Positions 1 through 27,095 of a stretch of DNA of 27,095 bases are shown one piece after another. Origin of the DNA: a virus (taxonomy: Duplodnaviria; Heunggongvirae; Uroviricota; Caudoviricetes); IMG/VR virus record IMGVR_UViG_2537562194_000033. The stretch is one strand, 5' to 3'. The notes under the pieces were generated by a model, which saw only the letters and a list, made by a program, of their open reading frames with translations, was not told where the DNA came from and made no database searches. The position numbers were made by a program, and so were the translations under genes. The first letter of the stretch is position 1. The number at the start of each line of letters is the position of its first letter.

Positions 1-501
1 CCGATATGTCTTCCATGCAGTCAGTAACGATGCCTCTTCCTCCGTCGCAATATCCAAATCTACGGCATCCTGAAGTGGCGCAATATGCTCACTGGCCATC
101 TGCATCAGGCTGTTTTTTGTTTCTTCCGCCTTCCGGATCCGGAACAGTTTTTCTGCTTCTGCATCTTTCACCCAGGCTGTGCCGTTCCACTTCTGAAACT
201 CCCCTTCCGGGGATAACCAGGTGACATTTTCCGGTAATGGGCCAAGTTCAGAAATAAATAACGCGTCGCCGGAAGCCACGTCATAGACGGTTTTTCCCCG
301 ATGGTCTTCAACGAGATTCCACGATGCCTCATCACTGTTGAAAACGGCCACGAAGCCAGCCGGAATATCTGGCGGGGCAATATCGGTACTGTTTGCAGGC
401 AGACCTGTATGAGGTGGAATGTATGCATCACCTTCACCAATAAACTCATTGGTTCCGGTCAGTAGATTATAAATTTTTATGGTCCGTGATTGTTCACTCA
501 T
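1..501 (-). CDS. tail fibre assembly protein (Tfa/gpG-like), 3' end cut by window edge
   Basis: Minus-strand frame is open from ATG at 501-499 to position 1 (checked every in-frame triplet for stops). Start lies 12 nt downstream of the tail fibre gene stop. Translation begins [20 protein letters not shown] and contains an ...[22 protein letters not shown] segment typical of phage tail fibre assembly chaperones. Absent from the ORF track because it has no stop inside the window. Confidence 0.75.
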
Positions 502-512
502 TCTGAATGTCA

Positions 513-2645
513 TTATGCAAGCCTCACAATATAGTTAAATGCGATGTTTTTTACGGTGTTTTCTGCGTTCCCCGTAGCATTAACGGTGATGGTGTGTCCG
601 TGGGGACCAATAATGACAGAATGGGCATGAGCACCAATGCCGATAGTGTGGTTATGGGCACCGATATATACATTGTGAGCATGCCCTCCTGCGCTCGACG
701 TGGTACCTGTACCTAACGCAGCGTTATAACCGGCTGATACACCATTCCCCGCGCCAGTGTGACCAACAGGTATATTGTGTGAATGAGCTCCTGCGCTATT
801 TGTGGTTTTTGTGCCGTAATCAAATGAACTGGTCGTTTTAGTACCGTAATCAAACGACGATGTGGTTTTCGTCCCCAAATCAGTACTGGATGCGCTGGCG
901 CTGTGGGTGTGCGATTTAATGCCGTCCTGTTCCTGAGACAATACGGCACGACCACTGGCAGGTTTGCCCTTGATAGTCCAGCCACGCATATCAGGAATAA
1001 CGCCTGACGGATAAGCGACTGCAAGTTTCGGGTATGCAGATTTGTCAAAAGTCTGCCCCTGCATCAGGGCATAACCAGACGGAACGGTATCTGATGGCCA
1101 CGGAATCGGTGCACCGACTGGATAAAACTCTTCAGGAGGATGAGCCGAGGTGTAAAGCTGCGCCCACGGCGACCAGTTTGCGTCGGTCGTATCCCGTCGT
1201 GAACGAATAAATGCCGGAGCATGAGCACCGCTTATACCACTCCAGCCGATGAGTAATTCGCCTTCGCCAACGGCTGTCATCCCTTTCAGGTGAATGATAT
1301 TTCCATACGTTGTTGGATATCCGTTGTTATACGCCTCGTATAACTCCAGACCTGTGGCCCCCTGCATATTATCTGTCAGGGCGGTCAGCCGACCTTTTGA
1401 AGCCAGATTAACTGACGATACTGCTGTCCCATCTGACGGTAACGCCCCGATCTCTGATGCTGTTGGCTTATTCCTGGAGTTATAGTCCCTTCGCCAGCCA
1501 GGAGCATAAGCATCACCATGATTAATATAAGTAAATTGAGCATTAGGGATGCCTTCACCGCTGGATGTACTCGGTGTGGTAATGCGTATGGTCATTGCGC
1601 CGCGGGTGCCAATAACTTCCACAACAGCACCTGCAAGACAAATACTTCCGCAACCTGTATCTGTAATGACCTTATTATTTGCATAAGCCCATGAGCCTTT
1701 GCACATCCAGTAAGGATGGTTAAATGCCCCCTGACTCTCTAGCCAAAAAATCAACTGCGCAGTTGTCCATGCTTCACTATCTCCACCAATATTCAGCTCT
1801 GCACTATATGCACGGCAGGCACCGATATTTTTCGTAAAGGTGTCTTTATCAGAGATATCCTCACCATTCTTAGCTTTCTGCAGACGTTTTTCAGCATTGT
1901 CATAGGCAGCTTTTACTGCATTTGAAGTTGCCGCCAGCGTTTCAGATGTACTGTTGGTTGCACTGCTGAGCTGGACTATCCCTTTTCGTGCCGTCGTGGC
2001 GTCCTGAGCGGTATATTTTCCGTTAGCCAGGTCATACGCGGCCTTAACCGCTTTCGGCGTTGCGGCCAGCGTTTCAGAATCGCTGTTAGTGGCGCTACTG
2101 AGTTGAACAAAGCCTTTTGCGGTCAGCGAGGCATCCGGGTGACGTCGTGACTGTTCATGCTCTTTCAGTTTGTCATCCACGTAATCCACTGTGGCCATCA
2201 CCATGGTGTTATCCACGGTAAGCGCCACGCTGGCAGTGCTGGATACGGTTAGAATGGTGCGAAATGTTTGTGCACGTCCGGACCCCTCGGCAACGGTTGG
2301 CTTGTAACTTTCGGCAGTATTGCCCACCGCGATTAAATCGCCGTGCTCATCAAATACACCAATTTCCCGGATCCAGAATCCGCCCGTTTCAGGAGGAATA
2401 ACCAGCTCCGCAATAATGCGGTTCTGATGTGTTGCGTCCAGGATGACGCGATTAACAGTGTGTCGCCACACCTCATGCACCAGACGGGTCTGCTTACTGT
2501 CTGGTGTGGGCAACGTGCCGCCACCGTCGCCCACGGCCATATGAGTCAGGCGGACAGGCTTACCATCTGGCGCGGCTGCCTGAGCTAATTTTTTTGCACC
2601 CGTATCGGTGATAACGGTTTTAAATTTTCGTGTTGTGGTATTCAT
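513..2645 (-). CDS. H: tail fibre protein (gpH-like), P2-type N-terminal domain with His-box repeat tip
   Basis: 710-aa ORF with ATG at 2645. The N-terminal ~250 aa resemble the P2 gpH baseplate-attachment domain as I recall it (e.g. [21 protein letters not shown], duplicated SSATNS.SETLAAT blocks). The C-terminus carries tandem [10 protein letters not shown] repeats and five GxHxH motifs. Lies directly downstream of gene I. Confidence 0.9.
805..880 (-). repeat. about 2.5 tandem 30-bp repeats inside tail fibre gene H
   Basis: Nucleotide repeat GTTTT.GT.CCGTAATCAAA... encoding tandem [10 protein letters not shown] units. Confidence 0.7.
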
Positions 2646-2647
2646 GC

Positions 2648-3178
2648 TTAATCGTCCGGATAAATGGTAATAACTTCACCGTCATAAGTTGCCGCCGCTG
2701 CGAAAATATCCCCCGGAACTTCCTGAATGATATTCAGCCCTGTCATGTGGCGGCTGACCGGACGGGCATCAGCAATCAACCGCTCCATTTCCAGATACAT
2801 TTCCTCCGTCACGCCACTGTCCAGTGTGCCGACTTCAACGGTAAATGTTCCCGGTTCTCCGCCGAACTCCCACCATTCAGACACGCGAATGAGGTATCCC
2901 AGCGGCTCAATGGCCCTGCGCAGTGCGCTGATGGTCCCTTTGTGTCGGTGTATCAGCCATGCATCACGAATAACCTGTCGCTTTGTCTCTTCCGGCCAGT
3001 TGCGATCCCAGCGGTCAACGGAAAATGCCCAGGCGAGATAAGGCAGCAGGTGCACCGGGCAGGTGTCCGGCGACCACAGCGTGTTGAGGTCTACCGGGAT
3101 GTCTGTAATGCGCGTTCCGACGGCTTCGGCACAACGCATGAAATTGCTGGCTGATGGTGGTAACAACGAATTACTCAT
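2648..3178 (-). CDS. I: baseplate assembly protein gpI
   Basis: Start moved to the internal ATG at 3178 ([13 protein letters not shown]...), giving 176 aa. It overlaps the stop of J by 8 nt, as expected in a P2 late operon; the track ORF start at 3211 is upstream of that. Confidence 0.85.
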
Positions 3179-4067
3179 TGCGCCCACCTTCGCTGATGGT
3201 GAATGACTCACAGCGCGCCGCCTGTATGTCGCTGATGGCCATATTCTGTGTGGGTTCGATTATCTCCACGCGTTGCACACCGTGCACATGCAGTGCGGCA
3301 GCAATGGCGGACAACGCCACGTCCTGACCGATAAGCCCCTGCTCAGCCAGCCACTTCCTGAACGACGATTCCGCCGCAGCCAGAATAGGTTCGGATTCCG
3401 GGCCGGGGTAAAAGTACAGTTTTGCATTCAGCCGCCATGTCACGATTCTGGCGCTCTGTACAGTAAGGCGGTCGGCCACCGGGCGGGTATCCTCTGCATT
3501 CAGAACGGCGCGAACGGTATTAAGCAACGCCTCCGTTGCTGTGCCGTCGCCTTCAGTGGACAGGATGGAAACCGTCACATTTGCCGGAGACGGACTGATA
3601 GCCCGCGCATCACGCACCAGACCGCTGGCGCTGCGGGCAAAATACTCGTATGCACCTGACGGGCCAGCAACACTCAGGCCATCGTACGCCCGCTGCGCCC
3701 GCAGTCTCAGCGAGGTGTCACTTTCCATCACTGCGTCGGTGGTATCCGTTGCCGGAGTGATGGTCAGGCGCTTTGTGTTCATATTGCCCGCGAGGTTGTC
3801 CAGGTCTGTCCCGGCGCTGTGGCTTAACATGCAGGCGCGTGCCCCCTCGTTAACCCGCTGGCGTAACAGCATTTCACGAAACGACATGGTTTGAGCGATA
3901 ACGTTAAGGGGTTCCGATTCCAGCTCCAGCGCGGCGGAAACGGCTTCACGCTGTTCGGCGGGATAAGCCGCAATCATCATGGCCTTTGTGTCAGCCAGAA
4001 TTGCCTCAAAGTCAGGCTCCGCGATGATGGCGGGGTCCGGTAACTGTGAAAGGTCAACGGCGGGCAT
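3171..4067 (-). CDS. J: baseplate wedge protein gpJ
   Basis: 298-aa ORF with ATG at 4067 and a GGGAG ribosome-binding site 9 nt upstream. Size and position between W and I fit P2 gpJ. Confidence 0.85.
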   Translation of the reverse strand: MPAVDLSQLPDPAIIAEPDFEAILADTKAMMIAAYPAEQREAVSAALELESEPLNVIAQTMSFREMLLRQRVNEGARACMLSHSAGTDLDNLAGNMNTKRLTITPATDTTDAVMESDTSLRLRAQRAYDGLSVAGPSGAYEYFARSASGLVRDARAISPSPANVTVSILSTEGDGTATEALLNTVRAVLNAEDTRPVADRLTVQSARIVTWRLNAKLYFYPGPESEPILAAAESSFRKWLAEQGLIGQDVALSAIAAALHVHGVQRVEIIEPTQNMAISDIQAARCESFTISEGGRNE

Positions 4068-4070
4068 GAT

Positions 4071-4421
4071 TTACTCCCTTAGCGTGATGGTTAATTCAAC
4101 ATTCTGCATGGTCTGCATGACAGTGCCCGACAGCGTCACCCCGGCGCGGCCTCCCGCTTTCCAGACAACGTCGATGGCATCCAGGGCAATGCGGGGTTCC
4201 CATCGTGTCAGCGCAATCACGGCAGCACTCATGCATTGCAGACGCGTGGTGTTATTCATGGGTTCGTCAATCAAATCAGGCACAAGGCTGCCATATTCCC
4301 GTCGCATAACCCGGCTTGCCAGCGGGGTGGTCAGGATATCCCTGACTGACTGTTTCAGGTGCTCCATATCGTTCAGGTTTCCCGTTCCGTCCGGGTTCAT
4401 TCCTGTGTAGCGGGTTGTCAC
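4071..4421 (-). CDS. W: baseplate protein gpW (gp25-like)
   Basis: 116 aa starting MTTRYTGMN from a GTG at 4421 that overlaps the V stop (GTGA). Size and N-terminus match P2 gpW as recalled. Confidence 0.85.
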   Translation of the reverse strand: MTTRYTGMNPDGTGNLNDMEHLKQSVRDILTTPLASRVMRREYGSLVPDLIDEPMNNTTRLQCMSAAVIALTRWEPRIALDAIDVVWKAGGRAGVTLSGTVMQTMQNVELTITLRE

Positions 4422-5000
4422 TGCGGGCCTCCTGTCGAATCGCTGCCACCTTTAACGCCACCGTGCTTATGCGTATGCACTGTGATGCCGTTTGAGGTGA
4501 AATCGCCGCCGCTGTGCGTGATATTGCCGCTCATCTTTCCTCCTTTTGTGACGTCAAGCGTCGCCGTTCTCAGAAGGTTTGTGCATTCCACGACAGGTGT
4601 GTCCAGCGTCACACTGACGGATGCCTGCAGGGTGGCCGTTTTCATGCCGCTGGCGCTCAGTGCGCCTGCGTCCGCGTCGTAGCGGAACACCGCGCCATCC
4701 GGCGCGCTGATCACGATTTCTTTCAGGCTTTTGCCGGGTGCCGGAATGGCATCACTCCACAGACTGCCAATTATCATGGCGGTTTCCGGGTTGCCGCCGA
4801 TGCAGGCAATTACCACCTGTTCGCCGGGTGATGGCGGCAACCACACATTGAAGGCACCCGCGCGCGTGGTGTTCCAGCGCAGCCAGCCTGTTTCCAGTTC
4901 GCCGCTGCGAACGCGCACGCACCAGGACTTCCTCATCAACTTCAGAGATGATCCCGGTACGGATGATGTTGCTCAGCAGTCGCATGAGTTCAGCGCTCAC
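4418..5000 (-). pseudogene. V: baseplate spike/assembly protein gpV, apparent +1 frameshift
   Basis: The N-terminal part (MSAELMRLLSNIIRTGIISEVD...) is in the frame of 5000, and the rest (..CVRVRSGELETGWLRW..PPSPGEQVVI..) is in the frame of 4939. Together they reconstruct a typical gpV, but the span is 583 nt, not a multiple of 3. The shift maps to about 4925-4945. Confidence 0.6.
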
Positions 5001-5632
5001 CGTACAGCCTCCGCAATCCGGCCCAGCACCGTGTTATAAATCAGGCGCTCATCTGCCTGGCTGATACCCAGCAGCTCACGTACCGGGTAATCGGTGAAAA
5101 TGCCCGGCGCAACCTGATCGCGCTCACCGAACTGATGAACGCGGGCAATACGTGCGGCCACGCCGCTGTAACCCACCGTCACACCGGAAGCATCTGCACG
5201 GGCTTTCAGGTAGCGGGCGGTGCGCAGTTTTACGAACATGGGGACGCGCTTTGTGCTGTCCTGGTTGATGCGCCGGGTGCGTATTTCCAGAAAACGGTCG
5301 ATGTCATCCCGGTAAAACGTGCGGATATTGTTTTTATCCTCATCCCACCCGGTAATGGTTCGCCCGTATTTCCCCGTGTCGTGATGCCAGTTTTTCAGCG
5401 TGCGTGCTTCGTTATTCCAGATAAAGCGAATGCGTTCCTGTATCCGGGTTACGCGGCGTCTGCGTGGTGTCCACGCGGTCCCGTCCGGCGCTTTCTGTGA
5501 CCGGATACGCGCCTGCTGGGCGCGGCGTAAATCCTGTGCCAGCTTTCTGGCGATGTTATTGATGGCCTGCTGATTCAGGCTGTCGCGGATGGCCTCAAAG
5601 GTTTCATCCACGCGGGTGAATGCCTTATCCAT
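4997..5632 (-). CDS. S: virion morphogenesis / tail completion protein gpS-like
   Basis: ATG at 5632 (MDKAFTRV...); the track start at 5641 is a GTG. Conserved QQARIRSQKAPDGTAW, KLRTARYL and VGYSGVAARIARVHQFG blocks fit the P2 S family as recalled. Carries an internal insertion relative to that recollection. Confidence 0.8.
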   Translation of the reverse strand: MDKAFTRVDETFEAIRDSLNQQAINNIARKLAQDLRRAQQARIRSQKAPDGTAWTPRRRRVTRIQERIRFIWNNEARTLKNWHHDTGKYGRTITGWDEDKNNIRTFYRDDIDRFLEIRTRRINQDSTKRVPMFVKLRTARYLKARADASGVTVGYSGVAARIARVHQFGERDQVAPGIFTDYPVRELLGISQADERLIYNTVLGRIAEAVR

Positions 5633-6092
5633 CGCTTTCACCCCACGTCACATCCTGGAATACATGCGACCAGTCGCCTTCGGGAGATGGCAGGCGGGGT
5701 TTTGGCTCCGGCAGGTGTTCTGCCTGCGGCGCGCCCTGACTGCTGCGCGTGATGCGAACGCGTTCCCGCAGGGGGAGCGTAAACAGGAGATCGGCGCTGT
5801 CATCGTCATTGATAACAGCGGAGAATTTGATGTCCTGATTACGCTCCGGATTGAGCAACAACTGCGGCTGATTTTCGGATAACCACGCCAGCAGCGGCAG
5901 CGTGAGGTCGTCCAGCTCCCCGGCGTAATCCATGACAAACATCACCATCTGATAGCGGTAAACAAACGAGGGAGTTTCTCCGGTCGTTTCAATGTTGCCG
6001 CTCTCCACGAAAATGGTGAATTTTTCCGGGTTGGCCTGACACCATCGGCATGAACGGGTCATGGCTTCACGCAGGGAATCAGTTTTCAGCAT
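5625..6092 (-). CDS. R: tail completion protein gpR
   Basis: 155 aa, overlapping the start of S by 8 nt, in the P2 R position downstream of the lysis genes. Confidence 0.8.
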   Translation of the reverse strand: MLKTDSLREAMTRSCRWCQANPEKFTIFVESGNIETTGETPSFVYRYQMVMFVMDYAGELDDLTLPLLAWLSENQPQLLLNPERNQDIKFSAVINDDDSADLLFTLPLRERVRITRSSQGAPQAEHLPEPKPRLPSPEGDWSHVFQDVTWGESDG

Positions 6093-6369
6093 GGTTGTTA
6101 TCCTCGTTGTTCAGTCGTTGCAGCCTGCGCTGTTCCAGTAATTCAATGGCCCGTTTATCCGCGTTACAGGTTTCCAGTGCATCCAGAAGGCGGTCGCCCC
6201 ATATACCGAGATTTCCCCATGTGGGAGTGTCAGGGAAGGGGGGAGGCGTTACCGGTATGGTCAGCGTCTGCGGTATAAGCCGGACTGACGGCGCTGGCAG
6301 TGGCGCGTTCTGCGTGCCTGCGCAACCTGTCAGTAAAACGAGCGTCAGGCAAAGCGTGGGCGCATTCAT
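6079..6369 (-). CDS. lysC: outer-membrane lipoprotein spanin (LysC/Rz1-like)
   Basis: Start set to ATG at 6369, giving 96 aa: MNAPTLCLTLVLLTGCAG has a lipobox (LTGC) followed by a Pro-rich segment. It begins inside lysB in another frame and runs past its end, the overlapped spanin arrangement of P2. Confidence 0.8.
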   Translation of the reverse strand: MNAPTLCLTLVLLTGCAGTQNAPLPAPSVRLIPQTLTIPVTPPPFPDTPTWGNLGIWGDRLLDALETCNADKRAIELLEQRRLQRLNNEDNNHAEN

Positions 6370-6637
6370 CTTTTGCAATATCGTTGCGTAGCTGTTCACG
6401 TCTGACCTCTCCGTCCTGATTGCGTTGCTGATTTTCCACGCGGAGTTGCGCCAGCACCTGCTGCATATCCTGTACCCCGGCGCTGATGATATTCAGGGTG
6501 TCGGCGGTACTTTTCAGGGTGCTGGCCTGTGCTTCGTTTCTGGCGTTCTCCCGGCCCAGCGACCAAGACAGACGCATGGATGTTCCCCATCCGGCAATCA
6601 GAAGGAAAGCGACGCCAAGCGTGGGCCAGAGCTTCAT
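6230..6637 (-). CDS. lysB: inner-membrane spanin (LysB/Rz-like)
   Basis: Start set to ATG at 6637 (MKLWPTLGVAFLLIAGWG, an N-terminal transmembrane helix followed by a coiled-coil-like, charged region). The ATG overlaps the endolysin stop (ATGA). The longer track ORF from 6781 is rejected. Confidence 0.8.
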   Translation of the reverse strand: MKLWPTLGVAFLLIAGWGTSMRLSWSLGRENARNEAQASTLKSTADTLNIISAGVQDMQQVLAQLRVENQQRNQDGEVRREQLRNDIAKDECAHALPDARFTDRLRRHAERATASAVSPAYTADADHTGNASPLP

Positions 6638-7026
6638 GCCGGATAGGCTCCGTGTGGTAACTGAAAATGCGGTCCGTCTTTCAGAGTCTTCCAGTCGCCG
6701 CCCCATTCCACCGGAATATTCAGTTCCCGGCTGGCCTGTCTGAATGCTGCTGCGATTTTTTCGTACAGCGGCCATTCCCATGACACCTGGCTGCCGATAT
6801 AAGCCACAACATCCACGGCATGCCCCGTAAGGTGGCGGCTGTTCATGGTCTGGCTCTTACCCGTGGCCACCAGTTGCTTCTGGCGGTAACGGCTGCGCAA
6901 CCCTTCGGTGATACCAAAATCCACTTCCGAGATTTCCAGTGCCCGTCGGGTCACTTTCACCAGATCAGGATTTACGCCCTGCAAATTCTTTTCGCTCCGG
7001 CTGCTGAATTTAAATGTGTTGCTCAT
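6634..7026 (-). CDS. endolysin, peptidase M15-type (L-alanyl-D-glutamate / D-Ala-D-Ala peptidase fold)
   Basis: 130 aa with SRHLTGHAVDV and WGGDW...PHFQL zinc-peptidase motifs. The ATG at 7026 overlaps the holin stop (ATGA). Confidence 0.8.
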   Translation of the reverse strand: MSNTFKFSSRSEKNLQGVNPDLVKVTRRALEISEVDFGITEGLRSRYRQKQLVATGKSQTMNSRHLTGHAVDVVAYIGSQVSWEWPLYEKIAAAFRQASRELNIPVEWGGDWKTLKDGPHFQLPHGAYPA

Positions 7027-7361
7027 TCGTTCTTCTCCTTCACCCTGCGATTAAAGGCCGCAATAACCTTGTCGCGTGCTTTCTCTGCACCCATAAAACC
7101 GATTGATGCGCCGATAAACGTCACGGCATCTTCAGGAAACCCGAAGAAGCGCAACGACCCGGCCACGGCCATGGCAAGAACGCCGCACGCCAGCGATCCC
7201 GTTACGGTCTGAACCAGTGTTCGTCCGTCATAAAGACTCATCAGCGCGGAAATGCTGACCGCCGCGCCTACTGCATACACCGTTGGCAGGTGGTCAAAGA
7301 GCCACGCAATAACCTGCTCTGTGATCCCTGTTTGAATGGTGCTCACTGCTACTTCCCCCAC
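7023..7361 (-). CDS. putative class I holin
   Basis: 112 aa with three hydrophobic segments and a charged C-terminus (EKARDKVIAAFNRRVKEKNE), immediately upstream of the endolysin. The start is a GTG at 7361 and is uncertain. Confidence 0.65.
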   Translation of the reverse strand: MGEVAVSTIQTGITEQVIAWLFDHLPTVYAVGAAVSISALMSLYDGRTLVQTVTGSLACGVLAMAVAGSLRFFGFPEDAVTFIGASIGFMGAEKARDKVIAAFNRRVKEKNE

Positions 7362-7549
7362 AACTGAATCATTTCTCGTTTCTTCTTCTCCGGCTCCGGC
7401 ATCTCAACTTCCTGCCCGGCGTCCAGAAATACCTGCTGACAGAGTCCGGGGTTGGCATCCAGCACCTTTTCGGTGACGCCCTGCGTCGTGCCGTAGTACC
7501 GGAAACAGAGCGAATCCACGGTGTCGCCTTCCAGTGCCTTCACTTTCAT
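7349..7549 (-). CDS. X: tail protein X (LysM-like)
   Basis: Start set to ATG at 7549 (MKVKALEGDTVDSLCFRYYG...LWGK), 66 aa. Close to P2 gpX as recalled. The ATG overlaps the L stop by 1 nt. Confidence 0.85.
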   Translation of the reverse strand: MKVKALEGDTVDSLCFRYYGTTQGVTEKVLDANPGLCQQVFLDAGQEVEMPEPEKKKREMIQLWGK

Positions 7550-8043
7550 CAGCACAACTCCGCAAAGATTCGCGGGCGGCACAGAATGTCAGAGATGGCC
7601 CAGCTCACATCACGCCACAAATCCGATGTCTGTATATCCAGAGCGTCCGCCCGGCGGTCGCCCTTGTCCGTTGTGTCTGCATCACGATAACGCTCCAGAA
7701 TCAGGGCGCGCGTGGCGGTATAAACAGCATTGCGCCAGTGCCAGAGATTGACGCTTTCTCCGTTAATTACAGGGGCCGGAACATCGGCCAGCGTCTGATG
7801 GCCAGCTGCCTGCTGTTCCTGCTGCCATGCTTCCAGCTCGCGGGTAACGTGTGCCACAGCCCCGGTGGCAGTATGCAGCAGGCGGGAGGTGGTCACGCGG
7901 CCCGGCAGTCGTACCGCCAGACGCAGCTCGCGCAGCACAATATCCGGCCAGAATGCACCCGCTGAAATGCGGGTATCGCCATCATCGGTATCGGTGATGT
8001 CGTCCTCTGCGGGTCTGGGTTCAGTTCTGGCAACCATACTCAT
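7549..8043 (-). CDS. L: head completion/stabilisation protein gpL
   Basis: ATG at 8043 with an AGGAG ribosome-binding site 9 nt upstream (the track start at 8052 is a GTG). 164 aa, in the P2 L position. Confidence 0.8.
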   Translation of the reverse strand: MSMVARTEPRPAEDDITDTDDGDTRISAGAFWPDIVLRELRLAVRLPGRVTTSRLLHTATGAVAHVTRELEAWQQEQQAAGHQTLADVPAPVINGESVNLWHWRNAVYTATRALILERYRDADTTDKGDRRADALDIQTSDLWRDVSWAISDILCRPRIFAELC

Positions 8044-8057
8044 GGGGTTCACTCCTG

Positions 8058-8129
8058 AAAAAAATCGGGCGGTGGGTGCGCGGTGTAAACGGTCACGGAG
8101 TCAAACCGGAACACCGCGCACGCCGCCCG
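8058..8129 (-). terminator. long GC-rich inverted repeat plus U-run between M and L (putative attenuator)
   Basis: On the minus strand, CGGGCGGCGTGCGCGGTG ... CACCGCGCACCCACCGCCCG (one mismatch, ~26-nt loop) followed by AUUUUUUU, immediately before the ribosome-binding site of L. Confidence 0.4.
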
Positions 8130-8145
8130 CTGACGGGGTCAGTCG

Positions 8146-8946
8146 TTAACCGCGCTTCGCCTTCTGCGTCGCGGTGGTTTTTCGTGTTGCAGGCTTCCGC
8201 GTTGTCTTTTTACTTTTGCTGCTTTCGTCCTGCGCCTGCTGTGCGCTGGCGTCTTCTGGTTCGGCTGCGGAATCGGCTTTTTTCAGGGCGCGGGAAAGGG
8301 TTGCAATCTCGCGTTTCACACCTGCGTTCGGGTTCAGGTGCATCGCTTCGCGCAGCAGCTTCAGTGATAAGGCCATGTTGTCTGCATCGGTCAGACCACG
8401 ACGGGCAAAGGCGCACGCCTTGCATAATTTGGCGCGCACTTCGTCCGGCATGTCCTGGTCGGTGACAATCTCCCGGAGGGTATCCAGTGGTTCGATAAAG
8501 GCGGATAAATCCGCGTCGGCATCCGTCCCGGCCTGCGTCAGTACCGGGTTGCAGATTTCTTCGGTCAGTACCGTGGCAGCAGTACGGCCAAAGTTATCCG
8601 GCATAATGAGGTTATGACGGACCACATACGCACCAATACGCAGCGCCAGCGGAAGATCGCCGCAGTCAATCGCCCACACCATCAGCGTGGCAATCACTTC
8701 ATCCTGCTGCCCGCCGTCAGCCTCCAGCGTTCCCTCAATCCAGCCGGAAAAGTCCGGCAATAACTCTTTTTTGATGGCGGCTTTCGCGCTTCTGGCCTGT
8801 ACGCCCTTAAGCCGGGCCTGTGCCAGACGCAGACGATACAGCACCTCTTCATGCGCGGTACGCGCGGCGTGGTCCACGCCTTCATTCGCCCGGCCTGCGC
8901 GCTGTGCCATCACGTTCTGCCAGTGTTGCTGTGCAGGAGTAATCAT
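8146..8946 (-). CDS. M: terminase small/endonuclease subunit gpM
   Basis: 266 aa, ATG at 8946 with a GGAGAG ribosome-binding site. Position between capsid N and L fits P2 gpM. Confidence 0.8.
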   Translation of the reverse strand: MITPAQQHWQNVMAQRAGRANEGVDHAARTAHEEVLYRLRLAQARLKGVQARSAKAAIKKELLPDFSGWIEGTLEADGGQQDEVIATLMVWAIDCGDLPLALRIGAYVVRHNLIMPDNFGRTAATVLTEEICNPVLTQAGTDADADLSAFIEPLDTLREIVTDQDMPDEVRAKLCKACAFARRGLTDADNMALSLKLLREAMHLNPNAGVKREIATLSRALKKADSAAEPEDASAQQAQDESSKSKKTTRKPATRKTTATQKAKRG

Positions 8947-8963
8947 TTTTTCTCTCCGTTACA

Positions 8964-8982
8964 GGCGGGCATGATGCCCGCC
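8964..8982 (-). promoter_or_regulatory. GC-rich hairpin between capsid gene N and terminase gene M
   Basis: GGCGGGCAT-G-ATGCCCGCC palindrome, not followed by a T-run. Possibly a transcript-stabilising or processing hairpin. Confidence 0.3.
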
Positions 8983-8991
8983 GTGAGTTGA

Positions 8992-10044
8992 TTAGCTGTC
9001 GGCGAACTTCAGGCCAGTGACCATCGCGCACTTGCCATAGTCTTCAACGACATAAGCGTCATTGATGGACTGGTAGGTGGCGAGGCGGTTGTATTCCGGT
9101 TCGTCTTTCATCAGGCGACGCATTGAACCTTTCTGCCAGTAAATCGACAGGTTGTTGAACGAGGTGATCAGCATCGTTGCATCCGGGAAGAACGGCGCAA
9201 GGAACACGCCCAGCCCGCCAATGGTGCGCGATGACAGGATGAGCTGCCCGGCAAGTAATTCCGCATTGGGATTCTGGCCGCTGATGCTGTTCAGCACGGG
9301 CAGACGCAGCGAGTTAAACAGGTTGCGCCCCATAATCACCACGAGGTCGTCAGCTTCCTTGTGCCATTCATCCAGCAGGGATGAGCGTGCGTCCTGTACC
9401 AGTGCATCAGCGTTCGCATACTTACCCGCGTGCGCCACGGTGTTGTCCATGTTGCGGGAGGTCAGCGTCACGTCATTCATAACGCGCTCGCTGGCGTCGG
9501 TTCTGATGTGCTCCAGCCAGCCCACGTTAACGTCCTGAAGCAGCTTGTTGGTGCTGAAGTTGGACTCATCCGCGTGAGACGTGCCGTTGAAACCGATCAT
9601 GATGCGGTCAAGCGCCACCTGTCGGGCAATCTGTGCGCTGATGCGGGACTGAAAATCAGGATGTGCCGCCCAGGCATCAAGCTGCGGATATGAAATAAAC
9701 GTGTCGTAGTTCACCTGTTCGCACTGGTATTTGCGGTTTTTCAGATCAACCACGTTATTCGGGTTACGGCGTTTTGTGCCGTCATAACTGGTATTCGTGC
9801 GCGCAATCGGTCCTGTGGTATCCAGGAGGATTTTTTCGCCTTTCTGGTCGGTCACGCCGATCACGTTAATTCTTTTTGTAAATTCGGTGCTTTCCTTTGA
9901 GGCGTTTTCAAAACGCTGCTGCACCGAGGGTTCTACGGTAAATCGCGATACCAGCGCAGAAACCGGGATATTATTAAGCGACGCCTGCTGCGCCATATAG
10001 CAACCCAGCTTGTTGCGGGTAATATCTGACATCACCAGATTCAT
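8992..10044 (-). CDS. N: major capsid protein gpN
   Basis: 350 aa with conserved FTVEPSVQQ and C-terminal YVVEDYG blocks, as in the P2 N family as recalled. Confidence 0.9.
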   Translation of the reverse strand: MNLVMSDITRNKLGCYMAQQASLNNIPVSALVSRFTVEPSVQQRFENASKESTEFTKRINVIGVTDQKGEKILLDTTGPIARTNTSYDGTKRRNPNNVVDLKNRKYQCEQVNYDTFISYPQLDAWAAHPDFQSRISAQIARQVALDRIMIGFNGTSHADESNFSTNKLLQDVNVGWLEHIRTDASERVMNDVTLTSRNMDNTVAHAGKYANADALVQDARSSLLDEWHKEADDLVVIMGRNLFNSLRLPVLNSISGQNPNAELLAGQLILSSRTIGGLGVFLAPFFPDATMLITSFNNLSIYWQKGSMRRLMKDEPEYNRLATYQSINDAYVVEDYGKCAMVTGLKFADS

Positions 10045-10067
10045 AAAAAATTTGCTCCTTTGTCTTA

Positions 10068-10904
10068 TCAGAAGTCAGCCAGCTGGTCGGAGGCTGCGCC
10101 CGTTGCGGTGAACCGGTTCTGCGGATCGCCGTCCTGCGTGCGCAGTTTTTCCTTCAGTGCTGTCAGCTCTGTGGTCAGTGACGTAATTTTCTGGCGGTCC
10201 TGCTGATGGCGGGTTTCCAGCACATTAAAACGGTCGATAATGTCGGCCTGTGACGTTGCGACGCCTTCCACCGCTTCCTGAATACGGGAAAAACTGGCGT
10301 CATCCGCTTTGCGGCCACGGCCAATAATCCCCATTACGCGGTTAAACCACTGGGTGCCTTCTTCCTGGCGTTGTTCTGCCATTTCGATGATTTCAGACTC
10401 GATGGCTTCGGAGATAAGCGGCGCTTCACCCTGGACACTGTTGAACGTCATTACCGCCTGACGTTGCTGTGCCGTGAATTTCAGGCGCTCAGTGCCCAGG
10501 CTTGCCGGGGTGTCGGTCATCGCCAGCCCGACCAGATAGGCGCGCCCGTTAACGGAGAACTGCGGGTGCAGTTCGATACTGGAATAGATTTTCTTGCCGT
10601 CCGCGACAAGCTGCTTCATGCGCTCGGTCGGTTCGATTTCTGCATACAGCGCAGTACGTCCGGCCAGCGGACCTTCCGTAATGTCTTCCGTACTCAGTGC
10701 GGTGACATCGCCCATTGCGGAAAATTCGCTTGACGGGCATGGCGAGAGATAGTGCTCAACGTTCACGCGGGCAGCGTAAACATCCGGGTTGAAGTTCTCG
10801 GCGGCTTCACGCAGATGCACCGGACTGATTTCACGGCCATCAACAGTTGATCCGGAGACAGCCACGCGAAACTTTTTGCGGGATGTCTTTTTTTCATTAG
10901 CCAT
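10068..10904 (-). CDS. O: capsid scaffolding protein gpO
   Basis: 278 aa, first gene of the minus-strand late operon, divergent from P. Confidence 0.85.
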   Translation of the reverse strand: MANEKKTSRKKFRVAVSGSTVDGREISPVHLREAAENFNPDVYAARVNVEHYLSPCPSSEFSAMGDVTALSTEDITEGPLAGRTALYAEIEPTERMKQLVADGKKIYSSIELHPQFSVNGRAYLVGLAMTDTPASLGTERLKFTAQQRQAVMTFNSVQGEAPLISEAIESEIIEMAEQRQEEGTQWFNRVMGIIGRGRKADDASFSRIQEAVEGVATSQADIIDRFNVLETRHQQDRQKITSLTTELTALKEKLRTQDGDPQNRFTATGAASDQLADF

Positions 10905-11059
10905 AGTTTTTTGCCCCTCTGACTGGTTCTTCAGTCATGATGGCAAAGCGTAACAGGCTGATACAAAGGGCTTTTGTTGTAAGAAAACGGCCAGAACAGG
11001 GGGTTAAGGAGAACGGTTTCGCGCGCGGGTAATCTTCCTGTAATTACTCAGGGGGAGCA
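10905..11059. promoter_or_regulatory. divergent late promoter region (P-Q operon rightward, O-onward operon leftward)
   Basis: 155-bp gap between divergent O and P. In P2 this region holds the Ogr-activated late promoters. I could not identify an exact TGT-N12-ACA activator site by eye. Confidence 0.4.
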
Positions 11060-12811
11060 ATGATTCAGGACGCTTTTGTGCGCCAGCGTGCGCGGCAACT
11101 TTACTGGCAGGGTTATCCGCCCGCAGAAATATCACGTCTGATGGGAATAAACCCGAACACGATTTATGCGTGGAAAAAACGCGACCAGTGGGATGAAACG
11201 CCACCCGTGCAGCGTGTCACGCAGTCCATCGATGCGCGCCTCATCCAGCTTACTGAAAAACAGAATAAAACAGGCGGTGATTTTAAGGAAATAGACCTGC
11301 TGACCCGGCAGCTTAAAAAGCTGCATGATGGCCATCCGGATGTGATGGCCGCAGGAAAGAAAGGCCGGGCGAAAAAACTCAAAAATCATTTCACGCCGGA
11401 ACAGATTGCCGCACTGCGGGAAAAAATCATCAACAGGCTGGAGTGGCATCAGCGGGGCTGGTTTGACTCCCTGACCCTTTGCAGGGAAGCCGGGATACGT
11501 AACAGGATGATCCTGAAATCCCGACAGATTGGGGCGACCTGGTATTTTGCACAGGAAGCACTGCTGATGGCGCTGCGTGACGATGTGGCGCAACCTTACC
11601 AGCGTAACCAGATTTTTTTGTCTGCGTCGCGTCGTCAGGCGTTCCAGTTTAAAAGCATTATTCAGAAGGCTGCGGCTGAAGTTGATGTGGAGCTGAAAGG
11701 GGGCGATAAAATCATCCTCTCCAATGGCGCAGAGCTGCATTTTCTCGGCACTTCTGCTGCGTCGGCACAGTCCTATACGGGCAATTTTTATTTTGATGAA
11801 TTTTTCTGGGTCAGTCGCTTTGCTGAACTGCGCAAGGTGGCTGGCGCTATGGCAACCCTCAGCGGACTGCGGCGCACCTACTTCTCCACGCCATCCACCG
11901 AAACGCACGAGGCATACGCCTACTGGAACGGCGACCGCTGGAACGAGAAAAAGGCCTTGCATAAACGCCAGCGTTTTTCTGTGGACTGGAAAACGCTGCA
12001 TAACGGGCTTATCTGCCCTGACCGGACGTGGCGGCAAATTGTCACGCTGGAAGATGTGGTTAATCACGGCTGGAAACACACCGATATCGACGAAATTCGT
12101 GATGAAAACACCGAAGACGAGTTCCTCAATCTCTATATGTGTGAGTTTGTCCGCGAAGGGGAATCGGCATTTAACCTGAATATCCTGATTGGCTGCGGTG
12201 TTGACGGATACGACGACTGGAAAGACTGGAAACCTTTTGCTCCCCGCCCGATGGGGAATCGTCCGGTATGGATTGGGTATGACGCAAACGGCAGCAGTGG
12301 CAACGGCGACAGCGGCGCTGTGTCTGTGGTGGTTCCTCCGGCTGTTCCTGGTGGCCGTTTTCGAACGGTGGAGACGCGACGCGTTCAGGGGCTGGAGTTT
12401 GAAGAACAGGCCAGAGTCATTGAAGAGTTCACGTGTCGCTACAACGTGGAACACATCGGCATTGATGTGACGGGCGGGAACGGGGAGGCTGTTTATCAGA
12501 TAGTGAAACGGTTTTTCCCTGCTGCTATTCCGTACACCTTCACGCTGTCATCAAAACGGTCGCTGGTACTGAAAATGCTGCAAATAATGCGTGCCGGGCG
12601 GTGGGAATACGATCGCGCCGAACGCGAGCTGGTCGCGGCCTTTAACGCCGTGCGTAAGGTGAAAACACCGGGCGGCTTTATCACTTACGAAACGGACCGC
12701 GCGAGGGGGATCAGCCACGGCGACCTTGCGTGGGCAACCATGCTTGCTGTCATTAACGAACCAATTGGCGGCGAAGGAGAAAACGAGCGTTTCACGGTTA
12801 TGGAGTTCTGA
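11060..12811 (+). CDS. P: terminase large (ATPase) subunit gpP
   Basis: 583 aa, ATG at 11060 after GGGGGAG. Contains a KSRQIGAT Walker-A-like motif. Size and position fit P2 gpP. Confidence 0.9.
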   Translation: MIQDAFVRQRARQLYWQGYPPAEISRLMGINPNTIYAWKKRDQWDETPPVQRVTQSIDARLIQLTEKQNKTGGDFKEIDLLTRQLKKLHDGHPDVMAAGKKGRAKKLKNHFTPEQIAALREKIINRLEWHQRGWFDSLTLCREAGIRNRMILKSRQIGATWYFAQEALLMALRDDVAQPYQRNQIFLSASRRQAFQFKSIIQKAAAEVDVELKGGDKIILSNGAELHFLGTSAASAQSYTGNFYFDEFFWVSRFAELRKVAGAMATLSGLRRTYFSTPSTETHEAYAYWNGDRWNEKKALHKRQRFSVDWKTLHNGLICPDRTWRQIVTLEDVVNHGWKHTDIDEIRDENTEDEFLNLYMCEFVREGESAFNLNILIGCGVDGYDDWKDWKPFAPRPMGNRPVWIGYDANGSSGNGDSGAVSVVVPPAVPGGRFRTVETRRVQGLEFEEQARVIEEFTCRYNVEHIGIDVTGGNGEAVYQIVKRFFPAAIPYTFTLSSKRSLVLKMLQIMRAGRWEYDRAERELVAAFNAVRKVKTPGGFITYETDRARGISHGDLAWATMLAVINEPIGGEGENERFTVMEF

Positions 12812-13857
12812 TGAGCAGAAAAAATAAAAAAGTGCGCATGAGTTCACGCATTGATCTCGCTGATGCGCTCAGGAAAGAATCGTCGCTCAGTGCATTCACT
12901 TTTGATGGTCCTTATCGCCTGACCGGGCATGATTTGCTGGACAATATGTACTGTGCTGATAACGGGCGGTGGTATGAAACCCCGGTGGACTGGTACGGTC
13001 TGGCAAGAGCCGCCCGGCAAACGTCCTGGCATCAGTCTGCGCTTTACTTTAAGCGCAATGTATTGCTCGGCTGCTATATTCCGCACCCGCTGCTTTCCCG
13101 GCAGGATTTCTCGGCGCTGGCGCTGGACTGGTTTGTGTTCGGTAACGCATTCCTTGAGCTTCGAAGCAATATGCTCGGCGAACCGCTTAAATTACGGCAC
13201 GCCCTGGCGAAATACATGCGACGCGGAAGCGATCTTGAATCATGGTGGTATGTGCAGGATGGCAAGGATGCGTTTCAGTTTCGCCCTGGCAAAGTGTGCC
13301 ACCTGATGAATCCGGATATTAACCAGGAAATCTACGGCATGCCGGAATATCTTGGCGCATTACTCTCGGCCAGCCTTTCTCATTCGGCGGACATGTTCAG
13401 AAAACTGTATTACGACAACGGATCCCACGCCGGGTGCATCATCTACATCGGTGCAGCGCAGGTAAACCGCGAAAGCATGGACTCCCTGAAAGAAACGTTA
13501 CAGGGTGCGCGTGGTGGTGGTGCATTTAAAAACGTGCTCATTCATGCGCCCAACGGGGGCAAAGAAGGTGTGCAAATTTTGCCGTTCCAGCAGATCACCG
13601 CAAAGGATGAGTTCATGAATGTTAAGGCGGCATCCCGTGATGATGTACTGGCTGCGCACCGCGTTCCGCCGCAACTGATGGGGGCGATGCCGGGTGAAAA
13701 AAGTGCGTTTGGTGATGTGGAGAAGGCCGCGCGGGTTTACGCAATTAACGAGCTGATGCCCGTCATGGAGGCCATGAAGCACATCAATGACTGGCTTGGC
13801 GAAGAGGTGATCCGCTTTAACCCTTACGCACTGTTAGATACCCAGCCCACATCCTGA
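12811..13857 (+). CDS. Q: portal protein gpQ
   Basis: 348 aa, ATG overlapping the P stop (TGATG). Last gene before the cos region, as in P2. Confidence 0.9.
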   Translation: MSRKNKKVRMSSRIDLADALRKESSLSAFTFDGPYRLTGHDLLDNMYCADNGRWYETPVDWYGLARAARQTSWHQSALYFKRNVLLGCYIPHPLLSRQDFSALALDWFVFGNAFLELRSNMLGEPLKLRHALAKYMRRGSDLESWWYVQDGKDAFQFRPGKVCHLMNPDINQEIYGMPEYLGALLSASLSHSADMFRKLYYDNGSHAGCIIYIGAAQVNRESMDSLKETLQGARGGGAFKNVLIHAPNGGKEGVQILPFQQITAKDEFMNVKAASRDDVLAAHRVPPQLMGAMPGEKSAFGDVEKAARVYAINELMPVMEAMKHINDWLGEEVIRFNPYALLDTQPTS

Positions 13858-14311
13858 CGCGCTTCGCTTGTCTGCTGCTTCGCCGGGGCATAAAAAATTT
13901 ATGCCCCGACTCTCCAGCTCCTGTATCAGTCAGATAATTTCACGACGCTTTCCTGCTTATTGCCATCATCGACGGTCAGACTCTTACGCAATCCCACTGC
14001 GCTGACTGCATGTTCTCGCCGCCTCAGTGCGATTTTGACGGCCTTATCTTCCACCCCATCAAATCAAAAGCCCTCACGTATTTTTCACGCTCAGCGTGAG
14101 AAATACGGCCATTCTGTCGTGTCGCTGCGACATCGTTAAGGGAACGCTATTTACCCCCTGAAACGCGGGCTGTTCCCCCGTCACCTGCGCACAGGAAAAA
14201 CGCGTTTTTTGTGCACGCACGGATCCTTGACGGATCCAGCCGCCATGCGGGCCGGAAGGGCAAAAAGTCGTTCAAAAAAATTGTGCAAATTTGTGCACTT
14301 TTGTGCAAAGA
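13858..14311. other. cos / packaging region (position inferred from gene order only)
   Basis: Non-coding stretch between the portal gene and the cargo operon. In P2 the cohesive ends lie just beyond Q. Contains a perfect palindrome GGGGCATAAA-AAA-TTTATGCCCC at 13884-13906 and a GGATCC-N5-GGATCC motif near 14222-14238. The exact cos cut site was not identified. Confidence 0.3.
14209..14307. repeat. TTGTGCA(A/C) direct repeats, three at exact 10-bp spacing plus one upstream
   Basis: TTGTGCA at 14209, 14281, 14291 and 14301, each preceded by a T or A tract. Confidence 0.6.
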
Positions 14312-14336
14312 AATGCCCCTCAAATTGAGGGGCATT
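14312..14336 (-). terminator. putative intrinsic terminator of the cargo operon
   Basis: AATGCCCCTCAA-A-TTGAGGGGCATT inverted repeat starting 14 nt after the protease stop, followed on the minus strand by TCTTTG. Confidence 0.5.
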
Positions 14337-14349
14337 ATGTCTTGAAGGA

Positions 14350-16575
14350 TTACGAACGAATAGGAATTGATGTTTGCGGTTGAATTGGCACGAGCACCTG
14401 ATTATAAGTACGTAAAATTTCGTTATACAGGTCTTGGTGCTTTGATGCCTTAATGGTAATTATAAGAGCATACTTGATTTTTTCTGCCTTATGGCTGGCT
14501 ATGCTTGCACCGGCCTCACGAGCGTTATAATGAATGTCAAATACAGGATTTTTTAGAGTTGAACCTAGCATGTTCTTCGAATTATGTAAGACGGTCTCCC
14601 ATTTGCCCATGTCAGAACGTCGCTCACTTTCAGTTGAATATTTGGCCAGTTCAAAGAATCCCTTGGTTTCAGCATTTTGTTTTCCGTCTTTGATTTTTGA
14701 ATCATTTGGCCGGAATGTCACTTCCAAACCAGCTTTTGTATAGGAAGCTGGGTCTTGTGGATCAGTGGTTGTTGCATAACAGAAAGTTGCCGCTAAGTTT
14801 ATTCTACCTTTCAAGCCACCTTCAGGTATTGGAAGAGAAGCGCGTAAGTATTTTCCTGGTTTCAATTCACCTTGGTAGACGATACGGGCAACACCATCAG
14901 GGCTGACTATAATGTCGTTCAAGTCTTCAGGCAGTTTTCCCCAGCCAACTTCTGTACAAGGATGATCAAGCTGTTTTGACGCATGAATTAACAAAGCTTT
15001 GATTGCTAGTAGGCTCAAATCGTTCCCTAAAATTGCCCGAACACCAACAGCTGCTCGTAAGGCGTAAGGAGAGGCAAAGCTTGTTCCTAGCTGGGGTATG
15101 ATTACAGGCTTCTTACCTTTACCTAAAACATGAAAGTACTCGTCTGTGTCACCACCAAACGCAACTAAATCCGGTTTCATCACGCCAGGACTTCTGCCTG
15201 GCCCAATGGCGCTATATGGTGCTCGTTTCCATTCCGTATCATTAACTGTATCACAAGCACCAACAGCAAGAGCATTAACGCAATCGGCTGGTACTTGAAT
15301 TCTTGCATTACCAGACTTGCGATCCATTTCTCCATTGTTGCCAACAGCAACAGTCATTAATGTTTCACCATCACTTAACAAATCATCAATAACGGAAGTC
15401 CATGCATGAACTTCCGTATCTTCAATTGGTAGGTCTGGACCTAAACTTAGATTGATAAACTGATACTGGCGAGACAACAATACCTCTTCAATAAAGCCCA
15501 AAGTTCGATATAGTTCCAGCGGATCTTCTTGGCAGGTCTTGTTGTCCAAAACTCTTAAGTTATCAATATAAGAGTATGGTCTTTTCGCTTCCGATTTATT
15601 ACTTATTGGTCCAAATAAAAAGGCTGAAGACACAGCTAAACCATGCTCTAAACCGTCTGGATCATCCTCTGCATGATCGTCCAAAACTCTATAGGATTTT
15701 AACCATGGCGATATAGCGTGCTCTGATGGTAAACCACCATCAAGAATCGCAACTTTTATTTCTGAAGATACGGGGCCCTCAGCAGGTAATTTACACTGAG
15801 CTAAAGGACCGTAGTTCCTTTGTATTGGTCTAATCCCACGCAATCTTGGAACCGGTCTTATTACTCGTACAAATGTAAATTTCGCAAGCTTACTAATAGT
15901 AATTCTATCGGCCTGGATTGGCACGAACCATAATGTACCAGCGGTAAAAGCTAATGAAGTATGTACTTTGATGTTCAAATTTGATGCAAACTGAACAAAT
16001 TGTTGCTGAACCAAGTCTTGTTCATTATCTGACAGTAAATGAACACCAACCTCAAAATACGAAGAATCCTGCTCACCAATGGTAATAATACGCTCTTCGG
16101 GTAAATAGGCATCGAACCGTTCTATGCGTGCAAAATCAATCGCTTCGTCAGAAAACTCTTTGAGTCCTGACACCCAATGAGGTAACTCTTTGAAGGATTC
16201 TCTTTTACCAGCAACAAACATTTGTGTCGTAGTTACTTCTGACACAGTAACTTTTCGCTTCCAGCTTTGAGGCGTAATTTTTACCGTCCTGCTGCCAATA
16301 GACGTTAACCCGGTAGACTTAAGCATTTTTGCAGGAAAAAAAGAGCGTGCAATATAGCTTGGATTCAACGTCAACTTAGCCACAGCATAATCATAAGGAC
16401 ATGCCTGACTGGGTAAATCATCAAAATTTTCTATAGTAGATGCAATTTGCGGCAATAAACGTTGTTTCGATTCGTAAAGAGAATAAACCTCAGCTTTTCC
16501 GGGCACTCTTTTAGGACCAGGAATATCGCTGGTTAATAATTCGCCGCGTCCAATCAGAAAATTAGTTTTCGCCAT
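14350..16575 (-). CDS. S8 subtilisin-like serine protease with uncharacterised N- and C-terminal domains (IetS-like?)
   Basis: 741 aa, ATG at 16575 with AGGAG 6 nt upstream. Catalytic motifs in canonical order: D279 (VAILDGG), H311 (LEHGLAV), N413 (VAVGNNGE), S499 (LGTSFASP). Flanked by ~265 aa N-terminal and ~200 aa C-terminal regions with no motif I recognise. AT-rich relative to the phage core. Confidence 0.85.
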   Translation of the reverse strand: MAKTNFLIGRGELLTSDIPGPKRVPGKAEVYSLYESKQRLLPQIASTIENFDDLPSQACPYDYAVAKLTLNPSYIARSFFPAKMLKSTGLTSIGSRTVKITPQSWKRKVTVSEVTTTQMFVAGKRESFKELPHWVSGLKEFSDEAIDFARIERFDAYLPEERIITIGEQDSSYFEVGVHLLSDNEQDLVQQQFVQFASNLNIKVHTSLAFTAGTLWFVPIQADRITISKLAKFTFVRVIRPVPRLRGIRPIQRNYGPLAQCKLPAEGPVSSEIKVAILDGGLPSEHAISPWLKSYRVLDDHAEDDPDGLEHGLAVSSAFLFGPISNKSEAKRPYSYIDNLRVLDNKTCQEDPLELYRTLGFIEEVLLSRQYQFINLSLGPDLPIEDTEVHAWTSVIDDLLSDGETLMTVAVGNNGEMDRKSGNARIQVPADCVNALAVGACDTVNDTEWKRAPYSAIGPGRSPGVMKPDLVAFGGDTDEYFHVLGKGKKPVIIPQLGTSFASPYALRAAVGVRAILGNDLSLLAIKALLIHASKQLDHPCTEVGWGKLPEDLNDIIVSPDGVARIVYQGELKPGKYLRASLPIPEGGLKGRINLAATFCYATTTDPQDPASYTKAGLEVTFRPNDSKIKDGKQNAETKGFFELAKYSTESERRSDMGKWETVLHNSKNMLGSTLKNPVFDIHYNAREAGASIASHKAEKIKYALIITIKASKHQDLYNEILRTYNQVLVPIQPQTSIPIRS

Positions 16576-16598
16576 ACATACTCCTTATCTATGCTGTA

Positions 16599-17720
16599 TT
16601 ACATTTTTTGACTGTATTTTCTAATTGTATCCCTACTGACTCCGGTTAAGTCTGATATGGCATGCTGGGATAATTTAGAATTTCTTTTTAGAGTAACTGC
16701 AATTTCTTTACGTTCATTCCTGTCTAATTCTGATAAACCATCTTTAATGAACGACCCAATCAACTCTTCATCTGAGGAAATACCTAAAGCGACCGAACGT
16801 CGGAATTTGTTGATAGAACGCTCAATATTACTAAAAGATTCATTTTTGAACATAATAGCCAGTAGATCTATCCAACGTGCAAAAATCGCGTAGTCGGGAC
16901 CCGAAAAGCGTTTAATTGCTTCTTTAATACTTTCGCTATCTGGCTTCTCAAAATTGAGCACTAAATCAAAACGTCTCCATAGTGCTGGATCAATCAACTC
17001 AGCGAAGTTAGTTGCAGCAAGTAGCAAACTAGAAGACGGCCATTCGTCAACCTCCTGGAGTATCACGGTAACAAGTCTTTTTAATTCTCCAACATCAGAA
17101 TCATCACTTCTCTTTTTGGCGATTGAATCAATTTCATCTAACAGAAGAACGCACGGCCCTTTCTTCGCAAAATCTAGAGCTGCCCGAAGGTTATTTCCGC
17201 TTTTGCCCAGATAGCTGCTCATTACTGCCGTTAAATCAAGAACGTAAAAAGGAACCCCTAATTTCTGAGCTAACCAGCTTGCCGTAAGTGTTTTACCGAC
17301 ACCCGGAGGGCCAACAAAAATGGCAGAGCGTGTTGGTTGTAAGCCGAGAGTCTTGAGGCGATCGATGTGCTTCCGCTCAAGAATAATTTGATCCAGTGAG
17401 TCTTCTATCTGACTGGACAGTAGAGGTTTGCTCACAATCTTTTCATTTGGTGCTTTAAGCAAGGTAAGCCTTGACTCCTCGTCCACAGGCATGGTTTGAG
17501 GCAGCGCTTGTTTTGGTGCGGTAACCTTACGCAGGCTTTGTGCAGGCTTTTGCGGTTTATTTCGTAGATAAAGATCAAGCTGCTCGGATAGAGCAGGCAT
17601 AGTTTCCCGATATTTACGCACCAAGCGAGCGACATATAACCGAACGTCATCATACTGTTCAGTTATTACCAGTCTAACTAGTTGGGCTAAATCTGACTGA
17701 ATACCACCTAAGTCGCCCAT
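16599..17720 (-). CDS. AAA+ ATPase with C-terminal HTH-like tail (IetA-like?)
   Basis: 373 aa, ATG at 17720 with AAGAGG upstream. Walker A GPPGVGKT (K143), Walker B VLLLDEID, sensor-1 AATN, RR at 249-250. The last ~25 aa (SKLSQHAISDLTGVSRDTIRKY) look like a helix-turn-helix. Stop is 23 nt before the protease start, so the two are an operon. Confidence 0.85.
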   Translation of the reverse strand: MGDLGGIQSDLAQLVRLVITEQYDDVRLYVARLVRKYRETMPALSEQLDLYLRNKPQKPAQSLRKVTAPKQALPQTMPVDEESRLTLLKAPNEKIVSKPLLSSQIEDSLDQIILERKHIDRLKTLGLQPTRSAIFVGPPGVGKTLTASWLAQKLGVPFYVLDLTAVMSSYLGKSGNNLRAALDFAKKGPCVLLLDEIDSIAKKRSDDSDVGELKRLVTVILQEVDEWPSSSLLLAATNFAELIDPALWRRFDLVLNFEKPDSESIKEAIKRFSGPDYAIFARWIDLLAIMFKNESFSNIERSINKFRRSVALGISSDEELIGSFIKDGLSELDRNERKEIAVTLKRNSKLSQHAISDLTGVSRDTIRKYSQKM

Positions 17721-17900
17721 CTTAACTGTAACCTCTTGATTTTAAGTGAATTGAAAAAGCATTTAACTGGACTATTTATAGTATTGCACTTTTTTATCAA
17801 ACAGGGAAGAGGAATACTATATGAAATTACAGTGTGCCCCATGGAACGTCCTTACCATGTCTAAACTCTACCTTCATACAATTGATGATTTCTTTCTTGG
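17721..17900 (-). promoter_or_regulatory. AT-rich intergenic region, probable promoter of the cargo operon
   Basis: 180-bp AT-rich spacer between the A stop and the ATPase start. It contains TTGATA and TATAAA hexamers on the minus strand, but their spacing is not canonical, so the promoter is not pinned down. Confidence 0.3.
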
Positions 17901-20666
17901 TTATTTTTTCTTCTCGCTATTGCCTTTGTCCTGCAACAGACCCGCCTTGTGACGTGCGCGTTCAGTGGTTTCATTGATTCTCTGTGCGTGCTCTGCGTCA
18001 CGGATGGCGCGCAGCATGTCAGAAAGCACGGTAACGGGGGGGTTCATGGTGTTCTGGTCCTGCTGAAGTGTGGATACCAGGCGTGCGGCGGCTTCGGGGT
18101 CTGATGCCCCCAGCTGTTCCAGATAGCTGGCGACCGGGTTATGGCGGATCTCCGTGCTGCTTACGCCGTGATTACGGCTCAGGCGCTGCCAGAGCTGCGT
18201 GATTCGGCTGTCCGGGCGGGTATCCGGTTTGCGTACAATTTCAAATCCCTGCGGTGCAATGATGCTGCCGTCAACGTACAGGCTGCCGCCCCGTAACAGG
18301 TGCTGCATCTGCTGTTCACCGATATGCAGGCCGAGAGATTCAGCAGATTCCCGCCATTCTTTAGCGAGTAATTCGTGGTTATCAGGCAAAGGCCGCTGCT
18401 GTTTGCGGCTCTGTGTCCAGCTCTGCATTTCATCACTGCTGTTTTTTGCCTGTTTGTCACGCAGCGAACGCATCAGCGCCCGGCGTTCGTGCCGTTTCAG
18501 TGAGCGCATCCATTCGTTCACTTCAACGCCGTCAGGGAGCTGCGGCCACGGTGCTGGCCGTTCTTCCGGCTGTTCTGCCCCGTTGTTGTCCGTTTCCTGT
18601 ACACGGGGACAGTTATTGCCACGAGTCCAAGGGGCGGCAGGGCCGCCCTGAAGGTCAAAACCATTTTCGCGGGCGCTGTCTTCCGTTTCCGGTTTACGTC
18701 TTACCAGTTTCCAGTTATCCGGATGCGTGCACACACGGGAGGATTCCCCGATGAGTGGTGACCAGATCCCGTAAATCTGTACGCTCTGTTCGCCGTAATC
18801 ATTCAGCTCATCTGCGAGGTCGTAGGCGGTGCGAATCAGGTAGTCTTTGCGTGGAACAAGTACGCCGCCCTGTTTTTCAATGTAGGAGGCAAAACACCCG
18901 GCATCAGCGGCAGCGAGTACCGCATCCATTGCATCATCCTTCAGCCGTTGCGGGCCTTCCGGGTTGCGTGCCATCTGGCTGGCAAGGCGGCGGAGTTCAC
19001 GCCATACCTGACGGGAGGGGATGCCAAAGAACTGGAACTGGCGGACCCGATGAAGACGCGCCCAGCCAATGGCGCGCTCCACGCTCTCGGCCATTGATTT
19101 TCCGGTTTCGTGGTCAACGCGTGGCTTGCCCGTTTTCGGGTCGATGCCATCTACGGCGCGGCTGTCCAGGTTTTTTCCGATGTAGGTCGCGATATAGCTG
19201 GTTGGTGTGCCTTTTGAGCCGTCGACATACTCCGCCTTAAAGCGCGGAGTAATATCATCGCCCAGTTCGTGACGATCTTCCTGAATGGCAATATCGCGGG
19301 TGATGGCCACGATGCTGTCGATTTCTTCCGGATGAGCAAAGACCATCATATGCCAGTGCACGGTGCCGTCATGGTGAGGCTCCACCGTGCGGATGCCATA
19401 CCAGCGCAGGCCGTCGCGGTTCAGTTTTTTGCGGACCGCCGCAAAAAACGTGTTAACCAGGTAATCGCTGGAGTCGCGCATGGTGGCCCCGTTCCATTTG
19501 GGGTTCGGATGACCGTTCTCCGTTGTTGCGTGGTATTTTGACGGGCAGGTGACAGTCAGAAACACCGCTTTGTCACCACGGGCTTCGGCCAGAAGTTCCA
19601 GCCCCTTCATGGTGGCCATCATTTCTGCCTTACGGTGAACCGGGTTACTTACTCCCGCGTAATACACTGTCTCGAGATCAATCGTGAACCCGTCTTCATT
19701 TTCCAGCATGAAACTTTTCAGGAAATCGCGTGTTTTCTCGCGCTGTGCGCGAAACTCGCTTAACGCGTCCTGGCTCAGATAGGGCGATGTTTTTCTGGAA
19801 ACCAGACAGGCGGCGCGGAGTTGTTCTTCTCTCCACTCGCAACGTAACAGCCACAGTTTGCGTTTCCACCATTCCGCACAGGTCAGGCGAAGGATTGCGC
19901 CCGGCAGCAGCTCCGTGTCCGGTTCGTTCCTCCGGTCTTTGTCTGTTGTCAGTGCGTCATAATGTGGAGGCATGGCGTGCAGGTGTAACGCCATGCGGGC
20001 CAGCATCTGATACGCCTTCAGCGTTACATCCATGGTCAGTTCGCCATCGGTCGCGCCAAAGCCATCGCAGAGTTTTTCGAAGGTGCTGCTGAACATCGCC
20101 GCCGTCATGGTGGCCAGTGTCTGTATCTGGTGTTTGTTGAGCTGCGGCAGGTAAAGCAAATCGTCCAGGCGTTCGCGTCCGGCAAGGGAGCGATAACCCT
20201 GTGTCAGCCAGCGGTGATCGGTGCGCTCCAGACGTTCGAATATTTTGCGCAGGTTTCCGCGCGCGTAGCGTTCAGCCTGCCAGCTCTTTTTGCCTTTCTG
20301 ACGATCGGCTTCCTGTTTTTTGCGCAGGAAGGAGAGGTGGCGAATAAGCGGATCGCGCAGATAGGACGGCAGCAGGCGCAGCGAGGCCATGGCTTCATCC
20401 ACCGCGCCGCGTGCCTGTTTTCTGGCATCTCCTGCCAGTGTGATGGTTTTGTCCTGTTTTTCCTGTGCGTCCAGGCTTTTATTAATCAGGTTGCCCAGCG
20501 GCGTTGCGGAGAACGCCGCATCAGCCATTTCCTGGCGGCGCTCGTTCTCTACCCGGTAGGCATCCAGCCAGGAGGAAAGCGCGGATTCAGGAGCGGGGAT
20601 CCCCGTTCCTTCACGCCCCACTGCGTGGCGCGGTTGTTGCCAGTCCCTGATGTACTCTGCCGTCAT
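17901..20666 (-). CDS. A: replication initiation endonuclease gpA (rolling-circle initiator)
   Basis: 921 aa. Contains HHDGTVHWHMMVFA (HUH-like metal site) and YIATYIGK (catalytic Tyr region), as expected for the P2 A family. Confidence 0.9.
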   Translation of the reverse strand: MTAEYIRDWQQPRHAVGREGTGIPAPESALSSWLDAYRVENERRQEMADAAFSATPLGNLINKSLDAQEKQDKTITLAGDARKQARGAVDEAMASLRLLPSYLRDPLIRHLSFLRKKQEADRQKGKKSWQAERYARGNLRKIFERLERTDHRWLTQGYRSLAGRERLDDLLYLPQLNKHQIQTLATMTAAMFSSTFEKLCDGFGATDGELTMDVTLKAYQMLARMALHLHAMPPHYDALTTDKDRRNEPDTELLPGAILRLTCAEWWKRKLWLLRCEWREEQLRAACLVSRKTSPYLSQDALSEFRAQREKTRDFLKSFMLENEDGFTIDLETVYYAGVSNPVHRKAEMMATMKGLELLAEARGDKAVFLTVTCPSKYHATTENGHPNPKWNGATMRDSSDYLVNTFFAAVRKKLNRDGLRWYGIRTVEPHHDGTVHWHMMVFAHPEEIDSIVAITRDIAIQEDRHELGDDITPRFKAEYVDGSKGTPTSYIATYIGKNLDSRAVDGIDPKTGKPRVDHETGKSMAESVERAIGWARLHRVRQFQFFGIPSRQVWRELRRLASQMARNPEGPQRLKDDAMDAVLAAADAGCFASYIEKQGGVLVPRKDYLIRTAYDLADELNDYGEQSVQIYGIWSPLIGESSRVCTHPDNWKLVRRKPETEDSARENGFDLQGGPAAPWTRGNNCPRVQETDNNGAEQPEERPAPWPQLPDGVEVNEWMRSLKRHERRALMRSLRDKQAKNSSDEMQSWTQSRKQQRPLPDNHELLAKEWRESAESLGLHIGEQQMQHLLRGGSLYVDGSIIAPQGFEIVRKPDTRPDSRITQLWQRLSRNHGVSSTEIRHNPVASYLEQLGASDPEAAARLVSTLQQDQNTMNPPVTVLSDMLRAIRDAEHAQRINETTERARHKAGLLQDKGNSEKKK

Positions 20667-20672
20667 AGTGAT

Positions 20673-21038
20673 TTACTTCGTCATGCCATTCAGGGTGTCG
20701 CGGCAGACTGTAGCCAGCCGCTGAATTTCCAGCACGGTGTCTTCTGTGTCGGCATGGCGATGTGTGATGCGGATGCTGTCGGCAATCACATCGACGATTG
20801 CAGAGGATGGGCGCTGGTAAATGCCAATAACGGACGGGGTGCCACCTTCAATGCGGTAAAGCCTGTAATTTCCCTCGTGGCTGTCAATCATGTAGCGACC
20901 ATCAATAACAATCTTTCCGTCAGCGAGCTGCGGTACAGGCAGGGATTTCAGGTACATGTCATAACGATCACGCACGCGAGCGGCAAGATCACGTTCTGTG
21001 TTGAGCAGGTATTCAAGAAAGTCGTTGGCGAGAATCAT
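20673..21038 (-). CDS. hypothetical early-operon protein
   Basis: 121 aa, ATG at 21038, stop 7 nt before the A start. Position matches the small orfs upstream of A in P2-like phages. Confidence 0.6.
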   Translation of the reverse strand: MILANDFLEYLLNTERDLAARVRDRYDMYLKSLPVPQLADGKIVIDGRYMIDSHEGNYRLYRIEGGTPSVIGIYQRPSSAIVDVIADSIRITHRHADTEDTVLEIQRLATVCRDTLNGMTK

Positions 21039-21110
21039 TGCGGCAATCCTCTTGTTACAGATGTGCGAAGGCCTCCCGCCGCAAGGTGCAGGAAAGGCCC
21101 GGAACAGGAG

Positions 21111-21341
21111 TTAATGGAGTTTGTTTTGCTGCTGGATGAGCTGTTGAAGCTCGTGCAGATCATCCGCCAGATAGCTGAAAACAGAGGCGGAATAAATGTT
21201 TGATAGTGCGTGGCTGCGCTCATGCAGCATATTGATGTGCATGATTTGCGCGACGCGTGATGCGCGGGAAAGTCTGCGGTTGATTTCAGTCTGGATGTGA
21301 CGACGCTCCGCGATAGCGCGGTGTGGTTTGCGGTTTGCCAT
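21111..21341 (-). CDS. hypothetical basic protein (Arg/His-rich)
   Basis: 76 aa, ATG at 21341 with GGGG upstream. Function unknown. Confidence 0.5.
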   Translation of the reverse strand: MANRKPHRAIAERRHIQTEINRRLSRASRVAQIMHINMLHERSHALSNIYSASVFSYLADDLHELQQLIQQQNKLH

Positions 21342-21443
21342 GGTGTGGCCCCTTGTGTAGTAAGTTGTGAAAACTCACCATCCAGAGCTGCGAAACTGTG
21401 GGGGGCGAGACGTACGAGGTTCGCAGTACCGGCTACACAAGAA

Positions 21444-21462
21444 CCCGGCCCGACCGAAGTCG
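21444..21462 (-). ncRNA. UUCG-tetraloop hairpin inside a structured non-coding island
   Basis: On the transcribed (minus) strand, CCGAC-UUCG-GUCGG with flanking GG/CC extension, sitting in a 320-bp non-coding gap (21342-21663) rich in dyad symmetry. Confidence 0.35.
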
Positions 21463-21530
21463 GCCCCGTACGCCCCGCCATAATTCTGACGCGAAAAAAA
21501 CGTGGCAATACAGTACGCACAAAAAAACCG

Positions 21531-21551
21531 CTGGCGCGGTTGTGCGCTTGT
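21531..21551 (-). terminator. putative intrinsic terminator/attenuator within the early operon
   Basis: On the minus strand, ACCGC-GCCA-GCGGT followed by a 7-U run (the A run at 21531-21537 on the plus strand). The stem is short. Confidence 0.35.
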
Positions 21552-21663
21552 GTAGTCAGCAGGCTGCGAAACCCGGCACCCGTTTTGTGAGGTGCAGCGG
21601 AAATGTAACCTGACTGATTGCGGCATGGCAAGCGGTTTTTTTGTGTGTGCATGTTCTGGTTTC

Positions 21664-21963
21664 TTAGTGGTTCAGAAAAAAATCAAAAACCTTGTCAATG
21701 CGTTGCAGCAGCTCTTGCTGTATTGCTTCCGGCGTTTCCGGTTCGCCTGGCGCCTCCAACGTCGCGCAGAAATCCTCGATTTCATGACGGAGCGTCAGGC
21801 GAATGGCGAGAGGTGTGGTTCTGGCGTGCTCCAGCTCATCCAGCAGCGCCAGCACAGCAGACGGCGAGAGCATTGCGCGAAACGCCAGTAATTTTTGAGG
21901 CGTTGCCATTCGTTGCAGGTCAGTCGCCAGTTCGCGTAATTCCTGGTGGTTGATGGCGCTCAT
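21664..21963 (-). CDS. hypothetical early protein
   Basis: 99 aa, ATG at 21963 overlapping the upstream stop (ATGA). Confidence 0.55.
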   Translation of the reverse strand: MSAINHQELRELATDLQRMATPQKLLAFRAMLSPSAVLALLDELEHARTTPLAIRLTLRHEIEDFCATLEAPGEPETPEAIQQELLQRIDKVFDFFLNH

Positions 21964-22205
21964 GCTCTGGCTTCCTTTAGTAGCTGGTTAAACATGTTGG
22001 TAAGTGGATTGCCGCACCCGAACGGCATCGGGTTTATCTGGTAAGAAAAGCGACCGCCTGTTTTGCGCTCTTTTCTTATGACTGAACCGCTGCGCCAGAG
22101 TCGGCGTAACTCCGCATTAATGGCTGTGGTTGGGGTATTCAGTGCTGCGGCGATTTCTCCACCACTACACCCCGGATTGGCGGCGATATAGTCCAGAATG
22201 GTCAT
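21960..22205 (-). CDS. hypothetical small protein, possible winged-helix DNA-binding
   Basis: 81 aa, ATG at 22205 overlapping the upstream stop (ATGA). Contains an HTH-like GEIAAALNTPTTAINAELRRL segment. Confidence 0.55.
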   Translation of the reverse strand: MTILDYIAANPGCSGGEIAAALNTPTTAINAELRRLWRSGSVIRKERKTGGRFSYQINPMPFGCGNPLTNMFNQLLKEARA

Positions 22206-22405
22206 CTGCGTGACTCCTGTACCTGTCGGATAAGGTTCACCCGCACCACATTCGTGGCGCAGAAGTAAGTGCCGTCAGTGAGATAGATGTGATGTGCATC
22301 CTTTTCTGAACGGTGTTTGTCGATTGTGGTAATCAGGCGTTCGTCGACTTCGTATTCACGCCCTCTGGAGGTAAAACGAACGACAGGAAAATGCTTAATT
22401 GCCAT
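22202..22405 (-). CDS. hypothetical early protein
   Basis: 67 aa, ATG at 22405, in the translationally coupled chain. Confidence 0.5.
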   Translation of the reverse strand: MAIKHFPVVRFTSRGREYEVDERLITTIDKHRSEKDAHHIYLTDGTYFCATNVVRVNLIRQVQESRR

Positions 22406-22490
22406 TACGCCTCCTTGGCGTGTGCGAATACCTCCGCGAATGCGGATTGTTTTACATTTTCTTATTTAATCTGTGGTTTTATTTGCTCTG

Positions 22491-22604
22491 TTATTCGCCA
22501 GTGAAAAAGCGTTCAATCTTTTTTATTGAATGAATAATTCGCATAATCCCAATAGCGCAGGCCACCGAAATAATCAGAACAAGCCATGAGATAAATATAC
22601 TCAT
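22491..22604 (-). CDS. small hydrophobic peptide (37 aa), not in ORF track
   Basis: ATG at 22604 overlaps the stop of the upstream gene (ATGA). Translation MSIFISWLVLIISVACAIGIMRIIHSIKKIERFFTGE is a single transmembrane helix with a basic tail. TAA at 22493-22491. Confidence 0.45.
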   Translation of the reverse strand: MSIFISWLVLIISVACAIGIMRIIHSIKKIERFFTGE

Positions 22605-22843
22605 GCGATATTCCCCAGCTTATACGGTTCAATATGTTCCCCGCACTCTGCGGCACAGATCAGCTCGGAAAGTTCGTTAAGTGCATCCAGATCATCAGCG
22701 TAAAAAGCCACGTCATACAGACTTCGGATTGCTCTGGTCAATGAGTCACGGGCCGCACGTTCAGCATGAGCGCCTGATGCACTTAAGCGAAAATAAAAAC
22801 GCTCAAGTGCTTTGTTAATGAGAGTTTTATATTCTTTGCCCAT
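22601..22843 (-). CDS. hypothetical early protein
   Basis: 80 aa from ATG at 22843 (the track start at 22846 is a GTG). Confidence 0.55.
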   Translation of the reverse strand: MGKEYKTLINKALERFYFRLSASGAHAERAARDSLTRAIRSLYDVAFYADDLDALNELSELICAAECGEHIEPYKLGNIA

Positions 22844-22854
22844 CACAACGCCCC

Positions 22855-23142
22855 TTAATCTGCTTTCTGTATTTCAGCTTCTGAATCCATACAAATAATT
22901 TCGATATAGGGTTCATCGCCATTAACCTGGCGTGCCTTTTCAGCTTCGCTAATGATTTCTCGTACGGTCTGGTACGGAAGTTCCACAAGCAGTCGCGTGC
23001 CGTTCAGATAAACGTAAGTGGCTTCGTCGGCTCCGTTTTTACCCGCCGGAGTTACTCCGTCAATAGCGGATGCACGTAATAACAGTTCACCGCGAAAATC
23101 AATAAAACGGATAAATACACCTTGTGCATGGTCTTTGGTCAT
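22855..23142 (-). CDS. hypothetical early protein
   Basis: Start set to ATG at 23142 (MTKDHAQGVF...), 95 aa, with AGGTG upstream. The longer track ORF from 23256 would overlap the upstream gene by about 100 nt. Confidence 0.55.
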   Translation of the reverse strand: MTKDHAQGVFIRFIDFRGELLLRASAIDGVTPAGKNGADEATYVYLNGTRLLVELPYQTVREIISEAEKARQVNGDEPYIEIICMDSEAEIQKAD

Positions 23143-23152
23143 AAAGCACCTG

Positions 23153-23494
23153 TTATAAATCAGCCTGTTTAATAAAACTTTGCCCGCGAAGCAGACGATC
23201 AACCGTGCGAAGTGCTTCGTATAATGTGAAATCCTGCCCGAACTGATTGTCGCCACTGCTTAGAGCAAAAATGCGGTTTCCGGTAAACGGATTGCGTGGG
23301 CATTTGTGGATCACGATTCCAGCTTTCTCAATCAGCCAGGCATGCTCGCCGATTTGTTTTACTGGGTAGCCATCCGGCGTTGCGTGTGTATCACTCAGGC
23401 TGTAGCGGATGTTGCTGCGTGATGCACTGGTAGCAAAACGGTTAGCGTGGCGTTCTGCACCATTGCGAAAGCGTGAATTACGTTGCTGTTTCAT
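23153..23494 (-). CDS. hypothetical early protein
   Basis: 113 aa, ATG at 23494. Confidence 0.55.
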   Translation of the reverse strand: MKQQRNSRFRNGAERHANRFATSASRSNIRYSLSDTHATPDGYPVKQIGEHAWLIEKAGIVIHKCPRNPFTGNRIFALSSGDNQFGQDFTLYEALRTVDRLLRGQSFIKQADL

Positions 23495-23495
23495 G

Positions 23496-23603
23496 TTAAA
23501 GACTCTGTACAGATTTAATTATTCCGGCATAGAGGCCGAACTCAAAATATTTGCGATTAAATCGCATCGCATTGTTTTCACGTTTTGCGGACTGCTGGTT
23601 CAT
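23496..23603 (-). CDS. possible small protein (35 aa), not in ORF track
   Basis: ATG at 23603 with GGAGG 9 nt upstream. The stop is 1 nt before the next gene's ATG. Translation MNQQSAKRENNAMRFNRKYFEFGLYAGIIKSVQSL. Confidence 0.35.
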   Translation of the reverse strand: MNQQSAKRENNAMRFNRKYFEFGLYAGIIKSVQSL

Positions 23604-23746
23604 TTTCGTTTGCCTCCGCACATGAGAATTGCGCCGCTTAAGAGGTAACCGAAGTTAATTGATAGTATTACAATTAACATAAGGTCCAATTTGTCCATGC
23701 CACACATAATTACCCTCATTGCAGTAGTTGTGGGTTGTCAGGTTTC

Positions 23747-23953
23747 TCACCCGATAAACCAGATAACAAACGCTATAAACATCGCCCCAATAGCTGCCGG
23801 GAAAAGTCCTTTGGTATAAGCGGCGATATATTCAATGCTGAGTTCAATAAAGCGTTCTTCATGTCCCGTTAACTTGCGAAACAAATAGATCTCTATTACG
23901 CCTATCTCAATAAAAACAAGGGTCAGAATGGCGCTGATGATATGGCTGGTCAT
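23747..23953 (-). CDS. small membrane protein (2 predicted transmembrane helices)
   Basis: 68 aa, ATG at 23953, 6 nt after the cox stop. Strongly hydrophobic (ILTLVFIEIGVIEIYLF, AAIGAMFIAFVIWFIG). Confidence 0.6.
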   Translation of the reverse strand: MTSHIISAILTLVFIEIGVIEIYLFRKLTGHEERFIELSIEYIAAYTKGLFPAAIGAMFIAFVIWFIG

Positions 23954-23959
23954 TTATGA

Positions 23960-24149
23960 CTAAAGTCCCAGCCACAACAACCATGCGTCGCGGCGTTCTT
24001 TCGGTTGCTCAAAAAACGCTTTGCGCATGCCTTCGTTAAATGCTGGCAGATATACCCAGTTTTCTGATGCACGCGTCTTTACTGAACCTGGTTTCACAAA
24101 GTCAATTGTCGGTAGCTTTGCTGCGTCAATCATGGTTCTGACTGTGGAT
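23960..24149 (-). pseudogene. cox: cox (excisionase/early repressor) 3' fragment, separated from its 5' part by an IS insertion
   Basis: Joining 25560-25460 to 24149-23960 and removing one copy of the GAT duplication gives an intact 95-aa ORF: MSESELGGFIQVAPYPLEAVPYQLFAKMIGRKESTVRTMIDAAKLPTIDFVKPGSVKTRASENWVYLPAFNEGMRKAFFEQPKERRDAWLLWLGL. It resembles P2 Cox as recalled. Confidence 0.8.
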
Positions 24150-24203
24150 TGAACCGCCCCGGAAATCCTGGAGACTAAACTCCCTGAGAAAGAGGTAAAC
24201 AGG

Positions 24204-24530
24204 ATGACTAAAAATACTCGTTTTTCCCCCGAAGTCCGTCAGCGGGCGATTCGTATGGTTCTGGAAAGTCAGGATGAATATGACTCACAGTGGGCGGCAA
24301 TTTGTTCCATTGCCCCAAAGATTGGCTGTACGCCGGAGACTCTGCGTGTCTGGGTTCGCCAGCATGAGCGGGATACCGGGGGCGGTGATGGTGGGCTCAC
24401 CAGCGCTGAACGTCAGCGTCTGAAAGAGCTGGAACGTGAAAATCGTGAACTGCGCCGCAGTAACGATATCCTTCGCCAGGCTTCCGCTTATTTTGCGAAG
24501 GCGGAGTTCGACCGCCTCTGGAAAAAATGA
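24204..24530 (+). CDS. IS3-family transposase OrfA (HTH and leucine-zipper part)
   Basis: 108 aa. The -1 frame relationship to orfB at the A6 run (24522-24527) fits the programmed frameshift typical of IS3-family elements. Confidence 0.9.
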
Positions 24531-25417
24531 TGCCACTGCTGGATAAGCTGCGTGAGCAGTACGGGGTCGGACCGGTATGCAGCGAACTGCATATTGCCCC
24601 GTCAACGTATTACCATTGTCAGCAACAGCGACATCATCCGGATAAACGCAGTGCCCGTGCGCAGCACGACGACTGGCTGAAGAGAGAGATACAGCGCGTA
24701 TACGATGAAAATCATCAGGTGTACGGTGTGCGTAAAGTCTGGCGTCAGTTGTTACGGGAAGGAATCAGGGTGGCCAGATGTACAGTGGCACGTCTCATGG
24801 CGGTTATGGGACTTGCCGGTGTTCTCCGGGGTAAAAAGGTCCGTACGACCATCAGCCGGAAAGCCGTTGCCGCAGGCGACCGCGTAAACCGTCAGTTCGT
24901 GGCAGAACGACCTGACCAGCTGTGGGTGGCTGATTTTACTTACGTCAGCACATGGCAGGGCTTCGTCTATGTGGCGTTTATCATTGATGTGTTTGCCGGA
25001 TACATCGTGGGGTGGCGGGTCTCATCGTCTATGGAAACGACATTCGTGCTGGATGCGCTGGAGCAGGCGTTGTGGGCCCGTCGTCCGTCTGGCACCATCC
25101 ATCACAGCGATAAAGGCTCTCAGTATGTGTCACTGGCCTATACGGAGCGACTAAAAGAAGCCGGATTACTGGCATCAACAGGGAGTACAGGCGACTCGTA
25201 TGACAACGCGATGGCTGAGAGCATCAATGGTCTTTACAAAGCGGAGGTAATACACCGTAAGAGCTGGAAAAACCGTGCAGAAGTGGAACTGGCCACACTA
25301 ACGTGGGTGGACTGGTATAACAATCGACGATTGCTGGGAAGGCTGGGCCATACTCCTCCGGCAGAAGCAGAAAAAGCTTATTATGCTTCCATCGGAAACG
25401 ATGATCTGGCAGCCTGA
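24527..25417 (+). CDS. IS3-family transposase OrfB (DDE catalytic domain)
   Basis: 296 aa with an rve-type integrase core (WVADFTYV...HSDKGSQY...[14 protein letters not shown]). Confidence 0.9.
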
Positions 25418-25459
25418 GTTCACAGATAAAACACTCTCCAGGAAACCCGGGGCGGTTCA

Positions 25460-25560
25460 GATTCCTTGCGGCCGATCATCTTGGCGAATAGTTGATATGG
25501 CACCGCTTCAAGTGGATATGGTGCTACCTGAATGAACCCCCCAAGCTCTGATTCGCTCAT
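25460..25560 (-). pseudogene. cox: cox 5' fragment
   Basis: ATG at 25560 with GGGAG 9 nt upstream, encoding MSESELGGFIQVAPYPLEAVPYQLFAKMIGRKE up to the IS junction. Confidence 0.8.
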
Positions 25561-25673
25561 TGTGGTAATCTCCCTAATTCGTTCGAATGGCTCAAAATGG
25601 CTTATATCGGCTTATTTGAGTGTTTTTATGTTTGTGCCCGATGTGGCATGTTGCGATGGAGGATATGCCCGAT
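25561..25673. promoter_or_regulatory. early control region between cox and C (face-to-face promoters and operator repeats)
   Basis: 113-bp gap between divergently oriented cox and C. Contains 15-bp direct repeats TGCCCGAT(G/A)TGGCAT at 25635-25649 and 25666-25680, plus shorter AATGGCT and GGCTTAT direct repeats. P2 C repressor is known to bind direct repeats. Promoter hexamers were not assigned. Confidence 0.5.
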
Positions 25674-25994
25674 ATGGCATCTTTGTCAAGCATGGGTGAA
25701 AAATTTCGCCTGATTCGTGAAGCAGAAGGTATGACCCGCCAGGAGTTTGCGGATTGTGTTGGGCTGCCTTATGGGACGGTAACTAACTATGAGGTGAGGG
25801 GGAAGCAAGTAACAGAGGGTGCCTTACTTAAGGTTACGAAACACCCTAAATTTAAGAAGTATGCTTATTGGTTATCAACAGATGAAACGATGCCGGAGGT
25901 CGGGCAAATTTCTCCGGCTCTCTCTCTTGATGGTTCCTGCAATTCGGAGGGAGATCGCGTTTCAACCGAAACAATCCAAAAATTATCCCGCTGA
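25674..25994 (+). CDS. C: immunity repressor C
   Basis: Start set to ATG at 25674 (MASLSSMGEKFRLIREAEGMTRQEFADCVGLPYGT...), with GGAGGA 10 nt upstream. The HTH region and PKFKKYAYWL / GQISPAL blocks resemble P2 C as recalled. The track ORF begins at an upstream GTG. Confidence 0.8.
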   Translation: MASLSSMGEKFRLIREAEGMTRQEFADCVGLPYGTVTNYEVRGKQVTEGALLKVTKHPKFKKYAYWLSTDETMPEVGQISPALSLDGSCNSEGDRVSTETIQKLSR

Positions 25995-26090
25995 GGCCAG
26001 AAAACTGGTTAGACCTGCTTTTTGTCTGGTCTGATTATTGCTGGAAAGAGGCTGGAGAAATTGTAGAGCGGTTCATTGGAGGGCTTCGTA

Positions 26091-27095
26091 ATGTCGATTA
26101 AGAAGCTCGAAGATGGTCGTTATTTGCTGGACATCAGGCCGAACGGACGCAAGGGAAAGCGCGTGCGTAAGGTATTTGACAAAAAATCGGTAGCGGTGGC
26201 CACTGAACGCTACATCATGGCGAACGCTGAAAAGCGGGAATATATACAGGGCTACCGTGATCGTCGAACGCTAAATGATTTGCTTGAGTTGTGGTGGATG
26301 TATCACGGCCAGCACAGGCGTAAGGCGGAAGAAGACCGAAAACAACTGCGCAACATAATCAATGAGCTTGGCGCTGATATGCAGGCTGTGGATCTTGATA
26401 AGCTGAAAATTATCGCGTGGCGTTCTCAAAAGATAGCTGAAGGATTGAAACCGTCATCTGCTAACAGGTACATGAATCGGTTATCCGGAATGTTTACCGT
26501 GCTGAAAAAAATAGGTCTTTGGGATGCAGAACATCCAGTAAGGGGAATTTCTATTCTTTATGTATCTCCACGAGAAATGGCGTTCCTGTCACAGAAGGAA
26601 GTGGCGCTATTGCTCGATACACTGGAGGGCGACTACTGGCGTGTTGCGCTTTTGTGTTTAAGCACAGGGGCGCGCTGGAGTGAAGCTTGTAAGCTTCGTG
26701 GTGAACAGATAGTTCATAACCGTGTAACGTTTCTTGAAACCAAAAATGGCCGGAAGAGAACAGTGCCAATTTCGCAGGCAGTTTGTGAGGCGATCAAAAC
26801 CAGAGAAACAGGCGGCTTGTTTGAGGTGAAGTACCGGGAATTCTGCCTGGCGCTGAAAAGAGTTAAGCCCGATTTACCAAAAGGCCAGGCTGCACATGTG
26901 CTGCGGCATACGTTCGCCAGCCATTTTGTGATGAACGGAGGAAACATTATTGCGCTTCAGAAGATTCTTGGTCACGCAACCATTCAGCAAACAATGGCAT
27001 ATGCGCATTTTGCACCGGATTACCTGCAGGATGCGGTGGCCCTTAATCCGCTGAAAGGTGGCGTAAGTGTCCACGCAGTGTCCACGGGGGATTAA
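26091..27095 (+). CDS. int: tyrosine integrase (P2 Int family)
   Basis: ATG at 26091 (MSIKKLEDGRYLLDIRPNGRKGKR...); the track ORF starts at an upstream TTG. C-terminal catalytic motifs HVLRHTFASHF and ILGH...YAHF. The stop codon TAA is the last 3 nt of the window, so the att site lies just outside. Confidence 0.9.
   Translation: MSIKKLEDGRYLLDIRPNGRKGKRVRKVFDKKSVAVATERYIMANAEKREYIQGYRDRRTLNDLLELWWMYHGQHRRKAEEDRKQLRNIINELGADMQAVDLDKLKIIAWRSQKIAEGLKPSSANRYMNRLSGMFTVLKKIGLWDAEHPVRGISILYVSPREMAFLSQKEVALLLDTLEGDYWRVALLCLSTGARWSEACKLRGEQIVHNRVTFLETKNGRKRTVPISQAVCEAIKTRETGGLFEVKYREFCLALKRVKPDLPKGQAAHVLRHTFASHFVMNGGNIIALQKILGHATIQQTMAYAHFAPDYLQDAVALNPLKGGVSVHAVSTGD

What the first reader, a model, noticed from the sequence alone, without database searches (positions are those of the whole stretch)
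21342..21663. 320-bp structured non-coding island inside the tightly packed early operon
Every other junction in this operon is overlapping or under 75 nt, but here there is a 320-nt gap. It contains dyad symmetry (CTTGTGTAG at 21350 and 21554 against CTACACAAG at 21433; GCTGCGAAAC direct repeats), a CCGAC-UUCG-GUCGG tetraloop hairpin on the transcribed strand, and two hairpin-plus-U-run elements. Candidates are a small RNA, an attenuator or processing site, or a protein-binding site.
Basis: seen in the sequence. Interest (0 to 1): 0.5.

Follow-up and report, generated by a model that had tools for sequence, protein, structure and literature searches.

The report
Phage RNA immunity switch, P4/P1 type
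The 320-base "gap" holds two known phage regulatory RNA genes, an IsrK/SeqA-like RNA and a C4/CI-like antisense RNA, which most likely keep a neighbouring anti-repressor gene and the replication genes silent in the dormant virus. This is a new copy of a known switch, not a new kind of element.

Summary
On the minus strand the gap (21342-21663) carries a tandem of two Rfam families scoring above their curated cut-offs: isrK (21595-21521, 64 bits) and C4 antisense RNA (21485-21398, 77 bits). C4 elements b' and a' are complementary to a1/b1 in the IsrK-like RNA and to a2/b2 downstream, and b2 runs into the Shine-Dalgarno sequence of the next gene. Across 71 variants these elements change in step. 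The controlled gene (21341-21111) is a homologue of the P4 epsilon derepression protein and is followed by replication gene A. The window is a P2-like (Xuanwuvirus P88-type) prophage. P4 (seqA-CI-seqC-epsilon) and Gifsy-1 (isrK-orf45/STnc1160-anrP) give the same two Rfam hits in the same order.

"Non-coding" is too simple. A 205-codon frame (Pfam Phage_ASH; annotated "transcriptional regulator" in NC_049391) spans the RNA genes. It stays open across epsilon far more often than chance and ends on the ATG of the next gene, like P4 eta.

Verdict: a new member of a known kind, unannotated or mis-annotated in public records, with moderate interest.

The parts
21602..21631 (-). Internal sigma-70-like promoter: -35 TTGCCA (21631-21626), 18-nt spacer, -10 TACATT (21607-21602). 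The predicted start is about 21595, the first base of the IsrK-like RNA.
   Evidence: Promoter scan. The hexamers and the spacer length are kept while the spacer sequence diverges in distant members of this class (L030, L125, L128), and a TTGNNN/TANNNT pair sits at the same place in other classes. This is a consensus-level prediction, not mapped.
21521..21595 (-). IsrK/SeqA-like RNA. Hairpin 1 is at 21595-21576. Hairpin 2 is at 21575-21560 with a1 in its loop (GUUUCGCAGC, 21572-21563). b1 (CUACACAAG, 21555-21547) lies in the linker. The intrinsic terminator is at 21541-21526 plus a U-run.
   Evidence: Rfam isrK RF01394: 64.1 bits (gathering score 50), E 6.5e-13. Terminator scan. The same model hits P4 seqA (60.8 bits) and Gifsy-1 isrK (79.3 bits). 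Coordinates verified.
21398..21485 (-). C4/CI-like antisense RNA. A long closing stem encloses hairpin 1 (21463-21450, UUCG loop) and hairpin 2, whose loop carries b' (CUUGUGUAG, 21441-21433). It is followed by single-stranded a' (CUGCGAA, 21426-21420).
   Evidence: Rfam C4 RF01695: 77 bits (gathering score 45), E 8e-15. MFE -46.3 kcal/mol, z -3.5. RNAalifold on 72 sequences gives compensatory changes at 14 of 24 pairs.
21387..21396 (-). a2 target (GUUUCGCAGC), directly after the 3' end of C4.
   Evidence: Exact repeat of a1. Complementary to a'. An a2 site is present in 96% of 71 variants, against 6% when loops are swapped between loci.
21349..21360 (-). b2 target (CUACACAAG, 21360-21352), running into the Shine-Dalgarno sequence AAGGGG (21354-21349) of the epsilon-like gene.
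   Evidence: b2 is present in 92% of variants, against 7% in swapped controls, and ends 7-12 nt before an ATG in 62 of 71. The predicted duplex of the C4 loop segment with a2..b2 is -33.7 kcal/mol.
21111..21341 (-). The controlled gene: a 76-aa homologue of the P4 epsilon (helper derepression) protein, a predicted anti-repressor.
   Evidence: Pfam Derepression PF25738: 32.5 bits (gathering score 27). BLASTP against P4 epsilon: 29% identity over 66 aa, E 4e-9. P4 epsilon itself scores 170 bits on the same profile.
21035..21652 (-). Eta-like 205-codon reading frame (Phage_ASH). Its ATG lies upstream of the internal promoter. It runs through both RNA genes and all of the epsilon gene (out of frame) and stops at the TGA that overlaps the ATG of the 121-aa gene (ATGA, 21038-21035). 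The conserved AUG at the 5' edge of C4 (21481-21479) is in this frame.
   Evidence: The frame is open in 16 of 18 class variants, against about 5% expected. The ATGA ending recurs in lineages whose next genes are not homologous. The same AUG starts the experimentally translated orf45 of Gifsy-1.
20673..21038 (-). 121-aa gene of unknown function whose start overlaps the stop of the eta-like frame. Replication gene A (20666-17901) follows it. Both are presumed downstream beneficiaries of the switch.
   Evidence: ATGA overlap. Pfam Phage_GPA 437 bits for the 921-aa protein. The only minus-strand promoter-like sites in 21000-22000 are the two inside the gap itself (21631-21602 and 21508-20480); none lies between the gap and gene A.

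Best explanation
The gap is an RNA immunity cassette of the P4 / P1-P7 / Gifsy-1 type, sitting inside the early operon of a P2-like phage.

**Proposed mechanism in the lysogen**
- An internal promoter (about 21631-21602) fires on the minus strand.
- Most transcripts stop at the intrinsic terminator, giving a roughly 75-nt IsrK/SeqA-like RNA that displays a1 and b1.
- Read-through transcripts contain the C4/CI-like RNA, which is cut out. By analogy with P1 and P4 this would be done by RNase P.
- C4 pairs through its elements b' and a' with a2 and b2 on read-through mRNA.
- The b2 duplex covers the Shine-Dalgarno sequence of the epsilon-like anti-repressor gene, so that gene is not translated.
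- The untranslated RNA is then expected to terminate early, keeping the 121-aa gene and replication gene A off.
- The upstream a1/b1 copy pairs with the same elements. It could do so in cis in the precursor, or in trans as a decoy or as a termination target, which would set a threshold.

**Proposed mechanism in lytic growth**
- Transcripts from the early promoter enter from upstream.
- They are translated in the 205-codon eta-like frame straight across the terminator, the C4 gene, its targets and epsilon, ending on the ATG of the next gene.
- This ribosome traffic would make early transcription insensitive to the RNA immunity, as described for P4 eta.

**Shown here:** the family identity of the RNAs, their structure, the co-variation of the six recognition elements, the overlap of b2 with the ribosome-binding site, the homology to epsilon, and the conservation of the open frame.

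**Inferred:** promoter activity, RNA processing, repression, termination, and the bypass by translation.
For: - **Family identity.** Both Rfam hits are above their gathering scores. The same isrK-then-C4 tandem is found in six related or unrelated phages, in P4 over seqA and CI, and in Gifsy-1 between antQ and anrP.
- **Structure.** C4 folds at z = -3.5, and 14 of 24 stem pairs show compensatory changes in 72 sequences.
- **Co-variation of recognition elements.** In a 7-phage alignment a', b', a1, b1, a2 and b2 all differ between lineages and stay complementary. In 71 unique variants, near-perfect 7-mers occur at a1 in 97%, a2 in 96%, b1 in 79% and b2 in 92%. When loops are swapped between loci the rates are 3-11%.
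- **Where the divergence lies.** Window against P88 and phiSM: 38-43% divergence inside the six elements, 7.5-8.7% outside them.
- **Target position.** b2 ends 7-12 nt before an ATG in 62 of 71 variants.
- **Cis pairing.** The minimum-energy fold of the whole read-through RNA pairs a1/b1 with a'/b', matching structure A of Gifsy-1 (PMC4825925).
- **Downstream gene.** It is an epsilon homologue. Eighteen variants have this gene after C4, and most of them also show an A-type replication gene on the same contig.
- **Eta-like frame.** It is open across epsilon in 16 of 18 variants. The chance of this under synonymous recoding is about 0.05 (median), and 5.6% of equivalent windows in the window's own genes are open. 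It ends at ATGA in eight loci whose next genes fall into three unrelated types.
- **Literature.** The P4 eta/CI/seqA mechanism is summarised in PMC10111431. Translation of Gifsy-1 orf45 from the same AUG is shown in PMC4825925.
Against: - There are no expression data for this phage. The promoter, the RNA ends and the processing are predictions.
- No Rho-dependent terminator could be identified by computation.
- In Gifsy-1, co-expression of STnc1160 (the C4 homologue) made IsrK toxicity stronger rather than weaker (PMC4825925). This does not fit a simple trans-repressor role.
- In this particular copy the terminal U-A pair of the C4 stem is broken by a C at 21403, where nearly all other copies have A.
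- An insertion sequence separates the operon from its early promoter, so this copy may be partly disabled.
- Three of 22 epsilon-class loci lack the long open frame.
Confidence: 0.8

Rival explanations
1. Gifsy-1 logic. The short IsrK-like RNA is the active regulator and acts as an activator. The C4 region works mainly in cis as a translational lock, with a1/b1 paired to a'/b' in the read-through mRNA. Free IsrK-like RNA opens that lock, allowing translation from the AUG at the C4 edge and of the genes downstream. A trans-acting C4 repressor would be secondary or absent.
For: The Gifsy-1 experiments (PMC4825925). Gifsy-1 has exactly the same isrK-C4 tandem, and orf45 starts at the conserved C4 AUG. 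The minimum-energy fold of the window's read-through RNA shows the cis a1b1:a'b' helix.
Against: This logic does not explain why a second full target set (a2/b2) is conserved and co-varies downstream, with b2 on the ribosome-binding site. In P4 and in P1/P7 the homologous RNA is a trans-acting repressor (PMC10111431, PMC12197685). In the window the frame from the C4 AUG does not end at the epsilon start, so orf45-type coupling to the anti-repressor is not available.
Confidence: 0.2
2. Pure P1/P7-type translational repression. C4 only blocks the epsilon ribosome-binding site. The long reading frame is an accident of RNA sequence conservation plus a stop-poor frame, and it is never translated.
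For: b2 overlaps the Shine-Dalgarno sequence. The predicted 205-aa protein is not conserved beyond what the RNA and the epsilon frame impose. The long frame is absent from many distant C4 modules, where the frame from the C4 AUG closes after 14-47 codons.
Against: The frame is open over epsilon in 16 of 18 variants, against about 5% expected. It ends exactly at ATGA in eight loci whose next genes fall into three unrelated types. The homologous frames are translated in P4 (eta; PMC10111431) and in Gifsy-1 (orf45; PMC4825925).
Confidence: 0.2
3. The region simply encodes a protein (an Ash-family 'transcriptional regulator', as annotated for gp51 of NC_049391), and the RNA resemblance is incidental.
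For: There is a conserved open frame. It gives a sub-threshold Phage_ASH hit (22.6 bits against a cut-off of 26) and hits PHROGs labelled transcriptional regulator. It is annotated this way in NC_049391.
Against: Both covariance-model scores are well above threshold. The stems show compensatory changes. Co-ordinated changes at six short sites are explained by base pairing and not by any protein constraint. The same Pfam family covers the old P4 'cI' ORF, whose product is known to be the CI RNA (PMC10111431). The translated sequence is compositionally odd, rich in Ser, Thr, Cys and Arg.
Confidence: 0.03
4. The region is a protein-binding site or an origin-like DNA element. The repeats would then be operator or iteron sequences.
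For: There are direct and inverted 9-10-nt repeats.
Against: The repeats sit in loops and single-stranded parts of RNAs that match covariance models. They co-vary as complements with G-U tolerance, which is a signature of RNA and not of DNA. No DNA-binding logic is needed to explain them.
Confidence: 0.02

Closest known systems
Satellite phage P4 immunity region (PLE promoter, seqA, CI RNA, seqC, eta/kil, epsilon, alpha)
   Same: The Rfam isrK and C4 models hit seqA and CI in the same order and orientation. An internal promoter-like site lies inside a long Phage_ASH/eta-type frame. An epsilon homologue lies downstream and replication genes follow.
   Different: P4 has a Kil-like 64-65-aa gene nested in frame between CI and epsilon. 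In the window, epsilon starts directly after b2 and the eta-like frame overlaps it out of frame. The host element here is a P2-like helper-type phage with an A-type replication endonuclease, not a satellite with an alpha primase. The isrK-to-C4 spacer is 35 nt here and 107 nt in P4.
P1/P7 immI (a1/b1, c4 antisense RNA, a2/b2, icd, ant)
   Same: The RNA family is the same (C4 RF01695, and the c4-a1b1 model of the same clan). The recognition scheme is the same: two elements, each with an upstream and a downstream target, and the downstream target on a ribosome-binding site in front of an anti-repressor. Specificity is variable, as in P1/P7 hetero-immunity (PMC12197685).
   Different: The controlled gene is epsilon-like, not icd/ant. 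The upstream target sits in an IsrK-type RNA with its own terminator. The P1 sequence itself was not examined here; this comparison rests on the Rfam models, the review, and my own knowledge of Citron & Schuster 1990 and Biere et al. 1992.
Salmonella Gifsy-1 isrK-orf45(STnc1160)-anrP locus
   Same: The same isrK-then-C4 tandem (79 and 69 bits). The terminator read-through architecture is the same. The same AUG at the 5' edge of C4 starts a translated frame (A107 of PMC4825925 corresponds to L134 34210). b2 lies next to the Shine-Dalgarno sequence of an anti-repressor gene.
   Different: In Gifsy-1 the frame is 45 codons and ends ATGA on anrP. In the window it is 148 codons from that AUG (205 from the upstream ATG) and ends ATGA on the gene after epsilon. 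The anti-repressor families differ. Gifsy-1 is lambdoid, and the published output there is AntQ.
Phage 186 Tum and P22 sar/ant (other anti-repressor controls)
   Same: The functional theme is the same: a temperate phage keeps an anti-repressor tightly off in the lysogen.
   Different: Tum is LexA-controlled, and no LexA box lies near this module. sar is a cis-antisense RNA of a different family. These are analogies only.

Membership tests
Rfam C4 antisense RNA (RF01695; P1/P7 c4, P4 CI) | Covariance-model score at or above the curated gathering score | tested here: met
   77.0 bits against 45, E 8e-15, full-length model match 1-87.
Rfam C4 antisense RNA (RF01695; P1/P7 c4, P4 CI) | A long closing stem enclosing two hairpins, supported by covariation | tested here: met
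   The minimum-energy fold equals the family structure. 14 of 24 pairs show compensatory changes in 72 sequences. The terminal U-A pair is broken in this copy.
Rfam C4 antisense RNA (RF01695; P1/P7 c4, P4 CI) | Two single-stranded elements (a', b') complementary to target pairs both upstream and downstream | tested here: met
Rfam C4 antisense RNA (RF01695; P1/P7 c4, P4 CI) | The downstream target covers the ribosome-binding site of the first controlled gene | tested here: met
   b2 (21360-21352) overlaps the Shine-Dalgarno sequence 21354-21349, and the ATG is at 21341. This is general across the family: 62 of 71 variants.
Rfam C4 antisense RNA (RF01695; P1/P7 c4, P4 CI) | Mature RNA cut from a longer precursor by RNase P | not testable with these tools
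   Only indirect support: the second promoter-like site just upstream of C4 is not conserved in other lineages.
Rfam isrK (RF01394; Gifsy-1 IsrK, P4 SeqA) | Covariance-model score at or above the gathering score, with a 3' intrinsic terminator | tested here: met
   64.1 bits against 50. Terminator at 21541-21526 plus U-run.
Rfam isrK (RF01394; Gifsy-1 IsrK, P4 SeqA) | Hfq binding and trans-activation of the read-through mRNA | not testable with these tools
   Requires experiments.
P4-type RNA immunity | The order seqA, CI, seqC under a constitutive promoter that lies inside an eta-like ORF | tested here: inconclusive
   The order and the ORF are met. The promoter is only a conserved consensus match.
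P4-type RNA immunity | A Kil-like small gene nested in the eta frame as the first translated gene after CI | tested here: not met
   The first gene after b2 is epsilon-like, in a different frame from the eta-like ORF.
P4-type RNA immunity | Immunity-dependent, Rho-dependent termination (timm) downstream of CI | not testable with these tools
   P4 timm maps to X51522 8365-8209 (PMC3177188). No computational test was available here.
P4 epsilon / Derepression protein family (PF25738) | Profile score above the gathering score and pairwise similarity to P4 epsilon | tested here: met
   32.5 bits against 27. BLASTP E 4e-9.
P4 epsilon / Derepression protein family (PF25738) | Binds and inactivates a P2-type C repressor | not tested
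   The window encodes a 100-aa HTH repressor candidate at 25692-25994.

The most novel reading that the evidence does not exclude
The 205-codon frame may be a conserved ribosome-transit ORF, an analogue of P4 eta, whose protein product does not matter. In P88-type phages it overlaps the whole epsilon anti-repressor gene out of frame and stops on the ATG of the next gene. Transcripts from the early promoter would then be translated across the terminator, the C4 gene and its targets, escaping the phage's own RNA immunity and coupling into the replication genes.

Together with the epsilon homologue, this would mean that P2-family helper phages and P4-family satellites share one immunity-derepression cassette. 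That would be an exchange between helper and satellite not recognised in the surveys I read: PMC8628076 names delta as the only P4-specific gene with clear homologues in P2-like phages.
Probability: 0.45. Interest if true: 0.55.

Novelty: new member of a known kind. Interest (0 to 1): 0.35.

Why it matters
- **Annotation.** The region is present in 1153 of 5426 complete E. coli genomes. In the public records I looked at it is left blank, labelled "ash family protein", or labelled "transcriptional regulator". A common regulatory RNA pair is therefore being missed or read as protein.
- **Immunity typing.** The a'/b' elements form a combinatorial code: 30 a' cores and 51 b' cores give 70 distinct pairs, and no pair is shared between element classes. 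This code could be used to type the immunity specificity of prophages and satellites.
- **Phage biology.** The cassette puts a P4-style anti-repressor and RNA immunity inside P2-like phages. P88 is mitomycin-C inducible (PMC5285337). From my own knowledge, P2 itself is not inducible. This gives a testable route to induction, and to helper-satellite cross-talk.

Tried and rejected
- **LexA control.** Looked for a LexA box that could link the module to SOS induction. None lies near it; 13 loose matches in the window against 8 expected.
- **A separate promoter for C4.** Checked the second promoter-like site (TTGCCA-17-AATTAT, 21508-21480). Its -10 overlaps the C4 leader, and the -35 and the spacing are not conserved in other lineages. 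Rejected.
- **Homology of the 121-aa gene to P4 orf151.** Not significant (E 0.16).
- **Extra C4 targets elsewhere in the window.** None found: the 9-mer and the 10-mer occur only inside the module.
- **Wider sampling of epsilon-like genes.** The first query alignment was too divergent. The second scan of one-genome-per-species contigs returned only four loci.
- **Primary P4 paper.** Forti et al. 1999 is not held in the library, so the eta mechanism is cited through PMC10111431.
- **P1 itself.** Not fetched or examined.
- **Sampling bias.** It is biased towards close C4 relatives. Two of the 72 aligned sequences (L043, L079) are not genuine C4.

Full report
**Context.** The window is a P2-like prophage, 99.9% identical over the query to Xuanwuvirus P88_4B11 (NC_049391) and about 94% to phage P88. 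Its early operon runs on the minus strand, so everything below is read on that strand. The gap lies between a 99-aa Ead/Ea22-like gene (21963-21664) and a 76-aa gene (21341-21111). A 121-aa gene follows, and then replication gene A (Phage_GPA, 437 bits).

**Observation.**
- CTACACAAG occurs at 21360-21352 and 21555-21547, with its complement at 21441-21433. That is three hits against 0.19 expected, and no shuffle of 100 reached three.
- GTTTCGCAGC occurs at 21396-21387 and 21572-21563.
- The UUCG hairpin is at 21463-21450.
- A clear intrinsic terminator is at 21541-21526 plus a U-run.
- The coordinates are a few bases off. Other junctions of 85 and 180 nt exist. A 205-codon ORF crosses the gap.

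**Identity.** A scan against Rfam gives C4 antisense RNA (RF01695) at 21485-21398 with 77 bits (cut-off 45), and isrK (RF01394) at 21595-21521 with 64 bits (cut-off 50).
- The C4 segment folds into the family structure at -46.3 kcal/mol, z = -3.5.
- The same isrK-then-C4 tandem is found in P88, Citrobacter phiSM, three lambdoid phages and a Hafnia phage.
- It is also found in satellite phage P4, where the hits fall on seqA and on the CI immunity RNA.
- It is found in Gifsy-1 between antQ and anrP. The published STnc1160/orf45 region there is therefore a C4 homologue.
- An RNAalifold run on 72 C4 sequences shows compensatory changes at 14 of 24 pairs.

**Recognition elements.**
- C4 element b' (CUUGUGUAG) and the single-stranded a' (CUGCGAA) are complementary to two target sets.
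- The upstream set is a1, in the loop of the second IsrK hairpin, and b1, in the linker.
- The downstream set is a2, just after C4, and b2.
- b2 runs into the AAGGGG Shine-Dalgarno sequence 8 nt before the ATG of the 76-aa gene.
- In a 7-phage alignment every lineage has different a' and b' sequences, and all four targets follow them, sometimes through G-U pairs.
- I drew C4 loci from viral contigs. In 71 unique (a', b') variants, near-perfect 7-mer complements were present at a1 in 97%, a2 in 96%, b1 in 79% and b2 in 92%. When loops were swapped between loci the rates were 3-11%.
- b2 ended 7-12 nt before an ATG in 62 of 71 variants.
- Between the window and P88 or phiSM, divergence is 38-43% inside the six elements and 7.5-8.7% elsewhere in the gap.
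- This is the a1b1-c4-a2b2 scheme of P1/P7 and the seqA-CI-seqC scheme of P4.

**The controlled genes.** The 76-aa protein matches Pfam Derepression (32.5 bits, cut-off 27) and P4 epsilon (29% identity, E 4e-9).
- In P4 the order is seqA, CI, (kil), epsilon, orf151, orf106, alpha.
- Here the order is IsrK-like RNA, C4-like RNA, epsilon-like gene, 121-aa gene, gene A.
- Of the 71 sampled variants, 22 are P4-like satellites with a 64-aa Kil-like gene after C4.
- Another 18 have this epsilon-like gene after C4. Most of them also show an A-type replication gene on the same contig, as in P2-like phages.
- The rest precede Rha, Bro-N, ORF6N or KilA-N anti-repressor-type genes, or small unknown genes.

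**The reading frame.** NC_049391 annotates the gap as gp51 "transcriptional regulator". PGAP marks it "similar to ash family protein".
- Residues 16-109 of the 205-aa ORF match Pfam Phage_ASH below threshold.
- The same family covers the obsolete 137-aa "cI" CDS of P4 with 59.7 bits, and the N-terminal extensions of annotated lambdoid anti-repressors. Phage_ASH is therefore the conceptual translation of the isrK-C4 DNA.
- That alone would make it an artefact, but the frame is unusually persistent.
- Counted from the conserved AUG at the C4 5' edge, it stays open for 146-150 codons in 15 of 18 epsilon-class variants and for 269 in one more. In all 16 it covers the whole epsilon gene in the (2,3,1') frame.
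- Synonymous recoding gives a median chance of about 0.05 that this frame is open, and only 5.6% of 76-codon windows in the window's own genes are open in that frame.
- The frame ends with a TGA overlapping the ATG of the next gene in eight loci whose next genes fall into three unrelated types.
- The predicted protein is not conserved.
- There are three exceptions among 22 loci.
- Two published systems show that this frame is used. In P4, eta contains the internal promoter, CI and seqA, and its translation from an upstream promoter prevents immunity-specific termination (PMC10111431, summarising Forti et al. 1999). In Gifsy-1, orf45 starts at exactly this AUG, ends ATGA on anrP, and is translated and coupled (PMC4825925).

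**Mechanism.** The full model, and which steps are shown and which inferred, is given under the best explanation. Two points bear on it.
- The a1/b1 copy pairs with a'/b' in cis in the predicted fold of the precursor. It may also act as a decoy or as a termination target.
- The ATG of the 205-codon frame (21652) lies upstream of the internal promoter. Only early-promoter transcripts can therefore be translated in it across the whole cassette.

**Novelty.** The RNA families, the pairing scheme and the eta and orf45 precedents are all published, so this is not a new kind of element.
- What I did not find described is this cassette, with an epsilon homologue, inside P2-family phages.
- A survey of P4-like satellites states that delta is the only P4-specific gene with clear homologues in P2-like phages (PMC8628076).
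- I also did not find the out-of-frame overlap of the eta-like frame with epsilon described.
- The papers on P88 and phiSM that I searched returned no hits for my RNA or anti-repressor search terms.
- The region occurs in 21% of complete E. coli genomes and is unannotated or mis-annotated there.

**Limits.** There are no expression data. P1 itself was not examined. The homologue sample is biased by the search pattern. This particular copy may be impaired by an insertion sequence in cox and by a broken terminal pair in C4.

Noticed in passing
window 24151-25459: A 1309-bp IS3-family insertion sequence is inserted in the cox gene. It encodes HTH_Tnp_1 (108 aa) and rve (296 aa) ORFs, and from memory its ends look like IS629. 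The flanks are 99.9-100% identical to NC_049391, which lacks the insertion. cox is truncated (only profile positions 31-87 remain), and the early operon is separated from its promoter and from the repressor gene.
   Followed up: partly
window 14350-17720 (minus strand): Downstream of replication gene A are an AAA ATPase (373 aa) and a subtilase (741 aa). They match the IetA and IetS proteins of the IetAS anti-phage defence system (260 and 174 bits in PADLOC). NC_049391 has ParM-like partition genes at this position.
   Followed up: partly
P4 locus L009 8168-8584 and 7888-8175; window 21035-21652: Pfam Phage_ASH (PF10554), and several PHROGs labelled transcriptional regulator or repressor, match the translated isrK/C4 (seqA/CI) DNA, not the epsilon protein. 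Epsilon matches PF25738 instead. A large survey of P4-like satellites used PF10554 as its "epsilon (Ash)" marker (PMC8628076), so that marker in fact tags the RNA immunity/eta locus.
   Followed up: partly
window 21403: The window's C4 has a C where NC_049391 and nearly all other aligned C4 sequences have A (GCCACC becomes GCCCCC). This breaks the terminal U-A pair of the closing stem and is flagged as a non-canonical pair in the Rfam alignment.
   Followed up: no
L017 1874-2400, L075, L129: In three viral contigs the first gene after the C4 module is an 85-aa protein matching Pfam Tad2-like (Thoeris anti-defence 2; 27.7 bits, cut-off 25). C4-type RNAs may therefore also gate anti-defence genes.
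   Followed up: no
L030 (IMGVR_UViG_2554235145_000016) 219-310 and 7843-7934: One contig carries two complete C4 modules with different a'/b' specificities. One precedes a long P4-epsilon-like gene (89 aa) and the other a short MANRK-type epsilon-like gene (75 aa).
   Followed up: no
window 21035-21110: The 72-nt spacer between the epsilon-like gene and the 121-aa gene contains a G+C-rich hairpin (GGCCUUUCCUGCACCUUGCGGCGGGAGGCC). It is conserved with the spacer even where the next gene is replaced (L020). Its function is unknown.
   Followed up: no

Follow-up and report, generated by a model that had tools for sequence, protein, structure and literature searches.

A conserved 37-codon membrane-protein gene overlapping a DUF4754 gene in the early operon of P88-like prophages

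The 37-codon open reading frame (ORF) that follows the DUF4754 gene on the minus strand of the window (the whole stretch of 27,095 nucleotides analyzed here) is a genuine gene. It is present in more than 140 related loci, in each of them directly after DUF4754 and with the same 4-nt overlap, and its substitution pattern indicates that it is under purifying selection. The gene is also already known: it is called in public records, and the present work adds nothing to the current annotation. The identical protein is RefSeq WP_000021652.1 ("hypothetical protein") of E. coli 95NR1 (NZ_CP021339), gp07 of phage P88 ("membrane protein"; YP_009113050.1) is the same gene at 97% identity, and WP_000021655.1 occupies the same place in O157:H7 strains. 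UniRef names it "Prophage membrane protein," with 183 members in the 90% cluster and the exact sequence on 999 contigs. Full-length identity and synteny between Cox and gpA place it in the P88 gp07/WP_000021652 cluster; their genes all follow DUF4754 at the same place and overlap it by 4 nt, nothing substantive differs among them, and the three records carry no functional or experimental annotation. The first-pass annotation had described the gene as unlisted, which holds for the ORF track it worked from but not for NCBI, P88, or UniRef. With a 221-nt query spanning the gene, matches are found in 1388 of 5426 complete E. coli genomes (~26%), including O157:H7, O111, O145, and ST131 strains. 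Small single-pass membrane proteins are familiar members of phage early operons, and this one would be worth including when early phage proteins are screened for action on targets in the host membrane.

Table 1. Window positions of the gene, its flanking elements, and other features of the prophage
Feature	Position	Strand	Remarks
37-codon gene with stop	22491-22604	-	predicted single-pass small membrane protein; ORF read and translated, annotation, conservation
ATGA start/stop overlap with DUF4754	22601-22604	-	putative translational coupling junction, read directly
Shine-Dalgarno-like GGGGAA	22611-22616	-	in last DUF4754 codons, 6 nt before ATG
DUF4754 gene (80/81 aa)	22601-22846 (start 22846/22843)	-	Pfam PF15946, 2.9e-54; PHROG 2549, function unknown
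A6 run	22519-22524		within the 37-codon gene
T5 run	22504-22508		within the 37-codon gene
47-aa ORF in another frame	22513-22656	-	spans DUF4754 end and peptide gene; rejected as coding
Weak promoter-like site	22818-22790	-	same strand as the gene
Spacer, peptide gene to orf67	22406-22490	-	85 nt; orf67 has its own strong AAGGAGG Shine-Dalgarno
Hairpin TCCGC-N4-GCGGA (inverted repeat, 5 bp)	22433-22446	.	45 nt past the peptide-gene stop
isrK	21521-21595	-	Rfam
C4 antisense RNA	21398-21485	-	Rfam
"Derepression" protein, PF25738	21111-21341	-	directly after C4/isrK matches
68-aa membrane protein gene	23747-23953	-	PHROG 14475; directly after cox
cox remnant	23960-24133		last 57 codons
IS1203 (IS3 family)	24151-25417		transposase 24204-25417; ALIL pseudoknot 24485-24601
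AAA ATPase (IetA)	16599-17720	-	PADLOC, 1e-77
S8 peptidase (IetS)	14350-16575	-	PADLOC, 1e-51
IS009 match	1-170	-	Rfam, 167 bits; cut by window start

Start site, overlap with DUF4754, and conservation

Read on the minus strand, the ORF extends from an ATG at 22604-22602 to a TAA stop at 22493-22491 and translates as MSIFISWLVLIISVACAIGIMRIIHSIKKIERFFTGE. The minus-strand sequence across the junction is ...GGGGAATATCGCATGAGT..., in which the TGA stop of the DUF4754 gene (22603-22601) overlaps the ATG. Position 22604 is the sole possible start for the full-length product because the frame is closed by a TAA 18 nt upstream and the interval holds no start codon. Both the coordinates and the peptide sequence given in the first-pass annotation are correct, as is its reading of an ATGA junction at 22604, and the conservation of this overlap supports its description of a translationally coupled coding gene. 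Its further statement that the same pattern is used throughout the operon is overstated: the 12 tabulated genes meet at 11 junctions, and 4-nt overlaps occur at just 3 of them (DUF4754 to the 37-codon ORF, orf67 to the winged-helix [wHTH] gene, and wHTH to orf99). The GGGGAA segment forms a duplex with the anti-Shine-Dalgarno sequence of -5.5 kcal/mol, which ranks in the top 18% among all ATGs of the window and is comparable in strength to those of the other coupled genes of the operon. In divergent homologues the duplex at the same position ranges from -4.2 to -8.5 kcal/mol; the purine run is retained in all variants examined, with GGGGAA and GGGAAA both occurring in the set of 82 loci described below.

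Two collections of loci, neither of them gathered through the peptide itself, document the linkage. Among 82 loci fetched via the neighboring DUF4754 protein, the ATGA junction and the ORF are present in all 82, with the 37-aa frame intact in 73, a 45-aa variant in 8, and a truncation in 1. A further independent search, for which only a profile built from divergent DUF4754 proteins was used, recovered 47 loci, every one of which has a small ORF at offset -4; one of these uses a GTG start (GTGA), and two peptide copies are shortened to 30 aa at the A-run. The frame and the coupling are thus kept in homologous regions, a comparison that had been proposed as a check at first pass, with loss of the frame as the contrary outcome. 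In phage records, too, the peptide gene accompanies DUF4754 wherever the latter occurs (14 of 14). Phage 503458 (57% identity) was considered as an exception and set aside, its record being full of indels in both genes. A phmmer search against 1.84 billion representatives returned only eight relatives, including 41-aa forms at 57-68% identity. When three intact divergent homologues were looked up, the gene followed DUF4754 with the 4-nt overlap, between Cox and gpA, on nine of nine contigs. A scan of genome contigs gave a single locus, in E. albertii, and the peptide family is confined to prophages of Escherichia, Shigella, Salmonella, and Citrobacter.

The pattern of substitutions singles out the 37-codon frame. 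Across 22 distinct 114-nt alleles, 12 of the 23 variable sites fall at third codon positions, and pN/pS is 0.26 in this frame versus 1.46 and 0.91 in the two other sense frames. Against the divergent alleles, pS reaches 0.5-0.8, so that synonymous sites are near saturation, with pN at 0.2-0.3 and dN/dS at ~0.1-0.3. The 47-aa ORF read in another frame has an open counterpart of 67 aa in E. albertii; this frame is regarded as noncoding because its pN/pS is ~1 or more. About 10% of related loci carry a 1-nt length change in the A6 or the T5 run, which yields either a 45-aa product with an altered tail or a 30-aa truncation. These slips may be sequencing errors, decay, or phase variation, or they may be a sign that the tail is dispensable. 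DUF4754 entries of 104-128 aa were considered as possible fusions with the peptide and rejected; those that were read out had either slipped into the alternative frame or carried spurious N-terminal extensions, and most came from run-level assemblies.

The linkage to DUF4754 and the overlap remain strict even though the identity of the DUF4754 proteins falls to ~35-40%, and this invariant genetic coupling suggests that the two products are needed together. The DUF4754 product is predicted to be a soluble two-helix protein (AF2 pLDDT 88.8; helices 4-48 and 52-66), and a Foldseek comparison of its model with the PDB gave generic helical matches at E > 1, none of them significant. The peptide and DUF4754 alleles recombine independently: loci L089 and L090 share the peptide and have very different DUF4754 proteins, and L137 and L140 mix types. 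Consequently, the alleles offer no covariation in support of a direct complex between the two products.

The predicted membrane peptide

The best 19-residue hydropathy window covers residues 3-21 (mean Kyte-Doolittle value of 2.7; GRAVY of 1.26 for the whole peptide), and AF2 models one continuous helix over residues 2-34 with a pLDDT of 92. There are no K or R residues before the transmembrane helix and four after it, and this positive-inside pattern holds in all four variants analyzed (the peptide and three divergent homologues). The predicted topology is N-out/C-in because the basic residues lie only C-terminal to the helix. The single transmembrane helix with a basic tail recognized at first pass is in keeping with the hydropathy, the charge pattern, and the modeled helix alike.

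An alignment of 40 distinct full-length peptides, whose length is fixed at either 37 or 41 aa, separates a small set of constrained positions from a permissive hydrophobic background. M1, S6, W7, L10, G19, I24, and E31 are invariant; F4, R22, I23, K28, I30, and F34 are nearly so; and positions 13 (S/A) and 17 (A/T, with a single V) stay small. Most of the other hydrophobic positions drift among I, V, L, M, and F. Beyond the membrane segment, the C-terminal tail is basic and amphipathic, with a conserved R22 followed by the motif K28-x-I30-E31-x-x-F34. The polar character of this motif and the small-residue face of the helix suggest a specific protein contact rather than generic membrane damage. 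A lipoprotein or a cleaved signal peptide was considered and rejected: there is no K or R before the helix and no conserved lipobox Cys or AxA site. Homologues replace C16 by M, F, or Y and A15 by V, L, I, or F, and this lack of conservation at both positions rules out a lipobox and a signal-peptidase site. At permissive thresholds, the peptide has no match in Pfam, PHROGs, NCBIfam, PADLOC, or PDB sequences, and we found no functional, expression, or localization work on it in the literature.

An early membrane protein with a specific partner, weighed against other readings

We consider the chances about even that the peptide is an early-made small membrane protein, coupled to DUF4754, that acts as a modulator or anchor through a specific partner and is not a nonspecific pore toxin. 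Under this proposal, ribosomes finishing DUF4754 would restart at the overlapping ATG, aided by the moderate Shine-Dalgarno sequence, and synthesis of the product would follow transcription of the early (Pe/Cox) operon, occurring during infection or induction and not in the repressed lysogen. Residues 3-21 would cross the inner membrane, leaving a 2-residue N-terminus outside and the amphipathic basic tail on the cytoplasmic face. The contact with the partner would be made via the invariant S6-W7, the small-residue face ([S/A]13, [A/T]17, and G19), and the tail motif. The partner could be the cotranslated DUF4754 protein, a host inner-membrane protein, or both, and the peptide would act as part of the early takeover of the host.

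The nearest functional precedent found, and the working model for such a role, is Gp11 of the temperate Staphylococcus phage PhiNM1. This small membrane product of an early gene acts on specific membrane-associated proteins of the host: it binds both MurG and DivIC, and division is blocked (PMC11237401). The peptide likewise comes from the early genes of a temperate phage and is a small membrane protein by prediction; however, the hosts and phages are unrelated, the likeness is one of description, and Pfam and PHROG assign the peptide to no phage family. Among proteins of comparable build, AcrZ, MgrB, and MgtS are single-pass inner-membrane regulators of <50 aa, each of which acts on a larger membrane protein that it binds, and the Pf3 coat protein, which is inserted by YidC, shows that a short N-out/C-in helix can enter the membrane with no signal peptide (PMC12648545). 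The peptide resembles all four in being single-pass and shorter than 50 aa, with no homology to them; unlike a phage early peptide, AcrZ, MgrB, and MgtS are products of chromosomal stress-response genes, and the Pf3 coat is a structural protein. A more pointed version of the proposal, which we hold only tentatively and think doubtful, is that the two genes form an obligate early module of the genus Xuanwuvirus, in which the peptide brings DUF4754 to the inner membrane or activates it there and so blocks an essential function of the host, in its envelope or in division. If this were true, DUF4754 and the 37/41-aa peptide would be a previously unrecognized pair of phage host-takeover proteins, carried by about one in four complete E. 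coli genomes.

The main competing reading is a membrane-damaging toxin of the type I toxin, Kil, or holin kind, which would oligomerize and dissipate the proton-motive force or arrest growth, thereby causing host shut-off or abortive killing. A short, hydrophobic single-helix build with a charged C-terminus is general among Hok/TisB-type toxins and class III holins, and the type I toxins of Enterobacteria (Hok, TisB, Ldr, Ibs, ShoB, DinQ, and ZorO) are 19-52 aa long with one hydrophobic helix and a charged end. The peptide is like them in size, in its strong hydrophobicity, in having one transmembrane helix, and in its charged C-terminus, and its small-residue face with the invariant G19 could drive self-association. 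The resemblance to toxin peptides pointed out in the first-pass annotation nonetheless stands at the level of composition and goes no further. We found no similarity to toxin, defense, or phage families, and local alignment to known small proteins, toxins included, gave only composition-level scores, a weak test that we do not count as evidence. Whereas a type I toxin-antitoxin locus combines its small hydrophobic membrane peptide with a cis- or trans-encoded antisense RNA antitoxin that adjoins or overlaps its mRNA, an independent promoter, and a regulated 5' UTR, here the start overlaps the upstream stop inside a 12-gene operon, and the gene is thus coupled rather than a stand-alone cassette. 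There is no promoter-like site on the plus strand over 21000-24300 and no match to an antitoxin RNA family, even at E <= 1; the opposite strand shows nothing but the terminator-like hairpin past the end of the ORF, beyond which the sequence is not conserved. The conserved polar motif predicted to be cytoplasmic argues for a specific contact, and in an early operon that has no lysis-gene neighbors, killing the host before replication would harm the phage. On balance, we regard a toxin as unlikely. The setting also differs from that of a holin gene, which lies in a late lysis cassette beside an endolysin: the neighbors here are DUF4761, DUF4754, a wHTH regulator, and gpA, all in the early operon.

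Two further readings fare less well against the position and the conservation of the gene. Small inner-membrane proteins of temperate phages, such as the Sie/Imm-type proteins, commonly exclude other phages, and the peptide might likewise be a superinfection-exclusion or lysogenic-conversion protein, expressed in the lysogen from an internal promoter and blocking DNA entry by related phages. The abundance of the gene in E. coli genomes and the weak promoter-like site on its strand (Table 1) would fit such a role. However, promoter-like sites are as frequent as expected from shuffled sequence (4 found versus 3.9), prevalence simply follows that of the prophage, and the gene, coupled to its upstream neighbor within the C-repressed early operon, does not lie at the known P2 cargo positions, where the window has IetA/IetS. 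These observations make an exclusion function decidedly improbable. The peptide might, alternatively, be a by-product, with ribosome traffic over the region being what matters, either by keeping Rho off the mRNA or by presenting the hairpin downstream. An untranslated spacer of 85 nt with a conserved hairpin does come next, and C-terminal frameshift variants are tolerated in roughly a tenth of the loci. Against this, what is conserved is the amino-acid sequence and not just an open frame, as seen from the low dN/dS (0.1-0.3) with synonymous sites near saturation, the seven positions invariant in 40 distinct peptides, and the fixed length, and we assign this possibility a very slight probability.

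The prophage, its early operon, and adjacent elements

The 1.7 kb around the ORF are 100% identical to a chromosomal prophage beside pdxB in E. coli 95NR1 and in many other strains. The operon is the early operon of a P88-like phage of the P2 family, genus Xuanwuvirus (type phage P88), in agreement with its designation as a prophage early operon at first pass, and it leads from Cox to the gpA replication endonuclease. The minus-strand order is Cox, a 68-aa membrane protein, DUF4761, orf95, DUF4754, the 37-aa ORF, orf67, a MarR-type wHTH protein, the Ead-like orf99, the isrK and C4 RNA matches, the "derepression" protein, orf121, and gpA. The 68-aa protein, the second small membrane protein encoded here, is absent from phage P88, and an unusually long gap of 252 nt with hairpins separates its gene from DUF4761.

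This copy of the operon is interrupted. The left end of IS1203 (TGAACCGCCCCGG...) starts at 24151, inside cox, of which the remnant in Table 1 is left in place of the 95-aa Cox of intact relatives. With IS1203 in place, the early operon and the peptide gene in it are no longer joined to the Pe promoter or to the C repressor region. The peptide copy in the window may therefore be silent, and the prophage copy is probably not normally inducible. The insertion is probably recent because the peptide gene is still identical to the copies in intact phages.

Downstream of the peptide gene, a spacer of ~80 nt is kept in divergent loci despite a different downstream gene. The hairpin within it occurs in every locus examined, the most divergent included; 98.7% of the cells in its alignment are paired, and there is one compensatory change from a C-G to a U-A pair. 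Homology breaks just after it (query positions 273-286), and variable cargo genes begin there. On its 3' side, the conserved block of DUF4754 and the peptide gene ends at the hairpin. On the plus (antisense) strand, the hairpin and a T-run score as terminator-like, and the element could serve as an antisense terminator, a protector of the mRNA end, a palindromic operator, or a recombination boundary.

Several other features of the window were observed in passing. The Rfam IS009 match lies at its very start. Immediately downstream of gpA, the AAA ATPase and the S8 peptidase match IetA and IetS of the IetAS anti-phage defense system and look like a defense cargo of the prophage. Finally, the C4/P4-CI-type RNA, isrK, and the derepression protein together look like a P1/P4-style RNA-controlled antirepressor module in a P2-like phage.

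Follow-up and report, generated by a model that had tools for sequence, protein, structure and literature searches.

An IS629/IS1203 element inserted into the cox gene of a P2-like prophage of Shiga-toxin Escherichia coli

The IS629/IS1203 elements of Shiga-toxin E. coli, which belong to the IS51 group of the IS3 family, are 1310 bp long, use a −1 frameshift and an ALIL pseudoknot, end in TG...CA and generate a 3-bp target duplication (PMC3271280, PMC6602927). Target duplications of 3–4 bp have been recorded for IS629 (PMC3271280), and the IS1203-type elements of strains 95JB1 and 95NR1 were described as 99% identical to IS1203 (PMC6602927). The copy characterized here shares these features and lies in a prophage, as most copies do; the element itself shows no difference, and its target alone is particular, with several independent insertions falling within 3 nt. 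A comparable case is IS600 in lacZ of Shiga-toxin E. coli O121:H19, where an IS3-family element has likewise inactivated a gene throughout a lineage, and where the IS-excision enhancer (IEE) can remove the element, resulting in reversion or in flanking deletions (PMC9397093, PMC9943667).

The gene that is interrupted here has a known counterpart in phage P2, whose Cox protein is needed for excision and for repression of the lysogenic promoter Pc. P2 lysogens defective in cox (cox3) release approximately 10^4-fold fewer phage, and Cox point mutants in α2, the wing and the C-terminus are inactive, as is a mutant with a stop at codon 70 (PMC3936717). The P2 mutants cox2, cox3 and cox4 are a precedent for a prophage unable to excise or to release phage (PMC3936717), and P2 Cox belongs to the same Pfam family and is encoded at the same early-operon position, facing C and int, as the protein considered here. 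However, P2 is a Peduovirus whereas the present phage is a Xuanwuvirus, and the P2 mutations are missense whereas the present lesion is an insertion, from which polarity on the replication genes would be expected as well. A further likeness is found in prophages Sp4 and Sp14 of enterohemorrhagic E. coli (EHEC) Sakai, which keep an integrase, have a defective directionality factor and do not excise by themselves; given their defective Xis, they gained copies only when neighbouring prophages replicated (Asadulghani et al. 2009; PMC2669165). On the other hand, Sp4 and Sp14 are lambdoid, their Xis lacks DNA-binding motifs and they carry several other defects, whereas a single IS is the only visible lesion here. 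Disabling of a prophage by an IS insertion is in itself an ordinary event of an already known kind, and the present locus would add a further example of how IS elements convert the prophages of Shiga-toxin E. coli into permanent residents of the chromosome.

The Xuanwuvirus prophage and its relatives

The window, that is, the whole stretch of DNA analysed (27,095 nt), belongs to a P2-like prophage of the genus Xuanwuvirus (Peduoviridae). Its host lineage is a Shiga-toxin E. coli of O111 type, in which the prophage occupies the 5′ end of pdxB. As judged from the annotation of the near-identical prophages of 95NR1 and SA31-1, the prophage has the P2-type late gene set and order, the int-C-cox switch and replication gene A. 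Specifically, a P2-type tyrosine integrase is encoded on the plus strand at 26091–27095 (Pfam Int_N, 82.7 bits; Phage_integrase, 81.2 bits), its stop codon marking the end of the window, and is intact and 100% identical to the SA31-1 copy. The immunity repressor C homologue (106 aa, plus strand, 25674–25994) is also intact; it shows a weak HTH_3 match, is annotated as an HTH protein and is identical in IS-free and IS-bearing genomes. The early (lytic) operon, on the minus strand, opens with cox, which starts at 25560 and diverges from C and int. A candidate early promoter Pe directed towards cox (minus strand, 25660–25689; TTGACA-18-TATCCT) was recognized by its consensus match and is the sole σ70-like site in 23700–25800. 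Downstream of cox, the ORFs and the annotation of 95NR1 and SA31-1 place the remaining early operon at 17901–23953 of the minus strand, with small ORFs, DUF4761, DUF4754 and gene A, the replication endonuclease (minus strand, 17901–20666). The cargo consists of an IetAS anti-phage pair, a hok-type toxin gene and a TagO-like gene.

The gene order matches that of the free phage P884B11, including the inverted FI-U block, an invertase and the hok/TagO-like cargo beside attP, while P884B11 has ParA/ParB-like genes at the position taken by IetAS here. P884B11 and PhiR44_2 are free, viable phages with an intact cox, whereas cox of the present prophage is interrupted. The prophages of 95NR1 and IS-free SA31-1 differ by 14 substitutions over 20.5 kb, and many IS-free prophages share the early and immunity region of the window at 100% identity. 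Note that the window does not extend to the att sites or to the FI-ogr part of the prophage, and a repeat search revealed no att direct repeats of ≥18 nt. Both att cores were instead read in the close relative 95NR1, a strain other than the window's own, by aligning both prophage junctions with the attP region of P884B11, and both are present.

The IS629/IS1203 insertion in cox

Positions 24150–25459 of the window (plus strand) constitute a complete IS629/IS1203 copy of the IS3 family, 1310 bp in length, where about 1.2–1.55 kb is usual for that family; it begins with TGAACCGCCCCGG at 24150 and finishes with CCGGGGCGGTTCA at 25459. Its ends are TG...CA (TGAACC...GGTTCA), and its terminal inverted repeats, IRL (24150–24174, plus strand) and IRR (25435–25459, plus strand), match at 22 of 25 positions, the first 13 perfectly, when the right end is reverse-complemented. 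IRL adjoins the 3′ part of cox and the remaining early operon, and IRR lies against the 5′ part of cox (its first 34 codons) and the Pe/Pc switch region. The element carries orfA (24204–24530, plus strand; 108 aa with an HTH; Pfam HTH_Tnp_1, 47.3 bits, and positions 1–86 of the NCBIfam profile transpos_IS3) and orfB (24527–25417, plus strand; 296 aa with a DDE/rve catalytic domain; Pfam rve, 96.9 bits, and HTH_21, 66 bits), the latter reaching 316.3 bits against transpos_IS3, for which the cut-off is 160. The two genes overlap, with orfB in the −1 frame, and PGAP marks a programmed frameshift in the identical 95NR1 copy. In addition, the IS3-family ALIL frameshift-stimulating pseudoknot was detected at full length at 24485–24601 on the plus strand (Rfam RF01497, 121.5 bits; gathering score, 50). 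Full-length copies with 100% identity, which have the look of active elements, occur in many O157:H7, O111 and other E. coli genomes, and PGAP names those of O157:H7 and O111 "IS3-like element IS1203 family"; a copy covering at least 80% of the element was found in 3043 of 5426 complete genomes. The original prediction of an IS3-family element of 1310 bp with imperfect inverted repeats was exact to the base, with the transposase profiles, the pseudoknot and the identical IS1203-family copies in other genomes all in agreement.

The junctions carry GAT on both sides, at 24147–24149 (left copy) and 25460–25462 (right copy), whereas the corresponding site of IS-free genomes has a single GAT, consistent with the predicted 3-bp duplication. 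Because any 3-mer would recur by chance with a probability of 1/64, it is the empty site that decides the matter. When the window was aligned with IS-free SA31-1, the left flank up to 24150 ended at locus position 22001 and the right flank from 25460 began at 21998, so that the flanks overlap by 4 nt, namely GAT and a T that the IS end has in common with the flank. Formally, a 4-bp duplication (GATT) could also be written, as the first base of the IS is T and the right flank continues with T; 3 bp is the natural reading because it gives the canonical TG...CA ends. Dozens of complete E. coli genomes match the reconstructed empty site at 100% identity, both over 1400 bp and over 3633 bp, which supplies the comparison with IS-free carriers of the same prophage that had been proposed together with the original prediction. 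The same junction is present in three independently assembled complete genomes, 95NR1, 95JB1 and O111:H8 8B. Taken together, these results show that the insertion into cox is a clean transposition event. IS copies are a classic cause of misassembly, and the repeat might have been misplaced into the prophage; this explanation is practically negligible, given identical junctions in three complete long-read genomes from two countries and the expected 3-bp duplication at both junctions.

Deletion of the IS and one GAT in silico restored, exactly as predicted, an uninterrupted minus-strand ORF of 288 nt and 95 aa running from 25560 to 23960; when both GATs were kept, the frame was still open and gave 96 aa with one extra Ser. 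The restored ORF matches Pfam Phage_Cox (PF10743) over profile positions 5–87 of 87 with 79.9 bits (cut-off, 27.5) and the P2 Cox structure 4LHF with an E value of 3.5e-26, residues 17–95 being aligned to 9–87, with the C-terminal oligomerisation helices included. The isolated phages PhiR44_2 and Xuanwuvirus P884B11 encode a Cox with 100% identity to the restored protein. Identity to P2 Cox is 56%; relative to P2 Cox the restored protein has an N-terminus longer by 8 residues, and the equivalents of P2 Cox W81 and W84 are conserved in its WLLWLGL motif. These matches bear out the Cox identity proposed for the gene, and by homology we infer that the restored protein would be the excision directionality factor as well as the repressor of Pc.

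The insertion divides cox into a 5′ fragment (25463–25560, minus strand; codons 1–33 and part of codon 34), whose ORF continues into the IS to 25420, and a 3′ fragment (23960–24149, minus strand; the rest of codon 34 to the stop), which encodes the DNA-binding helix α2, the wing and the oligomerisation helices. The interrupted gene thus encodes 46 aa, with 34 Cox residues and 12 from the IS end, and this chimera is annotated in 95NR1 and 95JB1. In the alignment to 4LHF the break coincides with residue G26 of P2 Cox, and the IS separates helix α1 of the winged-helix protein from its DNA-binding helix α2. PGAP, for its part, calls a 68-aa Cox ORF that begins inside IRL, with a non-ATG start and no visible ribosome-binding site.

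Expected effect on excision and lytic growth

We consider it likely that the IS629/IS1203 copy in this Xuanwuvirus cox grounds the prophage, which would be unable to excise or to make the early switch while it retains its immunity and cargo, possibly in a reversible manner. The element transposed into codon 34 of cox. Because the IS cuts between helix 1 and the DNA-binding helix, neither Cox fragment should work, and P2 genetics suggests that neither would bind DNA or oligomerise. The prophage would then have neither an excision directionality factor nor a repressor of the lysogenic promoter Pc. Transcripts from Pe would have to read through 1.3 kb of IS, antisense and untranslated, to arrive at the replication genes, and the early operon would probably be silenced by polarity. 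In the end the prophage would stay chromosomal while continuing to confer immunity and to carry its cargo, in a state that may be reversed, or may progress to deletion, through IEE-promoted excision of the IS. As the Cox fragments should fail while the integrase, C and the ORFs of the window look intact, there are sound grounds for expecting that excision and the lytic switch have been lost. A caveat is that the need for Cox is extrapolated from P2, whose Cox shares only 56% identity with the one here, where the need would presumably exist as well. Mitomycin C induction alone would not be decisive because P2-type repressors lack an SOS-cleavable domain (PMC2669165).

Such a loss would matter little if the prophage had already been dead from other lesions and the IS had landed in decaying, functionally irrelevant DNA, as might be suspected from the fact that 62% of the O157 IS629 copies lie in prophages, many of them degraded (PMC3271280, PMC2669165). 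We regard this as improbable. PGAP does report a shortened gpD (266 aa) with a neighbouring pseudogene fragment in 95NR1 and SA31-1, but the gpD ORF is full length, 413 aa at maximum, and the FI-U tail block, although inverted relative to P2, has the same arrangement in the free phage P884B11; both candidate lesions were thus rejected. C, the integrase, IetAS and the late-gene ORFs within the window are intact, and all ORFs of the window have the same length as in the annotated IS-free SA31-1 prophage. The complete identity of the early and immunity region with IS-free prophages and of Cox with isolated phages, as well as the presence of both att cores in 95NR1, also argues against earlier decay. 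A different role, in which the outward end of the IS acts as a mobile promoter for the early operon, a truncated Cox, or C and int, appears very improbable. IS3-family right ends carry an outward −35 element, which counts in favour of such a promoter, and the transposase genes and IRR face C and int, with no terminator-like site found on the plus strand between orfB and C; moreover, the 68-aa Cox ORF called by PGAP starts inside IRL. However, neither a strict nor a lenient scan (8/12 threshold) revealed a σ70-like hexamer pair across either IS junction, and the end beside the distal early genes is IRL rather than the outward −35 end, the transposase genes on the plus strand pointing away from those genes. 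The suggestion in the original prediction that the insertion brings an outward-reading IS end next to the early operon hence found no support. In addition, the start of the 68-aa ORF is not ATG and has no visible ribosome-binding site, and a Cox without helix α1 and the turn cannot form an HTH (PMC3936717). A weak terminator-like hairpin in IRR on the minus strand is within chance expectation.

More weight, though still the weight of an unlikely reading, is given to a leaky or reversible switch, in which the prophage is not locked because another P2-like prophage provides Cox in trans or because IEE frequently excises the IS. Inter-prophage complementation is common in EHEC, where other prophages frequently assist presumed defective ones in excision or packaging (PMC2669165), and 95NR1 has further P2-like sequence in three places. 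IEE is able to excise IS3-family elements; it is found in O111:H8 and restores the activity of genes that an IS has disrupted (PMC9943667, PMC9397093). It could thus remove the IS from cox in part of the cells, and a metagenome contig with a 7-bp deletion exactly at the IS site fits such excision. On the other hand, 95NR1, 95JB1 and 8B each have the cox/C/int region in one place, with no second copy in any of the three, and Cox is specific, as W-φ Cox fails to complement P2 cox3 (PMC3936717); furthermore, the IS allele is stably common to at least four genomes. Grounding of the prophage by the insertion remains the reading that we prefer, and the locus provides a clean study case, with a single lesion, an otherwise complete prophage and natural IS-free sisters. 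Owing to this single lesion and the near-identical IS-free sisters, the requirement for Cox in a peduovirus other than P2 is directly testable.

Other alleles at the insertion site

At least three independent IS629-family insertions, including one of opposite orientation, are no more than 3 nt apart in cox, so that other cattle-associated E. coli lineages have independently acquired an insertion at the same few bases. Note that the O145:H28 event (GEF73408.1, GEI61469.1) was recognized by an exact match of 49 aa to the translation predicted across the junction. A census with chimeric queries (switch region plus IS, in either orientation), which misses genomes with ≥40 IS copies such as OkiPb01713, found three genomes with the same orientation and none with the opposite one, and a scan of viral contigs and metagenome contigs for the exact junction pattern gave no match. 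A left-junction match in OkiPb01713, considered as the same allele, turned out to belong to another IS629-family insertion, which lies between cox and C and is flanked by a GTT duplication of its own. Likeness of the target to the IS ends reached 14/20 adjoining the site and 9/10 at a distance of 70 nt, neither being significant against shuffles, and published surveys reported no target preference for IS629 (PMC3271280).

It is a rather doubtful idea that cox codons 33–35 form a hotspot for IS629-family elements which, together with IEE, would give the host a "parking brake" on Xuanwuvirus prophages in pdxB, one that is applied repeatedly and can in part be released. Were this true, insertion would ground the IetAS-carrying prophage, and excision would either free it or leave scars and deletions that fix it in place. 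The clustering within 3 nt, if confirmed, would be the first defined target preference of IS629. The 7-bp deletion of the metagenome contig involves a 2-bp microhomology, and its scar, GGAATCAGAACC, is likely the kind expected of imprecise IS excision. A 6.3-kb deletion also abuts the insertion site in other samples. As signs of IS excision at the site, the scar and this deletion are only suggestive; these adjoining alleles would record the path from a grounded prophage to a remnant.

The inserted element and the interrupted gene

The element spans 1310 bp of the window, from 24150 (TGAACCGCCCCGG...) to 25459 (...CCGGGGCGGTTCA), and its ends are imperfect inverted repeats in which 22 of the first 25 positions match and the first 13 are perfect, with GAT directly outside each end (24147-24149 and 25460-25462). 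Across its full length it was 100% identical to numerous copies found in E. coli genomes, O157:H7 and O111 among them, where RefSeq labels identical copies 'IS3-like element IS1203 family'; of 5426 complete E. coli genomes, 3043 contained a copy with at least 80% coverage. As in the IS3 family, there are two overlapping reading frames: orfA (24204-24530) matched HTH_Tnp_1, and orfB (24527-25417) matched rve, HTH_21 and rve_3 and scored 316 bits on NCBIfam transpos_IS3 (cut-off 160). An ALIL frameshift pseudoknot covers the overlap of orfA and orfB (121.5 bits; gathering score 50). IS629 and IS1203 are two names for one group of elements. The IS1203-type elements of the Adelaide strains 95JB1 and 95NR1 were previously placed in the IS51 group of the IS3 family, with 99% identity to IS1203 (PMC6602927), and for IS629, duplications of 3-4 bp and a location in prophages for 62% of copies have been reported (PMC3271280). 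The element is an ordinary IS629/IS1203 copy with all the defining features that could be tested, as in the original prediction of an IS3-family, IS629-like element flanked by a GAT duplication.

When the IS and one GAT were removed, two minus-strand ORF fragments joined into a 288-nt frame running from 25560 to 23960, confirming the uninterrupted 95-aa Cox-like ORF that had been proposed. The restored protein scored 79.9 bits on Pfam Phage_Cox (cut-off 27.5) and aligned with the solved P2 Cox structure 4LHF (E 3.5e-26, residues 17-95 against 9-87). It shares 100% identity with the Cox proteins of two isolated phages, Escherichia phage PhiR44_2 and Xuanwuvirus P884B11, and 56% with that of P2. 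The position of cox is also that in P2, namely the first early-operon gene, facing the genes for the repressor C (25674-25994, plus strand) and integrase (26091-27095, plus strand). The sole sigma-70-like site of the region, a candidate early promoter Pe, is placed as Pe would be (25689-25660, minus strand). By sequence, structural homology and position, the gene belongs to the Cox family, whose activity here is predicted.

The break falls in codon Ser34, aligned to Gly26 of P2 Cox, which in the P2 structure lies in the turn joining helix alpha1 to the DNA-binding helix alpha2; the wing, alpha3 and alpha4 (oligomerisation) are all downstream. The unrestored 5' fragment runs into the IS and ends after 46 aa, consisting of 34 Cox residues followed by EPPRVSWRVFYL. 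Neither fragment is expected to be functional, because the break precedes the parts (alpha2, wing, alpha3 and alpha4) in which alanine changes, as well as a stop at position 70, abolish P2 Cox activity (PMC3936717). Note that RefSeq annotates in 95NR1 a 68-aa 'Cox family DNA-binding protein' that starts 17 nt inside the left end of the IS (window 24150-24166; 95NR1 locus L001 20311-20517); this call is an artefact that arose from annotating the split gene.

Predicted consequences for excision and the early operon

In the window, cox is split and C, int and the late-gene ORFs are intact, and both att sites are present in the related strain 95NR1. By analogy with P2, in the absence of Cox the integrase would not be directed to excision and the lysogenic promoter Pc would not be shut off, so that the switch would stay lysogenic. 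P2 cox3 lysogens released approximately four orders of magnitude less phage than when complemented with wild-type cox (PMC3936717). Two points temper this prediction. In O157 Sakai, prophages predicted to be defective were still excised or packaged with help from others, although neither of the two with a defective Xis was excised unaided (PMC2669165). Furthermore, O111:H8 has the IS-excision enhancer IEE, which can take out IS3-family elements, so that genes are restored or flanking DNA is deleted (PMC9943667, PMC9397093). Mitomycin C alone would be a weak test of excision because P2-type repressors are not SOS-cleavable (PMC2669165).

Since cox translation ends just inside the IS, Pe transcripts would cross ~1.3 kb of untranslated antisense IS, and polarity on the small early genes and gene A should follow from this stretch. 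The transposase genes are oriented like C and int, and no terminator-like site was found between orfB and C; therefore, read-through would favour the repressor and integrase, not the early genes. The original prediction had also placed an outward-reading IS end beside the early operon. This was unsupported, as no promoter-like hexamer pair spanning either IS junction was found and the end touching the distal early genes is the left inverted repeat (IRL).

Carrier genomes, recurrent insertions and deletions at the cox site

Many complete E. coli genomes of unrelated origin matched the reconstructed empty site with 100% identity, both over 1400 bp and over 3633 bp. Among the best 60 matches to the 3633-bp reconstruction, 57 were uninterrupted, and the other three (95NR1, 95JB1 and O111:H8 8B) spanned exactly 1313 bp more. 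In the IS-free strain SA31-1 this prophage occupies the same chromosomal position, its protein accessions are identical, and it differs from the 95NR1 copy by only 14 substitutions in 20.5 kb; the 95-aa Cox is annotated as such there. When the window was aligned to SA31-1, the flanks overlapped by GAT plus one ambiguous T. The insertion is a clean transposition. The window is identical to 95NR1 from 19972 to 27095 and differs from it at 76 positions, all upstream of 19972. The window comes from none of 95NR1, 95JB1 and 8B and thus represents a fourth carrier of the same allele. The 76 differences form five clusters in the late genes and gene A (4263-4992, 5876-8512, 11251-13410, 18516-18849 and 19875-19971), which are patches exchanged by recombination since the insertion, in prophages with the same IS allele.

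Intact alleles are the rule, since at least 1000 contigs encode the exact 95-aa Cox. The sole unexpected result, obtained from the search beyond complete genomes, is recurrence, as several distinct broken alleles lie close to the same cox point. In the O111 allele of the window, cox ...GGAATC is followed by the right inverted repeat (IRR). Two O145:H28 assemblies (P0002) encode a 49-aa product that agrees in every residue with the translation predicted for cox ...GGAATC followed by IRL of an IS629 variant. The O145:H28 allele thus shares the junction nucleotide in the opposite orientation, and neither descent nor an inversion between IS copies can derive it from the O111 allele. In the bovine commensal GCA_005391945.1 (P0021; L007 3001-3256), cox ...GGAATCCAC is followed by TGAACTGCCCC, 3 nt further in than the O111 site, with a variant IS end (TGAACTG...). 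OkiPb01713 has, in the same prophage family, an independent insertion of an IS629-family copy in the cox-C intergenic region (L004 4173-5482, window ~25632). It lies between the candidate Pe and the start of cox in the same orientation, is flanked by a GTT duplication of its own and leaves cox intact.

By our own estimate, three independent insertions in a 4-nt span of the ~210-nt detectable stretch would occur by chance about once in 1000, for alleles that were found through N-terminal Cox fragments and do not form an unbiased sample. In published work, IS629 showed no target preference (PMC3271280), and the sequence just 5' of the site showed a loose, non-significant resemblance to the IS end. 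The independent cox insertions suggest a micro-hotspot.

Deletions were also found at this site. A contig of metagenome ERZ1313433 (L011 2590-2615) has a 7-bp deletion, GGAA[TCCACAG]TCAGAACC, with 2-bp microhomology and exactly abutting the IS point, which resembles an imprecise IS-excision scar. GCA_022325365.1 (L008 3090-3250) has lost 6.3 kb, from window 17871 to ~25466, at a 4-bp microhomology (AAGG); its endpoints lie in codon 33 of cox, 4 nt short of the IS site, and 31 nt past the gene A stop, removing the whole early operon and fusing cox' to the IetA upstream region. We infer that both deletions look like products of IS excision via end joining. In two further metagenome contigs (L009 300-330 and L010 933-1121), cox is broken at a common second point after ...GCAAAGCTA (codon Leu45) and joined to the invertase-proximal region in one and to ogr in the other; the two contigs could be genuine remnants or assembly chimeras.

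Insertion of IS into STEC prophage genes and immobilization of prophages by excision-factor loss are known kinds of event (PMC3271280, PMC2669165). The carrier genomes are public, with the IS and a truncated Cox annotated by RefSeq, and full-text searches of the literature on IS629 together with P2-like prophages and cox, and on 95NR1/95JB1, found no description of this cox allele. With an ordinary element, documented kinds of event, public genomes and an allele undescribed in the searched literature, the insertion is a further example of a known event type. Only the apparent micro-hotspot with excision-like derivatives, seen in a handful of assemblies, might surprise a specialist.

Prophage context

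This P2-like myovirus prophage belongs to the genus Xuanwuvirus (Peduoviridae). Its gene order, including the inverted FI-U tail block and the tail-fibre invertase, is shared with the free phage P884B11, as are the hok (hok/mok-like), zinc-ribbon and TagO-like genes beside attP; these last genes lie between ogr and attP and are part of the phage. Unlike in P2, FI-FII-E-T-U lies on the strand opposite to H/G and D/ogr (L003 2861-8446, outside the window). The integration site is the 5' end of pdxB, with the core AAAATCCTTGTTGA(T/G)GAAAA (L001 23570-23680, L002 16690-16960, L005 26734-27071), and the prophage provides a substitute pdxB N-terminus; the two att copies of 95NR1 lie beyond the window.

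The window ORF lengths all equal those annotated in the IS-free prophage. A second lesion was suspected in gpD, which is annotated as 266 aa, yet its ORF is full-length. The tail block was likewise suspected, but its order is the same in free P884B11 and is therefore native to Xuanwuvirus. Encoded on the minus strand at 14350-17720, the anti-phage defence pair of IetS (an S8 peptidase of 741 aa) and IetA (an AAA ATPase of 373 aa) occupies a cargo hotspot flanked by replication gene A and the portal gene, where P884B11 instead carries ParA/ParB-like, partition-like genes.

What the first reader, a model, noticed from the sequence alone, without database searches (positions are those of the whole stretch)
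25599..25680. Direct-repeat operator candidates in the C/cox switch region, one overlapping the C start codon
Two 15-bp direct repeats TGCCCGAT(G/A)TGGCAT are spaced 31 bp apart; the second covers the ATG of C. P2-type repressors bind direct rather than inverted repeats. With cox destroyed, this switch is presumably fixed in the lysogenic state.
Basis: partly seen in the sequence, partly recalled or inferred. Interest (0 to 1): 0.35.

Follow-up and report, generated by a model that had tools for sequence, protein, structure and literature searches.

The report
Repressor binding sites of a P2-like prophage
Two copies of a 15-base sequence sit on either side of the -10 box of the early lytic promoter of a P2-like E. 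coli prophage, and are almost certainly the sites where its immunity repressor C binds: an ordinary, uncharacterised member of a well-known kind of phage switch.

Summary
TGCCCGATGTGGCAT (25635-25649) and TGCCCGATATGGCAT (25666-25680) lie 31 bp apart, and the second contains the conserved C start codon (25674). They flank the -10 box of a strong minus-strand promoter, TTGACA-N18-TATCCT, which is Pe for cox. This is the layout of the P2 and WPhi operators.

The adjacent gene encodes a clear P2 C homologue (PDB 2xcj, E 4e-16). Heteroimmune relatives with 97-98% identical Cox but 42-48% identical C carry different repeat pairs at the same place. Within this immunity type the 30 core positions never vary, whereas 19 of 110 flanking positions do. 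The repeats are therefore very probably the C operator. No binding experiment exists.

cox is indeed split by an IS1203 element (24150-25459, GAT duplication).

One nuance: each repeat has a weak inner dyad, (A)TGCC-N6-GGCA(T). Across 30 immunity types of the family such dyads are strongly enriched at the operator position. This suggests one symmetric C dimer per site rather than simple reading of direct repeats.

Verdict: a new member of a known kind, of low to moderate interest.

The parts
25666..25680 (.). Proximal operator repeat (equivalent of P2 O1), TGCCCGATATGGCAT. It fills the spacer between the -35 and -10 of Pe (about -27 to -13) and contains the C start codon. Read as the 16-mer 25665-25680 it is ATGCC-N6-GGCAT, with 6 of 8 dyad pairs.
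25635..25649 (.). Distal operator repeat (equivalent of P2 O2), TGCCCGATGTGGCAT, about +5 to +19 of Pe. It has 5 of 8 dyad pairs, or 6 of 8 in alleles with A at 25634.
25684..25689 (-). Pe -35 hexamer TTGACA. It lies inside codons 4-6 of C.
25660..25665 (-). Pe -10 hexamer TATCCT. Its complement is part of the C Shine-Dalgarno sequence. The inferred Pe start is near 25653.
25658..25662 (+). GGAGG, the Shine-Dalgarno sequence of C. The GGAG is invariant in six related phages.
25674..25994 (+). C immunity repressor gene (106 aa), P2 C family.
26091..27095 (+). Integrase gene, the second gene of the lysogenic operon.
25462..25560 (-). 5' fragment of cox (about the first 33-34 codons).
24150..25459 (+). 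IS1203 (IS3 family, 1310 bp) inserted in cox, flanked by the GAT target duplication at 24147-24149 and 25460-25462.
23960..24149 (-). 3' fragment of cox.
25589..25618 (+). Three tandem 10-bp units, GGCTCAAAAT, GGCTTATATC and GGCTTATTTG. These are candidate Cox boxes in the region where Pc is expected. They are conserved with cox across heteroimmune relatives.

Best explanation
The two repeats are the operator of the early lytic promoter Pe of a P2-like (Xuanwuvirus, P88_4B11-type) prophage, and the prophage's own C repressor binds them.

Shown by sequence:
- A strong sigma-70 promoter reads leftward into cox: TTGACA 25689-84, an 18-nt spacer, then TATCCT 25665-60.
- One repeat fills the promoter spacer. 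The other covers about +5 to +19.
- Their centres are 31 bp apart, which is three helical turns.
- The next gene is a P2 C homologue followed by int.

Inferred mechanism: one symmetric C dimer sits on each 15-16-bp site, so four monomers bind in all, on the same face of the DNA. They bind cooperatively and bend the DNA, occluding the -10 and the start site so that RNA polymerase cannot use Pe. The weak dyad (A)TGCC-N6-GGCA(T) in each site would let both recognition helices of a dimer make similar contacts.

The C Shine-Dalgarno sequence, the C start codon and C codons 4-6 overlap the Pe -10, the proximal site and the Pe -35 respectively. The weak, unlocated Pc promoter must therefore transcribe through both sites. 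By analogy with P2, low C should help Pc by silencing the convergent Pe, and high C should hinder it.

In this copy cox is split by IS1203. The anti-repressor and excision arm of the switch is gone, and the prophage is probably locked in.
For: - Repeats exist and exceed chance.
- Pe scores 12.1 bits in a promoter matrix scan, against at most 4.7 for any plus-strand site in the region.
- C matches solved P2 C (2l49/2xcj) at E 4.4e-16 over residues 6-88. It keeps the family's conserved Arg13, Arg20, Tyr37, Glu38 and Trp64 equivalents and matches phrog_147 at 3e-29.
- The annotated P2 record has the same order: -35, O1, -10, O2. The literature gives centre-to-centre distances of 22, 26 and 34 bp for P2, Hy dis and WPhi, with sites flanking the -10 in P2 and WPhi (PMC1904268, PMC2995052).
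- Natural swap: Chuche and Shae_phiSM have Cox 98% and 97% identical to the intact relative P88_4B11, but C only 42-48% identical. They carry different repeat pairs at the same place, while the cox-side half of the spacer stays conserved.
- Of 35 related switch regions scanned, most show the same layout with their own repeat, 22-35 bp apart. Switches with the same recognition helix (window and L025) share TGCC..GGCA sites, and different helices go with different sites.
- Within this immunity type 0 of 30 core positions vary against 19 of 110 outside, p 0.007. Spacing is 31 or 32 bp.
- The same switch is at least 99% identical in 214 of 5426 complete E. coli genomes.
Against: - There are no binding, footprint or reporter data for this immunity type.
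- Pe and its start site are predicted, not mapped. The -10 (TATCCT) is non-consensus, and some alleles have TGTCCT.
- Pc could not be located, so the autoregulation part rests on analogy with P2.
- The inner dyad of the window's own sites is not significant alone: 6/8 pairs with p 0.10, and 5/8 with p 0.29. The base just outside each core varies.
- The proximal core also overlaps the C translation start, which could by itself explain part of its conservation.
Confidence: 0.85

Rival explanations
1. C does bind the repeats, but exactly as proposed for P2. [quoted passage not shown] On this view the inner dyad is accidental.
For: This is the published model for P2 C (PMC2995052). The window's dyad is statistically weak. 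The L026/L027/L029 type and the WPhi distal site show no dyad.
Against: Dyads are enriched at the operator position across the family: 9-10 of 30 distal sites reach p<0.05, Fisher 2e-7 to 5e-7. Adjacent control windows show none, Fisher 0.99. The positions invariant among the four sites read by the same recognition helix (window and L025) are the symmetric TG.C / G.CA arms plus the central AT. A 15-16-bp site fits one HTH dimer.
Confidence: 0.3
2. The repeats are Cox binding sites (cox boxes) rather than C sites.
For: Cox proteins also bind direct repeats in the Pe-Pc region (PMC3936717 and PMC7498355 abstracts).
Against: Phages with nearly identical Cox (97-98%) have different repeats here. 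A separate set of 10-bp-periodic GGCTYA units at 25589-25618 is conserved with cox and resembles the P2 box region in position.
Confidence: 0.03
3. The repeat is a chance or duplication relic without function, or acts as RNA structure in the C leader rather than as a protein binding site.
For: Short repeats do occur by chance. The arms of the two copies can pair in RNA.
Against: Shuffle p is about 0.001. The cores are invariant within the type. Heteroimmune phages have their own pairs at the same place. The RNA fold z-score is only -0.63, and there is no Rfam match.
Confidence: 0.03
4. The repeats are integrase arm-type or host-factor sites.
For: Repeat 1 contains TGTGG, which resembles the start of the P2-type Int arm consensus tgTGGaCa (PMC3448106).
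Against: Repeat 2 reads TATGG, and neither copy fits the full consensus. In P2 the Int arm sites lie at attP, on the far side of int from C and cox.
Confidence: 0.01

Closest known systems
Phage WPhi C repressor and its O1/O2 operator
   Same: It is a P2-family C protein. It has two direct repeats flanking the -10 of Pe, about three helical turns apart (34 bp, against 31 here), with the proximal site in the promoter spacer (PMC1904263, PMC1904268).
   Different: The site sequence differs (TATTGGTGAC), and the described half-site is 10 bp against 15-18 bp here. WPhi has been tested by EMSA, SPR and reporters; this one has not.
Phage P2 C repressor and O1/O2 (PDB 2xcj)
   Same: The repressor is homologous (E 4e-16). 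The order -35, O1, -10, O2 is the same, the C start codon abuts the promoter, and C-int is divergent from cox.
   Different: P2 repeats are 8 bp (GTTTAGAT) and 22 bp apart, and are described as non-palindromic. Here they are 15 bp, 31 bp apart, with a partial inner dyad.
Controller protein C.Esp1396I and classical 434 / P22 c2 operators
   Same: These are HTH dimers that each bind a 14-18-bp dyad-symmetric site. C.Esp1396I binds two such sites arranged in direct orientation, cooperatively (PMC2995052). P2 C superimposes on P22 c2 with similar helix spacing.
   Different: They are not homologous at family level. The dyad here is imperfect (5-6 of 8 pairs), and spacing between sites is 31 bp against 15 bp for C.Esp1396I.
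Phage 186 CI / pR-pL switch
   Same: It is a convergent-promoter lysis-lysogeny switch of a P2-like phage with an Apl/Cox counterpart.
   Different: 186 CI is an unrelated, twice larger repressor with a different operator organisation, and the 186-type switch carries an additional cII gene (PMC3448106).

Membership tests
P2-type C repressor / Pe operator switch | Small (about 100 aa) repressor homologous to P2 C, with HTH helices 2-3 and the conserved Arg13, Tyr37, Glu38 and Trp64 equivalents | tested here: met
   PDB 2l49/2xcj at E 4.4e-16 over residues 6-88. R15, R22, Y39, E40 and W66 are invariant in the alignment (residue roles from PMC2995052). phrog_147 at 2.9e-29.
P2-type C repressor / Pe operator switch | [quoted passage not shown] | tested here: met
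   C 25674-25994, int 26091-27095, cox on the opposite strand starting at 25560. Intact Cox of the relative matches Pfam Phage_Cox at 1.3e-22.
P2-type C repressor / Pe operator switch | Two directly repeated half-sites at the early promoter | tested here: met
   14/15 identical copies 31 bp apart. Shuffle p is about 0.001.
P2-type C repressor / Pe operator switch | Half-sites flank the -10 (P2, WPhi) or the -35 (Hy dis) of Pe, 2 to 3 helical turns apart | tested here: met
   TTGACA-N18-TATCCT on the minus strand, with one copy in the spacer and one at about +5 to +19, 31 bp apart. Compare the P2 record and PMC1904268.
P2-type C repressor / Pe operator switch | Operator sequence is specific to the immunity class and co-varies with C | tested here: met
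   Heteroimmune relatives carry their own pairs at the same place. The same recognition helix goes with the same site. Cox stays constant while the sites differ.
P2-type C repressor / Pe operator switch | C protein binds the half-sites and represses Pe | not testable with these tools
   This needs EMSA or footprinting and a Pe reporter.
P2-type C repressor / Pe operator switch | A convergent, weaker Pc promoter whose transcript overlaps that of Pe | tested here: inconclusive
   No plus-strand promoter scores above 4.7 bits, against 12.1 for Pe. The positional analogue of the P2 Pc -10 is TATATC at 25603-08. P2 Pc is also described as weak.
P2-type C repressor / Pe operator switch | Half-sites are non-palindromic (as stated for P2) | tested here: inconclusive
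   The window sites have 6/8 and 5/8 dyad pairs, with p 0.10 and 0.29. Family-wide, dyads are enriched at this position: Fisher 2e-7, controls 0.99.
Cox boxes (rival assignment of the two repeats) | Sites co-vary with the Cox protein and recur at about 10-bp periodicity | tested here: not met
   The repeats differ between phages with 97-98% identical Cox. Their spacing is 31 bp. The 10-bp-periodic units are elsewhere, at 25589-25618.

The most novel reading that the evidence does not exclude
Each 'direct repeat' is really a 16-bp pseudo-palindromic site for one symmetric C dimer, and this holds across most of the P2 C family. In 30 immunity types the distal site is often a 7/8 or 8/8 palindrome, for example GGTACGTATACGTACC, ATGTCTAATTAGACAT and TACTCATATATGAGTA. 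[quoted passage not shown]
Probability: 0.5. Interest if true: 0.45.

Novelty: new member of a known kind. Interest (0 to 1): 0.27.

Why it matters
It assigns the operator, promoter and start codon of a common E. coli prophage immunity type. That type is present in about 4% of complete genomes, including O111 STEC and ST131, and nobody has characterised it.

It also gives a clean example of how tightly a phage switch can be packed. The -10 of Pe is the complement of the C ribosome binding site, the proximal operator holds the C start codon, and the -35 lies in C codons 4-6.

The wider comparison suggests that P2-family repressors usually read pairs of dyad-symmetric sites. That bears on a structural puzzle raised when the P2 C structure was solved, and it can be tested with simple arm mutations. 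None of this changes the known logic of P2-type switches.

Tried and rejected
- Single-sequence AlphaFold2 model of C: mean pLDDT 38, unusable, so no fold search was run.
- Locating Pc by consensus and matrix scans: no convincing site.
- Finding out whether this type equals immunity classes VIII-X (Nilsson 2011) or I-VII (Karlsson 2006). The 2006 paper is not held and the 2011 supplement is not held. UTI89 PhiECO5 (class IX) was fetched and is a different type. Classes VIII and X could not be checked.
- The genome-contig scan gave only 6 loci. The viral-contig scan with the alignment was far more useful.
- RNA-structure reading: fold z-score -0.63 and no Rfam hit.
- Additional operator copies elsewhere in the window: none beyond chance.
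- Int arm-site reading: rejected on sequence and location.

Full report
**What is there.** The window ends in the regulatory corner of a P2-like prophage. On the + strand lie C (25674-25994, 106 aa) and int (26091-27095). On the - strand cox starts at 25560. The similarity extends to 18 nt. Nothing with fewer than 3 mismatches to the motif occurs elsewhere in the 27 kb. Only 3 of 3000 dinucleotide-preserving shuffles of the 140-nt region give a 14/15 direct match.

**Origin.** The junction sequence occurs in three complete E. coli genomes, all 100% identical: 95NR1, 95JB1 and O111:H8 strain 8B. The prophage sits next to pdxB. Without the insertion sequence, the switch region is 100% identical to Xuanwuvirus P88_4B11 and 99% to phage PhiR44_2. 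It is at least 99% identical in 214 of 5426 complete E. coli genomes.

**cox.** Comparison with P88_4B11 shows a 1310-bp element at 24150-25459, flanked by a GAT duplication at 24147-49 and 25460-62. RefSeq annotates it as IS1203. It splits cox within codon 34. The intact Cox of the relative matches Pfam Phage_Cox at 1.3e-22.

**Promoter context.**
- The only strong sigma-70-like site in the region is on the minus strand: TTGACA (25689-84), an 18-nt spacer, then TATCCT (25665-60). It scores 12.1 bits in a simple matrix scan, against at most 4.7 for any plus-strand candidate. It reads into cox and is therefore Pe.
- The proximal repeat fills the spacer, at about -27 to -13. With an inferred start near 25653, the distal repeat covers about +5 to +19.
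- The annotated P2 record shows the same order: -35, O1, -10, O2. There the C start codon overlaps the -35.
- Published values for the three characterised operators are 8 bp/22 bp (P2), 8 bp/26 bp (P2 Hy dis) and 10 bp/34 bp (WPhi). Sites flank the -10 in P2 and WPhi (PMC1904268; PMC2995052).
- The present case, 15 bp/31 bp flanking the -10, fits that series. It is closest to WPhi.

**Overlapping signals.** The GGAG of the C Shine-Dalgarno sequence (25658-61) and ATG 25674 are invariant in six related phages. PGAP also starts C at 25674. The complement of the Shine-Dalgarno sequence supplies the Pe -10, the C start codon lies in the proximal repeat, and the Pe -35 lies in C codons 4-6. TATCCT recurs as the -10 in at least eight other immunity types, consistent with this double constraint.

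**The repressor.**
- C matches the solved P2 C protein (2l49/2xcj) at E 4.4e-16 without gaps over residues 6-88.
- It matches phrog_147 at 2.9e-29.
- Its matches to generic HTH Pfam models are only sub-threshold.
- Residues equivalent to P2 Arg13, Arg20, Tyr37, Glu38 and Trp64 are invariant in an alignment of nine family members. These residues are structurally or functionally important in P2 C (PMC2995052).

**Comparative evidence that the repeats belong to C.**
1. *Natural swap.* Phages Chuche and Shae_phiSM have Cox proteins 98% and 97% identical to P88_4B11, and a conserved cox-side half of the spacer. Their C proteins are only 42-48% identical. At the positions of the two repeats they carry different pairs: TTTCTCATATGAGAAA / TTTCTAAGTTGAGAAA in Chuche, and GGATCATATGTGATC / GGTTACATGTGATAC in Shae. 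The repeats therefore track C, not Cox.
2. *Family-wide layout.* Of 35 switch regions of the family collected from IMG/VR, GTDB genomes, P2 and WPhi, most have TTGACA, a 16-18-nt spacer filled by a proximal site, a -10, and then a distal copy 22-35 bp from the first, most often 31-34 bp.
3. *Recognition helix.* L025 has the same recognition-helix region as the window (LPYGTVTNYEVRGK). Its sites are ATGTCATATCGGGCAT and TTGCCATATGTGGCAT, variants of the window's sites. Other helix sequences go with other sites.
4. *Polymorphism.* Among 11 distinct alleles of this immunity type, 0 of 30 core positions vary against 19 of 110 other positions (one-sided Fisher p 0.007). Changes cluster directly beside the cores, and the spacing is 31 or 32 bp.

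**Inner dyad.**
- Read in the Pe sense, the sites are ATGCCATATCGGGCAT and ATGCCACATCGGGCAC. That is (A)TGCC-N6-GGCA(T), with 6 and 5 of 8 symmetric pairs.
- Alone this is not significant: p 0.10 and 0.29.
- Across 30 immunity types, however, the best 16-18-mer palindrome in the distal-operator window beats shuffles far more often than expected. In one run 10 of 30 sites reach p<0.05 (Fisher 2e-7), and 9 of 30 in a repeat run (4.6e-7).
- Two adjacent control windows show nothing: 2/30 and 1/29, Fisher 0.99.
- Examples are GGTACGTATACGTACC (L087), ATGTCTAATTAGACAT (L028), TACTCATATATGAGTA (L039) and GGATTACATGTAATCC (L107). UTI89 PhiECO5 has TTCTTCACCACATGGTGAAGAA.
- Some types show no dyad: L026/27/29 and the WPhi distal site.
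- Among the four sites read by the window-type helix, the invariant positions are the symmetric TG.C / G.CA arms and the central AT.
- P2 C is a symmetric dimer that resembles palindrome binders. Its authors modelled one dimer per half-site and noted the paradox that the P2 repeats are not palindromic (PMC2995052). The data here suggest that in most relatives the half-site is a pseudo-palindrome of the right size for one dimer. No paper in the held library says this.

**Mechanism proposed.** Two C dimers bind, one per site, three helical turns apart on one face of the DNA. They cover the -10 and the start site of Pe and block RNA polymerase. This is inferred. Pc could not be located, and P2 Pc is likewise described as weak (PMC1904263). 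The positional analogue of the P2 Pc -10 is TATATC at 25603-08. It lies within three 10-bp tandem units, GGCTCAAAAT / GGCTTATATC / GGCTTATTTG (25589-25618). These units are conserved with cox and resemble the box region of P2 in position and period; they are candidate Cox boxes. Pc must read through both C sites. As stated for P2 (PMC3448106), C would therefore stimulate its own synthesis at low levels and limit it at high levels, here presumably by silencing convergent Pe and then by blocking Pc transcription. That is inference by analogy.

**State of this copy.** IS1203 sits inside cox in the orientation opposite to the early operon, so excision and probably early-gene expression are lost. 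'Locked as a prophage' is a fair but untested inference.

**Rivals.**
- *Cox sites:* excluded by the swap argument.
- *Chance:* excluded by shuffles, conservation and comparison with relatives.
- *RNA structure:* the fold z-score is -0.63 and there is no Rfam hit.
- *Int arm sites:* wrong sequence and wrong place.
- *P2-style asymmetric reading:* this is the real open alternative. It concerns how C reads each site, symmetric dimer or P2-style asymmetric contact, and needs arm-specific mutations.

**Verdict.** The finding is an uncharacterised member of the P2/WPhi kind of C operator. I could not determine whether it equals one of the tentatively named classes VIII or X; class IX differs. Interest is low to moderate. 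The family-wide dyad pattern is the part worth a specialist's attention.

Noticed in passing
L024 1174-1809; L085 877-1512; also L086 and L103 (L053 is the same contig as L024): A 211-aa 'tandem C' protein. A Chuche-type C domain is fused in frame to a second complete C domain, window-type (92% identical) in L024 and Shae-type in L085. It gives two phrog_147 stretches at E 4.5e-55. The switch upstream carries only Chuche-type operators, so the second domain has no cognate site in cis. It might confer immunity against a second, heteroimmune phage type.
   Followed up: partly
window 25589-25618: Three tandem 10-bp units, GGCTCAAAAT / GGCTTATATC / GGCTTATTTG. They are conserved together with cox in heteroimmune relatives and lie where P2 has its Cox-bound Pc region. 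They are candidate Cox boxes, now orphaned because cox is broken.
   Followed up: partly
window 24150-25459: IS1203 (1310 bp, GAT target duplication) lies inside cox. This exact junction occurs in only 3 of 5426 complete E. coli genomes (95NR1, 95JB1, O111:H8 8B), while the switch itself is in more than 200.
   Followed up: yes
window 25658-25665 and the Pe regions of L026-L029, L065, L094, L106, L122: The Pe -10 TATCCT is the complement of the C Shine-Dalgarno sequence (AGGA). The same non-consensus hexamer recurs in many immunity types, suggesting a shared double constraint.
   Followed up: partly
window 25620-25692: The C reading frame is open upstream, with in-frame GTG 25620 and ATG 25641, 25656 and 25665, and a further in-frame ATG downstream at 25692. 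Public records start the same gene at different codons: P88_4B11 at the equivalent of 25692, PhiR44_2 at 25656, and PGAP at 25674. Only 25674 is conserved across relatives.
   Followed up: yes
L012 (-35 TTGATA), L007 and L014 (-10 TGTCCT), equivalent to window 25685 and 25664: Some prophage alleles of this immunity type carry changes in the Pe hexamers that should weaken the lytic promoter. The operator cores stay intact.
   Followed up: no
30 immunity types (L025-L118, P2 L033, WPhi L120, UTI89 L122): Operator half-sites of the P2 C family are often 16-18-bp palindromes or near-palindromes. The enrichment is specific to the operator position (Fisher 2e-7, against 0.99 in control windows).
   Followed up: yes
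L104, L109, L114, L116: A divergent subgroup of the P2 C family shows a different layout. Inverted arms TTGCA / TGCAA bracket the Pe -10, with a separate palindrome (AGTAATTACT in L104) downstream.
   Followed up: no
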